Virus record (IMG/VR): IMGVR_UViG_3300048587_001155
Span: 1 to 64,000 of that record
DNA length: 64,000 nucleotides
Reading direction: 5' to 3' (one strand)
Source of the DNA: a virus
The first letter of the stretch is position 1; the number at the start of each line of letters is the position of its first letter. Below are positions 1 to 64,000 of this stretch, one piece after another. Below the pieces are notes generated by a model. It made no database searches. It was not told the DNA's origin and saw only the letters and a program-made list of their open reading frames with translations. Both the position numbers and the translations under genes were made by a program.

Positions 1-255
1 GTGGCTCATTTAAAACTTGGCCCGGACGATATTCTCGATCGTTCTGGCCTGAAGGGTCTTGATCTCAAGGATTCGACGATCAGTCGTGAGATTCGAGAAG
101 GCCGCCTAAAATCCTACCGTCGCGCCGGGAAAGACTACTTCCTGGGTTCTGATCTTCTCGATTGGATCAAGGGCGGTAAGCGTCCTGATCCAGTCGCCAA
201 AGCGAAGTCATCCCGCATCGTCGATATGTACGGCGAGGGCGACGACGATGCCTAA
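1..255 (+). CDS. Excisionase/AlpA-like HTH DNA-binding protein (start may lie upstream of window)
   Basis: STISREIREGRLKSYRRAGKDYFLGSDLLDWI fits the HTH_17/Xis pattern; overlaps the start of the next gene. Confidence 0.6.
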   Translation: MAHLKLGPDDILDRSGLKGLDLKDSTISREIREGRLKSYRRAGKDYFLGSDLLDWIKGGKRPDPVAKAKSSRIVDMYGEGDDDA

Positions 256-2203
256 GCTTCTCACCTTCAAGAGTAAGTGCCAAATCAAAGCATCGTCCGA
301 CGGGAAGCCGCCGCGGATCTCCATCGTCGCCTACAACGGTGGGTTGATAAAGGTGGGCGGATGGGGCCCGCTCGTAACTGATGTTGCCGGCCTTTCAATG
401 AACGCCTCAATCCCGATCCTCATCGATCACAATTCTTCTGTCGATGGGATCGCTGGCCAGGGCGTTGCGACAATCAAAGATGGACGGGTTTTCGTTTCTG
501 GAAACCTCGTTCCGGGCACAGACGGTGCGGACAAAATTACCAAGCTTTCGCGCGCCGGTCACCAATTCCAAGCAAGCATCGGTGTTGAGCCGAGTAGTTA
601 CCGATTCATCAAGGCAGGCGAATCGATCAACGTCAACAATCGCCAAATCAAAGCCGGCAAGGGTGGTTTTATCCTTGTCGAAAAGGGAACACTTCGCGAG
701 GTGAGCGTCGTCGCATTGGGTGCCGACGGTTCCACAAGCGTAACGATTGCCGCCAGGATGGCGAAGAAAAAGGGCAACAGCATGGAGTTTAACGCATTCC
801 TCGAATCGTGCGGTCTACAGGCTTCGGATCTTACCCCGGCGCTAATGACGCGATATCAGGAAATCCACAGTCAGATTGAGGCATCAGGCGACAACGACGT
901 CGACGACGACATTGACAACGAGCTTGTGCAGGCTCGCGAAAGTGCTCGAATCGCCGGAGTCACGAAGATTGCTGAGAAGCACCCGATCATTGCTGCTCGG
1001 GCGGTAGAGGAAGGATGGAATATGAAGCGAACAGAGCTCGAGGTTTTGCGCGCGAGCCGTCCGAAACCTCCAATCGTCCGAGGTTCGAACCATGACGCAG
1101 CCAACACGCCAGACATCCTTGCCGCTGGCTTCCTCATGAAAATGGGTCGTGAGTCGCTCGCCGAAAAGACATTCGGTGAAGCGGTCGCACAACGAGCGCG
1201 TGACCTTCGCGCGAATCACTGCCTTGACCTAGTGAAGGCATCTTTCGAGTTGAACGGCCGAAATGTGCCGCACAACGCGAACGAGATGGTTCACGCCTCT
1301 TTCGGTGCCTCAGGTATTGATTTGCCGGTGGCTCTGGGCAATGTTGCCAACAAGGTTTTGCTCGAAGCCTACAACCTCGCGCCGTCATTCTGGAGGCAAT
1401 TCTGTCGGGTCGGAAGCGTACCTAATTTCAAGCCGGCATCAATGATTGCCCCAAGCTTTCTGGGAAAGCCTGCCAATCTGGGTCACCATGGGGAGTTTGA
1501 GTCTGGACAAGTCAGTGAAGCAGTCGTCACAGGGAGTATTAACACCTACGGCATGGCTCTATCAGTCAGCCGGAGGAACATTATCGACGATGACCTATCG
1601 CTGTTCGATCAGACCGCTTCGGCCCTTGGAAAATCTGCGATGGGTGGGCTCTCTGATCTGGTTATCCAAACGTTGCTTTCGTCGAGTGGATTCTTTACCA
1701 CTGGCAACAAGAATTACATGAGCGGAGCTAGCACCGCACTAGACATTTCGCCTTTGTCCAGTGCTATTACGATGATGAGAAAGCAGCGTGACGCCGACGG
1801 CAGAGATTTAGATATTCAGCCGACGACGTTGCTTGTTACTCCGACATTTGAATTTACGGCACGATCCTGTTTATCTCAGACTCTGGTTGTGTCAGGTAAC
1901 ACAGATGTCACGAAGGGTGCTTCAAACCCGCTCGCAGGGTCTATCAAAAATGTCTCTGTCGAGAGCCGTCTTGAAAACCCGAACTTCACCGGCAACTCAT
2001 CCAATGCTTGGTACCTCTTTGGGCCGGCTGAAGCTGCCGCAATGCACGTATTGTTTCTGAATGGGCAGCAGAGCCCAACCGTCGAGTTCTTTGGGCTTGA
2101 GAGTAACCCCACGAAGCTTGCTCTGATGTGGCGTGTGTACTTCGACTATGGCGCTTGCATGGGTGACTTTCGTGCGGCCGTGAAGTCGAAGGGCGAAGCT
2201 TAA
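248..2203 (+). CDS. Prohead protease-major capsid protein fusion (Mu gpT-like C-terminal capsid domain)
   Basis: N-terminal PILIDH...FQASIG...LREVSVVALGAD prohead-protease motifs; C-terminal YGMALSVSRRNIIDDDL, WYLF...FLNGQQSP, VYFDYG capsid motifs. Confidence 0.85.
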   Translation: MPKLLTFKSKCQIKASSDGKPPRISIVAYNGGLIKVGGWGPLVTDVAGLSMNASIPILIDHNSSVDGIAGQGVATIKDGRVFVSGNLVPGTDGADKITKLSRAGHQFQASIGVEPSSYRFIKAGESINVNNRQIKAGKGGFILVEKGTLREVSVVALGADGSTSVTIAARMAKKKGNSMEFNAFLESCGLQASDLTPALMTRYQEIHSQIEASGDNDVDDDIDNELVQARESARIAGVTKIAEKHPIIAARAVEEGWNMKRTELEVLRASRPKPPIVRGSNHDAANTPDILAAGFLMKMGRESLAEKTFGEAVAQRARDLRANHCLDLVKASFELNGRNVPHNANEMVHASFGASGIDLPVALGNVANKVLLEAYNLAPSFWRQFCRVGSVPNFKPASMIAPSFLGKPANLGHHGEFESGQVSEAVVTGSINTYGMALSVSRRNIIDDDLSLFDQTASALGKSAMGGLSDLVIQTLLSSSGFFTTGNKNYMSGASTALDISPLSSAITMMRKQRDADGRDLDIQPTTLLVTPTFEFTARSCLSQTLVVSGNTDVTKGASNPLAGSIKNVSVESRLENPNFTGNSSNAWYLFGPAEAAAMHVLFLNGQQSPTVEFFGLESNPTKLALMWRVYFDYGACMGDFRAAVKSKGEA

Positions 2204-2212
2204 GTCCTCTTT

Positions 2213-2262
2213 GGGCACGCCGGGAGGGGTCACCTTTCCCCGCACGATGGCCCGGCGTGCCC
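2213..2262. repeat. 12-bp perfect inverted repeat (hairpin) after the capsid gene
   Basis: GGGCACGCCGGG (2213-2224) ... CCCGGCGTGCCC (2251-2262). Confidence 0.7.
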
Positions 2263-2332
2263 ATGCTTCTCATTACCTGAAATTCAAAACCCAGTGAATG
2301 GACTCGCTACCGGTACGCGCAGAGGTTGTGCC

Positions 2333-2569
2333 ATGAATCAGCGATTGATCAACAGTCTCCTAGACGTGTTCTGTTTTCTTCATCCTATTTGGCGGAGTGA
2401 GGTTCACCTTTCCGCCGACGGTCGGTACTCAGCGATTTCACGATCGGCCTTGGTCGCCTTTCTTAACTGGAGTTGCGAAATCGGTGTCTCGCAAACCGAC
2501 GTCGCAGGCCAACACCTTCGGCACGTCCTTGACAACGTTGCTGAGGACGCGGTTATTCCGATCGCCTGA
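2333..2569 (+). CDS. Hypothetical protein
   Basis: ATG preceded by AGAGG; co-oriented with neighbouring genes. Confidence 0.45.
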   Translation: MNQRLINSLLDVFCFLHPIWRSEVHLSADGRYSAISRSALVAFLNWSCEIGVSQTDVAGQHLRHVLDNVAEDAVIPIA

Positions 2570-2590
2570 GAACCTCGAAAGGGAAACGCC

Positions 2591-2917
2591 ATGCTTGACA
2601 CAATTCGCGACGACAGCGGCAAGCAATGGGCCGCTGATCAAGGCTGGCACGTTCGCGCCCGGAACGTTTCAGGCGGTTTCGCATTCTGGCTGAAGCCAGC
2701 AAGAGCGAAGTACCCAGCCAGCATCAGCGCCTATTCAATCGCCGATCGCGCATCACTCAGAGTGACAGTCTTTGACCAGCTTGGCGTTTTCCTCGACGAA
2801 TGGGACCTTGATCAACTGTTCGGGGTCTATCTGCGGAACGGCGAATGGAAGGCAGGATGCCTCAAGGGGCTTTTGGATCGAGCCCTTTTGATCAGCGAAT
2901 CGGAGGGGAAAGGGTGA
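2591..2917 (+). CDS. Hypothetical protein
   Basis: 108-aa ORF with RBS; stop overlaps the primase start (GTGA). Confidence 0.55.
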   Translation: MLDTIRDDSGKQWAADQGWHVRARNVSGGFAFWLKPARAKYPASISAYSIADRASLRVTVFDQLGVFLDEWDLDQLFGVYLRNGEWKAGCLKGLLDRALLISESEGKG

Positions 2918-5157
2918 TTGCATCGGCGATAGATCCGGCCTACCAAATCGTCCTGGAGAGGCTGAGCAACCTAACTCAGACCGATCTTCAGCAATGGACG
3001 TGCAGGTGTCCCGCGCACGAAGACTCGAAAAACTCGCTCGCAGTCTCGATCGGTAATAACGGCGGCATGTTGTTTCATTGCCATGCAGGGTGCCAAACCC
3101 TGAGCATCGTCAACGCCCTTCGTGATGCCAATCTTCGACCAAGCGACATTTTGTTTCCGCTGAATCGTCAGAAAGCGAAAGCGGATTCAGGATCGACGAA
3201 ATTCAATGTCATCGCGACCTATGACTACACTGATGAGCAAGGAAAGTTGCTCTTTCAGGTTTGCAGACTGGATCCCAAGGATTTCCGGCAGCGTCGACCC
3301 GATGGCAATGGATGGGTTTGGAGTATCAAGGGTGTCCGACAAGTCCTTTACCGTCTCCCGTCGATCCTCGCGGCCGATCCCTCAACTCCGATTTTTCTTT
3401 GCGAGGGCGAAAAGGACGTCGACAACGTCACCGCGGTGGGCTTGCTCGCGACTACGAATGCGGGCGGCGCGGCGAAATGGCTACCTGAGTTCAACGAGCA
3501 CTTTCGGGACCGGCACGTTGTCATTCTCCCTGATAACGACGAAGCTGGTGAGAAGCGTACCAAAAAACTCGTCGCCTCGATCCAGCCCATCGCGGCATCA
3601 GTCAAAATCCTGAATCTTTCCGGGCCGTCCATTAAGGACGTCAGCGACTGGCTTGCTGCCGGCGGAACGAAAGAGCAACTCATCGCCCTCGTTGATCAAT
3701 GCGAAGTATGCGAAGCAACCCCACCCAAAGAATACAAACCGAATGAAGCCGACGACGACCCTCACCGGCTCGCGCGATGCTTCGTTCAGAACTGTTATGA
3801 CCATGTGGACCATGCCCGACTTGTCCGCCATCGCGAAGAGTATCACGCATGGAGGGCAGCATCATTCTGCACTGTTGTTCGCGATGATCTGAGTTCCGAT
3901 CTCACAGAATCCATCAAGGACGAATTCGATCGACTGAACGTCTTGGAATTGCAACTTTCAGGCGATGGCGCGGAGAAACCAGAGGCCATGAGAGTTTCAA
4001 AACGACTGATCGGCGATACCCTGAATGCCCTGAACAGCATCATTGCCATTCCGAGCGATATTGAGCCACCCGCATGGCTTGGGGAGGGGCAGCCACCTTT
4101 CCCACTCGAGGAATGCATCTTCACTCAAAACGCGGTTGTACATCTTCCGAGCTACGTTATGGGCCTCAAGGATCATCGTTTCGCGCCGACGCCACTCGTC
4201 TTCAATACGTCGGCTCTCGGATGCGATTTTAACCCGGAAGCCTCACGGCCGGACAACTGGTTTTCTTTCCTCGATTCCATCTGGGGGGACGATGAGGAGT
4301 CAAAGCAGGCATTGCAAGAGTGGATGGGCTATTGCCTCACCAATGACACGAGGCACCAAAAGATCATGCTCGCTGTGGGCCCCAAGCGATCAGGAAAGGG
4401 AACCATCGCGAGGGTTATGACAGCCTTGCTTGGAAAGTCCAACGTTGCTGGGCCGACACTTTCAAGCCTTGCCACCAATTTTGGCCTGTCTCCTCTCATA
4501 GGCAAGCCGCTGGCGATTGTCAGTGACGCACGACTGTCTTCCCGGACCGATGCAGCGACAATCACCGAGCGTCTTCTTTCGATCTCAGGTGAGGACGCCA
4601 TCACTATTGATCGGAAATTCGCCACACCAGTCACCGTGCGGCTTCCTACCCGATTCATGATTCTCACGAACGAGATTCCGAGGCTTGGCGATGCCTCAGG
4701 CGCGCTCGCTTCCCGCTTCGTTATCCTCTCGATGACGAAATCTTGGCTGGGGGCAGAAGACAAGAGGCTTGAAAAGAAGTTGCTCGCTGAACTCTCAAGC
4801 ATCCTGCTTTGGGCAATCCAGGGGTGGGATAACCTCAACAGGCAAGAGCGATTTACCGAGCCGAAAAACTCTCAGCAGATTGTTGAGGAGATGGAAGATC
4901 TCGCAAGTCCAGTCGCAGCGTTCGTGCGGGATTGCTGCAACGTAGGACAAGGCCACAATGTCGCCACGACCGACCTCTACGACGCATGGAAGGACTACTG
5001 CGAGGAACACGGGAAATTGAAGGTGAGCGACGAACGTGTCTTTGGTCGCGACTTGAGAGCGACAACTCCAGAGATCAATAAGGAAAGAATCCGAATAGGT
5101 GGTCACCGCATGATCAGATATCTCGGCATCGGCCTGAGGAATGAGAATGAATACTGA
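2914..5157 (+). CDS. P4-family primase-helicase (Zn finger + TOPRIM + SF3/D5 helicase)
   Basis: CPAHED...HCHAGC zinc finger; EGEKD and DND TOPRIM motifs; GPKRSGKGT Walker A; GTG start at 2914 after GGAGG. Confidence 0.9.
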   Translation: MIASAIDPAYQIVLERLSNLTQTDLQQWTCRCPAHEDSKNSLAVSIGNNGGMLFHCHAGCQTLSIVNALRDANLRPSDILFPLNRQKAKADSGSTKFNVIATYDYTDEQGKLLFQVCRLDPKDFRQRRPDGNGWVWSIKGVRQVLYRLPSILAADPSTPIFLCEGEKDVDNVTAVGLLATTNAGGAAKWLPEFNEHFRDRHVVILPDNDEAGEKRTKKLVASIQPIAASVKILNLSGPSIKDVSDWLAAGGTKEQLIALVDQCEVCEATPPKEYKPNEADDDPHRLARCFVQNCYDHVDHARLVRHREEYHAWRAASFCTVVRDDLSSDLTESIKDEFDRLNVLELQLSGDGAEKPEAMRVSKRLIGDTLNALNSIIAIPSDIEPPAWLGEGQPPFPLEECIFTQNAVVHLPSYVMGLKDHRFAPTPLVFNTSALGCDFNPEASRPDNWFSFLDSIWGDDEESKQALQEWMGYCLTNDTRHQKIMLAVGPKRSGKGTIARVMTALLGKSNVAGPTLSSLATNFGLSPLIGKPLAIVSDARLSSRTDAATITERLLSISGEDAITIDRKFATPVTVRLPTRFMILTNEIPRLGDASGALASRFVILSMTKSWLGAEDKRLEKKLLAELSSILLWAIQGWDNLNRQERFTEPKNSQQIVEEMEDLASPVAAFVRDCCNVGQGHNVATTDLYDAWKDYCEEHGKLKVSDERVFGRDLRATTPEINKERIRIGGHRMIRYLGIGLRNENEY

Positions 5158-5168
5158 CTTGGAAGTAT

Positions 5169-5511
5169 ATGTGACCAATGTGGACAATGTGACCACGACC
5201 GGGCCTGTCCATATAAGTGGGCATATCTGTCCATATCAGTGTCCACATCAAATCCATGATAAAAACCTAGGTGGTCATATTGGTCATATCAAAAACTCAT
5301 TTACGCGGGTGTAGAGAGAAGAGGAAGGAAACAGGTATGTACATGCCCAATAATCGCTCTCTATATAGCGCACAATGGGGTGTTGATATGACCAATATGG
5401 ACAGCCAGAAATCAAATGCCCTAAGTCTATGTTGCTGCACACTATATGACTATTCATTGCAAGAGGTTATATATGGACACTGATGTGACCAGATGTGGCC
5501 ATATGTGGACA
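5169..5511. repeat. Iteron-like repeats, putative replication origin
   Basis: More than ten copies of ATRTG(G)AC-type motifs and their complements (GTCCATAT, GGTCATAT) in both orientations, in AT-richer non-coding DNA right after the primase. Confidence 0.65.
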
Positions 5512-5606
5512 GAGGGCTTTCGGGTCCTTCCCCCGGGCTATATTCGTTTCCCGATTTCGCCCGGAAAACTCGAAAAACCACACTTAGTTTGTTTAAGGTC
5601 GCGGCC

Positions 5607-5849
5607 ATGATTCGTGATTCGACGGAAAGGGCCCTAGCTGACACGCCTAGGCCACCGAAGATTAGGCCGATACCAAAACGCCTCTTGTGCAAGCAATGCC
5701 ACAGAGGGCGAATGCGGACGTCTGCCGCAAAAGGGAAGCAAGTTCGGCTCGGGCCGTACGAACGCCGGGCACAGCTAACGTGTGACCAATGTGGCTTCAC
5801 GTTTTTTGGTTCAGAGGAATTCGTCGGTGTGGAAGATCCGACGAGCTAA
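5607..5849 (+). CDS. Zn-ribbon protein, Ogr/Delta-like
   Basis: CKQC...CDQCGFTF...EEF resembles the Ogr/Delta zinc finger; lies just upstream of the tape-measure gene. Confidence 0.45.
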   Translation: MIRDSTERALADTPRPPKIRPIPKRLLCKQCHRGRMRTSAAKGKQVRLGPYERRAQLTCDQCGFTFFGSEEFVGVEDPTS

Positions 5850-5862
5850 GGAGAAATTTTCC

Positions 5863-8118
5863 ATGCCAAGTGCAGGGGATATTAAAGCGGGCAGCGCCTT
5901 TGTGGAACTCACCGCAAAAGACGCGTCACTTATGCAGGGCCTTGCGAGGGCTCAGGCTAGATTGAAAAACTTCGGGACCGCCGTCTCGATGATCGGAACC
6001 AAGATCACCGCGATTTCGGCGGCGGCATTTGCCCCGTTCGGCATCGCGGCGAAGATGTTCACTTCTACCGGGGATTCGCTGGACGACCTTTCGCAGAAAA
6101 CCTCGATTGGAGTCGGGTCTCTCTCGGCTTTGAAGTACGTCGCGGAACTCACGGGTAATTCGCTCGAAGATATGGCAAAGGGCCTGTTTAAGGCTCAAAA
6201 AGTGGTGTCGTCAGCATCCGGCGGGAACAAGGAAGCCGCAAAAACGCTGTCTGAACTGGGTCTCTCGGCGAAGCAATTGGAGAGTCTTTCGCCTGAGGAC
6301 TTGTTCACAACGCTGGTTGACTCCCTCTCGAAGATCGAAAATCCAACGAAGCGAGCCGCCGCATCGATGGAAGTATTCGGCAAGGGTGCCCAAAACATGG
6401 CGGAATTGATTTCCAAGGGCGGACCTGAAATCGCTCGACTGACCAATCAGGCCAAAGAGCTTGGGTTGATCATGTCGTCAGAGGATGCGGCGGCCGCGGC
6501 GGAATTCAAGGACGCGCTGTATGGTCTCACTCAGCAGGTAAGTTTTCTGATCGGCTCTGCTTTCGCTCCATGGCTGAAGGAGGTGACTACCGGCCTGATG
6601 CAATTAGCGTCTAACGTTTCAAATTTCATGAAACGGAACCGTGATCTTGTCACAGGCATCGTCAAAGTCATCGGCGTAGTGGCCGCTGTGGGCGCTGCAC
6701 TCGTCGTGGCAGGCACTTTGTTTACATCGATCGGCGCTGTGATCGGCGGCGTGATGGCGACAATAACGGCCGTGGGGGCGGCATTCGGAGTTGTGACGGC
6801 GGCCATTGGGGCGATCGTATCTCCCGTTGGAATTGCGGTCGCTGGGATTGTGGGCCTAGTCGGTTGGTTCACGACGTGCACGGATGCCGGAAAGTCGATG
6901 GTGTCAAGTCTGGTCGGAGCATTCACCGAGCTATCCAACGAGGCTGTCGCAAGCTTTGGGGCGATCACTGGTGCCATTCAGGCGGGCGATATTCAGTCCG
7001 CTTGGAAGGTGGTTACGACCTTCATCAACTTGGAGTGGACGAAACTCACATCATCACTTTTGACGACGTGGGCTACATGGAAAGGGTACTTCCTTGAAAT
7101 GTGGAATCAGGTGACTTCCGTTTTTGCACACACATGGGAGACCGCCATCAACGGTGTGGCGACATCATTCGTTGGTTTGTGGGGTGCTCTCCGGGTGGGA
7201 TGGACGGAGATCGTAGCATTCATGCAGAAGGGGTAGGTATTCATCAAAGCTGGCGTGACGAATATCGCCAATTCTTTCGCCAAGATATTCCTCAATGCCC
7301 TGGATTACTTCACGACATTTCTTCAGAAGGCGATTAAGGGACTCGAAGTACTTGGCATCGTGTCGAATGGAACTTCGGCATCGATCCGAAAGATGTTCGA
7401 CGATGCCCATAAACGCATTGATGATCGCGCAACTAGTCCGGAGAAAAGAGAGCGAGAGCTCGCTGATATCGAGATGGACCGTGCGAGGAAGAGGGCTGCA
7501 ATCGCCAAAACCTACAACGGCGTGATGGAAGGACTCGAGCAGCAGCACCAAAATCGCGTACTCGAAATCGACAAAGCTCAGGCCGCCGAAGAGGAGCGAA
7601 TCAAGTCGTCGACGAATAGCATCATTGCCGCCCAAGCCGCCAAGGTCGATGAGGCACGGCGAGCATGGGAAGGGGCGATAGACAAAGCGATCGAAGCAAA
7701 GCAAGTGATTGAGCATTTAGATTTACCGCTCCTTTCCCCTAATGTGTCGTCGACCCAGTCCGTTGAGCCCAACAAGAGGCAGCAACGCCAACTCGCCATG
7801 CTCAACAATGACTCATTGAGCGAAGGAAAGCGGGCGAGGATCGAGAGGAATTTGGGTCAACAGGGAATCAATGTTGCGGCGTACCGCGCCGCACAGAACG
7901 GGACCGACGGTGTCAGCGAAGCAATGAAGAATGTGACCTCGCGAGGCACGTTCAACCCGATGGCATTGCAAGCGTTGCAAGTTGGCGGCATGAGCGACGT
8001 TGCACAAAAGCAACTCGATGAGGCAAAGAAGACTCGGGAGGAGCAGAAGAAGCAAACCCAGTCGCTGAAGTCGATCGAGAATAACGTCAAGAGAAAGGGC
8101 TACATGACGTTCGCTTAG
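5863..8118 (+). pseudogene. Tail tape measure protein interrupted by an in-frame TAG at 7234-7236
   Basis: IKAGSAFVEL N-terminus, GDSLDDLSQKT and FGKG motifs, hydrophobic Gly/Ala stretch and Trp-periodic repeats. ORFs 5782..7236 and 7255..8118 share one frame separated by a single TAG. Confidence 0.75.
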
Positions 8119-8177
8119 GACTTGGCTGTCGGATTTTACTTGACCGATGATCGGCGAATGGCTAACGATGAAAGGCA

Positions 8178-8210
8178 GTTCGGGCCGGTGCGACTAACAC
8201 CGACCCGAAC
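8178..8210 (+). promoter_or_regulatory. Hairpin in intergenic leader (possible regulatory RNA element)
   Basis: GTTCGGGCCGGTG-CGACTAA-CACCGACCCGAAC stem-loop followed by CTAACCA. Confidence 0.35.
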
Positions 8211-8435
8211 CTAACCAGAACACCGAACCCCGAGAAGGTCGGCATCATGGCTGACGCCATTCATAGCGGCATTCTGCCCGTTCATCAATTCAAAGCCGTC
8301 CAACTTCTCGACATGGTTCAACGTGCGCTGGTTTTTCTCGCCATCGTCAGCGGTTGACGGGCGACAAAGGCAAGCGACCGACCCGCGAGCTACCACCTCT
8401 ACGGGCCGGTCTAACCACGAAGGAAGGACCCCCTC

Positions 8436-8882
8436 ATGGCTAGGAAGAAAGCTACCAAACCAACTTCATTCGGTGAAGTCTTCGACCTCGGATTGTTCAA
8501 AGAGATCGGCTTCCCGCTGGCATTTCCCATTATGCCACTCGGTGCATTTGTATGGGCCTCGGCTCCATGGGTGTTTGATCAATCGAGTGTCTATGGCATT
8601 CAAAATCGGAAAATCACGCGCACAGGCTCTGATAACGTGACGCACGAAGTTGCGACACTTGCAAATCACCTTGAACATTACTGTCTCTGTATCGAGCCAG
8701 ATCCCTGTGTGCCTTGGAATACGGAAAGTCTCAGGGGTGACTTCGTTGGAAGCCCACGGGCTATTGAACTGTTTAGGGGCTATCAGCGTCAACTCGCTTG
8801 TCTTGATGAGACGATGACCGAGGTGAGACTCCGCGCCACAAAGTCAATTGGGGCGGAAGGCAAACTTATCCTTTTCACCTGA
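8436..8882 (+). CDS. Hypothetical protein
   Basis: 148-aa ORF with AAGGA RBS. Confidence 0.55.
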   Translation: MARKKATKPTSFGEVFDLGLFKEIGFPLAFPIMPLGAFVWASAPWVFDQSSVYGIQNRKITRTGSDNVTHEVATLANHLEHYCLCIEPDPCVPWNTESLRGDFVGSPRAIELFRGYQRQLACLDETMTEVRLRATKSIGAEGKLILFT

Positions 8883-8928
8883 TCAGCATGACTTGATTCA
8901 TCACCACAACCATGAAGGAACACGCATC

Positions 8929-9132
8929 ATGTTGATCATCAAACGAAAGTCAGGCGAATCTCTTTTCCTCATGCTCGGGGACGGTCGCGAGATCGTGATA
9001 CATCTTCAGATTCCGCGCGATCGGTCGCTAGCAAAGCTGGCAATCGAGGCGCCTCCAAGCGTCAGAGTGTGGAGAGATGAAGCCCTCGATGATATCCGGG
9101 CACGTAGTCAAAGAGACGAAGCACTGGCCTAA
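8929..9132 (+). CDS. csrA: CsrA/RsmA-family carbon storage regulator
   Basis: MLIIKRKSGESL...KLAIEAPPSVRVWRDE is the CsrA signature. Confidence 0.8.
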   Translation: MLIIKRKSGESLFLMLGDGREIVIHLQIPRDRSLAKLAIEAPPSVRVWRDEALDDIRARSQRDEALA

Positions 9133-9185
9133 GTAGGCCTCACCAACCCCGGGCATGGATGCCGCCCAATTCAGGATCGGCAGCG

Positions 9186-10292
9186 ATGGCAAAACGCATC
9201 AAGGTTTGGGTTATGCACTACAAGGGTCTAAAGGACCTTCGTTTGCAATGGATTGACCCGGTCACAGGGAAGCGAAAAACCAAGTCCGCCAAGACTGCCG
9301 ATCCTGAGGTTGCCAAGCAAGCGGCATCCGACCTCGAATACGAACTCAACCACAACCTCTATGACGAGCCGTCAAAGATGCCGTGGGACGATTTCAGGCG
9401 GGTCTACATCGAGGAGAAGTTTGCCGGTGGATCCGAGAACACGATTTCAAAAGCGGAAACCGTGCTCTCGGATTTCGGCACGCGGTCTCATATCAAGACA
9501 ATCGGAGAGGTGACCGAGCGCACCTTTAGCAATTACGCCAGCAAACTTCGAACATTAGGCCGATCCGCGGCTACTATCCACGGGAACATGGCCTACCTCA
9601 AGGCGGCATTCCGCTGGGCCCACGATCAAGCCATCATCGGCCGTATGCCAAAAATCATCATGCCAAAACTTCCCAAGGGCGCGAATAAGGTAAAGGTCCG
9701 CAACGCTGCGAGAATCACCACAGAAGAATTTGAACGACTCCTTTTGAACTGCCCTTCGAACAGTTGGAAACTCCTCGTCGCTTTCGCGTGGCATTGCGGC
9801 ATGCGACGTTGTGAGGCGATGGCGGTTCACGGTGAGCAGATTGACCTTGCCGGGCGGGTGATATCAGTTCCCGACAACAAAGCGAGGAATCAAGCCGCCG
9901 TTGTCGTTATCACCCCCGAGCTATCGGAGATGCTGAAGTCGATGTTCCCGGACGGAATCCCTCATGGGCCGATCGTTCGCCAGATCCCCAAGAGCGATCG
10001 CGAGGTGTCGCGGGACTTCGTTGCCAACATATCGAGCAAGGCACTGGTGAAGGGCAACAGCCGCGCGAATAAGTTCACCGGGTTCGCCACACTTCACGAC
10101 CTCCGCCGGAGCTACGGGACGCGATGGGCCGCGAGGGTTCCAGCACAGATCCTGAAAGAGATGATGCGGCACGCGGACATCAAGACGACGATGGAATTCT
10201 ACGCCGATGCCGAGCAAGCCATGATGGACGCAGTGTGGTCGAAAGAGGCAATTTTGAACAACACAAAGGATCACACAAAGGCAGGCGAGTAA
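9186..10292 (+). CDS. int: Tyrosine recombinase/integrase
   Basis: GMRRCE (R), HDLRR (HxxR), RHAD (H) and FY (Y) catalytic residues; adjacent to the tRNA att fragment. Confidence 0.92.
   Translation: MAKRIKVWVMHYKGLKDLRLQWIDPVTGKRKTKSAKTADPEVAKQAASDLEYELNHNLYDEPSKMPWDDFRRVYIEEKFAGGSENTISKAETVLSDFGTRSHIKTIGEVTERTFSNYASKLRTLGRSAATIHGNMAYLKAAFRWAHDQAIIGRMPKIIMPKLPKGANKVKVRNAARITTEEFERLLLNCPSNSWKLLVAFAWHCGMRRCEAMAVHGEQIDLAGRVISVPDNKARNQAAVVVITPELSEMLKSMFPDGIPHGPIVRQIPKSDREVSRDFVANISSKALVKGNSRANKFTGFATLHDLRRSYGTRWAARVPAQILKEMMRHADIKTTMEFYADAEQAMMDAVWSKEAILNNTKDHTKAGE
10261..10281 (+). repeat. Direct repeat ACACAAAGG x2 (putative integrase arm site, left element)
   Basis: Copies at 10261-10269 and 10273-10281, 12-bp period, about 60 bp from the att core. 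Confidence 0.5.
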
Positions 10293-10338
10293 GTGGGTTG
10301 ATTTGGCTTTGTTAATCGACCTAAGTCTTTACCAGGAG

Positions 10339-10395
10339 CGGAGAGGGGGGGATTCGAACCCCCGGTCCCATTTCTGGAACACAGCATTTCCAGTG
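10339..10395 (-). tRNA. 3' half of tRNA-Ser(GGA); att-site remnant, not an intact tRNA
   Basis: Minus strand carries the anticodon loop CTGGAAA, the 3' anticodon-stem strand TGCTG, a long variable arm, the GGTTCGAATCC T-arm and a CTCTCCG acceptor 3' strand. The D-arm and 5' acceptor strand are absent. Confidence 0.85.
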
Positions 10396-10508
10396 ATAGA
10401 GACTCCGCGAATGGCAATCTACTCGGGAGCGACATGACGATTTCACTGAGAAAATGGGTCACGAATGACGCGCGAATTGTTCGCGACCCGTGAACGAGAT
10501 CCGTCAGT

Positions 10509-10529
10509 GTAACAGTTTACGTAACAGTT
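10509..10529 (+). repeat. Direct repeat GTAACAGTT x2 (putative integrase arm site, right element)
   Basis: Copies at 10509-10517 and 10521-10529, 12-bp period, about 115 bp from the att core. Confidence 0.5.
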
Positions 10530-11100
10530 GACGGTTGCGCGGAAGAGAGCGGGCGACCTCGAGAGCGAGGCTAATAACCAGATTGATGAACTCAATAAGG
10601 AGCTGCACTTGCCGTTTGCAATTCAGTTGCCTATTCCTGCAAGTATCTTGTCTTAGGCGGCGGCACTGAGCCCGCGGCAAGAAATGAAATACCCGAGACG
10701 TCCGGCAAAGATCGTCTCGGGTAAGAACATCGCAGAGGCGGTATTGTAGCTCCCAGTCTCTTCGCGTCCACTTCGATGTTCACCTCATCTCTTGTTTGAA
10801 ACGGTTCCGAGTTTCGATTAGCCGGTTCGCAATGCCCGAAGCCGTAAAGGCATTCCACGACGCCGACACGTCTTTCGATCCCATAGCTACTTCAGGCCGG
10901 CATCTAACCCCAAAAGGGTTCGAGCTCGTCTTTCTCCGATGTAGCAACGGTCGTGACTCTCACCTGCAGACCGACCTAACGGTCTACCAGTTTTGTTGAT
11001 CGTCGACCTCGCCAATGATCGAAAGCCTTATTCCGCAGTTTGAATCTGAACTACCAGAATCAAAGGATTGCTACGCGCACTTCTAAGAAAGGATGTTGAA

Positions 11101-11811
11101 ATGGCTGGTTTCAATGAGAAGACTCCAGGGAGCTTTACCATCTGGACCGATGGTGCTTGTATCGACCTGCGATACGGTGGCTGGGCTTTCCTAATTCACG
11201 ATGATCGTGACGGAGAAACGATTTCATCGTCCGATGGAGTCGATCATACGACGAACAATCGAATGGAATTGGCGGCCGTGATCGAAGCGTTGTTGGCGAT
11301 ACCAGAGGGATCGAGGGCGAGAGTTATATCCGACAGTCGTTACGTGGTAAATGGCCTCAACCTTTGGATGAAGAAGTGGGAAAAGTGTGGCTGGAATCGA
11401 AAAGCAACAAAGAAAGACTCCGGCGAGCTTAAGAACAAAGACCTTTGGAAGCGAATTAGCGAGCTCTGCAAGAATCGAAGCGTTGTAGCGTGTTGGGTTA
11501 AAGGACATAACGGGGATCAAGGTAACGAATGGTGCGACCAGCAAGCAACTGAGCGGGCAAGCGAAGTTCTACAAGAAGATCAAAGGTCCCGACTCGGAAA
11601 GCTTCCTGAGGTCGATCCAATGAACGCGACGAGTGTGAGGAATCGCATTCGCTCGAAAGGAGTGACATACGACTTCAACGTCTGTGGCGTCAAAGTTCAG
11701 ACAATCTTTCCAAGGGAATTACACCCCTCCGAAGTTGCTGGATTCGAGCAACTTCTTCAGACCGGCATCAATGACTTGTTGCAGTCGCCATCGCAGGATG
11801 ATCGTTTGTAA
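11101..11811 (+). CDS. RNase HI-family protein with intact catalytic site and a C-terminal extension
   Basis: WTDG, TNNRMEL, ISDSRYV, WVKGH and GNEWCD match the D10/E48/D70/H124/D134 positions of E. coli RNase HI. Confidence 0.9.
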   Translation: MAGFNEKTPGSFTIWTDGACIDLRYGGWAFLIHDDRDGETISSSDGVDHTTNNRMELAAVIEALLAIPEGSRARVISDSRYVVNGLNLWMKKWEKCGWNRKATKKDSGELKNKDLWKRISELCKNRSVVACWVKGHNGDQGNEWCDQQATERASEVLQEDQRSRLGKLPEVDPMNATSVRNRIRSKGVTYDFNVCGVKVQTIFPRELHPSEVAGFEQLLQTGINDLLQSPSQDDRL

Positions 11812-11832
11812 TACAGTCGCGATAACAAAGGA

Positions 11833-12570
11833 ATGTTCGCAATGTCTAGCGATAACGCCATTCATCCCGACTACTCGATTTGGATCTCAGGCTGTTCGCT
11901 TCCGTCTCGCGATGGCGGATGGGCTTTTTTAATTCACACTGAGGTAGACGGCCGCATGTCGTCAGATAGCGGCCATCAAGGCGACACATCACACCATCGA
12001 ATGGAAATGATCGCAGCAATCAATGCACTGAAGATCGTTCCTAGCAACAAACGAGTGACGCTTCATTCTCAAGATCAGTATCTCGTCGATGGAATCAATC
12101 TCTGGATCGATAAGTGGGCTCGAAATGGATGGCAACGAAATGGATCAGACGCAAAGTCATTGCTGAACATCGAGAAATGGAAGGAGATTCATGCCCTCTT
12201 AAACGACAGAGTAACGGCTATCCATGTTTCCGTTGATGATTACGACATACACATTGGGAGCGAGTGGTGTTTCGCGGAAGCTAAGCGTCAAGCTGTATGC
12301 CTTCATTCGAAGCACACCTACCGAAAGAAGAAGGCGCCTCATCCGCCTATTCGACCAACTCATGCCCAGAACAAAGAACACCGCCGGAACGGGAAGTTTC
12401 CCAAGAGGGGAAAGAAGGAACGATTCGGTCAACCGACACTACTGACCGGATTCTTTCCGGACGATCGTCGGATCAATCTCACATTCTCGAAGCGATTAGC
12501 ACCGATCGAAATCGATCGAATCAAGAGGGCCATTGAACAAGCATTGATCGATACCGGTCGTGGCGTTTGA
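11833..12570 (+). CDS. RNase HI-like protein with degenerate active site
   Basis: GGWAFL, HRMEMIAAINAL, YLVDGINLWIDKW; catalytic positions read S/E/Q/F. Confidence 0.8.
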   Translation: MFAMSSDNAIHPDYSIWISGCSLPSRDGGWAFLIHTEVDGRMSSDSGHQGDTSHHRMEMIAAINALKIVPSNKRVTLHSQDQYLVDGINLWIDKWARNGWQRNGSDAKSLLNIEKWKEIHALLNDRVTAIHVSVDDYDIHIGSEWCFAEAKRQAVCLHSKHTYRKKKAPHPPIRPTHAQNKEHRRNGKFPKRGKKERFGQPTLLTGFFPDDRRINLTFSKRLAPIEIDRIKRAIEQALIDTGRGV

Positions 12571-12676
12571 TCGACTGACAGCTCCATGTCAATCACTCGG
12601 AGACAGGGCAATTTACCAATCTCCACATTAGATACCTAAGCCGCACGCGCTCGGCGTGCAACGAAAGGAGCACATC

Positions 12677-13402
12677 ATGATTCAGGAGCACAACAACTCA
12701 GTCATGATCTGGGTCGGTGCAGTTGCATTGAAACAAGGATTTGGAGGTTGGGCATTCTTGCTTCAGAGGAAGGAGACCGGTCTGATCGAGTCCGGATTCG
12801 GCCGGAGTGTTGACACGACGAAGTACCGCATGGCACTTGAAGCAGCGTGCCAGGCTGTCAGCCGATGTAAGCAAAACGACGTCATAACCATCGTGTCTGA
12901 TCTCACCTACCTTGTTAATGGAATCGAAGCCGGTCTTCGTCGAAAGACTATCGCAGGCGAAGAGGATAACGTCGATCTCTGGAAACGCCTCTTAATTGGA
13001 GCAAACTCTCGAGAAGTAAAAGCCCTTTGGACGCGAGATTATTCTGTTCGCGCTAATCGCTGGTGCAACATACAGGCAAAGCGGTCGGCGCAAAGTCTTC
13101 GGGACGGAAGGTCAGTGCCATCAAGTCTTCCACTTCCAGAGTCCAAGTGCATCGATCAAGACAAGATGGCAGCATTTGCATCCGAGCTGAAGCGAACCAA
13201 CTGCGTTCCGCAAGTTATGGAATGCTTGGAAATATCAGCTCTCTCGTTCGACGGTGATTTGATCTCAATCGAACTATCGCGTGATCCCTCTGGAACCGAG
13301 AAGTTCAAGCTTGAGAGAGCGGTCAAGAAGGCGATTCGATCAATGGCTGTCAAGCAAGAGAGGATTAACTCGCGTCCGGCAAAAAAGAATCGACCTCGCT
13401 GA
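12677..13402 (+). CDS. RNase HI-like protein with degenerate active site
   Basis: GGWAFL, YRMALEAA, VSDLTYLVNG, NVDLWKRL, NRWCN; catalytic positions read G/A/D/N. Confidence 0.78.
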   Translation: MIQEHNNSVMIWVGAVALKQGFGGWAFLLQRKETGLIESGFGRSVDTTKYRMALEAACQAVSRCKQNDVITIVSDLTYLVNGIEAGLRRKTIAGEEDNVDLWKRLLIGANSREVKALWTRDYSVRANRWCNIQAKRSAQSLRDGRSVPSSLPLPESKCIDQDKMAAFASELKRTNCVPQVMECLEISALSFDGDLISIELSRDPSGTEKFKLERAVKKAIRSMAVKQERINSRPAKKNRPR

Positions 13403-13463
13403 GAGACCCGTTCACACACAGGGAGATTGTTGAAAGTTTCGATAGATAACTGAGGATCTCGCA

Positions 13464-14402
13464 ATGGAAGAATCTGATTGGCTCGTCGAGGCGAAGGGAA
13501 GTTGCTCTAGCGTTTCCGGCGGACCGGGAGCATGGCGTGTTCGAGTACTCGAGAAGACTAATGGACGACACGAAGAGCAAAGCGGAAACAGTTCGAATAC
13601 ATCTCCGCTCGAGATGGAGCTGACTGCGGCATTGAACGGGCTTCGAATGATACCGAAACGAGGATCGGTGACGCTTATGGTTCGGAACCCGATCATCGTA
13701 AATGTTTTGCGAGGAAGCGAACTGCCATCGAAGCACAATGATTTGTGGAGATGCATTCAAGCGGAGTCATTGCCAAGAAGTGTCAACGCTGTAACAGTTC
13801 GCAATTTCGTCGAGATCGACCGCGCGATCGAGCAACGAAACAAGAAGGAGCAGAGAGAGAAAGCGAGGATGTCTTCGACGTCGGAACTCGAGACTCTGCC
13901 ACTCTTCGACCACGACATCACGATCTACACGAACGGCGCAAACTCCAATAAAGTTTGCGGGTGGGCATTTCTACTTCACAACAAGCGTACTGGTGAGATG
14001 GAGACCGGCGCCGGTTCGATTCGTCAAACAAATGTGAATCGGATGAAGCATCTGGCGATAGTAGAAGGACTCAAACGAGCTCCGCAGAATGGGCGGATCC
14101 GGGTTCTCACCGACATGAAATATCTCGCTGACGGAATTACTTACAAGATAGATGTGTGGCATAGCTGGGGATGGCGCAAGTCAGCGAACGGTTGTGTTGA
14201 ACGGCCGAACCCCGATCTTTGGGAAGACGTTTGGCAATCCAAGAGGGTGAGCGACGTTCGAGTTGACTGGGTGCGAAGTAACACCGGGATCGAAGGGCAA
14301 GATTGGTGCGCAACAGAAGCTACTCGACAGGTGGATATCGCTCTTAGAAAGCGAGCAGGAGAGCAGGCCGAACTACCTCGTTTGGATTCGACTCAGCCAT
14401 GA
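13464..14402 (+). CDS. Two-domain RNase HI-like protein, both domains degenerate
   Basis: Domain 1: GGPGAW, EMELTAALNGL, HNDLW. Domain 2: IYTNG, GWAFL, NRMKHLAIVEGL, LTDMKYLADG, NPDLW, DWCATEA. Confidence 0.78.
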   Translation: MEESDWLVEAKGSCSSVSGGPGAWRVRVLEKTNGRHEEQSGNSSNTSPLEMELTAALNGLRMIPKRGSVTLMVRNPIIVNVLRGSELPSKHNDLWRCIQAESLPRSVNAVTVRNFVEIDRAIEQRNKKEQREKARMSSTSELETLPLFDHDITIYTNGANSNKVCGWAFLLHNKRTGEMETGAGSIRQTNVNRMKHLAIVEGLKRAPQNGRIRVLTDMKYLADGITYKIDVWHSWGWRKSANGCVERPNPDLWEDVWQSKRVSDVRVDWVRSNTGIEGQDWCATEATRQVDIALRKRAGEQAELPRLDSTQP

Positions 14403-14794
14403 GATCCCGTGTGGGCGTCGAGACGAATGTCGTTGTAACAATCTTGAGAGTCTTTCCTGGTTTTCTCAATCGGCCGGTCGCGGTCGCGATCGAAAAGGAA
14501 GCTCGCTTTGAGTGTCGGGCGAAATACCGAAACGTGAGTATGAACCATCAAATACTATGCCGAAGTAAGTCAAAAGCTGCTCGGGATAATCCACAGTGAT
14601 AATCTCAATCCCGTCAAAAACGGTAGAACCTGACTATCTTTACGACCCATTCCCTCGATTTGAAAGAAAGTCTGTGGAAAGTAAGGAGCCTCGCTTCGCC
14701 AATCGCTGCCGCCAGAATCGTTTTGAATTTACTCCCCGCTATGCCCAGACCGATCCTAGACTTTGAAGCGTAAAAACGCGGGGTCTTTAGTTCG

Positions 14795-16117
14795 ATGATG
14801 AAATCAGATGAACAGTTAAGCAGCGCTCAAGTTACGACTCCCTTGCGGGTGATCGAACTTTTTTGGCGTCTACTGAGACATCGTCGGCCTGCTATTGGGC
14901 ATGTCCTCGACATGGGGGCGGGCGATGGACGATTCGCGAAAGCCGGGGAATTCAGATCATACTTGGGAATAGAAATCGATCCGACAAGATCGAGGCATGC
15001 AAAGATCCCGAAGAACGCCAAAATTATAAGAGGCTGTGCGTTCAAGCATTCAGGCAGAGGTTATGATGCCTGCATTGGTAATCCTCCTTATGTCCGACAT
15101 CACGATATCGAGGGGAGTTGGAAACAGCGAACACTCCAAAGTCTTTCAAAATCGCTCGGAGTGAAGCTAGATTGTCGTTTCAATCTTTACCTCTACTTCA
15201 TGTGCCTCGGTCTCCTGCGCACTGCTCACGATGGGATATTGGCAGTCGTCGTTCCGCACGAATGGATTGGCCGTCCATCATCGCGTCCACTTCGCGAGTA
15301 CATTAGCAAACAATCGTGGGACGTAGATGTCTATCGGTTCACTCAGCCCATTTTCGAAGGAGTCCTGACGACTGCTTCGATCACATTCATTGATAAGTCA
15401 TCATCATCCGGCTCGTGGCGACACTATGATCTTTCGAATAACTTCGAAATGAATCCGAGGCCGATTCCTCGAAAATCTGTTCCTCAAATCCTCCCGTACG
15501 AACGCCGGGGAAAAATTTGGGCTATTCGCGGCCTGAGTCCCGGGTCACAGCGTTTCTTCGTTCTGACGGAGGGGGAACGAATTCACAACGGACTCAGGAA
15601 GTCGGACGTAGTTCCATGCGTGACGTCAATGTCTTCTATGCCGTCCGAAGTTGCCACATTATCGGTAAGTGCATTCAAAAAACACTTTGTGAACGCTGGC
15701 GAAAAATGTTGGTTGATAAAATCGCACTCAGAGAGCCCTAGCGATTCATTGGCCGCGTACCTTGGGACCGTTCCAGCTGGGATTCGATCAAACTTCACCT
15801 GCTCATCTCGCACCGTCTGGCATCAATTCCGTATGCCGAAACCTCCGGACATCCTGGTGAGCTCAGGATTCGTTTCGTTTGGACCTAAGGTAGTCGTGAA
15901 TGAAATTGGCGCGATTGGGATCGGAACTATTCATGGCGTGCACGGGGTCCCAAAGTCCAAACGGATCGGTTTGCGAAATTTCTTAGTGTCAACGAACTTT
16001 GAAAAACAGATTATTCCACATGCAAACACGTTGAAGAAAATCGAAGTTCGCCAGCTTAACGCAGCTCTCAATCGATATTCCACAGAGGTGAATAGAAATG
16101 CCGCGCGTCCTCTCTGA
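14795..16117 (+). CDS. N6-adenine DNA methyltransferase (gamma class)
   Basis: LDMGAGDGRF (motif I) followed by GNPPYVR (motif IV); C-terminal TRD-like region. Confidence 0.88.
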   Translation: MMKSDEQLSSAQVTTPLRVIELFWRLLRHRRPAIGHVLDMGAGDGRFAKAGEFRSYLGIEIDPTRSRHAKIPKNAKIIRGCAFKHSGRGYDACIGNPPYVRHHDIEGSWKQRTLQSLSKSLGVKLDCRFNLYLYFMCLGLLRTAHDGILAVVVPHEWIGRPSSRPLREYISKQSWDVDVYRFTQPIFEGVLTTASITFIDKSSSSGSWRHYDLSNNFEMNPRPIPRKSVPQILPYERRGKIWAIRGLSPGSQRFFVLTEGERIHNGLRKSDVVPCVTSMSSMPSEVATLSVSAFKKHFVNAGEKCWLIKSHSESPSDSLAAYLGTVPAGIRSNFTCSSRTVWHQFRMPKPPDILVSSGFVSFGPKVVVNEIGAIGIGTIHGVHGVPKSKRIGLRNFLVSTNFEKQIIPHANTLKKIEVRQLNAALNRYSTEVNRNAARPL

Positions 16118-18320
16118 GCAAGATATTCCGTTTCAAACCGAAGGACGCTTGCTGCAAGAGCTAGGGCTGCGACTCGTCGCTAGTCCGCAGGTCGCACTTG
16201 TCGAACTCATTAAAAACGCTTACGACGCCGATTCGCCAATATGCGATGTTCGGTTAGAGGGCCAGAGAACGCTGATCGTTGAAGATCACGGAAGCGGTAT
16301 GACGCTTGACGATTTTCGAAACAGATGGATGCGAATCGCGACATCTGACAAGGCGACTCTTGCTACGTCGCCGAGGTTCAAACGTCCGCTCACTGGCGCA
16401 AAAGGTATTGGCAGATTCGCCGTGAGATTTCTGGGGAATCATCTCCATCTGACGTCAGTTGCATACGACAAGAGTCGAAAACTCCTCACTCAACTTGACG
16501 CCGATTTCAATTGGACCGCTCTCGATCGAGAAAGAGACATCTCTCACGCAGTTGTTCATTGCAAATTGATTGCAGCACCAGCCGGCGCACAAACGGGAAC
16601 CGTATTGCGAATTAGCTCTTTACGACAAGAAGTCGACTTTGCCCGCGACCAGTCCTTACGATCGGATGTCCTCCAAATCGTCACGCCTTTGCAGGGGTTG
16701 GATCGCGGTAAATTTGCGACGGAAAATGGAGTAGGAAGCGCCGATCCTGGATTCAAGGTAACACTTCCCGGTACCGATTCAGACGAGAATCTCGACCTCG
16801 CAGAACTCGTATTGAATAACTATTGGGCAAGATTGACTGTCGAACTTGTTGGAGCGCGTCTCAAGATAAAGGTGCACCTACACGAGTCTGGTGAAACGAG
16901 CGAACTAAATCTGCGTGTCGCAAGCGTCATCTCCAAAGGTTTCTTTGCCGATATCCGTTACTTCCCGCGTCGCAAGGGAGTTTTTAGCCAAAAGGGTATT
17001 GATGGACGGAAGGCATGGAACTGGGTTCGAACGAACTGCGGTATTAAAGTCGTTGACCACGGCTTTCATATTCATCCATATGGATTCAAAAAGGACGACT
17101 GGCTGCATCTTGATCATGATACGTCACACAATGAGCGGCAATGGAGCACACGAATTGCCCAAGAGCATTTTCCGATTAACCAGCTGATTCAGAAAGACCC
17201 GGCCATTAACCCTGCTCTGAATCTCGCATCAAATTTTCAGGTAGTTGGCGCCGTATTTATTGAGACAGCTCGTGACGCAGGAAATAAAGATGTAATCGAT
17301 TTATTACCTGCAATGGATCGCGAGGGCTTACTCGAAAATCAGGCTTTCCTTCAGTTAGTTGAATTCGTGAGGAGTGGGCTTGAATTTCTTGCGCATGTTG
17401 ACAAGCGTGCTCTCTTGAAGAAGCTAGAAATGGATGCGAAGCTTGCGGCCAAGTCGGCCCGGAAAGACATCCAGCAAGCAATCTCCCATATTCGTAATAG
17501 TCCGACACTGACATCTGCCGACAAATCGAGGATTGTCAAGCAATACGCATCGCTCGCTGCGCAAGTCGAGAAACAAGAGGAGTATTCTCAGCAAGCGCGC
17601 AGAGGCCTCGTTACCATGGGGCTGCTCGGCGTTGTTGCTGGATTTATGACGCATGAAAGTCGCGCAATACTTCATGATCTAGAATTAACCGTTTTGGCCA
17701 TACAACGACTGGCAAAGAAGGATCGATCACTCCAGAAGGACGCGGATCAGCTCGAGCATCGTCTAAACACATTTCGCGGGTATCTCGACTATTCTCGTTT
17801 ATTCATTCAAAGTGCACGGGTTCTACGCGATGAACCTCTAGCCGTTGCTAGCCAAATTCGCCGAATTATTGCGAACTTTGGCTCTGTTGCCAAAGATCGG
17901 GGCATCAAAGTGAGTATTGATGTGGATGAATCTGTAAAGACACCTCCGCTGCCGGTAACTGCTTACAGTGGCATCTTGCTGAATCTTTTTACCAATGCGG
18001 TGAAAGGAATTCTTGCAGCGGCCGGTAGCACTCCGAAGCCACTGATCAGCTTTCGATCGTGGAATGAACAGGATCGACATATCGTTGAAGTTGCTGACAA
18101 CGGTATTGGTATTCCACCGGAATTGAGACGAAGAGTGTTTGATCCTCTTTTCACCACCACTTCGGATGTCGGCAACCCGCTTGGATCCGGAATGGGCTTG
18201 GGCTTAACATTAGTCGAACAGGTTGTACGCGAATTTGAAGGAAGGATAACCCTTCTGGAAGTTCCGCCTCCGGGATTCAGCACGTGTTTTCGAGTCGTCT
18301 TTCCGAGGAAAGATAAATGA
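16098..18320 (+). CDS. GHKL (MORC/MutL-like) ATPase fused to a histidine kinase
   Basis: N-terminal ELIKNAYDAD, DHGSGM, GAKGIGRFA; C-terminal FMTHE H-box, NLFTNA, DNGIGI, FDPLFTT, GSGMGLGL. Confidence 0.88.
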   Translation: MPRVLSEQDIPFQTEGRLLQELGLRLVASPQVALVELIKNAYDADSPICDVRLEGQRTLIVEDHGSGMTLDDFRNRWMRIATSDKATLATSPRFKRPLTGAKGIGRFAVRFLGNHLHLTSVAYDKSRKLLTQLDADFNWTALDRERDISHAVVHCKLIAAPAGAQTGTVLRISSLRQEVDFARDQSLRSDVLQIVTPLQGLDRGKFATENGVGSADPGFKVTLPGTDSDENLDLAELVLNNYWARLTVELVGARLKIKVHLHESGETSELNLRVASVISKGFFADIRYFPRRKGVFSQKGIDGRKAWNWVRTNCGIKVVDHGFHIHPYGFKKDDWLHLDHDTSHNERQWSTRIAQEHFPINQLIQKDPAINPALNLASNFQVVGAVFIETARDAGNKDVIDLLPAMDREGLLENQAFLQLVEFVRSGLEFLAHVDKRALLKKLEMDAKLAAKSARKDIQQAISHIRNSPTLTSADKSRIVKQYASLAAQVEKQEEYSQQARRGLVTMGLLGVVAGFMTHESRAILHDLELTVLAIQRLAKKDRSLQKDADQLEHRLNTFRGYLDYSRLFIQSARVLRDEPLAVASQIRRIIANFGSVAKDRGIKVSIDVDESVKTPPLPVTAYSGILLNLFTNAVKGILAAAGSTPKPLISFRSWNEQDRHIVEVADNGIGIPPELRRRVFDPLFTTTSDVGNPLGSGMGLGLTLVEQVVREFEGRITLLEVPPPGFSTCFRVVFPRKDK

Positions 18321-19399
18321 AAAGTCTGAATATACTTCTCTTCGATGACGTGGAAGAGAATCTGCGTGAGGTTCAAGATCTTATTTCAAAAGAGCTTGGC
18401 GTTAAAGGGAAGGTGGAAGCATATCCTCTTGTTCGGAGAGAAACCTCTAAGCTGGGCGACCCGGAGCCATTCGAAGACATCATCGAGCGCGAGCTCAGGA
18501 AGCGTGCGGAGCCGGTCAGCCTAATAGTCGCAGACCGAGATCTATCGCGAGCCACAGATTACCGTGGACTGTCAGAACCAACCGTTCGCCGCGCCGCAGA
18601 ACGACTTGCGATACCGGAATGTGGCTATGCACGCGGTGAATCCGGGGACGCTATCTCATATTTGGATATTGGCGAGAAGAGAGAGGAGTGTATTCGCCTT
18701 AGCCTCACTCCCCAAGATGTGTTCGCTCGGAAGGTGGTCGACATCGCCGAAGGATTCGAATGGATGAAGGAGCAGGTCCCAAATGTAATGCAAAAGATGA
18801 AAGGCAGACAACCATCTCCGGCAAAGATACTCGCCGAATTGTTGGGAGTGCCCGATCAAGTTGAGAAAATTTCCCTCTTTGCTGTGGGCGATAAAAATCG
18901 ATTGGGTGACATCCCCAGACTTGGAAAATCTTCTTCAGACGAGAGAGCACGGAGGCTCGCCTATCTCTTGGGTTATTGGCTGTGGGACTCTGTCTTATTT
19001 TTTCCTGGGCTTGTAGTAAATGAAATAGCCGCATCAAGTTACTTGAATATCAGCGTAGAAGAGTTCAGAAAAAAGGATGTAGCAAGTTTATTCTCCGCGG
19101 CCAAATACTTGGGTCCGTTCTCCTACGCGAGAGGGCCTCTCTGGTGGCGCGGTAGGCTTGATTCACTACTCGGTGATTTCGAAGACGGAAACTCTCTAGC
19201 GACGACGAACCTCGGTCGAGAAGTCGCACCATGCTTATGCTCCGTAGATCCTTCGATACAGGCGGGCTTCGTTTGCGTACTGTCAAACAAACCTGTTAGT
19301 AGCAAAAACTCAACAGGCAAATTGCTTTGGTTGCCCCGAGGCGCCGATTTGGCTCGGGTGAGTCGCACGATGATCGATGAGTTTGGTCCATGGCTGTAG
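18317..19399 (+). CDS. Response-regulator receiver domain protein with uncharacterised C-terminal domain
   Basis: ILLFDD and LIVADRDL receiver motifs; translationally coupled (ATGA) to the kinase. Confidence 0.7.
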   Translation: MKSLNILLFDDVEENLREVQDLISKELGVKGKVEAYPLVRRETSKLGDPEPFEDIIERELRKRAEPVSLIVADRDLSRATDYRGLSEPTVRRAAERLAIPECGYARGESGDAISYLDIGEKREECIRLSLTPQDVFARKVVDIAEGFEWMKEQVPNVMQKMKGRQPSPAKILAELLGVPDQVEKISLFAVGDKNRLGDIPRLGKSSSDERARRLAYLLGYWLWDSVLFFPGLVVNEIAASSYLNISVEEFRKKDVASLFSAAKYLGPFSYARGPLWWRGRLDSLLGDFEDGNSLATTNLGREVAPCLCSVDPSIQAGFVCVLSNKPVSSKNSTGKLLWLPRGADLARVSRTMIDEFGPWL

Positions 19400-19409
19400 A
19401 GAACGAGAT

Positions 19410-20105
19410 ATGTCACAATTTCCAGGACAAGCCCGGTATGCGGATCTCATTGCTTCATTCACTCGACACCTTCAGACTCCCTGTGGAATGATCGACATCT
19501 TTCCTAGATCCGAAGCTGAATGGTTTAGGTCTACCCAAAAGACGGCTTCACTTTCGGAATGGAAGTTCGAAATCGTAATGCACCTTCCGCGATGGAAGGC
19601 CAGGAGAAAGGAAGTTTATATTATCCTTCATGCAACCGAGACCATACAGCGAAGGTCTGGCGGGGCTGCGATAGTGACGAAATCCACCGTGCGCCTTTCA
19701 TATTGCGATGTTGAAGAAGAGTGCGAGCTCCTCCATTCAATTCACTATGACTTTGACAAAATAGTAGAAAAGCATCCTCTGTTCCATGCACAGGTAACGA
19801 ATGAAGCTCCTTCATTACCCGATGTAGCTCAACAGGAACTCGAGATCATTCTTCCAAAGCCGCGTTCTCCGCTTTTTAAATTTGCACGAATTCCAACTTC
19901 CGACATGACTCTCCCTTCGGCACTTTTGTGCTTAGCGGCAGATCATTGCGGAGACCAGGAAGCGTTTGACGCATTCCGCGAAAAGGTTATGTCACTTCGC
20001 GAGAAAATGCATTACGCCGATGCGTCGATGATTACGAATCATGTAAGTGGATCAAAATTACCAATTCTTTGTAGCTCGGTTTGGTTCGGAAAGTCGCCTG
20101 AGTAG
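19410..20105 (+). CDS. Hypothetical protein (HYDFD...HPLFHAQ...RIP motif, DUF2290-like)
   Basis: Last gene of the operon; His-containing motif recalls DUF2290-type proteins (from memory, unverified). Confidence 0.55.
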   Translation: MSQFPGQARYADLIASFTRHLQTPCGMIDIFPRSEAEWFRSTQKTASLSEWKFEIVMHLPRWKARRKEVYIILHATETIQRRSGGAAIVTKSTVRLSYCDVEEECELLHSIHYDFDKIVEKHPLFHAQVTNEAPSLPDVAQQELEIILPKPRSPLFKFARIPTSDMTLPSALLCLAADHCGDQEAFDAFREKVMSLREKMHYADASMITNHVSGSKLPILCSSVWFGKSPE

Positions 20106-20285
20106 CTGTTACGCGGCGATTTGAGGTCAAGCATCACTTGGAGTACAGACGAGGTGGTGAACCTAAGCAAGTTTCAGATGGAAGACAACGACTAATCGTC
20201 GAGTCTGCTGAGTTCACCCATTTCCGTTTGGTAAACCAAGCGCAGATATCGAGACTGAGTTAAGGTGAATTGACTGTTTGATCTT

Positions 20286-20326
20286 GGCCGGCGGTTTTGT
20301 GCATGGCCCGTCGGTCTCTTTTTTTT
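20286..20326 (+). terminator. Intrinsic terminator
   Basis: GGCCGGCGG...CCGTCGGTC stem followed by a T8 run. Confidence 0.55.
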
Positions 20327-20406
20327 AAGCTACGTTTCGTGAGCCCCGATCGGCATGGGCGAACGATGCGGGGGCGCAATCCTAGCTCATGTCGATTCGG
20401 GGTCTA

Positions 20407-20640
20407 CTACTTTGGCCGGTTCAAGCTCTGGAAGATGGCAAGCGCATCCTCAGCTTCCTGGCCGTGCAGATAGTGAGATTCCCCGCCACGATCCGGCGAA
20501 CTGCCGACAACAACCTCGAGTATCTTCTCTTCTTCGTCGAATTCGGCCTCGCGGATAAAAGCCGTGTTGATGAACTTCAGCTTGCGGGTCAGCCCGTTGA
20601 GTCCCTGCTCAGTCCTCGTGAACTTGATGAATGGCGGCAT
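20407..20640 (-). CDS. Small hypothetical protein
   Basis: 77 aa, GGAGG RBS upstream, protein-like composition. Confidence 0.5.
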   Translation of the reverse strand: MPPFIKFTRTEQGLNGLTRKLKFINTAFIREAEFDEEEKILEVVVGSSPDRGGESHYLHGQEAEDALAIFQSLNRPK

Positions 20641-20892
20641 CGAATCCTCCCGTCGAGTTCTGTGATTTCTGACGGAATAACCGAATGAAGAGCGGATTTC
20701 GAGAGCATTCTGGACTACATTGGTGCATCGTTTGGGTTAGGCCGGCGGGTTATGGGACTCCGGATCCGCCGGCCGTTTTACCCTCCGAAAACCCGGAATT
20801 CCACCTGTTGCGACTGATTCGACTTTTCTAAACTCCGTTCATTGGCTTCGGGTTGGACCCAAGCGTTATCGCTACTTCATGATGGAGGAGCC

Positions 20893-22128
20893 ATGCCACG
20901 TCAAACTACGACATATCGCGTATTAATTGCGTCACCTTCGGATTGTGAAGAAGAACGAAGATTAGTTCCAGAAGTCATAAGTGACTGGGTTGATGGCCAT
21001 TCGTTGTCGCTCGATATCACCGTATTGCCTGTCAAATGGGAGACGAATTCGGTCCCAGAATTAGGAGAGAAGGGCGCTCGGCCACAGGGAATAATCAACA
21101 GTCAACTTATCAAAGACTCCGATATTCTTGTCGCGATCTTTTGGAGCCGCCTCGGAACTCCGACAGGAAAAGCAGATTCCGGTACGATCGAAGAAATCGA
21201 GGAATTCCGAAAGGCCGGCAGACCGGTTCTCGTCTACTTTTCCCAAAAACCGGTACCAAACAATGTCGATACATCTCAGCTCGAAAAGCTTCGCGAATAC
21301 CGCGAACAAATTCGGCACGAAGGAATTTGTTTTGATTATCATTCGCTCGAGAATCTGCGAAACCTTCTATCCAAGCACTTAAACAGAGTGATCACCGAGC
21401 TTCATGAAGTCCATAAGCTGAGTCTCAAAAATCCTGTTAACGCAGAACCTATGGACGAGAGGCTAAAACGCTTTCGTGAATTCGCAGACGAGTTCGACTC
21501 TTTTCTTCGTGGATTCGAACTGAAATGGCACGCCGAACAAGAGGTCAGGCAGATCAATTTAAACAACGGAAAATCCCATTTATTAAGTGCGTATGATCAC
21601 GTTCACACATTGACCAGCCGCATCAAGTTTGGGTTAGATGAGATCAAAGAGCCATTGAAAGAAATATTAGTGAAGATTCGACAATTGCAGGACCATCACC
21701 TATTCGCGGACGGTGGCAGATCCATGGCTGAGTTCTGGGAACATGGCAATGAGATCATCAAAGACTTGCATGGCATATCCGGCAAAATCCGTGTACTGGA
21801 AAGACGATTGCTAGAACCTCAATCTGAAATCCCGCCCAATGCGCATCCCAATGACAGAGGCGTATCATTGTCAGAGCTTGCGGCAGAAATCATTCGTGAG
21901 GCGGTGAAAGATAAGAACGGAATGATTTTGGCGTATGGCCTGTTGGATGGCTGGCATGTGGCCACTAATCAACTCGACTTTGTTGAACCTGATGATCCTC
22001 GAAGTGAAGCAAAAGCACGCGCCGCGATAAAAGAACTTCAAGCAAATGGTTTAATCGAGCAGCGCGGAAAAGAGTCGTACGGAGTCACAGCGGCTGGCTT
22101 TGACTGGACCGACAAACAAAATCCCTGA
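20893..22128 (+). CDS. DUF4062 (TIR/DRHyd-like) domain protein with C-terminal winged helix
   Basis: RVLIASPSDCEEER, KWE, PQGIIN, FWSRLGTPTG, SGTIEE; C-terminal AIKELQANGLIE...YGVTAAGF; GGAGGAG RBS. Confidence 0.75.
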   Translation: MPRQTTTYRVLIASPSDCEEERRLVPEVISDWVDGHSLSLDITVLPVKWETNSVPELGEKGARPQGIINSQLIKDSDILVAIFWSRLGTPTGKADSGTIEEIEEFRKAGRPVLVYFSQKPVPNNVDTSQLEKLREYREQIRHEGICFDYHSLENLRNLLSKHLNRVITELHEVHKLSLKNPVNAEPMDERLKRFREFADEFDSFLRGFELKWHAEQEVRQINLNNGKSHLLSAYDHVHTLTSRIKFGLDEIKEPLKEILVKIRQLQDHHLFADGGRSMAEFWEHGNEIIKDLHGISGKIRVLERRLLEPQSEIPPNAHPNDRGVSLSELAAEIIREAVKDKNGMILAYGLLDGWHVATNQLDFVEPDDPRSEAKARAAIKELQANGLIEQRGKESYGVTAAGFDWTDKQNP

Positions 22129-22132
22129 TGAA

Positions 22133-22157
22133 CTAAATTTAGCTCCCTCACTAAACC
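22133..22157 (+). repeat. 25-bp direct repeat, copy 1
   Basis: CTAAATTTAGCTCCCTCACTAAACC; 23/25 identical to 24169-24193. Confidence 0.8.
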
Positions 22158-22339
22158 AGAAACTGCGAGGTAACTAACGTCGAGGCCCCCGGCAAAAGGG
22201 GATCTCAGTAGAAAATAAATTCGGCATCGGAGGCGCGATACGATGGCTCGAAGTTTGATCCGTCGAAATTTTCGCCGGCTCCGTCGGTTACTCGCTCAAG
22301 CCTGTCGACCAACTAAGTCAGGATCACCGGAGAGTCAGC

Positions 22340-22795
22340 GTGTGCGTTCACCATGAAGACACAGTCCCCGGCCCTGTCCATCCTCACCATACAGCCATCA
22401 ACAACAGGTGCTATTTCTTTTACGACAAGCACCACAGGCCAGCCAACGTCGACGATGCTCAGTGGCTACCCGGCCTTCCGTCGGCAGAGGAATTTGGTGT
22501 GTTCGAGCGAGCGAATGAGCACGATCTGTCCACCAATGGGGGGGACTTGTTCGGCCTACGAATCCGAGAGGGACTAGTTTTGGAACTCGGGATGTTCGGC
22601 GAGCAGGTAGCCAAGTTCCCGTTCGTCTGTGGCAACATGCCGTGGCACGGGTTTCCACACTGGCCCTTAGCCACGAACGGTCTTGCTGGCGGCCGCACGT
22701 ATCCACCTCCGCGGAAAGTTCTGAAAAAAATGGAAGCGGTCGGACTCATTACCGCCACGCAGCGAAGGCGGCTTGAATCTGGAAAGCACGTATGA
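22340..22795 (+). CDS. Hypothetical protein (WHGFP motif)
   Basis: 151 aa, GTG start with GGAG RBS; coupled (ATGA) to the next gene. Confidence 0.6.
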   Translation: MCVHHEDTVPGPVHPHHTAINNRCYFFYDKHHRPANVDDAQWLPGLPSAEEFGVFERANEHDLSTNGGDLFGLRIREGLVLELGMFGEQVAKFPFVCGNMPWHGFPHWPLATNGLAGGRTYPPPRKVLKKMEAVGLITATQRRRLESGKHV

Positions 22796-23922
22796 CTAGT
22801 ACCCCTTTTCGCCACATCCTCCACAAGTTACCTACCGTTATCACTTGGGCCGGCATCTGCCCCTGGACGAACACCTACTGTTTCGGGTCGGGAACGGGTA
22901 GAGTCGGCGTCTCGCCCGGTAGCCGTCGGACGCTTGGGAAGAAGGAGGTGCACCCGACGAAGAATGTCGATGTCGCCACCGCCCCCGTCAACGGTATAGC
23001 CTTTCTCGGTCGATTCGCGGCCGTGTCATCTCGCCACGAAATCGTCATCCTCCCACGTAGCGATCTCTACAAGAGTCACTTCGGACAGGTGGTGCTCACT
23101 CACGACAACGGCGCGCACGGCGTAGTGGCCGTCAACGCTATTCAGGAATTCGTTGCGCCGATTGGCGCCGGCGGCTTGGTTTGCCTCACAACTCGCCGCA
23201 AGAGCCGACCGCGCGTTAGGATAGAGCGGACGCCGGAGCGCAGCCTGAACTTTTACAAGGTCACGGTCGTCAGAGAGTACGAACCGAGGGCTCTACTAGC
23301 CGCCGCCTGCCGTAAAGGCGGTATCGCGGCCTTCTGCCTCACGCAGGGACAGCCGCCGTCAGCGATCACTCGCCACGTCTTCGGGAAGGGCGACATCGTG
23401 GACATCGTTGCCGTTGGCGAACCGCAGGCCTCGCATGGTGTCATCGGACTCAGCAAGGACGGATCGCTGGTTTGGATTCCAGACGTGCTCGCCAGTGCCC
23501 CTCCACGCACTATTTCTCCTCGCATCTCCATCGACACCGCATATTCCTTGCTATTGGTCAAAGGACATGGTTTAGTTCTGGCCGACAAGACCCTCTCGTG
23601 CTTGCCCTATCTGGTTGACGGTCTAGTTTCGGGGCGGGATTCGATCGACGGCTTTACCATTCCGTTCGAGGGCGACGAGTTGCTACCGGCGGCGGAGGGT
23701 TCGTTCTTCCTCCTCACTGACGAGGGGCCCAGAGAGTTCGAGATAGAGCAGTTTATCCAGGACGCTAATGCTCTGCACAACGCCGACGCTCGAGGACAGG
23801 TTCCACCGGAGCCTTACTCGGCAATTATCCGTGCTAATGTCAGCCAATACGGATACTTGCCAGCCGAGCTCGACTGGAACCGCGAGCCGGACGCCGCGTT
23901 CGACAAGGAGTTTGTCGGATGA
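22792..23922 (+). CDS. Putative beta-propeller protein
   Basis: Repeating short hydrophobic beta-strands (VNGIAF, GAHGVVA, DIVDIVAV, DGSLVW). Confidence 0.5.
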   Translation: MTSTPFRHILHKLPTVITWAGICPWTNTYCFGSGTGRVGVSPGSRRTLGKKEVHPTKNVDVATAPVNGIAFLGRFAAVSSRHEIVILPRSDLYKSHFGQVVLTHDNGAHGVVAVNAIQEFVAPIGAGGLVCLTTRRKSRPRVRIERTPERSLNFYKVTVVREYEPRALLAAACRKGGIAAFCLTQGQPPSAITRHVFGKGDIVDIVAVGEPQASHGVIGLSKDGSLVWIPDVLASAPPRTISPRISIDTAYSLLLVKGHGLVLADKTLSCLPYLVDGLVSGRDSIDGFTIPFEGDELLPAAEGSFFLLTDEGPREFEIEQFIQDANALHNADARGQVPPEPYSAIIRANVSQYGYLPAELDWNREPDAAFDKEFVG

Positions 23923-24123
23923 TCCTCGGCGTGTAGTCACTGGGTACCGTAGAACGCCAAAGCATTCGCTGCAGCAATCGGCGGGGAGGGCTTTTGGGAG
24001 TTCAAAGTCTCCAAGGCGGCCGCCGCTGCTGAGCTTTTCTCATCGACGAAGGCCAGCCCTTGAAGAATCCAAACTGGTAACGGACCATCGGGATTCGGTG
24101 CTCGTGGCACCTCCTCTGTGTGG

Positions 24124-24162
24124 TCGACCCCGTGTTTGGTTGAGCACGGGGTCGATTTATTT
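24124..24162 (+). terminator. Intrinsic terminator
   Basis: TCGACCCCGTG...CACGGGGTCGA 11-bp stem followed by TTTATTT. Confidence 0.6.
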
Positions 24163-24168
24163 CCCCGT

Positions 24169-24193
24169 CTAAATTTAGCTCCGTCGCTAAACC
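24169..24193 (+). repeat. 25-bp direct repeat, copy 2
   Basis: CTAAATTTAGCTCCGTCGCTAAACC. Confidence 0.8.
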
Positions 24194-24328
24194 GTCCTAA
24201 ATCCCGCGATCCCGGGAAATCGGGATTATCGTTTGCCGAGAAGACGGTAAACTCATGGACGTGAGACTTCTGCGAACCCCTGGATTTGGAAACGAGTCGA
24301 GGGGTTGCTCTTTTTCGAGGGCCAACCG

Positions 24329-24565
24329 ATGATCAATCCCGACATCAGCATCGACGCTCTGCTGAAGGCGAAGGCAGAACTCGAGAAGATCGGCCCGATC
24401 CAACGCTACGTCGAAGTGACACCCAAGCAATACGCCGCAATGAGAGAGATGATTCCAACGGTCGTCGTTCCTCGAGAATTCCCTTTCGGCTTGCGAGTCC
24501 GAATTATCGGCGATCCGGCCACCATGACATTTCTCGACCTCTTCATCTCCGATCCCAAAACTTAA
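24329..24565 (+). CDS. Small hypothetical protein
   Basis: GAGG RBS; converges on the next gene. Confidence 0.45.
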   Translation: MINPDISIDALLKAKAELEKIGPIQRYVEVTPKQYAAMREMIPTVVVPREFPFGLRVRIIGDPATMTFLDLFISDPKT

Positions 24566-24569
24566 CAAG

Positions 24570-24869
24570 CTAGGCCGCTGCGTATTTCTTCACGAAAATG
24601 TCGGGCTTGACCGGGTAAAACTCCCCGTTGACACCCTTGACGATCCAATCGCCGTGTCGCGCGATCATCTCTCCTTCGAGAGTCGGAATCGTCAATTCGA
24701 TGAACGGCCCTCCCTCGCCGCACGTGTCGGAGTAGGTTTCGACGTGACGACCGGGATTCTCCCCGGAGATGATGCTTCCGAGGAACTCACAGATCTCATC
24801 CCAATTGGTCCACCGAAGTTGAACCGCTTCAATGACCACAGGCAGCGATCGGTAAAGACCCATTTCCAT
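24570..24869 (-). CDS. Conserved small phage protein (PGDYG-like family)
   Basis: PVVIEAVQ...TLEGEMIA..GDWIVKGVNGEFYPVKPDIF is a common phage protein signature. Confidence 0.75.
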   Translation of the reverse strand: MEMGLYRSLPVVIEAVQLRWTNWDEICEFLGSIISGENPGRHVETYSDTCGEGGPFIELTIPTLEGEMIARHGDWIVKGVNGEFYPVKPDIFVKKYAAA

Positions 24870-25004
24870 GTTCCTTCCGAATCGTGACAAACCTTTCCAC
24901 CAGCCCGGTATCTAAACCGCCGACCGCCCCGAGTTCAAATTTCGTCCCTTGTCCGAATTGACCGCCACCGCCAGTGCAGCGATTGAACTCACCTCCATCT
25001 CCGA

Positions 25005-25070
25005 CCCTAATCCGGTAAGCTCCTCCCTAACCCGGTAAGCTAATCCGGTAACCTCACCCCCTAATCCGAC
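25005..25070. repeat. Four imperfect CTAAYCCG(GTAA) repeats
   Basis: CCCTAATCCGGTAAGC, CCCTAACCCGGTAAGC, CTAATCCGGTAACC, CCCTAATCCGAC. Confidence 0.65.
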
Positions 25071-25783
25071 ATGCTTTGACCGAAACAGAAAAAGCGATTC
25101 CCAAACCACTGTACACCCACCCCGTATACGCCCTTTACAGCCCTTCAAACGTCCACCGGACATACAGACAGGTTAATTACCCTCGAAATGGCAGAGCAGG
25201 TCAGCCAGACACCAAGACGGGCATCCCAAGTAAGGTTTTCCGGGGCAGCTTTTCAGGGCAAAAATTGGGGAGAGGGCCCCTAGAAATGGGCGGGAGGGCG
25301 TGGGGCCAACGGGGTATGCGGGTTTCGCTCCTGATCACATCGCGTAACATCTATCACACAATGCACGAATAGATAAGCACTTGCGTCATATCATTCGTTG
25401 CCGATCCTGCGCCCACATAGTGAAGCACGTATGCCGTTGGGGGTGTTTCTATCCTTATGATCGAAAGAATCGCCCCTCTTCATCCCTTTTCACCATGTTC
25501 ACTACTCATGTTCAGTATTGCTCAAGCCGTTGGATATTGGTTGCAAGTCTGTCGCAAATGCTTTGAAGATCAGGGGGAAAGTGATTCGCAGATTGGCGGT
25601 AAGATCGTCCGAAAGTGTTTCGAGAATGGCTCGAAGATTGGTTGCAAGTGGCCTGTAGATGTTCTGTGAATGCTTGATTGATTTACCGATACCCGACCGT
25701 TCCCGGTCGGAAGCCTCGCCCCTTGGGCGTGTCTTCTCTCGGCATAGGGAGTCTTCTCCCATAGCGACGGGCCGGGCGAGGAA

Positions 25784-25811
25784 TTGACGATCGGCTAGGA
25801 TTCGGCAAGAT
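25784..25811 (+). promoter_or_regulatory. Putative sigma70 promoter, probably leaderless, for the HTH gene
   Basis: TTGACG-N16-CAAGAT with the ATG 6 nt downstream. Confidence 0.35.
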
Positions 25812-25817
25812 GCGGAG

Positions 25818-26258
25818 ATGACGACTCAACTCGAAAGCTTCGACGATCAACTAAGGGAACGAGTCCGCGCCAAGCTGGATCCCGATTCCTTCTCCCTCAA
25901 TGAACTGGCCAGGCAATCGGGAATCAATGTCGGTACGCTTTCCCGATGGCTCAACATTCCGTCGCGGTCTATTCGGCTCGATCATGCGGAACAGCTGGCC
26001 CGCGTTCTTCGTTGTGATCTATGCGTCTCGGAGGGAAAGAGGGCGAGCCGTTACCATCCGGGCCGATCGTTAAGCATGTCTGATCAACTCCGCGGATTCA
26101 TCGAGGAGAGGGGCAAAACGGAATTGGCGCGATCGTCTGGCGTTCCTTTGAGCACAATCACGACGTGGCTAGCTAACAAAGATTCCAGAATTTCTTGCCG
26201 CGTTGCTTTCAAGCTTTGCGCCGTTCTGCAAAAGGACTTACTCGCAGCACGTGAGTAA
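25818..26258 (+). CDS. Tandem XRE-HTH transcriptional regulator
   Basis: Two repeats: ELARQSGINVGTLSRWLN and ELARSSGVPLSTITTWLA. Confidence 0.8.
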   Translation: MTTQLESFDDQLRERVRAKLDPDSFSLNELARQSGINVGTLSRWLNIPSRSIRLDHAEQLARVLRCDLCVSEGKRASRYHPGRSLSMSDQLRGFIEERGKTELARSSGVPLSTITTWLANKDSRISCRVAFKLCAVLQKDLLAARE

Positions 26259-26296
26259 TCTCCTGAAAGTCTTTTGAAAATCTTTCGAAAATTGTT

Positions 26297-26311
26297 GCAA
26301 CGATTCGTTGC
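26297..26311. promoter_or_regulatory. Palindromic operator candidate
   Basis: GCAACGA-T-TCGTTGC overlapping a TTGCAA -35-like hexamer upstream of the plus-strand cluster. Confidence 0.45.
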
Positions 26312-26482
26312 GCTTGCCGTATTGTATCTCTGTCGAGAGCGACGGGACGTAAGACGAACACGGTTCGCGGTCCTCTGACGGCAATCATAAGACCGCCAGT
26401 AGCTCAGAAACGACGAAGCGCATCGGACGCTCTTGTTCCGATCAGCTGGCACGGCTGTGAATGTGTCGAGAGATTCAATCCC

Positions 26483-27124
26483 ATGCTACATGAACGTTAC
26501 CGGCCCGCGACGTGGGAAGACTTCGCAGGCCATGAAAAAGCCGTCAAGATCGTCCGGCGCGTGATCGATCGGCCCGGCTATGCTGGCGGGGCATTCTGGA
26601 TCGATGGCCCGTCCGGTGTAGGCAAAACATCCCTTGCTTGGCTCATTAGTCGCACGTTGACCGCAGGCGATGATTACAACATTGAGGAAATCGACGGGGA
26701 CGGTTGCTCCGTCGATCGCGTGCGTGAGTTATCCGAAACGCTACGCTACCGATCGTTGACCGGCGGTTTCCGTTGCGTGATCGTCAACGAAGCGCATGCC
26801 ATGACAGCGCGAGCCGTGCAAGCTTGGCTAACTCTGCTCGAGCGCCTCCCGTCTCAAGTCGTCGTGATCTTCACCACAACGCAAGGGCGTGAGGAATCGT
26901 TATTCGGTGATTTCGATGCGCCTCTCAAGTCGCGGTGCCTATGCGTGAGCCTCACGACGTACGGCATTGCTGATGCTTTCGCAGCGCGAGCGATGGACAT
27001 AGCCAAGCGTGAAGGCTTGGACGGTCAACCGATCGCGAAGTATAAGCGACTCGTCGCGGACTGCCGGAATAACCTTCGAGCCGTTCTAGGTGAGATTGAA
27101 CTCGGCGTGATGATTACGGACTGA
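26483..27124 (+). CDS. Truncated DnaX/clamp-loader-like AAA+ protein
   Basis: ERYRPATWEDFAGH, GPSGVGKT, Walker B variant IVNEAH, LKSRC; ends after the lid (213 aa). Confidence 0.8.
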   Translation: MLHERYRPATWEDFAGHEKAVKIVRRVIDRPGYAGGAFWIDGPSGVGKTSLAWLISRTLTAGDDYNIEEIDGDGCSVDRVRELSETLRYRSLTGGFRCVIVNEAHAMTARAVQAWLTLLERLPSQVVVIFTTTQGREESLFGDFDAPLKSRCLCVSLTTYGIADAFAARAMDIAKREGLDGQPIAKYKRLVADCRNNLRAVLGEIELGVMITD

Positions 27125-27244
27125 CAACAGCGACCGCGCCCCGTTCGCGGGGCGTGCTGCTCTTGCCATTCGGTAAGTGACGTTCCAGGGCGTCCTAGTC
27201 CTTGGACAGCGTGCGGCGCTGTGAGCCCGCGTGGGGTTCGATCC

Positions 27245-28123
27245 ATGCAATACACTGAGCGAGCGCGTGAATCTGCGGAGGCGATTGTTGAACAGTTCAA
27301 GAATCCCGCGAATCTACCAAAGGCCTTGGCGTCGATTTGGCTCGACATTTCGGACGATCGGCCCTGCGCCAAGTGGTCCTGGAATAACCGGTTTTTGGTC
27401 GCGTTGTTCGGCGGAGGAGATGCGCGAGGCTTTCGCCAGTGGCAGGAAGTAGGGCGCAGCGTGAAGAAGGGGGCGAAGAGTTTCGCCATACTTGCACCGA
27501 AAAAACGGATGATTTCCGTCAAAAATCCGGAGACTGGCGAAGAGGAAAAGCGGGCCATCGTTACCGGGTTTACTCACGTTTCCGTCTTCTCGATCGACAA
27601 CACCGAAGGCGAGCCGTTGCCGGTCAATGAAGAGCACAAGGCCTTTGTGCAATCGTTGCCGTTGCGTGAAGTCGCGGCATCGTGGGGACTCGACGTCGAA
27701 TTGGTGAACGGGAAAGGGAGATTTCAAGGCTACTACTCGTCGAGTCATTCCGTGATTGCCCTTTCGGTATCGAATCTTTCCACGTGGGCCCATGAGCTAA
27801 TGCACGCGGCAGACGATCGGCGCGGCGCTCTTCAGAAGGAAGGGCGTGAAACACTCTCGTACATGGAAGGCGAAATCGTTGCCGAGTTAGGCGCGTCAGT
27901 TCTGCTGTCGATCCTTGGTCAATCTGTTGATGCCGATCTCGGAGGCGCTTGGCGCTACATCACGGCTTACTGTGAGAAGCACAAGCGTGAGCCGATCAGC
28001 GCTTGCTCGATGTTGCTTGATCGTATCTGCGGGGGAGTCGACTTGATCTTGCGGACCGCTGCGGAACTCGCGAGCACTCCGACGGAGGCTAACAACCAAC
28101 AATTCGAGCGAATCGCGGTTTAA
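27245..28123 (+). CDS. ardC: ArdC-like ssDNA-binding antirestriction protein with zincin domain
   Basis: WSWNN, GFRQWQEVGRSVKKGAK, VFSIDNTEG, HELMH, EIVAELGA. Confidence 0.8.
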   Translation: MQYTERARESAEAIVEQFKNPANLPKALASIWLDISDDRPCAKWSWNNRFLVALFGGGDARGFRQWQEVGRSVKKGAKSFAILAPKKRMISVKNPETGEEEKRAIVTGFTHVSVFSIDNTEGEPLPVNEEHKAFVQSLPLREVAASWGLDVELVNGKGRFQGYYSSSHSVIALSVSNLSTWAHELMHAADDRRGALQKEGRETLSYMEGEIVAELGASVLLSILGQSVDADLGGAWRYITAYCEKHKREPISACSMLLDRICGGVDLILRTAAELASTPTEANNQQFERIAV

Positions 28124-28201
28124 CTGACTGGCAGGGCTCAACCGGCCCTCTCATGAAGCGGGCCGGCTAGCCTTGGCAGTTGGTTTATCCGGAGGAATGA
28201 A

Positions 28202-28537
28202 ATGTCTTGGCTCATACAGCGTGACAGATGGAGTGAATACGACGAGGGACTTCATGACGTGTTCACCTTCTTCGGTGATCGTCTCGAAGTCACTTGCCAT
28301 GCTCGGGGTGTTTCGTGTTGGTCGATCGACATCGGCACGAATGGGGAAGTCAACATTTTTTCGCTGAAGGGACGGCACACGTTCTACCGTGACACGCGGC
28401 TGAACAGAGCATGGCGGTTCTATCTTGCTCTGAGGCTTGGCAAACCGCTCATCACGTTCCGATTCGGGGAGGCGCGGAAACGTTATCAGCTGAATTCGGA
28501 AGCGTACGGCTTTAGGCCAATCGTCTCAAAGTCATGA
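28202..28537 (+). CDS. Hypothetical protein
   Basis: GGAGG RBS; in the plus-strand cluster. Confidence 0.5.
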   Translation: MSWLIQRDRWSEYDEGLHDVFTFFGDRLEVTCHARGVSCWSIDIGTNGEVNIFSLKGRHTFYRDTRLNRAWRFYLALRLGKPLITFRFGEARKRYQLNSEAYGFRPIVSKS

Positions 28538-28550
28538 AAGGTGGCGTGAA

Positions 28551-28802
28551 TTGAATCACACAATCGGCCTGACCGGAAAGCAAATCTGCCGACTGATGCG
28601 CAAGCACCATGTCACGATCAAAGCACTATCGAAGCGGATGGGTATCACGATGAAACGCATCCGCCATGTCCGTACCAATGGACTCACCGATTCGCCCAAT
28701 CCCTACCACTACTCATGGAACTGGATCGAAGCAATCACCGGAAAGAATCCGGGCCCACATTGGTGGTATGCGATTGAGTCTGACATCAAGGGCATCAAAT
28801 GA
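28551..28802 (+). CDS. Small HTH-like protein
   Basis: LMRKHHVTIKALSKRMGITMKRIRHVR. Confidence 0.55.
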   Translation: MNHTIGLTGKQICRLMRKHHVTIKALSKRMGITMKRIRHVRTNGLTDSPNPYHYSWNWIEAITGKNPGPHWWYAIESDIKGIK

Positions 28803-28860
28803 CCTGGATGCCAAATGACTGTGACACTTACCAATGAAGAGAAAGCGTGAGGTAATCCAC

Positions 28861-30129
28861 ATGGCGAAACCCCGTCGGGGGCGTGAGAAATCATCGCCCC
28901 TTCCGGCACGTCCGAAGGTCTACGGTTACGCGCGAGTGAGCACGTTCCGTCAGACGGGTCGACAATCGATCGATACCCAGCGTGAGCAGCTCAAGCTATT
29001 GGCAGAGCGAAACGGCTTGGGGCCGATCGATCAGATCTTCATCGATGAGGAAGCAAGCGGAGGAACGCCGATCGTCCAACGGCCGGCGGGGCGTGATCTT
29101 TGCTTCCTAGTCTCTCCCGAAGATGTTGTGCTGCTCACCGATCTTGACCGCGCGTTTCGTTCTACGTCGGACGCGCTCGAGACGTTATTGCGTTGGCATG
29201 CCGTCGGGATCCGCGTGATCATCCAATCCCTCGAGGGTTGGGGAACGCTCGACATCAGTACGCCGATCGGGGAGTTCTTTCTCACCGTTCTTGTAGCCGT
29301 GAAGAAGCTGGAACGAAATCAGCGCGTGGCCTTCGTGCAGCAATGCTCGCGCGATGCCATGCTCAAGGCCGAAGCCGAGGGATGGGATTGCACGAGTCGG
29401 CGGTACGCTCCTGTGGGCTTCGACTGGGCTTACCTCGGATCGGACCGCGGGAAGACTCGTCTGGTTCCGAATGAGGACGATCTTGAAAGCATGTCGATCA
29501 TTGGTGTGCTGCGAGCTCAGGGAAGGGCGTACGACCAAATACGTGATGAGATCCTTCCCCAAATCGGGCGTGAGAAGAGACTTCGCGCTATCCGCCGACA
29601 GATCGGCAACAAAAGCATGAATCATCGGCGGTATGAGATCAGACGTCATCAGAACGTGTGGCAATGGCACGCGATGGAAAAGGCCTGCGTGTGGTGTGAA
29701 TCGCACCGTCAGGAACAGGAAGAACTGGCAACTAGGGTTGCATCAAATCACCCGGAATGGGCAAATCGTTGGGGGCTTGGGAACTATGTTCAAGGATTGG
29801 CGACGGAGACGAACGGCAACGATGGAAACGGATTCGCAGGAACCGCGCCGCCACATGTTGAAGCGATCGGGGAAGGGGAACCCTCCGCTCGTTTTCCAGG
29901 GGATCTTGATTGCCGAAGTGACGGGCCCGAACTACTCGGACGCGAAACGCTGGCACGATCTGCGCCTCTACCGAACGGTGAATCAACGGTATGTGGTGGA
30001 GATTGTGTTGGTGAAGGCAATTGCGGGCCAAAAGAGCCATCACTCGGCCGTGATGGTCGAGGATCTGACGGAGGCGAGGGAAGCCTTTTATTCTCACGAT
30101 CCAATGCAAGGGATCGATTTCCCCAATAA
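28861..30129 (+). CDS. Serine recombinase (resolvase-type catalytic domain plus extension)
   Basis: VYGYARVST, DEEASG, DLDRAFRS; C-terminal ~100 aa low-complexity and overlapping the next ORF. Confidence 0.82.
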   Translation: MAKPRRGREKSSPLPARPKVYGYARVSTFRQTGRQSIDTQREQLKLLAERNGLGPIDQIFIDEEASGGTPIVQRPAGRDLCFLVSPEDVVLLTDLDRAFRSTSDALETLLRWHAVGIRVIIQSLEGWGTLDISTPIGEFFLTVLVAVKKLERNQRVAFVQQCSRDAMLKAEAEGWDCTSRRYAPVGFDWAYLGSDRGKTRLVPNEDDLESMSIIGVLRAQGRAYDQIRDEILPQIGREKRLRAIRRQIGNKSMNHRRYEIRRHQNVWQWHAMEKACVWCESHRQEQEELATRVASNHPEWANRWGLGNYVQGLATETNGNDGNGFAGTAPPHVEAIGEGEPSARFPGDLDCRSDGPELLGRETLARSAPLPNGESTVCGGDCVGEGNCGPKEPSLGRDGRGSDGGEGSLLFSRSNARDRFPQ

Positions 30130-30229
30130 GCCTAGCTTTGAGCAACGTTCGAAGAAGCTTGCCGAAGCTTTGGGCCCGGTTTATCGTGAACGTGTCGATA
30201 TGTTGTTCAAGTCGATTATTTCCTCGTAG
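29822..30229 (+). CDS. Hypothetical phage protein (RWxxLRLYRT motif)
   Basis: PLVFQGILIAEV...RWHDLRLYRTVNQRYVV looks like a folded phage protein. Confidence 0.55.
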   Translation: METDSQEPRRHMLKRSGKGNPPLVFQGILIAEVTGPNYSDAKRWHDLRLYRTVNQRYVVEIVLVKAIAGQKSHHSAVMVEDLTEAREAFYSHDPMQGIDFPNKPSFEQRSKKLAEALGPVYRERVDMLFKSIISS

Positions 30230-30239
30230 GAGTTAACTC

Positions 30240-30464
30240 ATGTCCGATAAAGATTTCGTCAAATCGATCTACCCAAAGGCTGAGGCCCATCAAACTAAAG
30301 AAACCAAAGAGATCGGTCGAAGAGAAGCCAAGTGGCCTGAGCATTGGGATATTTTCGATGGCCAAAGACATCACGGGCAACAGCCGCTAGGAACAGGCAC
30401 CACCGAAGCGGCCGCGTGGAAAGATGCTGCTGACAAGATCCGCGCGACACAGCCGCGTCAATAA
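30240..30464 (+). CDS. Small hypothetical protein
   Basis: AGGAG RBS; LGTGTTEAAAWKDAA motif. Confidence 0.6.
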   Translation: MSDKDFVKSIYPKAEAHQTKETKEIGRREAKWPEHWDIFDGQRHHGQQPLGTGTTEAAAWKDAADKIRATQPRQ

Positions 30465-30964
30465 CCCATCCCTGGAAGCATTCCCGGCCGTTGCTGCCCC
30501 ATCATCCCTGGGGGCAGCATATTCCCCATTCCTGGCGGCATCATCGGCAACTGGATCCCGGGCGGCAGCTGCTGGCCAAAGGGAGATGTCGGCATGTCCA
30601 TCTGCGGCGGAGCAGGCAGTTGTGATCCACCCCGCGCGATCCGTTCCGCGAGGGGATTTCTCCCCTGCATGGCGAGTGGTTGCATTCCCGTCGCGAGGAG
30701 CTGCTTGATCGAATCCGTGGGAGAGGATGGTTGCGCGCCGGGACCGAATCCCATTCCAGCGACCAGCGATTGCGGATTATTCGCCGCACCCGTCAGTCGA
30801 TCGACAAGAGGATTCCCCGTGGGAGCCATCGGGTCAGGCGACCAACCCGACTTCACAGGAATCGGCGATTCCACGTAATCCGGCGTCTCACCACAACCAC
30901 AGTTGTCGCTCATCGGTCCGCTTAAGGGACCGCCACTCGTCATTCCTGGACTCGGCTGCATCAT
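30458..30964 (-). CDS. Pro/Gly/Met-rich protein, last gene of the late operon
   Basis: ATGA-coupled to the 1176-aa gene. Confidence 0.5.
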   Translation of the reverse strand: MMQPSPGMTSGGPLSGPMSDNCGCGETPDYVESPIPVKSGWSPDPMAPTGNPLVDRLTGAANNPQSLVAGMGFGPGAQPSSPTDSIKQLLATGMQPLAMQGRNPLAERIARGGSQLPAPPQMDMPTSPFGQQLPPGIQLPMMPPGMGNMLPPGMMGQQRPGMLPGMGY

Positions 30965-33900
30965 TTTCTGGCCTCGGCTTTCTGCTTAGCTTCACGCTTA
31001 CGTGCCGCCTGAGTGTAATAGAGACGCATCAGAATTTGTTCCTCAGGCGTCAACGGTCCCGCAGCCTGATTCGGGTAGAAGTTCTCGAAACTTCGAATTC
31101 GTGGAGATTGGTTCAGAACTGTTCGAAGCGCGTCCTCGGCATCTCTTCTGGCCACGTCCATCGGTACGTCAGAGATGTGGATACCCGTTCCGAAGTTGAG
31201 GAGATGATCAGTTGCTGTCTTGCGCGGGTCGACAGCCTGACGATAAGCCGTCACGAATCGTGAGACTGGCGTATTCATCAAGATTTGATCGAACGGCTGG
31301 TATCCCGTCATCGAATACATCTTGTCCAGCGGTCGACCGAAGAAGAATGAGCGGTTGGCGAGCTGCTCGAGAAGTCCCTTAACCTCGGGGCGAATGGTTC
31401 CGAGCCAGCTCTCGGCCGTGCGACGAAGTCCCTCGCCGACCGTCGGTCCGAATTGGAATCGTTCGAACGGTTCTTCGAAGGGGAGACCGAGCGACGTAAT
31501 GTACTTCCGCGCGCCATTGCTTTCTGAACCAAGAGGGATGTTAGTCTTCTCCCTGATGTATCCCGGAGTAAAGCTCTGTTGCTCGCCCGTGTTAGGCTGG
31601 TTGGCCGCGCGAATGGACTTCCCGAGGAACCCGCCCGGGTTCTCGAGTAACTCTGAAGCGACGAGCTGCAGGTTGTTTTTCATGAAGCTGAAGAATGGGA
31701 TCATTCTCTTCATCACGTTGCGTTCGGCCCACGTGTAGGCCTCGGGCCGATAATCGAACTGCCATCGCTTGACCGAGAGTGCCGCTTCCTCTGGGGAGTA
31801 TCCTTGCCTTAACGCCTCGATGAAGTGGCTCAGCCGGTTGAAGTCTTCCACGTTCTGCCCGATCGAGCCGCCGGCGTTCAATGCTCGGCCGACGACGTTC
31901 CGTTCCGCGGAATCAATCGCGCTTCGAACCATGCCGGCATTCGCGGGAAGCTTTGACTCCGGCGTTTCCATGAATGCCCGAGCCGGTCGGCCGAAGAGTA
32001 GATCCGTTCCGCTCGTCGGCACAACCTGGCTTGTCACCACGCCTGGCTGAATCGGCGCCTGTCCGGCCGCTCCAGTGATGGGAGCCGCCTGCGTCATATC
32101 CGGTGTTGGGACTGGCAATGGTTGAGGCGTTGACGCCACGCTTGGCCGTGCGATGTCCGGCGCCTGCGTCAGTTCCGACACGTAGTTGGAGGCACGAAGA
32201 GCGCCGCCACCGTGGGCGAGCTCTCGTATCTTCGCTGTGTCCAGAATCTGACCATTGGGGAGTCGGAGAGTTACGGGCTGTCCAGCCATGACGCTGAAGG
32301 CATCACTCAGACTTTGCTGAGAAAGCTTCCGGGCGGCCATGTTGTAGAACATGCCGCTCATCAGGTTCCGCGAATGGAAAGAAGGCCAAGGAACCGTTGT
32401 CAGGCCTTTAAACCTGTTTTGCCAATAATCGAAGGCGTCCAGTAATCCCGAGTGCGCATCACGCGAGTTGATCGCCTTGATGTAGCCAGCGATGTCGTCC
32501 GCGTACTGGCGAGGGATGAACCATCCGGATAGATCGACTTGCCCGAGATTGCCACCACGCTGCTGATTGATCTTCGCCCCGATCGCGCTGGCCGCGAGCC
32601 CTCCCTTCGAGGTATCGAAGCCGAGGGGGCCGAGCCCCGGCATGATGTCGGCCACAGACACATCGTCGAGTGAGGTTTGAACCGGCTTGGCGACGCGCGA
32701 GACGAGCTCGAGCAGGTTATCCGCCTGAGCCATCTTCCGTTCCGCTGACCTCACGCCGAGGAAGAAGTCGACCGCGGGGTGAGCATTGAAGAGATCCTTG
32801 CCGGTATCGGCATAGTCGGCCGGCAGCCCTCGGAGCCAGTTGAACAACTCTAAGGCGTGATCGTAATTCGACTTGCCATCCCGCCAAGTGGTCCCTCGCG
32901 CGAGAGCTTCATCCGGGAAGCCGAGATAATCATTCAGGATGGTTCGAATCGCGTCGGCATCATCAACGATCGATCCTGGACGAATAGGCCCGCTGATTCG
33001 AACGTCCCGGACCATGTCGTTGATGGCTTCACGGCCGAGCGGAATGTCCTTCAAGAAGGGAACGCGCGCGAAGTCCTGGGCGAGCCGGCTCATCGGTTGC
33101 ATCGTCGCCGTGACGATCGTGTTCATCTCCTTCGGATCGTCATAAACGTGGCGAGGTAGGTACGCCAGGAAGTTGTCGGCCAGCGCGTTCTTATCGATGC
33201 CCACCTGTTGAAACGCCGGCACGTAATAGTTCATCGCATGATTCATCGTCTTGCCGACTTCAGCCGCGCGAATCATCTTGGGGATCTCGGCGCCAACATC
33301 ATTGGGAATCAACCGCTTGCCCGTCTGATCGGTGGGGAAGAGAATTGCCAGCTTGGGGTTCTGTCCGATCTCCGCATCGAGAGAAGACATGCCCGACGCC
33401 ACACGAGTGAGGGCGTCGAGTTCCTGTTGTTTCAGCGCATCCGTCGCGAATAAGTCCATGGCCCGCTCGACATGGGGTCCGACAAGCTTCTCCGCTTCGA
33501 CGGTCGACAACACTGGATCCGCAATCTTCGCCGTTTGGAACTCGGCTCGGTTCATCGCCGGCTGTGAGATCTCTTGACCGATACGCTGACCCAGTTCGGT
33601 CGACGCATTACCCGCTCCCGCGCTTAGGGTCCGGCGTACCGAATTCGTGATCGGATTATGCGTGATCGTATTCGCGACCGGCTGAAGTACTTTCTCGGCA
33701 AAGCCTTGAGACATGGGCCCGGTACCGAATACGAGGTTATTTCCCGTGAAAGGATTGGTGATTGCCGCTAACCCTCCTTGGCCAGCGGCAATCCGACTCG
33801 CTGTCGTAGGGGCGAGCCTCCCCGTAACCCCCGCCTCCCGCGCCAGCGTCGCCGTGTCTCGACCTGCGATGTTTCCGAGTGCGTCCAGATAGCCAGGTGC

Positions 33901-34491
33901 TTTCAGCACTCCTTGTTTGGCGGCTTGTTGTCCCGCTTCCGTCAGTGCTCGAGCTGGCCCGGTGACCCACGTAAGGGGATCGGTAAGGATTTCCGTACCG
34001 AGTCCCGCGACGTCCCAAAAGGCATCTGTGGGGTTCTTGAATGGATGAAAGCCTTCGACGTTTCGTGTCGCCAGCCCATAACTCTGAAGTAGATCTCTTC
34101 CGCTTGTGCGTTCCCTGGGATCGGTGATTCCTAGCGTGTCGGAGAACGGGATGAGATTGAGGAGTTGATCCGGACGGCCGGTGAGAAGCCCACGAACAGC
34201 GGCGCCCGGCTTGTCGAGCGTTTCGGCCACGTACTGCAGTCCGCCGACGGCAGCACGCCCCACCTGGCCGAGGAGTGAGTCAGCTACCTCTGGTTGGAAC
34301 TTGGGGAACTGCGGACCACTCGGGATGAGTTGGCCTTGAGCGTCGTACCTGGGCCGTTGGCGGCGCAACCGATACGCCTGATCGGAATAGGCCAGGGGAT
34401 TATCGACGAGATCAGGAGCGACAGAGTAGGGGTCGAGATAGTTGAAGTCGTCCACCGGCGGTACCTCGAGAATGCACTTGATTTCGTGCAT
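30961..34491 (-). CDS. Large internal virion/ejection protein
   Basis: 1176 aa at the end of the podovirus module; FHSRN and QFDY...ERNVMKRMIPFFSF C-terminal motifs are typical of ejection/large polyvalent proteins. Confidence 0.65.
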   Translation of the reverse strand: MHEIKCILEVPPVDDFNYLDPYSVAPDLVDNPLAYSDQAYRLRRQRPRYDAQGQLIPSGPQFPKFQPEVADSLLGQVGRAAVGGLQYVAETLDKPGAAVRGLLTGRPDQLLNLIPFSDTLGITDPRERTSGRDLLQSYGLATRNVEGFHPFKNPTDAFWDVAGLGTEILTDPLTWVTGPARALTEAGQQAAKQGVLKAPGYLDALGNIAGRDTATLAREAGVTGRLAPTTASRIAAGQGGLAAITNPFTGNNLVFGTGPMSQGFAEKVLQPVANTITHNPITNSVRRTLSAGAGNASTELGQRIGQEISQPAMNRAEFQTAKIADPVLSTVEAEKLVGPHVERAMDLFATDALKQQELDALTRVASGMSSLDAEIGQNPKLAILFPTDQTGKRLIPNDVGAEIPKMIRAAEVGKTMNHAMNYYVPAFQQVGIDKNALADNFLAYLPRHVYDDPKEMNTIVTATMQPMSRLAQDFARVPFLKDIPLGREAINDMVRDVRISGPIRPGSIVDDADAIRTILNDYLGFPDEALARGTTWRDGKSNYDHALELFNWLRGLPADYADTGKDLFNAHPAVDFFLGVRSAERKMAQADNLLELVSRVAKPVQTSLDDVSVADIMPGLGPLGFDTSKGGLAASAIGAKINQQRGGNLGQVDLSGWFIPRQYADDIAGYIKAINSRDAHSGLLDAFDYWQNRFKGLTTVPWPSFHSRNLMSGMFYNMAARKLSQQSLSDAFSVMAGQPVTLRLPNGQILDTAKIRELAHGGGALRASNYVSELTQAPDIARPSVASTPQPLPVPTPDMTQAAPITGAAGQAPIQPGVVTSQVVPTSGTDLLFGRPARAFMETPESKLPANAGMVRSAIDSAERNVVGRALNAGGSIGQNVEDFNRLSHFIEALRQGYSPEEAALSVKRWQFDYRPEAYTWAERNVMKRMIPFFSFMKNNLQLVASELLENPGGFLGKSIRAANQPNTGEQQSFTPGYIREKTNIPLGSESNGARKYITSLGLPFEEPFERFQFGPTVGEGLRRTAESWLGTIRPEVKGLLEQLANRSFFFGRPLDKMYSMTGYQPFDQILMNTPVSRFVTAYRQAVDPRKTATDHLLNFGTGIHISDVPMDVARRDAEDALRTVLNQSPRIRSFENFYPNQAAGPLTPEEQILMRLYYTQAARKREAKQKAEARK

Positions 34492-34541
34492 TGGAACCGC
34501 CGGCCATCAGAAAGGACAAGGGGAGGCTCAGTCCGAAGGTG

Positions 34542-34841
34542 TTACCTTTGACAGACGGGCAGTGAATCCAGATTGTTGTCCCACTTATTATCGCTGGCGG
34601 ACCGAAGAGTCGGCTTGCCGCATTTATTGCACTGGTACTTATAGACGTTCGCTCGCTTACCTGATGAAGGGCTGATCGTGTAGAACTTATTCCCTAAATC
34701 CATCGACACATAGACCTCACTGACCGTCCACAATCGCGAATAGCCTTGCTGATCTCCAGTCCCGACATTTACGATGTGCGCGCTTTCGAGAGGGTTACAA
34801 GTCGGCGACTGCAAGGTGCAGACGATTCGATACTCTGCCAT
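34542..34841 (-). CDS. DUF3892-like protein
   Basis: C-terminal LRSASDNKWDNNLDSLP signature. Confidence 0.7.
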   Translation of the reverse strand: MAEYRIVCTLQSPTCNPLESAHIVNVGTGDQQGYSRLWTVSEVYVSMDLGNKFYTISPSSGKRANVYKYQCNKCGKPTLRSASDNKWDNNLDSLPVCQR

Positions 34842-34877
34842 GGCGATGGCATCCCTTCATTTTTAGGAGGTTTCATA

Positions 34878-35087
34878 ATGGCTGAAGTCGATGAGCTACG
34901 TGAGGAGAATCGGAAACAGATGTTCGAGGCGAGAGAGATTCTGCAAGGACTTCAGAAACAAATCGATGAAGCGATCTGCATAATCGGAACCTTCCTCAAC
35001 AACAACCCAACAACGAAGAGACTGGGCCCATCGCCATCATTCTTTACGCCCCCGGTGGGCTATGAAGAACCTGCTCAGTCGTCGTGA
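34878..35087 (+). CDS. Small hypothetical protein
   Basis: AGGAGG RBS; coiled-coil-like. Confidence 0.5.
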   Translation: MAEVDELREENRKQMFEAREILQGLQKQIDEAICIIGTFLNNNPTTKRLGPSPSFFTPPVGYEEPAQSS

Positions 35088-35401
35088 CGGTGCCGGTCGT
35101 ACAGCAAAGGCCGCTGATAATAATCCCACTCGCGCTGTTGGTTCGCGTCATAAAGCTCAGCACCGATGTACTGAAGTTGGCGTTCCACGGCGCGATGATG
35201 GCGTTCCAGTTCTACTTGGGCATCGCTCTTTTCTGATGACAGGAAGGGAAGCCGTCTTGACCAACGAAAGGGCATGGGCGAATTGACCAGCCAATAGATG
35301 CCGATTCCGGCGACAATCACGACCACGTAAAAGGCAACGTAACGAAAGAAGCTTTTGAATGCTTCGGTGCCCTTATGATCCTCATCACTATTTTGAGACA
35401 T
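35075..35401 (-). CDS. Small single-pass membrane protein
   Basis: GGAGG RBS; TM segment YVAFYVVVIVAGIGIYWLV. Confidence 0.55.
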   Translation of the reverse strand: MSQNSDEDHKGTEAFKSFFRYVAFYVVVIVAGIGIYWLVNSPMPFRWSRRLPFLSSEKSDAQVELERHHRAVERQLQYIGAELYDANQQREWDYYQRPLLYDRHRHDD

Positions 35402-35461
35402 ATGCCCTCCTAAGTGAGGAGAGCACAAGTCCGCTACTGAGTCAAGCTAGGAGGCTTGCGA

Positions 35462-36790
35462 TCACCAGCCGCCCATCAGAATGCTATCGGCGATTCCCTT
35501 CATGGCTTCGTCGCGGCGTTGCTGATGCATCTGCTGATTTTGATCATAGCCCTTTTGATACCTGCTACGGAGAGTGTCAGAGTCAATCACACCCGATCTG
35601 AGTGAATCGAGCCATCCTCGCAGGCCCGCCTGTGCAGATGGAGTCCACAAGATTCCTTCTGGTACCTGAACCGGATTCCCCGACTTCTCACGAGCTCGAA
35701 TGAATTGCGACAGGATTGCAAGATCAGACTCGTTTAATTTCCCATCGATCCACTTCTGGTACGCGGAATAGAGATCGTTCGTATCGAACTCTTCGGGTTG
35801 CCGCTTATCAAGCAGCTCTACCATCGTCGGACGCTGTGAGAGATTCGCCGCCATTATTTTGGCAGCACCGCGTTTGCTCGCCTCCGAAAGCGTGGGGTCG
35901 TCTTCTGGTAATGGCGGCGCCGTTCCTCGACCTCCGCCGCCGAACTGTTGAATGATTCGCGCTGCCCCCTCCATCGCCATCTCTGGAGGTACGCCACGAT
36001 TGATCATTGTCATCGCCATCATTTGGGGTGACTGAGCGAATCGGAATTGATTAGCATCCGTGACCGCCTGCTGCATCTGAATCGGCCGATCGCCCGCTCC
36101 CTCGAGCGCTTGCCGTACCACTTGTGGATTGGCCTGCGTTCTCGGAACCGCTCGATAGAACGCGGCGCTCGTTCCGTCATTCGCTCCACCGAATCCGCTG
36201 AACTGATGGGGAGTCAGTCCGTGCAACCGTGCTTGCCGCTGTTGAAGCGTCTGACTCCGAATCTGATCCATCATCGCACCGCGCACGAAACGCTCTTCAT
36301 CGCTCATCCCGTCCCATCGCTGGAACTCTGGATCCGCCATCAAGTCGCCCGGCGCACGGAACGCGAAATGACGCGCATTCGTTCCGGGCATCTGGCTCAT
36401 GACGTCTTGAACGTGCTGAAGATCCTTCCAATCCGCCGGAGACATATTGGTGAGATCGGTAGGGGACTCCTGCCCGGGAACCGACTGTTTATCTGCGACA
36501 GCGACGACGACAGGTTCCTCTCGATCCGTCGAATGAACCGGAGGAGATGACTTACCCCCGAGCATGTCATTGAGTGCCGCCACAGACTCGCCGGGGTTGA
36601 ACTGTTTGGACGAACCCTCACGAGGAGGAATCACGTACGGCTCACCGTTCGCCGTACCTCGAGGTAAATTCCCCGCTCGTGGTATCTCGGGACTGAGTCC
36701 GGGAATGAAGTACGGTTCTCCGTTGGCGGTTCCTCTCGGAAGCCCGCCACGTGTTCGTTCGTCCTTCTTGCGATCGACAGAGACGCCCAT
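35462..36790 (-). CDS. Putative internal virion/ejection protein
   Basis: Position in the module; internal duplication LPRGTANGEPY(F/V)IP. Confidence 0.55.
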   Translation of the reverse strand: MGVSVDRKKDERTRGGLPRGTANGEPYFIPGLSPEIPRAGNLPRGTANGEPYVIPPREGSSKQFNPGESVAALNDMLGGKSSPPVHSTDREEPVVVAVADKQSVPGQESPTDLTNMSPADWKDLQHVQDVMSQMPGTNARHFAFRAPGDLMADPEFQRWDGMSDEERFVRGAMMDQIRSQTLQQRQARLHGLTPHQFSGFGGANDGTSAAFYRAVPRTQANPQVVRQALEGAGDRPIQMQQAVTDANQFRFAQSPQMMAMTMINRGVPPEMAMEGAARIIQQFGGGGRGTAPPLPEDDPTLSEASKRGAAKIMAANLSQRPTMVELLDKRQPEEFDTNDLYSAYQKWIDGKLNESDLAILSQFIRAREKSGNPVQVPEGILWTPSAQAGLRGWLDSLRSGVIDSDTLRSRYQKGYDQNQQMHQQRRDEAMKGIADSILMGGW

Positions 36791-36833
36791 CGTTACACCC
36801 TCTGACTCAACCACTCGTTCCGAAGATCACTGA

Positions 36834-37547
36834 TTAAACGCGAATTCCGGAGGCACCCGTCTGGCCCGCATTCGCGTTACTGGATCCCATCATCGCCGGA
36901 TTCTGCCGATTCTGATTGAACACCTGCTGCAAGAAGCCGAGGTAATTCGAGTCGAGTCCCGTGGGATTCTGCCCGCTCTGCGCTGACGGCACGAACGAGT
37001 AGAGACTCTTCTGAGATGGTCCCTCGATCGTCGGTGCCTGAATCGACTGGCCGGTCGGCGTTCTTCCCGCGGAGACGTTTGCCGCTTGACGTGATGCGTC
37101 GTGAAGTCCGCTCATCGCGCCGATCGGTCGACCGGCCCCATTCGCCGCAACGTCGTTCAAGGAACGATTAGTGTCCTGTTGCATGGGAGGCTGAACTCCC
37201 GGTCGAGCGAATCCTCCTCCTTGTGCCTGAGGCGCCGCTGCTGCTCGAGACGAGCTGACCAAGTCGTTAAGCTGCGATTGCAGTCCCTGCAGATAGGAAT
37301 AGGTCGGCGAATTCGGAGCGGGATTCTGCGACTGAAGCCGTCCGATCTCTGACGTGAGCTGATTGATCTGTTGAGCAGGTGTCGCGGCCGGAGCTCCCGT
37401 CCCCTGCGCCGCCGCTGGATTAGGTGCGACTCCGGCAGCGCTCGGAAATCCTCCTCCACCATAGCCACCCCCACCATAACCGCCCCCGCCATATCCTCCT
37501 CCACCGTAACCGCCGCCACCCACTCCACCGCCGCCGTATGCTGGCAT
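36834..37547 (-). CDS. Gly/Gln-rich putative internal virion protein
   Basis: (GGGGY)n N-terminus; AAGGAG RBS. Confidence 0.55.
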   Translation of the reverse strand: MPAYGGGGVGGGGYGGGGYGGGGYGGGGYGGGGFPSAAGVAPNPAAAQGTGAPAATPAQQINQLTSEIGRLQSQNPAPNSPTYSYLQGLQSQLNDLVSSSRAAAAPQAQGGGFARPGVQPPMQQDTNRSLNDVAANGAGRPIGAMSGLHDASRQAANVSAGRTPTGQSIQAPTIEGPSQKSLYSFVPSAQSGQNPTGLDSNYLGFLQQVFNQNRQNPAMMGSSNANAGQTGASGIRV

Positions 37548-37558
37548 GATTCGCTCCT

Positions 37559-39880
37559 TTAATCTCCCAAGGGATCATTTCGTTCCATGATGTAACCTCT
37601 AATCGCTCCATTGTGGTCGCGCCAGGCACTTTTAACCTCGCTGCCCGGACCGCGTATCTGGCCTCGTGCATCAGTAAGGGCGACTTTTCGGCCAATGTTG
37701 TGACCAGCTCCTTTCATAGCACGCTCGTAGGCTTTGAGGGCATTCATGAAATTCGCTTGCGCCGTCGAGTTGATGGGCATGGTAGCAGGCAATGGGGGGC
37801 CGCCTTCTCCGCTTCCGGCTGTGTCTTGCTGCCAGCGAGCGGCTTTCAAGAAGCCTTCACTTGTCGTAGATTTACTTCCATAGTCGTTGTAAACCGTGCC
37901 ATTGTCAAAAGCATACATTGGGTGAGAGCCGTATTGCACGCCTCGGCCTTTTTGCCTAGTTCCGACACCGAGGAAGTTATTAACCTTCTGTGCTGAATTA
38001 GCCTTTTCAATGCCCGCTTTAACAAGATCCGCCTCGATACGAGGATCGATTTCGGGATTCGCTCTTTGCCCGCCTAGCCATCTACGGACGGTTTCCAAGA
38101 CGTTGGTGGTATCCCAATTACCAGGAGCAAGCCCGCCCATGTAGTGATCAAAAAGTGTTCGCAGAAACTTTCCAGAGGTCGCGCCGATGCTGACTCCCTT
38201 CGGGAATCCGCCTCGCGAAGTCAACGAGGAACTACCTGGGTCGCCATATAAGCCAGACGATCCGTAAGGGTCGTACGGCGAGACAAGGGTGTCTCGACCA
38301 TCCGCGTATCGTGCGATCCCTGCTAGCGTCTCTCCAAACTCCTTGCCGAATCGTCCTCCATCAGGATCTTCCGAGGGGATGGCAATGACGTCCTGATTGC
38401 TCGATTGATCTCTGCCGTCTAATCCCCTCTGAGCATTCACCCCTTGCTCGGCTTGCTTCAACAACTGACGAAGGGGATGATCGGACCCATTCGCGCCACC
38501 GCCAGGCTTGACTTTCCCTAGCTCATTGAAGTCGACCGGGCCTCTCCCCCCGAGTGCGTCGAAGTCTCCGTTCATCGGGACGCCCCACGGAGGATTCTTG
38601 GGAATGTCGTAAGACTCCCAAATGCTCGCTTCTCTTTCCTTGGCCCATTGCTGGTACTGCTGCCGGGCAAACTCCGGGTTATCCAGTTTGGCGAGTTCTT
38701 CTTTGAGCATTTGAGGAACGCCAGGAGCACGCCCGTCAAGATCGCCGAATCCTCCTCCCTTCTGTTGCTGCTGAACACGCATCTTGACCGCATCTTGGGC
38801 CATCTGCCTTTTCACTTCGGCATTGATGGCATTCGGAATATCCGGCTTCCCTTGTGGTTCAGCCGCCCAATTCCGTTGATGGATATTCATCTCATCGGCT
38901 TGGCCTGCCCTGCTTTGCTCTCGAAGTTCCGACGCGATATTGCGCGACGGTAGACCCTCGTTTCTAAGATTGCGAGACTGACCGAGTTGGAGTGTTGGTG
39001 TTGTGACGGGATTCAGAAACTTCTGCGCGTCAAAATGGCCGGTTTTGGGATCAATCGAGTCAACCCATAGCTCTTGAGAATACGGGGATTGATAGTTCAG
39101 GTTGCCCGTCTTATTTGGAGGCACGTCAGAGTAAGTCGGCTTTTCTTGAGTCTGTGTTCCAGTGAATCCTCGATTCCGCGCAGTCATATCGCGGTTCATC
39201 ACCGGGTACTTATTGCCACGCTGGGCAAAGGCTTCATCAAACGCATCTTGAGATCGATACGTGTTCTCGACCTGCTGCGCCCATCTCGGCTGACCGGACA
39301 ATGCTCGCTCGAGTTGATTGCTGGCCGATGCATTAGCGAGAGCCTCGGCGCGACTCAAGTACGGACTCACGTTCGACATGATACGTGCGCTGAGATCTTG
39401 CTGTGTCTGTCCCTTGAGTCCGAGGGGCATCATGGCGTTCGCGGCAGCACTACCCGCACCTTTACCGCCAATGGCCATCGCGTTCTGTGTGATGTTCATT
39501 CCATTGGTAGAGAATCCACCGGGGACGATATTGGTTCTGCCGGTATTCGCCACCTGATTCAAGAAGGCTTGCGATTGGTTCTGTTGATTCTCGAAGTTGT
39601 CACGATTTGACCAAGGATCTTGTCCTAACGCGCGAGCCAGCCCTCGGGCGAGATCAGTGTAACCGCGGCCGAATACGGCCTTTTGAACATCTTCAACACC
39701 GGCGGCTGCGATCGGTCCAGAAAAGTTACCGACGTTCACCGATCCTTGGCCGGTCGCTTGTGACGCTTTATTTTTTGCCGCCTGCCCCATCTTTGACGCA
39801 GCGCCTGCGGACGCGCCAGCCATGCCTATACCAGACTGGCTTGTCGCAAAACGGTCGTCATTCGGATTGCCACCCATCAT
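37559..39880 (-). CDS. Putative ejection protein
   Basis: 773 aa, G/Q/A-rich, downstream of the nozzle. Confidence 0.55.
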   Translation of the reverse strand: MMGGNPNDDRFATSQSGIGMAGASAGAASKMGQAAKNKASQATGQGSVNVGNFSGPIAAAGVEDVQKAVFGRGYTDLARGLARALGQDPWSNRDNFENQQNQSQAFLNQVANTGRTNIVPGGFSTNGMNITQNAMAIGGKGAGSAAANAMMPLGLKGQTQQDLSARIMSNVSPYLSRAEALANASASNQLERALSGQPRWAQQVENTYRSQDAFDEAFAQRGNKYPVMNRDMTARNRGFTGTQTQEKPTYSDVPPNKTGNLNYQSPYSQELWVDSIDPKTGHFDAQKFLNPVTTPTLQLGQSRNLRNEGLPSRNIASELREQSRAGQADEMNIHQRNWAAEPQGKPDIPNAINAEVKRQMAQDAVKMRVQQQQKGGGFGDLDGRAPGVPQMLKEELAKLDNPEFARQQYQQWAKEREASIWESYDIPKNPPWGVPMNGDFDALGGRGPVDFNELGKVKPGGGANGSDHPLRQLLKQAEQGVNAQRGLDGRDQSSNQDVIAIPSEDPDGGRFGKEFGETLAGIARYADGRDTLVSPYDPYGSSGLYGDPGSSSLTSRGGFPKGVSIGATSGKFLRTLFDHYMGGLAPGNWDTTNVLETVRRWLGGQRANPEIDPRIEADLVKAGIEKANSAQKVNNFLGVGTRQKGRGVQYGSHPMYAFDNGTVYNDYGSKSTTSEGFLKAARWQQDTAGSGEGGPPLPATMPINSTAQANFMNALKAYERAMKGAGHNIGRKVALTDARGQIRGPGSEVKSAWRDHNGAIRGYIMERNDPLGD

Positions 39881-39893
39881 GGTGCGTTAGTCC

Positions 39894-40577
39894 TTAGCTG
39901 AAGATCTGGCCGAGCGCATTGCTGAGGAGCTGCGACCGTGCTGCTTGATTCTGCTGGAACATGTTCAGCATCGCGGCCTGTGAAGAGATGAGGGCATTGA
40001 GGTAATCATTCTGAAGCTTGCCGGAAGCGATTTCTCCTTGCTGCTGAAAGTTGGCATTCCCTTGAGCCGCTTCCCATCGCGCCTGACGTTCCGCGGCCGA
40101 ATCCCCCGCCATCCTTGCATTGTCGATCGCGATCTGAGCGCCGAAGGTGATCGGGCTCCCTTGACCATAACCCTGCTGAGCCATGCGCTCCTGATACTTC
40201 CGAGTGTTCGTGTCGGCCTGCTGCGCGGAAGAGGCTTTCAGGTTGTTCACCTGATCCTGAATTTGTTGATCCGACCAGATCGGTCCCGAGGTTACTTTCG
40301 GGACTTGGAATCGTTGCTGGATTTGATCGGGAGAGAGCCCCATCTGACGAAGCTTGGCGCCGTAATCTTGATCCGGAAGGATCGAGCTTGCCCACTGATT
40401 CATCAGCCCGGAATTGAAATAGCCGCTCCCATTGTGGACGCCGAAGGTTCGAGCAAGAGCCCCTTGATTGCCCCCCTTGAGCTTCGCGTTCTCGTTCTGC
40501 GTCGACAGAACGCGCATTTCCGCTTCTGTCTTCATTTGGTCGGGAGTAGTAAACTTCATGAACTCGCCGAACGCCAT
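39894..40577 (-). CDS. Putative ejection/DNA-pilot protein
   Basis: Q/A-rich with ERMAQQGYGQGS, typical of pilot proteins. Confidence 0.55.
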   Translation of the reverse strand: MAFGEFMKFTTPDQMKTEAEMRVLSTQNENAKLKGGNQGALARTFGVHNGSGYFNSGLMNQWASSILPDQDYGAKLRQMGLSPDQIQQRFQVPKVTSGPIWSDQQIQDQVNNLKASSAQQADTNTRKYQERMAQQGYGQGSPITFGAQIAIDNARMAGDSAAERQARWEAAQGNANFQQQGEIASGKLQNDYLNALISSQAAMLNMFQQNQAARSQLLSNALGQIFS

Positions 40578-40591
40578 GAATCACCTCTCAA

Positions 40592-41254
40592 TTACGTGTC
40601 GACGTAACTACTGGCCGTCATCACTCCGGTGCAGGTGATATTCCCCGTTACCGTGATGTCACCAGTCATGGTTAACCCGCCGACGAGGGCGAGTGCCAGT
40701 CCACCCAACCCGTGAGCGATGCGAGCAGCCGTACCGCTGACGTTGTGAGCTACCTCGAACGAGTAGGTTCCGGCGGTTTGTTGGCTCATCAAATAGCCGT
40801 CGTAGCTGATGCAGGGACGTCCGGCCGTCTGTAGACAGAACCCGCTCGCTCCACCATGCAGAATTCGCATGGCGCTCGTGCTCAAACTGTGCTGCACGTC
40901 CACGGCATAACCGTTGTTCAGAGAGGCATTTTGGTTGCCGAGGAGGAGTCCGTGATAAAACGTCCCCTCTCGGCCGAACACTTTGAGGGCGAATCCCCCG
41001 GCCCCAGTGTGGGTAATGTCGAGCGCGTTCGCCGTCCCGGTAGCCGCGATGAAAAGGGTCGACGCGAAGGTATTCGGCTGGAGGAAGGTTTGCTCAGAAT
41101 CGAGACGGGCGAAGCTGGCACCGATCGTTTGTGTCCGGAAAAAGACGTCGAACAGACTGGCGATCTCCTTTGCCAGCATGTTGGCGCCGCCGGGATAGTC
41201 CCAGCTCTGACGGAGAAGCCGCTGTGTCTCCTGTTCCGGGACAAAGTCCGCCAC
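40592..41254 (-). CDS. Tail needle/fibre-like protein
   Basis: Beta-repeat segments and C-terminal TGDITVTGNITCTG. Confidence 0.5.
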   Translation of the reverse strand: MADFVPEQETQRLLRQSWDYPGGANMLAKEIASLFDVFFRTQTIGASFARLDSEQTFLQPNTFASTLFIAATGTANALDITHTGAGGFALKVFGREGTFYHGLLLGNQNASLNNGYAVDVQHSLSTSAMRILHGGASGFCLQTAGRPCISYDGYLMSQQTAGTYSFEVAHNVSGTAARIAHGLGGLALALVGGLTMTGDITVTGNITCTGVMTASSYVDT

Positions 41255-41266
41255 GTTTGATCTCGC

Positions 41267-43291
41267 TTACTGGCTGGCTCCGTTGACGTTGACCTCGAGG
41301 ATGCGAATCGTTTCCGCCGCTCGGATCCCGTCCAACTCCACCTGGATAAAACGAACGCCTTCCGTGCGCGTCCCTCTGGCGTTGTCGAACCGAAGATACT
41401 CGAAGCCTGCCTCGTTTGTGAGATCCACCACTTTTGACGTCACTTCATGCTCATTCGTTTGGCCAATGACATCGACGAATTCGACAGGCTGCTCGGAGAA
41501 GTCCTCGTACAACGAAACATTGACTTCTTCCTCCCGTGCCGTGGGACTGAACGTAAGGTCGACCGACCGATATTCCGAAGTCTCTCCATCCGTCCATCGA
41601 TATCGGCCGCTGATCCAATGCCAGCCGATCCCTCCGACAAGGAATTCGCTCGTCTGATCCGGAATGACGGTGAAGGGGCTTCGAAGATTGGCGGTCGTGC
41701 CGCTGGCAGACGCGATGATCGATCTCTGTCCTTTCCCTCGGCCACTCACGATTTCGATGGGGCAGCCATTCACGAGCGCGGGAAACGCATTATCGGCAAC
41801 GAGCTTGAAACGCGTGGCCGAGATCACCTTACCAGACGTGCCGAGTTGACCGACGATGCCATCAATCGCGGTATTCGAAACCCCCCAAACGATATTGTTC
41901 TTCGAGCCGAGATAGACTTGGGGAGCTCCCTTCGTGGCCTCAGATCCCGATAGCATCGGAACGGGATATTCCTCGACCCACCAACGTTTGAGACGGTACT
42001 GATAACAGATCGCATGACGAGGGTACGGACCGCCGGCCATCGTCACGAACCAACGAATCGTCCCCTGATCGGAATAGTGGCGAGCGTGCCAGAATCGAGT
42101 ATCCCGCCATTGGATGCGAAGTCCGCTCGATTGAGGACGAAACATCTCTTGAATCGGCTCGGAGATGGGATCGGACTTCTGACCCCCATCGAACGCGTGA
42201 ATGCCGTTCCGGTCGAGCATGTACATGATCGAGTCATCGACGACGACCCAGCAACGGTTGTTGACACAGCCGCGGTACGTCGCGATATACAACGCGCCGT
42301 TCGAAGGGTCATTCTGAAAGCTGAATCGATTGATAATCCGATCCTCGAGCACGTAGAGGAACGATCCCATCGAAGCGAGTCCGGTGATTTCACCCCCGGT
42401 GTCCGGTACCACGATGCCGTTAAAGATCGGCCACGCCTCGAGGTAATCCGCCTCGCTCCACTGGACGCCACGGAGATAGGCCGGAGCGGACTTGATGGCG
42501 TACGGCGCGAACGACAGATTCGATCCCGCCCAGTTCGCGGTAAGCACTAGGGCGCGAGGGTTCGACACGCTCTGAATCGTCGCGACAGGTTGACCAGGAA
42601 TGTAAATCTGACGCCCAGCCAATGAACTCGACCAATTCGTGCCGACTCCCTGCACGTTAGGTGAGCCGCTCGTCAGAACGAGATGACCAGCCGACACCGT
42701 CCGTTCCACCGCTCCGAACACCCGACCCAGATGCAGCGCCAGACACGCCTTATTCGATGGGGGAACAGTGAATCTGTTCCCGACGTTCTGATTGTCCCCG
42801 TCGACGATTGGCACGGCCGTCTGATTCGCGAGTGTCGAGTCCGCCACGTTATCGGTGTAAGTCGTCTGCGCCATGTTCGTCAGCTCGGCAACGACATAGA
42901 ACACCGTCGCTTGTCCTGACGTGTTCCGCAGTAATTGCTTTTTGACGACCTTCGGATCGGTCGGAACCGGGATTCCCGTCCAGTCGATTTGCTTCGCAGA
43001 GAGAGACGAAATCACATTCGATAGGGGAGAAAGGTTGCTGGGGTTCCCTTCGGCATCGAGGTAACGGACATACGCTGAGTAATTCGATCCGGAGATCAAG
43101 CCCGCCGCACCCGCCGCAATGGTCGGCGCGGATCCCGGAGGAGCGACGCCGGCCGTTACACCCGTGGTCGACGTTCCGTCCCACCGCTGCATGGGGTTGA
43201 TGCCGTTCGCAAGAAGCAACTTGTTATGGCCGGCGCGGACTATCGAATGGGGCTCATTCCCGATCAGCCCCGTGATGAGAGTGGTCGGCAT
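41267..43291 (-). CDS. Tail nozzle (tail tubular protein B-like), lacking the usual N-terminus
   Basis: Beta-rich; VQWSE...GGEITGL, RGCV, DRNGIHAFDGG...ISEPI propeller motifs; position after the adaptor. Confidence 0.7.
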   Translation of the reverse strand: MPTTLITGLIGNEPHSIVRAGHNKLLLANGINPMQRWDGTSTTGVTAGVAPPGSAPTIAAGAAGLISGSNYSAYVRYLDAEGNPSNLSPLSNVISSLSAKQIDWTGIPVPTDPKVVKKQLLRNTSGQATVFYVVAELTNMAQTTYTDNVADSTLANQTAVPIVDGDNQNVGNRFTVPPSNKACLALHLGRVFGAVERTVSAGHLVLTSGSPNVQGVGTNWSSSLAGRQIYIPGQPVATIQSVSNPRALVLTANWAGSNLSFAPYAIKSAPAYLRGVQWSEADYLEAWPIFNGIVVPDTGGEITGLASMGSFLYVLEDRIINRFSFQNDPSNGALYIATYRGCVNNRCWVVVDDSIMYMLDRNGIHAFDGGQKSDPISEPIQEMFRPQSSGLRIQWRDTRFWHARHYSDQGTIRWFVTMAGGPYPRHAICYQYRLKRWWVEEYPVPMLSGSEATKGAPQVYLGSKNNIVWGVSNTAIDGIVGQLGTSGKVISATRFKLVADNAFPALVNGCPIEIVSGRGKGQRSIIASASGTTANLRSPFTVIPDQTSEFLVGGIGWHWISGRYRWTDGETSEYRSVDLTFSPTAREEEVNVSLYEDFSEQPVEFVDVIGQTNEHEVTSKVVDLTNEAGFEYLRFDNARGTRTEGVRFIQVELDGIRAAETIRILEVNVNGASQ

Positions 43292-43300
43292 GATCTTCTC

Positions 43301-43723
43301 CTACGTCAAAGCGGGATTGCGGCCCTGCCAGATTTCACCGTTCTCATTCGAGTTCACGAGATAGGCCGCCTCGGGACGATTCCAGTAGTACTGCGAATGG
43401 ACGCCACCGCCGGATACGCCGCCGGGAATGAGGCGAAAAACTTGGACGTAGTCGCGGTAAAAGTTTGAACTCATCTTCGCCTGAGCCCACAGCGTGTAGC
43501 GGCCGGGCGTCGAGAAGAATGTCGTGATCCGAAGGGCTACCGCGAACGAACCGGTAATGTCGGTATCGAGGAGGGGAGCATTGTCGGAATAGATCAACTG
43601 GCCCGCCGGATTGAAGATCTTGTATCGCACCTGCTCGATAGGCATGGCGGGGACATCGTTCGCATCCATGAACACGAACCGGAAGGCAACGATATCTCCC
43701 TGCTGATAACGTCCACGAAACAT
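43301..43723 (-). CDS. Small virion structural protein (Ig-like)
   Basis: Beta-rich, TPGRYTLW. Confidence 0.5.
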   Translation of the reverse strand: MFRGRYQQGDIVAFRFVFMDANDVPAMPIEQVRYKIFNPAGQLIYSDNAPLLDTDITGSFAVALRITTFFSTPGRYTLWAQAKMSSNFYRDYVQVFRLIPGGVSGGGVHSQYYWNRPEAAYLVNSNENGEIWQGRNPALT

Positions 43724-43732
43724 CGTTGACCC

Positions 43733-44257
43733 TCACACCACGTTGAACGTGTCGATGCGGGCCTTCGCGGCAGACGACACGAGATAAGACGCATAGGCCG
43801 TATACACGATGCCAGCCTCGTAACCATTACCGGTCGTTGCGTCGATCTGGACCTTGTAGAAGCCTGATGTGTGCCATGAGCCCCCCGTGCCCGCTGCCCC
43901 GTTGTTACCCGTCAGATTGATCGTGAACGAGTTACCGTTGACGACCGAGACCACGTTGAAGCTTGAATTCACAGAGAGAGCATGGCCGACGACACCCGTG
44001 ATCGTGACCCGCTGTCCCGCTTGAAGCCCGTGCGCCGTCGATGTAACGACGCAGTTCGTTCCATTCGGATTGCTCACCGACGTGATGGCAACGGACTCGG
44101 CGAAGGTAGGGGTAAGGGGTCCCTGGACTAGCCCATTGCCGTCATAGACCTTGACGGACGGAGTCGCATCAGCATCGATCGGAGTTCCGTTGGCGTCGAC
44201 CACTTGAAAGAACGCATACAGCGTTTCGCTGAGCTGTACATCTCCGTAGTACGGCAT
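43733..44257 (-). CDS. Virion structural protein with inserted beta-barrel repeat
   Basis: VTSTAHGLQAGQRVTITGV motif common in tail proteins. Confidence 0.55.
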   Translation of the reverse strand: MPYYGDVQLSETLYAFFQVVDANGTPIDADATPSVKVYDGNGLVQGPLTPTFAESVAITSVSNPNGTNCVVTSTAHGLQAGQRVTITGVVGHALSVNSSFNVVSVVNGNSFTINLTGNNGAAGTGGSWHTSGFYKVQIDATTGNGYEAGIVYTAYASYLVSSAAKARIDTFNVV

Positions 44258-44266
44258 GGACCTCTC

Positions 44267-44452
44267 CTAGCTGATATCCGATTCGAAGATGACTTTGACA
44301 TATCCAGGACGGACTGTTATTTGGCCCGGATTCATGGACATGACATTGACCTGTTCGGTCGCAACGCCCGGCGGATTATCACACTGGTCGTTGTTGTTGG
44401 TCATTCCCGGGAAGTCCCGCATCTGGACCTGGGTTTTGGGTTGCTCCGACAA
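44267..44452 (-). CDS. Stand-alone nozzle N-terminus-like peptide
   Basis: DFPGM..N...PPG...QVN...PGQITVRPG resembles the N-terminal segment of podovirus nozzle proteins. Confidence 0.45.
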   Translation of the reverse strand: MSEQPKTQVQMRDFPGMTNNNDQCDNPPGVATEQVNVMSMNPGQITVRPGYVKVIFESDIS

Positions 44453-44621
44453 GTGCTTGCTCCACCGACATAAAGACGAGTGACGCCCCTTGAACGAAGG
44501 CTGTCATTTCCGCAACCGTCATCTGGGCAACCGATTGCTGGCCGACCGCCCGACGAACCAAAGCCAGAAACGACGGAATCTGATCCCTCGTCAGAATCAC
44601 CTTACCCTCGGGCTGTTCCAT
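44379..44621 (-). CDS. Small hypothetical protein
   Basis: AAGGA RBS; in the operon. Confidence 0.4.
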   Translation of the reverse strand: MEQPEGKVILTRDQIPSFLALVRRAVGQQSVAQMTVAEMTAFVQGASLVFMSVEQALVGATQNPGPDAGLPGNDQQQRPV

Positions 44622-44633
44622 TTCATGGTCCTT

Positions 44634-45782
44634 CTAACCGTCGAAAGCTGTCGAACCGATCTTCAGCCGGCGGAATCCGGTTTGACGGAATCCGACCTGC
44701 CGTTGTTGCTTACTCCTCGAGTCTGAGCTTTTCGCCCGTATGAGTTCGTTGCCATAGTCCTGATCGGCGAGTTGACGTGTCGGACCGTCCATCTTCCGGT
44801 CGATCGCCAACCGCCGGCAAATACCTCGGTGAATGAGACTCGTCATCGTCGTCTGCTCGATGTCGATCGGGTCCGAAATGCAAAGCGTCCGATTGGCGAC
44901 CGTCTCCGCGGCTAGCGTGTCCACCGTGAGCGTGAAAGCGTCGGCCACACTGATGATCTTCGCCTCGAAGACATTGGGATATTCCTCGCTCGTCGAACCC
45001 GCGAAGTTCTTACTGTCTTGGCCGATCCGAAGAATCGCCCCGACATGCTTCGATGAAAAGGCCGTTCCCGTCCCCGTGACCGTCGCGGATCCGGCCGTCA
45101 TCGCCACCGTCCCGGTCGTCTCCTTGTAGAGAGTCGGCTTCTTCGGAGATCGCTTGTAAAGGTAAGGGAACTCCTCCTCGGAATCAGGAACCGGAGCGAA
45201 GCGAATGGCCATGCGCCCTGGGGTATTGGGTGAACCGTAAATGGAGAAGCTATCAGGTGTGGCCGCCGATCGCCAAGTCTGACGAAGCTCGAAAAGAGCC
45301 TGCGGGGACTTCATCTCGAGCGGTTGCCACGTATCCAATCGAACGATGTTTTGCAGCACGGAGAAGTCGGACGGCAGATCATAAATGTCCTGATAGATAC
45401 CGAAGGCCGAGGGAGCGGAAATGTCCGCCGGTGGACCATCCTTCATGACGATTACGCTATTGGATGTACGAGACTCCACGTCGTACCAGCGGTCTCCGAT
45501 CAATACGACACCGTTCGCCGCCCATGTCGGCCACGTGCCCCCACTGAGCGTCATCGTCCGAGTCGATGCGACATAAGTGATCGTCCCCGTGTAATAAGGG
45601 GCCTTCGTCACAATCGTCGCGTCATTCTGAAGAAACGACCAATCATGCTCAGCGAGCGTCTCTCGCAGGACACTTTCAATCGCCAATTTGGTGAAGCGGA
45701 GGGCTTCCGCCGTGGCGCGATCGTAGGCCCCGAGATACTCGAGGCCGAAACGGACCAAATCCGCATAGGTCAACCATGCCAC
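44634..45782 (-). CDS. Head-tail adaptor (tail tubular protein A-like) with inserted beta domains
   Basis: LTYADL, EHDWSFL, YDLPSDF, IRFAPVPD adaptor motifs. Confidence 0.7.
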   Translation of the reverse strand: MAWLTYADLVRFGLEYLGAYDRATAEALRFTKLAIESVLRETLAEHDWSFLQNDATIVTKAPYYTGTITYVASTRTMTLSGGTWPTWAANGVVLIGDRWYDVESRTSNSVIVMKDGPPADISAPSAFGIYQDIYDLPSDFSVLQNIVRLDTWQPLEMKSPQALFELRQTWRSAATPDSFSIYGSPNTPGRMAIRFAPVPDSEEEFPYLYKRSPKKPTLYKETTGTVAMTAGSATVTGTGTAFSSKHVGAILRIGQDSKNFAGSTSEEYPNVFEAKIISVADAFTLTVDTLAAETVANRTLCISDPIDIEQTTMTSLIHRGICRRLAIDRKMDGPTRQLADQDYGNELIRAKSSDSRSKQQRQVGFRQTGFRRLKIGSTAFDG

Positions 45783-45794
45783 GGCAGGAACTCC

Positions 45795-46592
45795 TTACTT
45801 GGTGCGAAGGATCAGCAATTGCTCATTCGGCCGATCGACCGCCTTCATGTATTGCTTGGCCACGTCGCTCACCGTGAGGTTCATCGGCTTGACGACCGCC
45901 GCTTCCTTGTAATGAACCGCCCATGAATCCCACGTGCAGAAACAGGGGCATCCGATCAAGGACGCGTTTCGGCTGAACACGACATCCTCGGTCGACGCTT
46001 TGTGTGTCTCGAACTTATCGGTCCATTCGTAGCTGAACCACGGCGGAGGAAGCTGGACGGGTTGCCCTTGGGGATTCTGGAAACCGGTGAAAAGCCGCAT
46101 GTCGATGGCCATGAGACCAGTCGGAAGCGCGGCTACCTCTTCAATCCCTGCGCGTCTCGCCGCGTCCAGCCGATCGAACATCGTGAGATGGAAATCTTCT
46201 CCGCAGTGCATTCCTGGATTCTGCCGATTCTTCCACGCGAAGACATAGACGCAGCTTTCGGGGGGAGGTCCGCAATAAGGTGCGGCGATGATGGCGGGGC
46301 TCGATCGACGGAATAGGAAATCCATCGCCTCGTTCCAGAACGGTTTCTGCCCGGGCATGATCCCCATGTCGGAATCGATCATGAACAGGTAATCGACACC
46401 TAGTCCGATCGCGTCCTTGATCGCCCGATTTCGGCTCATCGTGATCGGCGTATCGGCCATCTTCCAAAAAAGGGTTTCACCGATCCTCGGGTCCCGCTCC
46501 GCCCGCCGAACGAGATCCAAGTAAAGGTCCGTGCTTTCCGGATGCTCTTGGTTGTTGCCGGGAAACCGGCAGATCATCACTTTTGCTTTCAT
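45795..46592 (-). CDS. GT-A fold glycosyltransferase-like protein
   Basis: ITMSRNRAI, YLFMIDSDM (DxD), PTGLMAID, EDVVFSR. Confidence 0.7.
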   Translation of the reverse strand: MKAKVMICRFPGNNQEHPESTDLYLDLVRRAERDPRIGETLFWKMADTPITMSRNRAIKDAIGLGVDYLFMIDSDMGIMPGQKPFWNEAMDFLFRRSSPAIIAAPYCGPPPESCVYVFAWKNRQNPGMHCGEDFHLTMFDRLDAARRAGIEEVAALPTGLMAIDMRLFTGFQNPQGQPVQLPPPWFSYEWTDKFETHKASTEDVVFSRNASLIGCPCFCTWDSWAVHYKEAAVVKPMNLTVSDVAKQYMKAVDRPNEQLLILRTK

Positions 46593-46666
46593 TGCTGCCC
46601 TTTACACGAGAGGGAACTTGATCCGCCGCATCCTGACGGATCAAGCAAACGTTCCGCAAGCGGGCG

Positions 46667-46960
46667 TTACGAACTGAGCTCGGTGTAAATATCGTTCGCC
46701 GCCCTGATATCGCACAGTGCGACCGTCAACCGATGCTTGAGATAACCGAGCACCGTGATTCCGAGCCCAAGGCCGACGATCGTGCAGAAATCACTCGCCG
46801 CCTTCCGATCCCCGAAGAAGTTCTCGATGACTTTCTGTGTTCTCAAAGAGAGCGTCGCCGGCGAGTCGATCTTGTCCGCCAGCTCCTTTCCCGCCGCGTT
46901 ATCCCCCAATGCGATCGTGATGACCTGACGCGTTCTAGTGGATAGTGCCATGATCCTCAT
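46667..46960 (-). CDS. Small hypothetical protein with internal repeat
   Basis: LSTRTRQVI...GD / LSLRTQKVI...GD. Confidence 0.5.
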   Translation of the reverse strand: MRIMALSTRTRQVITIALGDNAAGKELADKIDSPATLSLRTQKVIENFFGDRKAASDFCTIVGLGLGITVLGYLKHRLTVALCDIRAANDIYTELSS

Positions 46961-46965
46961 CTCCT

Positions 46966-47006
46966 AAAGAGAAAGCCCGTCACTCCCGAGGGAGAGACAG
47001 GCTTTG
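46966..47006 (-). terminator. Intrinsic terminator after the head genes
   Basis: Minus strand AAAGCCTGTCTCTCCC-TC-GGGAGTGACGGGCTTT followed by CTCTTT. Confidence 0.55.
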
Positions 47007-47038
47007 ATTCATTCCTCGGTATCCTGATCACACCACGA

Positions 47039-47653
47039 TCAGAACGGGTAATGAACGAGACCCAACTTTTCCGCATTCGTGTTCGCCGTGGTCGACGCGG
47101 AGAGCGCCGTGACAACCCAGTTATTGACGATGTTGGAAAAGCTGCCGGCCGACGCCACGTCGGTCGGAGCAACAACCGTCGGCTTGCCGAGTCGTCCGGA
47201 AGTGGTCGACGACGTGCTCGCCGCCGCTGTGACGGCGCTGAGTTTATCTCCGATCGCATAGAAGTTGTTGGCGCTCGCGGCGGGATCGTTCACGAAGAGG
47301 GTCGGACCTTCGATTGTGATGAAGAACCACTCTCCGTCCGCTACCGACGTCGAAATGAATTCGTCGACGATACCCGCGACGACTTCGTTCGTGACGTTCG
47401 CGTAGCCGTCCACTTCCGTCATGTTCGAGCCAGATTTGAACTTGACGGCTCGCTTCGGCAACAGAACCTGCCCCGATACGTTGCGAACCAATCGAACGCG
47501 CTTCTTCAGGTCGGTAGCCGCTCGGCCACCTTCCGGAATGAATTTGTTGTCGTCCGTGATCATGTACTCACGGCCGGCACTCAACGCGAAATCTTGATTC
47601 GCGTTGTACGGCTGGGTCGTACCCAGCGAGAACGGTAATTCATCAGACCGCAT
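47039..47653 (-). CDS. Capsid cement/decoration protein
   Basis: Immediately after the MCP; AGIVDE...DGEWFFITIEGP. Confidence 0.55.
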   Translation of the reverse strand: MRSDELPFSLGTTQPYNANQDFALSAGREYMITDDNKFIPEGGRAATDLKKRVRLVRNVSGQVLLPKRAVKFKSGSNMTEVDGYANVTNEVVAGIVDEFISTSVADGEWFFITIEGPTLFVNDPAASANNFYAIGDKLSAVTAAASTSSTTSGRLGKPTVVAPTDVASAGSFSNIVNNWVVTALSASTTANTNAEKLGLVHYPF

Positions 47654-47711
47654 GACTCTTTCCTCTCAACGTTCGTGACTGAGTGAAGGACACCAACGGA
47701 AGAACGCCGGA

Positions 47712-48809
47712 CTAGCTGATCTTCTCGATCTTCGCCTGAGTCCGCGGACGACGAACTTGCAAGTTGCCCATGAAGTCGGCCACGATCGCGCCCGTTCGTT
47801 TGATCGCGCTGATCGGCTCGGCTTCGGCGTTGAACAGCTGCCCTTGCATCGACAAGAGAGCCAACGTTCCGAAGTTGATGCCGAACCCGACGCCCGTTGG
47901 GACAGCAACGCCAGGCTGAGGCACGACGCTCGGTAGAACATCAACACCATCCATGTTGATGGCATCCTTGAACCCGAGCTGATAGACGTCCGAGTTCTTG
48001 TCGCTGACCACGATGCGCTCCTTCGCGCGCATCGCATTCTTGAAGTCGTCGAACATCTGCAAGTCGAGCAACACGAGATCGATTCGTTCCTCCTTCGATT
48101 CGTGCCGCATCTGGACACTCATGAGGTAGCTGAGAACCTCGAGGCAGTTATTCGCCCACGCGTTCCCATTCTTCCAGAAGACCGACGTGTAATTCAGGAT
48201 GATGGGAGTCCAGAAGTCATACTCCTCTGTTCCCCACCCGCCGAGCGGCCACAAAGCGGCATCACTCCACGAGCCGCCATACGCCTGCCGCGCAAGGTTG
48301 ATATTGGCATAGCTTCCGTTATTATCCGCCACGAGCGAATTCACAGTGGCCGTGCCAGCATGCTTAAAGATGGAGTTGTAACCGGTGATTCTCTGGGTGT
48401 TGCCCACAGCGTCGCCGTTGTACATCAGCTGTCGACCGAAATCGACCTTCAGATCTTCGATCAAGCTCTCGGTGTTATTGGCGAGCAGTGCCGTCAACGA
48501 TTCCGGCGATCGATTCGCCAACGCATCGAGCTTGGTGTACAGATCGGAGATCACGTACGCCTTGTAATCGAGCTTCGCCCGACGGTGAAGCTGCGTACGG
48601 CTCAGGGTGACTTCTTCGGTGTCCGCGATCGGCGCACCCTTTCGACGACGGAACCGGACCGGCCAATCGAAGTCGGTACCGGCACAGTTGTACCGGATCC
48701 GTCCTCGCTTATAGAGCATCGCCGGAAACACCTGATTGGACATAATCGCCGGCTCGGCCCCTTTCAGGTGCTTCGTGATGACCGTCGCCGCTTGTTCAGC
48801 CCATGCCAC
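47712..48809 (-). CDS. Major capsid protein
   Basis: 365 aa after the scaffold; GTDFDWPV, LGFKDAINMDGVDV, FMGNLQVRRPR. Confidence 0.8.
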   Translation of the reverse strand: MAWAEQAATVITKHLKGAEPAIMSNQVFPAMLYKRGRIRYNCAGTDFDWPVRFRRRKGAPIADTEEVTLSRTQLHRRAKLDYKAYVISDLYTKLDALANRSPESLTALLANNTESLIEDLKVDFGRQLMYNGDAVGNTQRITGYNSIFKHAGTATVNSLVADNNGSYANINLARQAYGGSWSDAALWPLGGWGTEEYDFWTPIILNYTSVFWKNGNAWANNCLEVLSYLMSVQMRHESKEERIDLVLLDLQMFDDFKNAMRAKERIVVSDKNSDVYQLGFKDAINMDGVDVLPSVVPQPGVAVPTGVGFGINFGTLALLSMQGQLFNAEAEPISAIKRTGAIVADFMGNLQVRRPRTQAKIEKIS

Positions 48810-48872
48810 GTTGAGACCCCTTCAGTTGTGGGACTTATGTCCCCGTTAAACTCGAACAACGATCAACACGAA

Positions 48873-50096
48873 TCAGTTGACACCCACCATCGCCCGGGCC
48901 AATTTCTCCCGAATATCGACGCTCGGATCGGCGAAGAAATCCTCCGCCGGAGAAGCTGCTGATGGGCTCGACACACTAGGGTTCCGGTGAGCCGTGCGTC
49001 GAAGCGCCTGCCGCTGTCGATCGCCTGGCGTCTGCTGAGGGGCTTGAGGCTGCGGGATGAATTGATGCTGTCCATTGACCGACGGCGCGCCGTTCGTGAA
49101 CAGCGTCGGGTTACTCGACAGAATCTCGACGGCCAGTTGATTCGATGCAAATCTGGCTCGCTCCATCGGAGTCAGACTTTGCGGCATGCTGTCGAGATGC
49201 TGCAGATACCGATAACCGAGGGGAGTCGGTTGATTGAGATTCAGGCCATAAGGACCTTGCTGAAAGAGCATCTGGCCGAACGATTGCATCACGTAATCGT
49301 TCGCCTGATTCAAGTTCGCCTGATATTCCTGCTGACGCTGCTGCTGCGCCTGATACTGCTGGAATTGGCTCATCGCCTGTTGCACGGCTTCCGACACGAT
49401 CGGCTTCATCGCCTCTTCAGGCCGTTCATACAGGTTGCGAAGGAACTCCTCGCGGCTTTGCGACCATTGCATGGCCTGCTGAACCGTTTCCGGCGCAACC
49501 GGCAGTCCGGTCGACTTACTGACGTATCGCTTCTCGCCTTTCTCACCGTCGATCACGGAGATATCAGCGTACTCGGGGCGCCATTGAGGGCGGGACGGCT
49601 GCTGTGGCGCCGGAGCCGCAGGAGGAGCCTGCGACTGCTGTTGCTGGATCTGCCGAGCCCAATCTTGCATCGCTTCCAGTCGACGAGCGGCTTCGGCTGC
49701 CTGCTGCTGCGCCTGAAAAGACTGGGTCAGCAAATCGTTGAGCGCCGTTTGGTCGTCCGGGTAATGGTGAACCGGCATTCCATACGACTGCAGGATCTCG
49801 CGAACAGACGCTCGACCCGCAGGGGACGCGGGGGGAGAATCGACTCCCCCCCCAGCGTCCACCTGCCCCTCGCTGCCGGAAGGCGCGTTGTTCGGATATG
49901 GTTGCTGTTGTTGCTGGCCGAAGGGAGCTTGGGCCGGGTCCATGTGGACGTCGGCTACGGGGGCATCCGGCGCTTCGTTAATCGTCGAACGAAGTTCTGA
50001 GGTTAAATCACTCAATGAGGCACTGTCGGTCGACGTATCCGGTCCGGTACCGGGTAAAGCATCGTCTCCACCGACATTTTCGAATTCATCTGCCAT
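48873..50096 (-). CDS. Scaffolding protein
   Basis: Acidic/Pro/Gln-rich coiled coil between portal and MCP. Confidence 0.7.
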   Translation of the reverse strand: MADEFENVGGDDALPGTGPDTSTDSASLSDLTSELRSTINEAPDAPVADVHMDPAQAPFGQQQQQPYPNNAPSGSEGQVDAGGGVDSPPASPAGRASVREILQSYGMPVHHYPDDQTALNDLLTQSFQAQQQAAEAARRLEAMQDWARQIQQQQSQAPPAAPAPQQPSRPQWRPEYADISVIDGEKGEKRYVSKSTGLPVAPETVQQAMQWSQSREEFLRNLYERPEEAMKPIVSEAVQQAMSQFQQYQAQQQRQQEYQANLNQANDYVMQSFGQMLFQQGPYGLNLNQPTPLGYRYLQHLDSMPQSLTPMERARFASNQLAVEILSSNPTLFTNGAPSVNGQHQFIPQPQAPQQTPGDRQRQALRRTAHRNPSVSSPSAASPAEDFFADPSVDIREKLARAMVGVN

Positions 50097-50147
50097 CTGC
50101 TTTCCTTCCGAATCGAGCTTCCGGCACGAGAGGAAGGAACAGAACTC

Positions 50148-50582
50148 TTACTTCACATGAGGGCTTCCGTACTTCTCTGTCACCATTTCGACAAGCTCTT
50201 GTCGAGGTAGAGAAGCTTTCGACGGGTCCATTCGTAGCTCATCAGAAATTGATTCGTCAATTAGATCCACTGCGAGCTTGACAGGCGGGGTCGGTTCTTT
50301 CTCCTCCGATCGGTGCTCGACAACCCCCTCGCATTCAAGGTTTCTCTCTTCGCAGATTCGCTTGATGTGCCCCCGGTAATCGCTGGTATCGATATGGCAA
50401 CCAAGCTGCTGCGAAAAGACCGTCGGCGTGTCGATTCCACGTGTAATCGTGGCGTTTGTCTTGATCGTCGGATAATCCTTATGGGCGTGCATATGGGCGA
50501 GCCAAGGATCAAAGCCGTCAGCAACCATGCGGTCGAATTCCGCCTTTATCTCAGGCGTCCGGAAGCTGAATTCCTTGCTCAA
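50148..50582 (-). CDS. Hypothetical head-module protein
   Basis: ATGA-coupled to the portal gene. Confidence 0.55.
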   Translation of the reverse strand: MSKEFSFRTPEIKAEFDRMVADGFDPWLAHMHAHKDYPTIKTNATITRGIDTPTVFSQQLGCHIDTSDYRGHIKRICEERNLECEGVVEHRSEEKEPTPPVKLAVDLIDESISDELRMDPSKASLPRQELVEMVTEKYGSPHVK

Positions 50583-52528
50583 GGTGCGTCTCCTTTCTTT
50601 TCTGCGGACGAACCGTTCGGATCATTTCCCTCTTCACCGGTGGGAGGCACGACCGGCGGGGCGGGAATAAGCTCTTGCATCGAGACGAGGTACTTGGACG
50701 GATCCAGACCTTGCGCCTTCGCCCAATCGGTGAGCAAGGCATTGATTTGATTGACCGCCTGCGGGGTGATTTGGAAGAACTGCATCAGGATCGGCAGGAT
50801 CGTTTGCACAGAGGCGGTCATATTCGCTATTTGCTGCTCTTGATTCGGTTTCTTCACTGAGCCCGCTTCGATGCGGAAATCGAGTTCCCGCATGATTTGT
50901 TCGCGCGTTTGACTCCGAATCGTTTGGTTCCATAGGAACGCTCCCGTCGTCCCGAGAACCGGCTGAATGTCCTTCTCTTCGAGGTGGTACCACGCCGCGA
51001 GGGCCTCCAAGCGGCTCACTTCGGTCATCCAATCCTCGACCTGATTGGCCATCGCCGTGATGCGAATTTGCGAACGATCCCCCTTGAGCGAGGCCTCCTC
51101 GGCCGACCGCATCGCTCCCTGGCCATACATCAACTCCATGAGGCCCGTACGGCGCTCGAAGAGCTGCATCATCAGATCCATGACTTTCCATAGATCCTGG
51201 TTCATCTCGGGGTGCTGAAGAAACTCAATCGAATCCTTGATTGATTTGACCGTCCCGTCGACTTCCACCATCGTCAGGTCCGAACCGTTCTGAATGGCCG
51301 TTTTGAGGTTCTCTTCCAGCCCTGTCTTCATCGCAATAATGTCGCGCGACCGTTTGGCGATGCCGCTGACCAAGAACGAGAAGATCCAGTCAATGGCCTT
51401 CAGTTCAGAAAGAGCAGGGCGGATATGGCTCATGGGCCACGGGGAACGGGGAACTTGATGGAAGTCGAGCAAGGCGAACGGCCATGATCCTTCCGCCCAG
51501 AAAGGGGTAGGCCAAGCCAGCCGATTGGCAATCTCCTCGACGTTCATGGTCTCCGGCTTATAGAGGTTCAAGAAGAAGTTCGAACCTTCCGTGACGACCA
51601 GATAAACGAAATCCCCGATCATCAGATCAATCGCATCCTCTTCCTCGGAGGAGTTCTCCTTTCCGACCAGCGAGGAGAGTCGGTACCCCAAACCGATCTT
51701 CGAGAAGATCTCGTAGAAGACGACGAGATCGGGGTTCGGCTTCTTACGATCCGTTTCCTTCGTGTCGGCGCTATTCGTTCCCGACATCGAACTATCGAGA
51801 TCACCCTTCACTTCACCCGGAGGTAGCTCGAATACCTCCTCCACCTTCCACTTCGGCCAAATCCGCCGGCGAATGACGAATCCCGCATCCTGCAGGGTCT
51901 CGGTATCGGCATCAATCAAGAGATTGTCCACGGTGTCGAATGTGCTCGACACCATTCGCTGTTCCGAGTCCGGCCACGTGACGAGCTCCGTCCAAAGCAC
52001 GCCACGTCCCTTGATCAACGCCTCGTCGACCGCAAGGCGCGCATGCGTCTTGAGTCCGCCTCCGATCATTTCGTTGGGAGTGTAGTTGAGATAGGCTTCC
52101 ATCAGCCGCGCACGAACGCTTGCCACCGCTTCGCGCATCGTTCTCTCTTGCTGAACAATCTGGGCGTACTCAGGGCCATAGAGCAGCGCGATCGAATCGA
52201 TCAAATCGGGGGATGGCCTAAGCGTGCACCGTCGGTTCGGATTCGCATGATACAGGTAGGGGCCGATCACACTTTTCACTTCGAACACTTTGTTGACGTT
52301 CCCGCGGAACATGGGCGTGGGGACGTTGGCATCCTCAGGAGCGAAGAACGAAGACACCTTCTTGCGAAAATCGCTATTGAAGATCTCGCCGGCGTTCCCC
52401 GTGTAAAAGTCCATGGCCGTTTTCGCGTCACTATCGAACGGCTCTTTCGCCTCCTTTGCCTTCTTGACGCGCATTTGCCATCGCTTCACCAGTTCTTTGA
52501 AATTCGTCGGCTTACCCACGGGAGTCAC
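50579..52528 (-). CDS. Portal protein
   Basis: 649 aa after the terminase; FERRTGLMELMYG...RSAEEA and DFRIEAGSVKKP are podovirus portal features. Confidence 0.8.
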   Translation of the reverse strand: MTPVGKPTNFKELVKRWQMRVKKAKEAKEPFDSDAKTAMDFYTGNAGEIFNSDFRKKVSSFFAPEDANVPTPMFRGNVNKVFEVKSVIGPYLYHANPNRRCTLRPSPDLIDSIALLYGPEYAQIVQQERTMREAVASVRARLMEAYLNYTPNEMIGGGLKTHARLAVDEALIKGRGVLWTELVTWPDSEQRMVSSTFDTVDNLLIDADTETLQDAGFVIRRRIWPKWKVEEVFELPPGEVKGDLDSSMSGTNSADTKETDRKKPNPDLVVFYEIFSKIGLGYRLSSLVGKENSSEEEDAIDLMIGDFVYLVVTEGSNFFLNLYKPETMNVEEIANRLAWPTPFWAEGSWPFALLDFHQVPRSPWPMSHIRPALSELKAIDWIFSFLVSGIAKRSRDIIAMKTGLEENLKTAIQNGSDLTMVEVDGTVKSIKDSIEFLQHPEMNQDLWKVMDLMMQLFERRTGLMELMYGQGAMRSAEEASLKGDRSQIRITAMANQVEDWMTEVSRLEALAAWYHLEEKDIQPVLGTTGAFLWNQTIRSQTREQIMRELDFRIEAGSVKKPNQEQQIANMTASVQTILPILMQFFQITPQAVNQINALLTDWAKAQGLDPSKYLVSMQELIPAPPVVPPTGEEGNDPNGSSAEKKGDAP

Positions 52529-52578
52529 CTACCTGTAGAAGGGAACTCTCCCCACAAATAGGGGAGAGAGTGGAAACC

Positions 52579-52908
52579 TTACTTGCTCTCAGAACCTTCA
52601 GGGTCGGCTGCCGCCGGGCTGGATTCTTCGCTAGGCAGTAACACTTCGGCAAGCTGCCGCATGATCTTGCCGGATTCGGTGAAGTCCCACTTGTATTGGA
52701 AGCGGTCGTCATTTTTGGCGAGGGTCGGATCGCCCACGAAACGAACGCCGGGATATTCCATTCGGTTGAAGAGATTCACGACGTCGATCGATCCGGGATT
52801 AATGCCTCTCACAATTCCCGGAAAGGGCTGGGGGTTGCCCTCGTCATAGAACTGCACGATCTCGAAGAGATGCGGCTTAGGCATCTCGTATTGCTTTACC
52901 TCAGACAC
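52579..52908 (-). CDS. Hypothetical protein
   Basis: AAGGAG RBS; between terminase and portal. Confidence 0.55.
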   Translation of the reverse strand: MSEVKQYEMPKPHLFEIVQFYDEGNPQPFPGIVRGINPGSIDVVNLFNRMEYPGVRFVGDPTLAKNDDRFQYKWDFTESGKIMRQLAEVLLPSEESSPAAADPEGSESK

Positions 52909-52918
52909 GCGAAACTCC

Positions 52919-54757
52919 TTATCTCAGATCCGGCCGTTTGTTGGGCGAAAGATCCACACCTCCTTTCTTTCGCGTTTTAGCGGCACGTTTCGCAAGTCTT
53001 GCCAGTATCGGATCGGAAAGATTATCCCGTCTGTGGCGGGGCCGAACGTACCTTGGTTGCCTTGCCGCGAAGTACTCGGCGCAGGTCACCAGGTGATTAT
53101 CTTTGTCGACTCGCTTATCGGTCGGCTGACCATCGGCCCGTTTCTGATAAACCTGTTTCGACATCTCCCAAACGAAGTTTTTGCACTTGTCCTTGTGGAC
53201 CCGGAGGACGGGAGTATCCGTCTGTGGCCTCATCTCGAGCCATTGCCGGAACGCTTCTTCGCGTCCCTTGATATCCCGGCTGCCGGGCCGAAATCCGTAA
53301 CCGGTCGCGATCGCACGAAGCCCCTTCTTCCGAAACGCCCGCTCATACGACTCCTCGACCGATATCCCGGAACCGATTTGAGTTTGCCGGCCCATCGACA
53401 TATCGATGATGAATTCCTGAAAAGTCTGATTCTCCGACTTTCGTTTCACCAAGTCAGCGAACTTGTCAGCCGACGCGCGCTCGAGATAAACCTCGTCGTA
53501 GAAGTGGACTTCGAACCCGAACTCCAGAGGAGGAATCGCGGCAAACAATCCAGCGGCACGCTGAACGCCAGGATCCACGATGAGGAAGCGACACCAGTCC
53601 GAGGGAATGGGAAAAGCATCGATAATGTGTCCAGGGACCGAAGGCATGCTCGGGCATTTGATTTCAGGAATGAATTCGGGATAGACCCGGAGGGCTCGGC
53701 GCCGCGATTTTCCCTCGTACCTGACCTCCCGTTCCGAAGGACTCAACTTCTTCCAGAATTCTTCTTTCGCTTGCTTGCTGATCGAAGGGTTGTCGTCGAT
53801 GTGAAGAAAGATTTCGACACACGAATCATCGGACGGATTGGCCGCACGATCGCGCATCTCATCGAGAACTTCAGTAGCCGTCTGCGGAGTGGCCGACCAC
53901 TGGAAGAAACCGCCCACTCGATCGACACGTCCACGCACCGCGACTTCCGGGTACCACTCCTCGTTGACGATTTCTTCGTCGAACCAAACGAGATCGTATT
54001 GATCACCCTGAGGAATATCGCCTTCCGATGATGCGAAGAAGATTTCCCAATCGTTGCGGAGTCGGATGCTTGCGGGTTGTCGGTCCCGTTTGTTGTACCA
54101 ACTGATGTCCTTGATCATTCGAGGCGGGATGAGGGGAGGGGCAAGCTTCCATTCATCCTCGCGGCTCATATCAGAGCGATTACTGAACTTCACGGCCCGC
54201 CACTGCCCGGTTTCCAGATCGCGAATGATGCTGAACGCACCGGCGCGTCCGAGTTTCTTCCAGATGATGCGGCCGATATGAGGCCAATCCTTGCCGACGA
54301 CGATCGCGGTTCCGCCGAACTCCGGGGTTCCGAGATATTTTCTCTGACTTGTTCCGCCATGGAGACCCTTGATCGTGCGAGGATGCTGACCGAGAACAAC
54401 CTTTGCAAAGTTGGCCGTAGCGACCGTCGTCTTACCCGAACGGTTCGAACCGATGATGGCGATCTCGGAAGCCTTCGATTTGAACACTTCCCGTTGGCCG
54501 GGATTGATCGGGGTGAAGAGTCGCCAACCCTCGATACGGCGAGCGTTGAACTCTTCCATGATGAGCTGCTCGGTAGGAGTCAGCGTCGCATTCGGTGGAA
54601 GGTGTTGTCTCTCTTCGTCGAGCTTCTTGAGATAGTTGGTTGCCTCTTCCGAAGCCTTGGGGGCTCGCTGACGGAAGGCCTCCATGAGTTGTTCAAGTTC
54701 AGCCGGATTCGTCTTCGGCTGTTTCTTCGGCCGACCCGGTTTCTTCTTCGCTGCCAT
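52919..54757 (-). CDS. terL: Terminase large subunit
   Basis: GSNRSGKT Walker A, LVWFDEE Walker B, SATP motif, LIVDPG nuclease, DKDNHL. Confidence 0.9.
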   Translation of the reverse strand: MAAKKKPGRPKKQPKTNPAELEQLMEAFRQRAPKASEEATNYLKKLDEERQHLPPNATLTPTEQLIMEEFNARRIEGWRLFTPINPGQREVFKSKASEIAIIGSNRSGKTTVATANFAKVVLGQHPRTIKGLHGGTSQRKYLGTPEFGGTAIVVGKDWPHIGRIIWKKLGRAGAFSIIRDLETGQWRAVKFSNRSDMSREDEWKLAPPLIPPRMIKDISWYNKRDRQPASIRLRNDWEIFFASSEGDIPQGDQYDLVWFDEEIVNEEWYPEVAVRGRVDRVGGFFQWSATPQTATEVLDEMRDRAANPSDDSCVEIFLHIDDNPSISKQAKEEFWKKLSPSEREVRYEGKSRRRALRVYPEFIPEIKCPSMPSVPGHIIDAFPIPSDWCRFLIVDPGVQRAAGLFAAIPPLEFGFEVHFYDEVYLERASADKFADLVKRKSENQTFQEFIIDMSMGRQTQIGSGISVEESYERAFRKKGLRAIATGYGFRPGSRDIKGREEAFRQWLEMRPQTDTPVLRVHKDKCKNFVWEMSKQVYQKRADGQPTDKRVDKDNHLVTCAEYFAARQPRYVRPRHRRDNLSDPILARLAKRAAKTRKKGGVDLSPNKRPDLR

Positions 54758-55154
54758 CGTCGAGTTCCTCTTCAGCCGGTGAGACGTCGATCTCGAGAAG
54801 TCCCTTTCGTTCCATCACGCGCGTCATGATCGAGAGTGCCGATTGTTCCAAATCGTTGTCCGATAGAAGAGGAATCGCCTTGTCCATCGCATCGAACGAT
54901 CCGCCGTGCATCTCGGCTTTGCGGCTCGCGCATTTGATGACGAGTTCGAGAATCGACAACTGTTGTTTCAGGCCTCGGGCATCGTTGAACAACAGGAGGA
55001 GAGAATTCGCAATGCCTTCGGCTCCACCAAACTTTCTCGTGATCGCGTCGGCGATCTCGGAGAAGTCCGCTTGGTTCTTCGTCGACATCATCTCCTTGAG
55101 CAGCCCGACCGCTTGAGCGAGCTGCGCAGGATCGGTGCGACCTTTGGCCGGCAT
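54699..55154 (-). CDS. Putative terminase small subunit
   Basis: Helical protein immediately upstream of terL; call from position only. Confidence 0.4.
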   Translation of the reverse strand: MPAKGRTDPAQLAQAVGLLKEMMSTKNQADFSEIADAITRKFGGAEGIANSLLLLFNDARGLKQQLSILELVIKCASRKAEMHGGSFDAMDKAIPLLSDNDLEQSALSIMTRVMERKGLLEIDVSPAEEELDDGSEEETGSAEETAEDESG

Positions 55155-55438
55155 CAACGTCTCCTCTTCTGTTTGCGTTTCCGTTCGGCATGTTGCTTGA
55201 TGGCGGCCGCTCTCAATTTCCAACGCCGAATATCGAGCCAGCGACGGGCAATCCAGATGAGATCGTTCGACATATCATCGCGGGCCCATTCTTCGATCCA
55301 CATGGAATCGAACGCGCGAAGCTCTTCGTAGGTGTACTGCTCGATCGATTCAGGAAGCTTCTTAATGCACTGTCGTTGGGATGTGCCCATTACGACTAAA
55401 ACCTCTCGGTCGATGATCGAGTCCGAGAGGAGTGCCAT
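55154..55438 (-). CDS. Hypothetical protein
   Basis: Coupled to the next gene. Confidence 0.45.
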   Translation of the reverse strand: MALLSDSIIDREVLVVMGTSQRQCIKKLPESIEQYTYEELRAFDSMWIEEWARDDMSNDLIWIARRWLDIRRWKLRAAAIKQHAERKRKQKRRR

Positions 55439-55471
55439 GATCCGCCATCGTGCGAGTTGATCAGTCAGGTA

Positions 55472-55789
55472 TCACCCCGAGACTAACTTGTAACCGACGG
55501 GCCCACTTACGAAGCCAGAACACTCCAGTCGCCACAGCATCCCCTTGGCACCCACGCGCAAACGCGTCGACACTGGCGCAGTAAAGAGAATGTCATTTCC
55601 CTCTTCATCTTGGTTGAGCGTCGTGAAAGAGGGTGTGGATGAACGGTCAGCCGGCGGATTGGCGGTTCCCAGCTTAATCGTCGCGGAGAACGGTCCCGTG
55701 AGGATGAGCAAGAGGTCACCGTCGGCTCGCACAAATGCACTGTTGCCGTTCCCTGTGAAAGTCCCCTCAACGACCTGCGGTATGTTCAC
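55472..55789 (-). CDS. Small beta-sandwich virion protein
   Basis: AAGGAG RBS; jelly-roll-like pattern. Confidence 0.5.
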   Translation of the reverse strand: MNIPQVVEGTFTGNGNSAFVRADGDLLLILTGPFSATIKLGTANPPADRSSTPSFTTLNQDEEGNDILFTAPVSTRLRVGAKGMLWRLECSGFVSGPVGYKLVSG

Positions 55790-55811
55790 GAACGAGTCTC
55801 CTTTTCAAAGA

Positions 55812-58190
55812 TCAACCAACGATTGGCCCAATAATTCCCTTGTCGCTTCCTCCTCGACCGGAAGACATGACGTCGATCGGCCCAAGCGATGGTTTGCCGG
55901 GCCGCGCCATTCCGAAGAAGTCGTACTCGGGTGCCTTGCACATACCGAGGGACGTGAGCACATCCGAGAATGGATTCGCATTCCCCACCTTGGCCACGGG
56001 GGAATCAGATGCGATCGAGGTACGAAGAGGAAACGAGGCGTTCGCCGCTTGCGTGATACCAGCCAACGAGTCGGCTCCATAAGCGAGTCCGAATACGTCC
56101 GAGTTGGCCACTGACAGATCGATGAAGCCCGTTGCTTGATCGAACCCACGCACCAATGGGAAGCCGCCAGGATTCGCGCCCACCGCGCCGTAGATTCCGA
56201 TGTACCGCAAATAATTCGAGCTGTTGACCGGCAAGTTATTCGCCGAAAATGCTCCCGTCCCGTAACAGACTTTCATCCCCACGGAATAGCCGGCGAGAAG
56301 CGCATCAGGGTTCGAGATGATGCAATTTCCCATCGGAATACCCCACGCGCCCGCCTCGGCAAAATTCGCGTTCGCGATGGCCACATATCCCGTGGAGTCT
56401 CCTCCTCGCACGAGGATTTCACAGTTCATCAGACGAGGTTTAATCGTCGTCGACGTGGTCTGATTGAAAATGCAGAACTGAACGAGGTTGCTGACAGTCC
56501 CCGCTCCCTCGCAGTCGATTTCAAAGATCGAGTTGAGCCATATCGCGTTCGTGCTTCCCGCCCACCAATAAAGCGTGGTGTATCCAGGGCGAATGTAATG
56601 CCTCGTGTTGATGAACATCGTGCGCGAGTAGGCTAGCATCGCCGGCTGCTGAGCGACACTTCGGTATCGTGGAGATTGCCAATCGATGATGATGACCTTG
56701 TACGTGGTCGGGTCATTCTCCGTTCCGGCGAGAAAAGCATTCTGCCCTCTCAATTCATCCGAAAAGGTCCATGCCTCACAAGCGACCGTCGCGTTCGGAT
56801 ATTGATCCCGCTCATCGATGATTCGATTGCTGATGTTGAGATAGAGAGCAACCGGAAAGCACGGCGTTCCGCCAGTCCCGTTACTCGCTCCACTCGGGAA
56901 ACCGGTATGTCCGTAGAACGCGGGAACCTTGTCGACCTGGCCGGGGCCTGTAAATGTGTTGGCCGCGTACAAGGTCGTATTCGTGGAATCGACCGGCAAG
57001 CATCCGAATCGAATCACATTCCCTACGAAATAGGTCTCGTGATTTCCTTGGGCAGAGAATGAATTGAGACAGCTCGCGCCACCGGAAGGAGAGGTATAGC
57101 CGACGACACAGTTCTCGACGAAGTGGACACCCCCTTGATGATTTCCCGTCGCGATGTCGTCCGCCTCGTGAGAGATCATGTGACGACCGCCATAGTACGA
57201 CTCACAGTTCGCGATATAGGCGACATCCTCTGTGCCGCCGCCGTTTCGTATGCCGCTGGCGTTCTGATAGCTGATCGACTGACAACCGAAGCCCTCGAAG
57301 CAAAGGCCCTCGACCCATAACCGACTCGCACCGTTCTTGATTCGGAGACCATCGGGAGCGCTGTTATTGCTTCCCACGCCGGGCGTAGCCTCGAAACAGG
57401 TTCCCGCGCTGATGGCATTGGGATCCGCTACCGTGCGAAGGAGGTTCCCGAAATTGACGTTCACGACACCATTGGAGTCGCAATAGAACGAGAGATCCTG
57501 AGCTTCGATCTTGGCGTAAGCCGTCGCATCCTGACCAGCGGAGACGCTCGTACCAGAGCAATAAGTGAACGGATCGCACCAGGTGATGATGTTGGCGAAG
57601 CCGGCGAGCGTAGCGGAACGATCGAACCGGAACCAACCGATCGTGGTGGCGTTAGTGGGATTGAGAACCGTGGCACTGGCCGTCAACGATACTTGCCGGC
57701 GATTCGTGGCTCCTCCAGGAGTCGTTACGGTCACACCGTTCAGCCATTGAATGGTGAAGGCTGAAATGATCGGCTTGACCATCTTCGTGTCGGAACCTGC
57801 AACGTTAGGCCCATAACTTCCGAAATGAAGCGCATCGGTCGACACTTCCAGTCCAGAAGCGTCCCGAATCATCGTCCCTCTCTTGAACAGGAATGCGGTA
57901 TTCGTCACGGGCGTCGCGAAACCAGCCTGCCCCCCAATGGTGGTACCGTCGCCGGTCAATGCCTTGCGAACGTTCGTGAGCGTCTTCCACGGGGTGGCCT
58001 GGCTTTGAGCCTGCGTTTTCGTGTTGTTGTCATCGCCATTGACCGGGTCGATGTAAAACGTGGTCGCTCTCTTAAAGACGCATTGGCGCCTCCGACGATC
58101 CCGAAGCGTCTGAGTCCACGGCAGGAACTTCGAAGAGGTTTGCGCGGGCATCGCCCCAGCAACGGCAGAAAACGTGCTCACGTTCGGCAT
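55812..58190 (-). CDS. Tailspike/depolymerase-like right-handed beta-helix protein
   Basis: TFYIDPVNGDDNN...TPWKTL, FLFKRG, FGSYG pectin-lyase-fold N-terminal motif; Asn/Gly-rich. Confidence 0.7.
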   Translation of the reverse strand: MPNVSTFSAVAGAMPAQTSSKFLPWTQTLRDRRRRQCVFKRATTFYIDPVNGDDNNTKTQAQSQATPWKTLTNVRKALTGDGTTIGGQAGFATPVTNTAFLFKRGTMIRDASGLEVSTDALHFGSYGPNVAGSDTKMVKPIISAFTIQWLNGVTVTTPGGATNRRQVSLTASATVLNPTNATTIGWFRFDRSATLAGFANIITWCDPFTYCSGTSVSAGQDATAYAKIEAQDLSFYCDSNGVVNVNFGNLLRTVADPNAISAGTCFEATPGVGSNNSAPDGLRIKNGASRLWVEGLCFEGFGCQSISYQNASGIRNGGGTEDVAYIANCESYYGGRHMISHEADDIATGNHQGGVHFVENCVVGYTSPSGGASCLNSFSAQGNHETYFVGNVIRFGCLPVDSTNTTLYAANTFTGPGQVDKVPAFYGHTGFPSGASNGTGGTPCFPVALYLNISNRIIDERDQYPNATVACEAWTFSDELRGQNAFLAGTENDPTTYKVIIIDWQSPRYRSVAQQPAMLAYSRTMFINTRHYIRPGYTTLYWWAGSTNAIWLNSIFEIDCEGAGTVSNLVQFCIFNQTTSTTIKPRLMNCEILVRGGDSTGYVAIANANFAEAGAWGIPMGNCIISNPDALLAGYSVGMKVCYGTGAFSANNLPVNSSNYLRYIGIYGAVGANPGGFPLVRGFDQATGFIDLSVANSDVFGLAYGADSLAGITQAANASFPLRTSIASDSPVAKVGNANPFSDVLTSLGMCKAPEYDFFGMARPGKPSLGPIDVMSSGRGGSDKGIIGPIVG

Positions 58191-58271
58191 GGTTCATTCC
58201 CATCAACGACTAGTGACCTTTCGCACCCGACAAATAGCCTTTCGACCGTGGAAACTTCAACCGGACCAAGA

Positions 58272-58305
58272 AATGAAAGAGCCCGTCCCCCACGAGGAGA
58301 CGGGC
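58272..58305 (-). terminator. Intrinsic terminator
   Basis: GCCCGTC-loop-GACGGGC then TCTTTCATTT on the minus strand. Confidence 0.5.
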
Positions 58306-58382
58306 CATATCAAGTTTTATGTGCGGTACGGGAGTCACTCGACGGAAACGAGACGCCGAGCGACTCCCTATCAGGGTTTGAC

Positions 58383-58751
58383 TTATCGCGTGACGATCCG
58401 CTGAGTCGTTCTCGATCGATTCCCCAGAAAGGGCAGGCGGGAATTCTGAGTCGTCGTCGTGATCTTTTGGAACCTCGGCGCCGCGACTGCCTGGATCGGT
58501 GCCACCGCCGTCGAATAGGCTACATTCGCTTGGGCAACGATCGGCTGGAATTGCACCGGCGCCGCGACATAAGACGCAACGACAGGCTGCGCGATGACCG
58601 CCTGTGCGTATACCGGTTGTGCGATGACCGGCTGAGCCACAACGGCCTGTTGCACAATGGCTTGCCCTCCGCATCCCGCGAAAGATCGGCCCGGCACGAT
58701 TGCCACAAGGCCGAGAACCAAAAGAGCAAAAAGCAGATGAAACGTCCTCAT
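58383..58751 (-). CDS. Secreted low-complexity protein (AQPVV-type repeats)
   Basis: Signal peptide followed by AQPV(I/Y/V) repeats. Confidence 0.6.
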   Translation of the reverse strand: MRTFHLLFALLVLGLVAIVPGRSFAGCGGQAIVQQAVVAQPVIAQPVYAQAVIAQPVVASYVAAPVQFQPIVAQANVAYSTAVAPIQAVAAPRFQKITTTTQNSRLPFLGNRSRTTQRIVTR

Positions 58752-59542
58752 CGGAGAGGCTCCTTAAATCGAGTGTCGACGATCCCACGCAAATCACCTG
58801 ACTTGCTCGGATGGGAGTCGTCGAGAATCTTCAGGCCGGGGGGAATTCGGAGGCGATAAGGAAGCGAGTTCGACTCACGCGCGGGCATCTCGCCGATGGC
58901 CGATCCGAAATCGACGAGTCGCCCGTTTTCATCGACTCTGCCAAATCGCCATAAGTTCGTCGAAGATTGCGATCCAGGCATAGGAGGGGCCGGCGTTGGC
59001 TTGGCTCCGGGAATCGCTTTCAGGGCCTCGAGTAATGCCTTCGGATCTTGCCCCATCCACTGGTCGAACAGAATAGATTCCTCATCCGACAGAGGCTGAT
59101 CCGGAGGCATGCTTCCCATGCGAACCCGAGTGGCGATTAAGACCTTCGTCTTGACGTCGTACATCCCTTCCTGATCGAGACGAAGCCCCCCTTTGGCAGA
59201 ATCACCACTGTGGCAGCTCGAGCACTTCGTCGTCATCAATTCCTGAATCTGCTCATCGAGAGGAGTCGATCCGATCCGCGGAGCCCCGCCGGTTGTTCCT
59301 GGCTGGCAGTTCGCCAAGGCCTGCTCGATTCGGGCGAGCCGCTCGTTCATCTCGTCCACCTTTCGGCCGGCGAGCAGATTCTCCCTTTCCTGGCCAACGA
59401 CGTACGTCCAGAATGGATCCGGTACGGGGATGGTCACCGCACTGACGTAGGGTGTCACCGCTTGCACCTGCTGAACCGCACAAGCCTGTTGTCCGCACTG
59501 CGACGGAAGAAACGTGACCAAAAGGGTCGCTAATAAAATCAT
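58748..59542 (-). CDS. Exported protein with Planctomycete cytochrome C-like domain
   Basis: Signal peptide; KCSSCHSGDSAKGGLRLD...GSMPP...LSDEE...QW. Confidence 0.78.
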   Translation of the reverse strand: MILLATLLVTFLPSQCGQQACAVQQVQAVTPYVSAVTIPVPDPFWTYVVGQERENLLAGRKVDEMNERLARIEQALANCQPGTTGGAPRIGSTPLDEQIQELMTTKCSSCHSGDSAKGGLRLDQEGMYDVKTKVLIATRVRMGSMPPDQPLSDEESILFDQWMGQDPKALLEALKAIPGAKPTPAPPMPGSQSSTNLWRFGRVDENGRLVDFGSAIGEMPARESNSLPYRLRIPPGLKILDDSHPSKSGDLRGIVDTRFKEPLR

Positions 59543-60831
59543 GGTGCTACTGCCTCCACTTGATTGACGATCGCGATGGCATCCCCCAGCAGATCTTCCC
59601 AAGCCTGCCTACTGATTCCCTGACGCGCGAGCAGCGCCGCGAACGTCGCCAGGAGAATCCTCTTCCGCCGATACGGTGCGGATAGCTTTCCTAGATCCTC
59701 CACGGGAATACCAAGTTCAGTGGCCGCGATCTCTGGCGTTATCGGTTGATCCAGATATTGCACTGTCATCCGTCGAAATTCATGGGCGACCACTTCGGGC
59801 TTGAGGTTGCAGGCCTTCGATACCGCCTCGCCGAACCTTGCTTGATCCTTCGAAATCGTGTCCGCCAGATTGGTGAGGAATCGATCTTCAATTCGCTGCT
59901 GATTGTTCCGATCGTAGGTCTCGAGCTTAAGCGATTTGCTGTTGATCATCGAAGAGACGTCATCCGTGAACGCGTTGATGCCGAGTCCGTGGCATCCGAC
60001 ACAGCTCCTCGCCGAGTAGATTTGCTTGTCCCTCGCCGTCGTTTCGTAGTCTTGGGCGATCGCGGCCGGGACGACTTGTACCGCGTTACCTTGACCGTCG
60101 GCGATGTAATACGCTTGCAAACCATTCGCGAGCGTCCAGATGAATTCCCCCGCGTCATGCTTCGATACCTCGAGGTTATCGATGATGTTGTCCTCGTCGA
60201 AATCGCTCAGATGATCCTGTGATTCCCACCAATAGCCCGTGAGGGACGGGTACCGGATAAGCCGACGGTTGTGCAGCGCGACGGGCGACCGGAACTTCGA
60301 ACCGTAGATATCCGCCTTCAGAGCAACCGCGTCGTCGATTCGAATTCGATAGGTCGATTGCACGTCGGCTAGTTTCCCGCCGAGCTTCAGAAACGAGTCA
60401 TAGAACGGCTTGTCCGAGGAATACGTCAGGAATCCCTCGAGACGAAGAACCGGGCTTACGGTCTGGAACGGATCACGCGTCGTCTTCGACAACGACCGCC
60501 AGACGGGAACGAATTCGTATCCGCGCTTTTGGGCGAGATTCTCCCACGCCGCGATATCCCATTCGTAATCCCGCAGATCGACGCGAAGGAGTGTATCGCT
60601 CACCTGAAATGGTCTGATGATCCTCGGCCGACGTGACAACGAGTTCACCCAGAACGAAGCGACCTCTCGCGCCGTTGCCCGTTGATCAGCTGGTATGGCG
60701 TAGAGGGAGAGGTACCGAATGAACGGTCGATCACTCGGGGAGATTTGGAGCACGTCCACGAGGGACGCGTGGAGTTCACTTGCCGGGCTGGGGAGGCCTG
60801 CAAGCATCACGATCGAGAGGATGGCTATCAC
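59539..60831 (-). CDS. Exported CxxCH-containing protein of an uncharacterised family
   Basis: Signal peptide; RYLSL, NSLS, VDLRDYEW, HDAGEFIWTLANGLQAY, SCVGCH. Confidence 0.65.
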   Translation of the reverse strand: MIAILSIVMLAGLPSPASELHASLVDVLQISPSDRPFIRYLSLYAIPADQRATAREVASFWVNSLSRRPRIIRPFQVSDTLLRVDLRDYEWDIAAWENLAQKRGYEFVPVWRSLSKTTRDPFQTVSPVLRLEGFLTYSSDKPFYDSFLKLGGKLADVQSTYRIRIDDAVALKADIYGSKFRSPVALHNRRLIRYPSLTGYWWESQDHLSDFDEDNIIDNLEVSKHDAGEFIWTLANGLQAYYIADGQGNAVQVVPAAIAQDYETTARDKQIYSARSCVGCHGLGINAFTDDVSSMINSKSLKLETYDRNNQQRIEDRFLTNLADTISKDQARFGEAVSKACNLKPEVVAHEFRRMTVQYLDQPITPEIAATELGIPVEDLGKLSAPYRRKRILLATFAALLARQGISRQAWEDLLGDAIAIVNQVEAVAP

Positions 60832-60845
60832 AGTTCCCCCATGGA

Positions 60846-61670
60846 CTACAGCGAGAACGTCTTCCCGTTGACGAGCAGGCTTCCTACTCCGACGCCTGAC
60901 GGAATGTTGATGGTGATTTGACCCGTAGGCGTTGGACCGACCGGAGGGACTTTCGACGAAGGGCCATAAAGCGCCACCGCATCGGCGATATCCGCCGCGA
61001 GAGGCTGATAGACGTTGGCCGAGTAGATCGGATTCATCAGCGCCTTCGCTTGATTCGCGGCAGTATGCCGGAACCCGATCGCATGGCCAATCTCGTGCGT
61101 GGCAACCGCCAAGAGGAGAATCGCGCCGTTCGCCGTGGTGACTCCGAACGTCTCATCCAGGTCGTAGACCTGATTGAGTTGAGTGTCCGGGCGTGCTCCG
61201 TCCGGCAGTTCACTCCATGCGAGAACCCCCATCGGTCCGTCGAATCCAGCTCGCTTTCCTTTCCCGGTCGTCATGATGACGTTGGCACCGGCCGCGCCCA
61301 TGACTTCTATCGGCCTGAGTCCGCAGACCGCGCCCCATGCCGCCCACGCCTGTCGATACACCTGGCGAGCTTGGTCCGAAGTAAGACCGTTGGGAGTCGC
61401 CTGAATGTAATACTTGACGTCCATCATCGGCCATTTGCAGCCAGCCGTGGTGATCGTCTGAATGTCCGGAAGGCCGCAACCGCACGTCATTCGCTTCAGA
61501 AAGGCACGCTGCGTAATGCTCCCGGCATTCCCGTCCTCAGTGAGCCCTTGGTAATGCTGAAAGGATTTGACCGCCTCTTCTAGCTCGCCATCTTTCTTCT
61601 TTTCGAAGAAGTCTTTAGCGAGATGACCGAGGGAGATCAGTCCATTGATCAATTGCAATTCCGTGAGCAT
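60846..61670 (-). CDS. Matrixin (M10/MMP-like) metalloprotease with PG-binding-like prodomain
   Basis: AVKSFQHYQGLTEDG prodomain, CGLPD cysteine switch, FDGPMGVLA, HEIGHAIGFRH, ALMNP Met-turn. Confidence 0.88.
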   Translation of the reverse strand: MLTELQLINGLISLGHLAKDFFEKKKDGELEEAVKSFQHYQGLTEDGNAGSITQRAFLKRMTCGCGLPDIQTITTAGCKWPMMDVKYYIQATPNGLTSDQARQVYRQAWAAWGAVCGLRPIEVMGAAGANVIMTTGKGKRAGFDGPMGVLAWSELPDGARPDTQLNQVYDLDETFGVTTANGAILLLAVATHEIGHAIGFRHTAANQAKALMNPIYSANVYQPLAADIADAVALYGPSSKVPPVGPTPTGQITINIPSGVGVGSLLVNGKTFSL

Positions 61671-61719
61671 CGCAAACCCTTTCAGCTATATCCCTGTTTC
61701 GTAACGCCGTGAACGATGA

Positions 61720-62187
61720 TCACTTCTTGATGAGAAGCGGAATCAAGGTCGGACCGTACTGGACGATGAAGGTGAAGATCTTGTCCCAAGGAATATCCTT
61801 GAGAACCTTGAGGGCCTCCCGGCGGTCGACAATCTCTGCCTGAAAGACAGGTCGAGCTTCATCGGACGTGTGGTTATCCACGAACGTCTGCATGGCTTCG
61901 ACGAACTCAGGAATGAGCACCGTCGGCTGAGCAATGAGGAATTGAACGTCCGGAGTGGCGATCGGTCCCGAGGGAGATCCATCAGCCGGCGGTTCCCCGA
62001 CGAATAAATTGAGGCCGTAACCCCACAGAATGTGCAGATTCTTCAAGATCAAGGGGATGTTGTCGGTGATCTTCCCTTCCCGGAAGATCGCGAGCAGCGC
62101 CAAAGCCTCATTGATCGGAGGCTTGGTCGGATACGGATAGTTGGTCGGTTCCGTGGTCGTCAATTCTTCGGTCTTATCCTGGGTCAT
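61720..62187 (-). CDS. Hypothetical protein with amphipathic C-terminus
   Basis: IPWDKIFTFIVQYGPTLIPLLIKK; located between holin-like gene and protease. Confidence 0.55.
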   Translation of the reverse strand: MTQDKTEELTTTEPTNYPYPTKPPINEALALLAIFREGKITDNIPLILKNLHILWGYGLNLFVGEPPADGSPSGPIATPDVQFLIAQPTVLIPEFVEAMQTFVDNHTSDEARPVFQAEIVDRREALKVLKDIPWDKIFTFIVQYGPTLIPLLIKK

Positions 62188-62205
62188 CGAACAGTCCTTA
62201 AATGG

Positions 62206-62547
62206 TCAAGACGAAGACTTCGGCAGAGATGTCTGAAGCTTCGCGATGACGGAACTCACTTCTCGGAAAGCAACCGTGTTGTCGGTGATCACCTGCTGTT
62301 GCGCGATCACCATATTCTCAAGCTTCGTCCGTACCTCGTTCTCGAGCAGATCGATCCGTTTCCCCATCCGCTCCTCACGAGCCACCGATTGATTGGTGAA
62401 GTCGTCGAGCTGTTTCGTCGAACGAGCTATCTGATCCTCCTCTCGTTTGGTCGCTCGATCGTGGTACACCTTGTTCTGCAGGAAATACGCGACGGCGATA
62501 AAGCCCAGAACGCCGTATTGCATGAGCACATCGGATCCACCATCCAC
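62206..62547 (-). CDS. Holin-like single-TM coiled-coil protein (BhlA/UviB-like)
   Basis: QYGVLGFIAVAYFL...KREE followed by a coiled coil. Confidence 0.5.
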   Translation of the reverse strand: MDGGSDVLMQYGVLGFIAVAYFLQNKVYHDRATKREEDQIARSTKQLDDFTNQSVAREERMGKRIDLLENEVRTKLENMVIAQQQVITDNTVAFREVSSVIAKLQTSLPKSSS

Positions 62548-62550
62548 GCG

Positions 62551-62877
62551 TTATTCTCCTTCGAGCTTGAGAATGGCCCGATCGACGTGGTCCTTTAGCC
62601 AACGCCAAACAGGCAGAACAGGAACAGTCGATGGATCAGCACCGGAGAGAAGGGCTTCGAGGGTGGAGCATCCGACTTCATCAGATGCGGGTGAAGTATC
62701 TTCACCAGGCTGGCTGGGGTCCGTCAGGATGAGCTTTTGCAGATAACCGATGGATACCCAGCCGCAATGACAGAAGAGCGAACGGCTGGCAAGAATGGAG
62801 TTATCCCGAACGCGATTGATGACAACGCCCATCTCGATCGATGGAGCTTCGCTCGGGTAATTGAGATCTTGTTGCAT
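62551..62877 (-). CDS. Hypothetical phage protein
   Basis: GGAGG RBS; co-oriented. Confidence 0.4.
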   Translation of the reverse strand: MQQDLNYPSEAPSIEMGVVINRVRDNSILASRSLFCHCGWVSIGYLQKLILTDPSQPGEDTSPASDEVGCSTLEALLSGADPSTVPVLPVWRWLKDHVDRAILKLEGE

Positions 62878-62946
62878 TCCGCCGCCTCCGGTCATTGGCG
62901 ACGGCAGAATGCCAAACGAAAGTTTCAAAGGTCAAGGAGGGCCAAG

Positions 62947-63201
62947 TTAGAAGAGAGTCCCGTCAGGATCTTTCGCTTTCTTCCCTGTAAACAGATCGCG
63001 AATCTTTGACGCGCGTTTGATGTAGGTTGCTAATCTCTCTTCACGCTTTTCCGCCGCGTCCGCATTCGTTCTCGATCGTCCGGCTCCCGACCTCACTTCG
63101 TGCCCAAATACTGCTGTTTCCTCCCGATGAATCGATGCAGGAAGATTCCCCGCCCATTTGTTTGCCGACGTTGAACGATCAACACGCACAACCATCGCCA
63201 T
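62947..63201 (-). CDS. Hypothetical phage protein
   Basis: AAGGA RBS. Confidence 0.5.
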   Translation of the reverse strand: MAMVVRVDRSTSANKWAGNLPASIHREETAVFGHEVRSGAGRSRTNADAAEKREERLATYIKRASKIRDLFTGKKAKDPDGTLF

Positions 63202-63227
63202 GAGATTTCCTTTCCGCGAGAGTTAAC

Positions 63228-63416
63228 TTAGGCCTTCGATTCGAGTTTCTTTCCCACCTCCTCACAAAAGACGAGCACACTCATATCGTCCGACGCCGTC
63301 AGGGCATGCTCTAAGATTCTGGATTGGACCCAAAGAAGTGCCTCCCGGTAACCACTCTCATACAAGAGCACGCCACTGAGGGTTACTTCCCGTCGAGGAG
63401 CTTTCTTCTTTGCCAT
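63228..63416 (-). CDS. Hypothetical phage protein
   Basis: MAKKKAPRR start, co-oriented. Confidence 0.45.
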   Translation of the reverse strand: MAKKKAPRREVTLSGVLLYESGYREALLWVQSRILEHALTASDDMSVLVFCEEVGKKLESKA

Positions 63417-63418
63417 AA

Positions 63419-63613
63419 CTACTTCACTTTGAACAGATTGCCGCACGGAATAAAGACGAGCTTCCCATTGATAAGTATTCCGTGATTCCGGCAACGTCTC
63501 GCGTGGCAGATGATGTGAACGGTTCCGAGGTAATCGTGGTACGGCATCATCGAAGAGTAATGTTTGCCGTAGCGAATGCGGACCAACTGGCCTGGGGTGG
63601 GATTGGCAAGCAT
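63419..63613 (-). CDS. Small SH3-like phage protein
   Basis: PGQLVRIRY...GTV...RNHGILINGKLVFIPCGNL. Confidence 0.5.
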   Translation of the reverse strand: MLANPTPGQLVRIRYGKHYSSMMPYHDYLGTVHIICHARRCRNHGILINGKLVFIPCGNLFKVK

Positions 63614-64000
63614 GGGGGGGAACCTTCGAATCGACCGAGTCAAATCATTCTGTGAGCAATGCTGGCAGTCATCAAGGTCGAGTAACTCAGGGAGTTTGAA
63701 TTCGACAGCGAACACTGGCAAGTTAAGAACATCCTGAATATTCCTGATGCGGTGAGCGATGCGGAGCCCATGCCCGAGCGTTCCCAACAGGCAGCATCGA
63801 AAGATCCGCAACCATTCGTTTCGTTTGGACAGACTCCGTATCGCTCACACTCCTCAACGACACTTGCTTTGGTATCCTCCGAGCGAGCTGTGGCATTCAA
63901 GAATTTCCTCTCATAGAATCTCGTTCGGCAAGGCGGAGTAGCTACCGCCTCATGCACCGGCTCGGCGGCCTCAGCGTTCCAAACCTCGCGGAAGCCGCCG

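Follow-up and report, generated by a model that had tools for sequence, protein, structure and literature searches.

An array of four RNase HI-fold genes, one catalytically intact and three encoding dead domains, on an integrated phage-like element

RNase HI is usually regarded as a lone, monomeric housekeeping enzyme. Here we describe a mobile element that keeps four dead RNase HI domains beside a live one, under selection as measured on one of these domains. The array lies in a window of 64,000 nucleotides (positions 1 to 64,000 of the 76.5-kb virus record IMGVR_UViG_3300048587_001155), where four consecutive RNase HI-fold genes at 11101-14402, all on the + strand and in the same orientation, encode five RNase HI-type domains. 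The catalytic residues D-E-D-(H)-D, read at the columns equivalent to D10/E48/D70/H124/D134, are complete in ORF1 only and, judged by these residues, the other four domains are not RNase HI-class enzymes. We tentatively favor a reading in which ORF1 would be the catalytic subunit and the dead copies its non-catalytic partners. The features of the array, with the residues at the five columns in order, are:

11101..11811, + strand: ORF1, 236 aa, intact RNase HI, D-E-D-H-D (D17, E56, D78, H136, D146); Pfam 127.5 bits
11659..11811, + strand: C-terminal module of ORF1, two short strands and an amphipathic helix, from an alignment of three tails
11842..12570, + strand: ORF2, 242 aa, dead RNase HI, S-E-Q-D-F; Pfam 54.4 bits
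12677..13402, + strand: ORF3, 241 aa, dead RNase HI, G-A-D-Y-N; Pfam 31.2 bits
13464..13877, + strand: ORF4 N-terminal domain (ORF4-N), residues 1-138, shortened dead RNase H fold, K-E-R, with gaps in the last two columns
13905..14402, + strand: ORF4 C-terminal domain (ORF4-C), residues 148-312, dead RNase HI, N-K-D-N-A; Pfam 57.9 bits

Pfam, PHROG, our own profile HMM, and AlphaFold2 agree on the four co-oriented RNase HI ORFs and five domains that a first-pass annotation had proposed. All four proteins exceed the Pfam PF00075 RNase_H cut-off of 25.8 bits and match PHROG 531 "RNase H", with two matching stretches within ORF4. The residues listed there for the catalytic positions also stand, save that MAFFT and HMM alignments place R, not the neighboring N, at the D70 position of ORF4-N. 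The probable starts are ATG codons at 11101, 11842, 12677, and 13464 (alternatives are TTG at 11068 for ORF1, ATG at 11833 for ORF2, and GTG at 12656 for ORF3). Each ATG is preceded at 7-10 nt by AAGGA, AAGGAG, or GAGGA (AAGGA 8 nt ahead in ORF1), so every gene has its own ribosome-binding site. Gaps of 30-106 nt separate ORF1-4, and a simple scan for sigma-70 promoters and terminators gave a site count no higher than in shuffled sequence.

The ORF1 domain carries a basic protrusion and is followed by a C-terminal extension of ~70 aa; its homologs, at 83% and 85% identity, keep the catalytic residues, the protrusion, and the extension. ORF2 retains the protrusion with its Trp residues, followed by a basic linker and the common C-terminal module, and a sequence search of the PDB with ORF2 matches the Chlorobium and E. 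coli RNase HI structures. The protrusion is likewise retained in ORF4-C and is deleted in ORF3, whose AlphaFold2 model (pLDDT 85) matches E. coli RNase HI in Foldseek at a TM of 0.75 by target. ORF4-N was missed by Pfam; its residues 10-75 were found, at an E value of 8e-10, by a purpose-built profile HMM constructed from 38 single-domain matches. AlphaFold2 models residues 1-138 with confidence (mean pLDDT 88) as an RNase H fold that lacks the basic protrusion and runs through three strands, a helix, a strand, two helices, a strand, and a helix at pLDDT 86-97. The dead proteins are basic, with pI values of 9.0-9.7. The C-terminal module is common to ORF1, ORF2 (~12439-12570), and ORF3 (~13157-13402, downstream of the domain), and in the ORF3 model it comprises helices 168-180 and 185-190, a hairpin 193-207, and a helix 213-239 at pLDDT 70-90. 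The module is nearly invariant in P0168, the ORF3 relative in a Logan metagenome contig, and conserved in P0171 and P0172; it matches no Pfam family, and an Atlas search gave no usable feature match, with structure rows at TM below 0.5 by query.

That one domain is competent and the dead ones are retained rather than decaying had been proposed from the sequence alone, and comparison with the Logan relative agrees. Gap-free identities are 196/235 for ORF1 (83%), 138/164 for the ORF2 domain, 216/241 for ORF3, and 271/305 for ORF4, the relatives of the dead genes being P0004, P0168, and P0001, respectively. Thus the dead copies, at 84-90% identity, are no less conserved than the live ORF1. Within ORF4, P0001 is identical to ORF4-N at 138/147 positions and to ORF4-C at 129/152. 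The inactivating residues of ORF2 and ORF3 are the same in the relative, and the ORF4-C signature of P0001, N-K-D-G-E, differs from that of the array only at the H124- and D134-equivalent columns. Moreover, comparison of ORF4-C with a third variant, from short, low-depth contigs of sludge sequencing runs (13995-14354), yields a dN/dS of 0.30 by the Nei-Gojobori method (NG86), an estimate that rests on 120 codons of one dead domain, with 18.75 synonymous changes on 82 sites and 21.25 non-synonymous changes on 278 sites (binomial p 5e-4, or 2e-3 if four unlisted differences are all taken as non-synonymous). Across the three variants of ORF4-C a variable surface patch lies between invariant motifs. 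Because the frames are open, have their own ribosome-binding sites, and show gap-free conservation and a dN/dS near 0.3, we read the dead copies as maintained, and the sequence data support their being retained pseudo-enzymes and not decaying pseudogenes. A sequencing artefact or string of pseudogenes was rejected on the ribosome-binding sites and the gap-free conservation.

These data bear directly on the proposal that only ORF1 functions, for example in primer or R-loop removal during element replication, and that ORF2-4 are slowly decaying, still-open duplicates. In its favor, the set is extremely rare, the branches of ORF3 and ORF4-N are long and both domains lack the basic protrusion, and multiple or inactive bacterial RNase HI genes have been interpreted as recent redundancy (PMC1950709). 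ORF2 is also frameshifted in the Logan relative: the C terminus of P0004 lies in another frame from a AAGAAGAAG run near 12325, through either a frameshift or an assembly error, so that either the C-terminal module is dispensable or the relative is in decay. However, at the 21-40% identity that separates the array paralogs, unselected frames of 245-312 codons would have gained stops and indels, whereas all four genes keep ribosome-binding sites, the dead copies equal or exceed ORF1 in conservation, the ORF4-C ratio points to constraint, and the dead domains are confidently modeled as folded. We therefore regard function in ORF1 alone as improbable.

The origin of the array may lie in duplication, as had been suspected. 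A tree constrained to keep the five domains and their relatives in a single clade is not rejected (p-AU 0.94), and its log-likelihood is 49.6 units higher than that of the quick free tree; the free trees have long branches and poor resolution, and long-branch attraction between the fast-evolving dead domains may affect the clade test too. Four of the five domains carry a Trp-Cys before the last catalytic position (EWCD, EWCF, RWCN, and DWCA), as reported in the first-pass annotation, and this pair is rare, being found at that position in 18 of 370 domains compared, 13 of these 18 from the array locus or its near relatives. Since one clade is not rejected and four domains share the rare Trp-Cys motif, it is plausible that one RNase HI gene was duplicated locally long ago. 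A GWAFL motif is also present in four of the five domains, as claimed; it was rejected as a duplication marker, being common among the relatives sampled.

The full gene set was found on two contigs only, with ORF1 alone on a third. The relative contigs are the 12.7-kb Logan contig, which has the full set and encodes P0172, P0004, P0168, and P0001, and an 11.2-kb NCBI contig with the ORF1 homolog MBX9654921.1, from a MAG; NCBI searches returned no ORF3 or ORF4 homologs, and a contig end may be the cause of ORF1 standing alone there. Among 5.8 billion protein clusters the dead paralogs have one near relative only, a query with ORF4 against viral and genome collections returned no related loci, and alignment of ORF1 against viral contigs gave one distant single match (L086). 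The array did not recur in other islands in these collections.

How might one live and four dead domains work together? ORF1 is predicted, from its intact residues, to work as an RNase HI, and ORF2, ORF3, and the two-domain ORF4 would be pseudo-enzymes that have kept the fold and lost cutting. ORF2 and ORF4-C retain the substrate-gripping basic protrusion, and the dead copies could grip the RNA:DNA hybrid or flanking duplex, or scaffold ORF1, while the C-terminal hairpin-helix module of ORF1-3 may tie the subunits together. ORF3 and ORF4-N may not bind hybrid at all because the protrusion is absent. Possible analogies are the dead domain of fused live and dead RNase HI proteins and the degenerate "connection" domain that retroviral reverse transcriptases carry next to their live RNase H. 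Interaction of the proteins, raised in the first-pass annotation, is weakly suggested by complex prediction for one pair: ORF1 with ORF2 scored 0.50 (three runs at 0.60, 0.01, and 0.50), compared with 0.23 for the best control. Of 80 solved complexes, 58 reached the mark used, as did 2 of 110 mismatched pairs; at scores of 0.60 or lower, only 7 of the 80 solved complexes reached it, together with both passing mismatches. At least 29% of contacts are common to the ORF1-ORF2 runs, and the partner pLDDT is at least 62. We infer that the proteins may assemble, bind hybrids, and serve in element replication or in phage-host conflict. If the dead domains do bind hybrids, they would be natural R-loop binders. 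This would provide a testable model of how RNase H substrate choice is tuned, and perhaps add a new participant to phage-host conflict.

The pairing of live and dead RNase HI domains turns out not to be unique to the array, as fused proteins are widespread in MAGs and metagenomes. Among 156 proteins compared (the best matches to ORF2 together with the array locus's own proteins), 72 contain two or three RNase H domains, in most cases a DEDHD domain together with a dead one. Fusions of one live and one dead RNase HI domain are common in metagenomes. The dead domain of the fusions keeps the protrusion Trp and Gly residues in a 20-member alignment (A2). In an Anaerolineae MAG (L006) and an Acidobacteriota MAG (L007) the fused gene is the sole PF00075 locus, with housekeeping neighbors. 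Because the fusions are widespread and sit in ordinary chromosomal surroundings, they suggest an accessory-subunit role for dead domains rather than specifically that of an immune sensor.

The genomic setting of the array is different. Our analysis supports its placement at the att-proximal end of an integrated phage-like element, among accessory genes in a stretch of low GC that also holds an MTase/GHKL operon; the host is probably a planctomycete (Planctomycetota) from wastewater. The first-pass annotation had placed the array inside a tRNA att site. Its att-proximal position in an integrated element stands, and the sequence there is the 3' fragment of a tRNA-Ser, not a tRNA gene:

~10339..10395, - strand: tRNA-Ser(GGA)-like fragment, anticodon loop to 3' end, from direct reading, with a partial T-arm and antisense-trnS matches

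This fragment is an att remnant at the junction of two tandem elements and lies outside the operon. The integrase of the left element is at 9159-10292, the array-carrying element is on the other side of the fragment, and many unrelated metagenome contigs match 10334-10376 only, diverging on both sides. There is no tRNA gene in the window or elsewhere in the 76.5-kb record; ARAGORN found none, and nothing in the window reached the Rfam gathering score. The MTase and GHKL neighbors noted earlier are real: near the array are a gene for a mad2-like or type II MTase (MTase_II), a gene for a double-GHKL protein, and a PDC-S60-like gene.

Such surroundings lend some weight to the idea that the dead paralogs act independently of ORF1, as hybrid or R-loop binders or decoys in phage-host conflict; they might serve as the sensors of an effector close by, for instance the MTase/GHKL module, or act as R-loop shields or as decoys for RNase H inhibitors. 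The constraint on the dead copies, the protrusion kept in ORF2 and ORF4-C, the basic character of the dead proteins, and the ORF4-C surface patch that varies among its three variants would all fit this proposal. However, the search of PADLOC-DB 2.0 matched no family to ORF1-4 at E <= 0.01 (the neighbors alone match, to MTase_II/mad2-like and PDC-S60), ORF4 and the MTase gene are 393 nt apart, no recurrence of the paralogs was seen in other islands of the collections searched, and the live and dead fusions sit in housekeeping contexts. In addition, no match to PF00078 was found in the 76.5-kb record, extending to the whole record the earlier remark that no reverse transcriptase is present, and a retron or DRT accessory role was rejected on this ground. 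Independent action seems unlikely, and these results do not tie the array to defense, counter-defense, retrons, or CRISPR. More speculative still is an elaboration of the partner model favored here, a heteromeric RNase H machine in which dead hybrid- or R-loop-sensing subunits would steer or gate the live one and which the prophage would use in phage-host conflict, as a defense against hybrid-needing incoming elements or as a counter-defense against R-loop-forming or reverse-transcriptase-based immunity; this we consider improbable.

Comparison with known systems places the array closest in fold to bacterial RNase HI (rnhA; E. coli 1rnh/2rn2 and Chlorobium tepidum 3h08). ORF1 has the fold, D-E-D-D, His124, and the basic protrusion of these enzymes, and the fold is common to all five array domains by Pfam, our own HMM, and AlphaFold2, with Foldseek matching to E. 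coli RNase HI. In contrast to them, the catalytic residues are gone in four of the five domains, ORF1-3 have an extra C-terminal module of ~40-70 aa from no known family, and the array is an operon on a mobile element instead of a single chromosomal gene. For what the dead domains may do, eukaryotic RNase H1 offers an analogy in function only: its hybrid-binding domain, of unrelated fold, is itself non-catalytic but holds on to the hybrid and helps the catalytic domain.

A literature search on tandem or dead bacterial RNase HI returned only the dual RNase H of retroelements, RNase E, and a 2007 paper on redundancy. In retroviruses and some Ty3/Gypsy elements a degenerate "connection/tether" domain accompanies a live RNase H (PMC9040795). 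ORF4 similarly pairs a degenerate RNase H fold with a second RNase H fold, and its model aligns over 305-341 columns to the connection and RNase H domains of the foamy-virus and HIV-1 RTs; the domain orientation is not shared, since the rmsd is high (13-15 Å). Unlike these systems, the array has no reverse transcriptase and both ORF4 domains are dead; the kinship lies in the fold and does not extend to the sequence. A bacterium may carry more than one gene for RNase HI, and some of these genes lack nuclease activity (Kochiwa et al. 2007, PMC1950709), but those cases are scattered single genes, and the paper does not describe a co-oriented operon that joins one live domain to four dead ones.

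The nearest parallel in composition is with the fused live and dead RNase HI proteins, for which no paper describing the family was found in the literature searched, nor any solved two-domain structure. In both, a DEDHD domain is partnered with a catalytically dead RNase HI-like domain. The fusions are single polypeptides of ~300 aa, whereas the array has separate genes, four dead domains, and a mobile element as its carrier. Moreover, ORF1 consists of one domain only and both domains of ORF4 are dead, so the array is not a member of the fused family, and the array domains can be held as their own clade that does not join the fusions. Taken together, the array and the live and dead fusions suggest that bacterial RNase H is repeatedly built with pseudo-enzyme partners, a design that is apparently undescribed.

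The record holding the window is a 76.5-kb provirus (IMG/VR) in which four open frames running in the same direction, ORF1 to ORF4 (247, 245, 248 and 312 codons), span 11068-14402. The Pfam RNase_H scores of their products (127.5, 54.4, 31.2 and 57.9 bits, respectively) all exceed the curated cut-off, and each has a hit to PHROG 531, the phage 'RNase H' family, with two stretches in the case of ORF4. In addition, a profile that we made from 38 single-domain hits recognized ORF4 residues 10-75 as the N-terminal half of another RNase H domain (E 8e-10), the AlphaFold2 model of ORF4 (mean pLDDT 88) contains two RNase H folds, with E. coli RNase HI among its Foldseek matches, and the ORF3 model (pLDDT 85) adopts the RNase HI fold. 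These data confirm the four-ORF, five-domain RNase HI array proposed in the first-pass annotation. The catalytic residues listed there also stand, except in the N-terminal domain of ORF4 (ORF4-N), where the reading was offset by one residue.

Residues at the D10/E48/D70/H124/D134-equivalent columns, and identity to the relative on the Logan contig
ORF1: DEDHD; 196/235 identical
ORF2: SEQDF; 138/164 identical (ORF2 domain)
ORF3: GADYN; 216/241 identical
ORF4, whole: 271/305 identical
ORF4-N: KER--; 138/147 identical
ORF4-C (C-terminal domain): NKDNA; 129/152 identical

The Trp-rich basic protrusion is present in ORF1, ORF2 and ORF4-C and lost in ORF3 and ORF4-N, the latter in both model and sequence. 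ORF1-3 have a common C-terminal extension, modeled in ORF3 as finishing with a beta hairpin and then a long helix, which matched no Pfam family or Atlas cluster. The two-domain ORF4 model also aligns over 334 columns to BFVD A0A481ZDV3 (Pithovirus LCPAC404 'Ribonuclease H', 306 aa), and thus a giant virus, too, may encode a double RNase H protein.

The dead paralogs might be functionless duplicates that are decaying slowly. The paralogs share only 21-40% identity, yet all frames are open, and each start codon (ATG at 11101, 11842, 12677 and 13464) lies 7-10 nt past AAGGA, AAGGAG or GAGGA. A search of 5.8 billion protein clusters found one near relative for each dead paralog, all on one 12.7-kb Logan contig that additionally encodes an ORF1 homologue. 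The alignments of ORF1-4 to these relatives contain no gaps, and from the identities the dead copies are no less conserved than live ORF1. Indeed, the substituted "catalytic" residues of ORF2 and ORF3 are the same in their relatives, while at these columns ORF4-C changes only at the H124 and D134 equivalents (N-K-D-G-E in P0001, the ORF4 relative; N-K-D-N-A in the window). Short contigs of the same strain are present in wastewater and sludge runs, which also hold a third version of ORF4-C (13995-14356, 44 differences). Against this variant, Nei-Gojobori (NG86) counts on the 40 listed of the 44 differences, a small sample from one domain, gave 18.75 synonymous and 21.25 non-synonymous changes and a dN/dS of 0.30 (binomial p 5e-4; 2e-3 with all four unlisted differences taken as non-synonymous), which points to purifying selection on this domain. 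Across 14120-14322 the window, P0001 and the sludge-run contigs differ in clustered surface patches, between which the motifs WHSWGWRKS, DLWED and VDWVRS..GIEGQDWC are invariant in the three variants.

Two findings run counter to maintenance. P0004, the 84%-identical ORF2 relative, is frameshifted in the AAGAAGAAG run (window ~12320-12335), such that its product finishes in the frame that the window has open as alternative ORF 12224-12445, without the C-terminal module; the cause could be a true frameshift, slippage or faulty assembly. In addition, an ORF1 homologue (MBX9654921.1, 85% identical) comes from an NCBI MAG source that returned no ORF3 or ORF4 homologues. Taken together, the open frames, the gap-free relatives and the ORF4-C dN/dS support the earlier view of retained pseudo-enzymes, and slow decay appears quite improbable.

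Unconstrained (free) trees built from 57-225 RNase H domains were poorly resolved. A tree that kept the window's five domains in one group with their near relatives was not rejected (p-AU 0.94), and this constrained tree beat a quick free tree by 49.6 log-likelihood units. Of 370 domains, 18 carry a Trp-Cys ahead of the last catalytic position, and this locus with its near relatives accounts for 13 of the 18. Because the one-clade tree is not rejected and the Trp-Cys is rare, an old local duplication, as suggested earlier, would be the simplest origin of the five domains, with the caveat of long-branch attraction. The nearest named RNase HI proteins are from Planctomycetota MAGs, which suggests this phylum as host.

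The array lies in a stretch (~10 to 22 kb) of lower GC (0.49-0.52) than the rest (0.55-0.59), which it shares with the MTase, GHKL and PDC-S60-like genes. The features around the array, inside and outside this stretch, are as follows.

within 248-5157, left of the integrase: 651-aa capsid fusion, phage capsid domain in its C-terminal half
within 248-5157, left of the integrase: 770-aa Toprim/DUF5906/D5-like primase-helicase
9159-10292: integrase, left element
~10339-10395, minus strand: tRNA-Ser(GGA) fragment, anticodon loop to 3' end, read from sequence
within 14795-22128: Eco57I-like MTase, weak type II and mad2-like PADLOC hits
within 14795-22128: 740-aa protein, two GHKL ATPase domains
within 14795-22128: two genes without family
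within 14795-22128: PDC-S60-like gene (candidate defence family), E 8.5e-30
28834-30129: serine recombinase of the right-hand element (DNA invertase/integrase PHROGs)

The tRNA-Ser fragment marks the junction of two tandem-integrated elements, and the similarity of numerous unrelated metagenome contigs to it is confined to 10334-10376. The proposed tRNA att site thus holds as a fragment at this junction, but the 76.5-kb record contains no full tRNA gene. The left element, on the 3' side of the fragment, is compact and satellite-like and carries the capsid-domain protein and primase-helicase. Since the fragment's orientation puts the array-bearing element on the 5' side, the array is the outermost cargo of the right-hand element, in agreement with its proposed position as first cargo, next to MTase and GHKL genes. 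No recognisable restriction nuclease was found in 14795-22128; phage-like genes lie further right, namely those for a portal, a virion protein and the serine recombinase. A 25-bp direct repeat (22133-22157 and 24169-24193, 23/25 identical) flanks ~2 kb with two family-less genes.

When phage records were searched with ORF1, 1671 of 50,697 contained RNase HI, in exactly one place each, and plasmids showed 749 places in 742 records. Among 151 Chloroflexota genomes 126 have a match, mostly one and at most three, and none has three or more RNase HI genes side by side; two of these genomes, G041 and G134, are unpublished and have a single match apiece, and the result is the same without them. By these counts an array of five domains is rare, but the underlying principle, the pairing of live and dead RNase H, is not. 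Of 156 compared proteins (best hits to ORF2 plus the locus's own proteins), 72 have two to three RNase H domains, usually a DEDHD one and a dead one. The live+dead fusions are ~300 aa (e.g., P0006, P0013 and P0026), and a 20-member alignment shows the Trp and Gly residues of the protrusion retained in their dead domain. There are also three-domain forms (P0005, P0007 and P0086) and forms with two live domains (P0009, P0173 and Tritrichomonas P0010), the latter type occurring among close ORF1 relatives as well. In an Anaerolineae MAG (L006:5980-6888) and an Acidobacteriota MAG (L007:5986-6897) PF00075 is found solely at the fused gene, which has housekeeping neighbours, MazG-methylase, dehydrogenase E1 component and PolX among them. 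Single genomes with multiple RNase HI genes, including inactive ones, have been described (Kochiwa et al. 2007, PMC1950709). Our literature search found no paper describing bacterial RNase HI proteins of these multi-domain kinds, and we found no solved structure of a two-domain RNase HI. The widespread and apparently undescribed family of live+dead fusions is the most useful by-product of the analysis.

As had been noted, reverse transcriptase is absent, here from the entire record, and none of the ORF1-4 proteins matched in PADLOC. The dead paralogs could bind hybrids on their own, as sensors or decoys in phage-host conflict, which we consider unlikely; neither conservation nor matches to known systems back the proposed defence or counter-defence role. 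The best reading, held tentatively, is that ORF1 would be the catalytic subunit and the dead paralogs non-catalytic partners that bind hybrid or duplex or scaffold ORF1, with the shared C-terminal module possibly joining them. A fold test gives weak support to ORF1-ORF2 association: the score was 0.50 (three runs: 0.60, 0.01 and 0.50; best control 0.23), where 58 of 80 solved complexes reach the mark, as do 2 of 110 mismatched pairs; at 0.60 or under, only 7 of those 80 reach it, together with both passing mismatches. The runs share at least 29% of contacts, with partner pLDDT of at least 62. The predicted complex could serve element replication, R-loop control, defence or counter-defence. For this arrangement of ORF1 with dead partners, we propose the fused live+dead RNase HI proteins as one analogue. 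The retroviral connection domain is proposed as another, for the dead paralogs beside ORF1; the portion of foamy-virus and HIV-1 reverse transcriptases that comprises connection and RNase H aligns to the ORF4 model over 305-341 columns (Foldseek).
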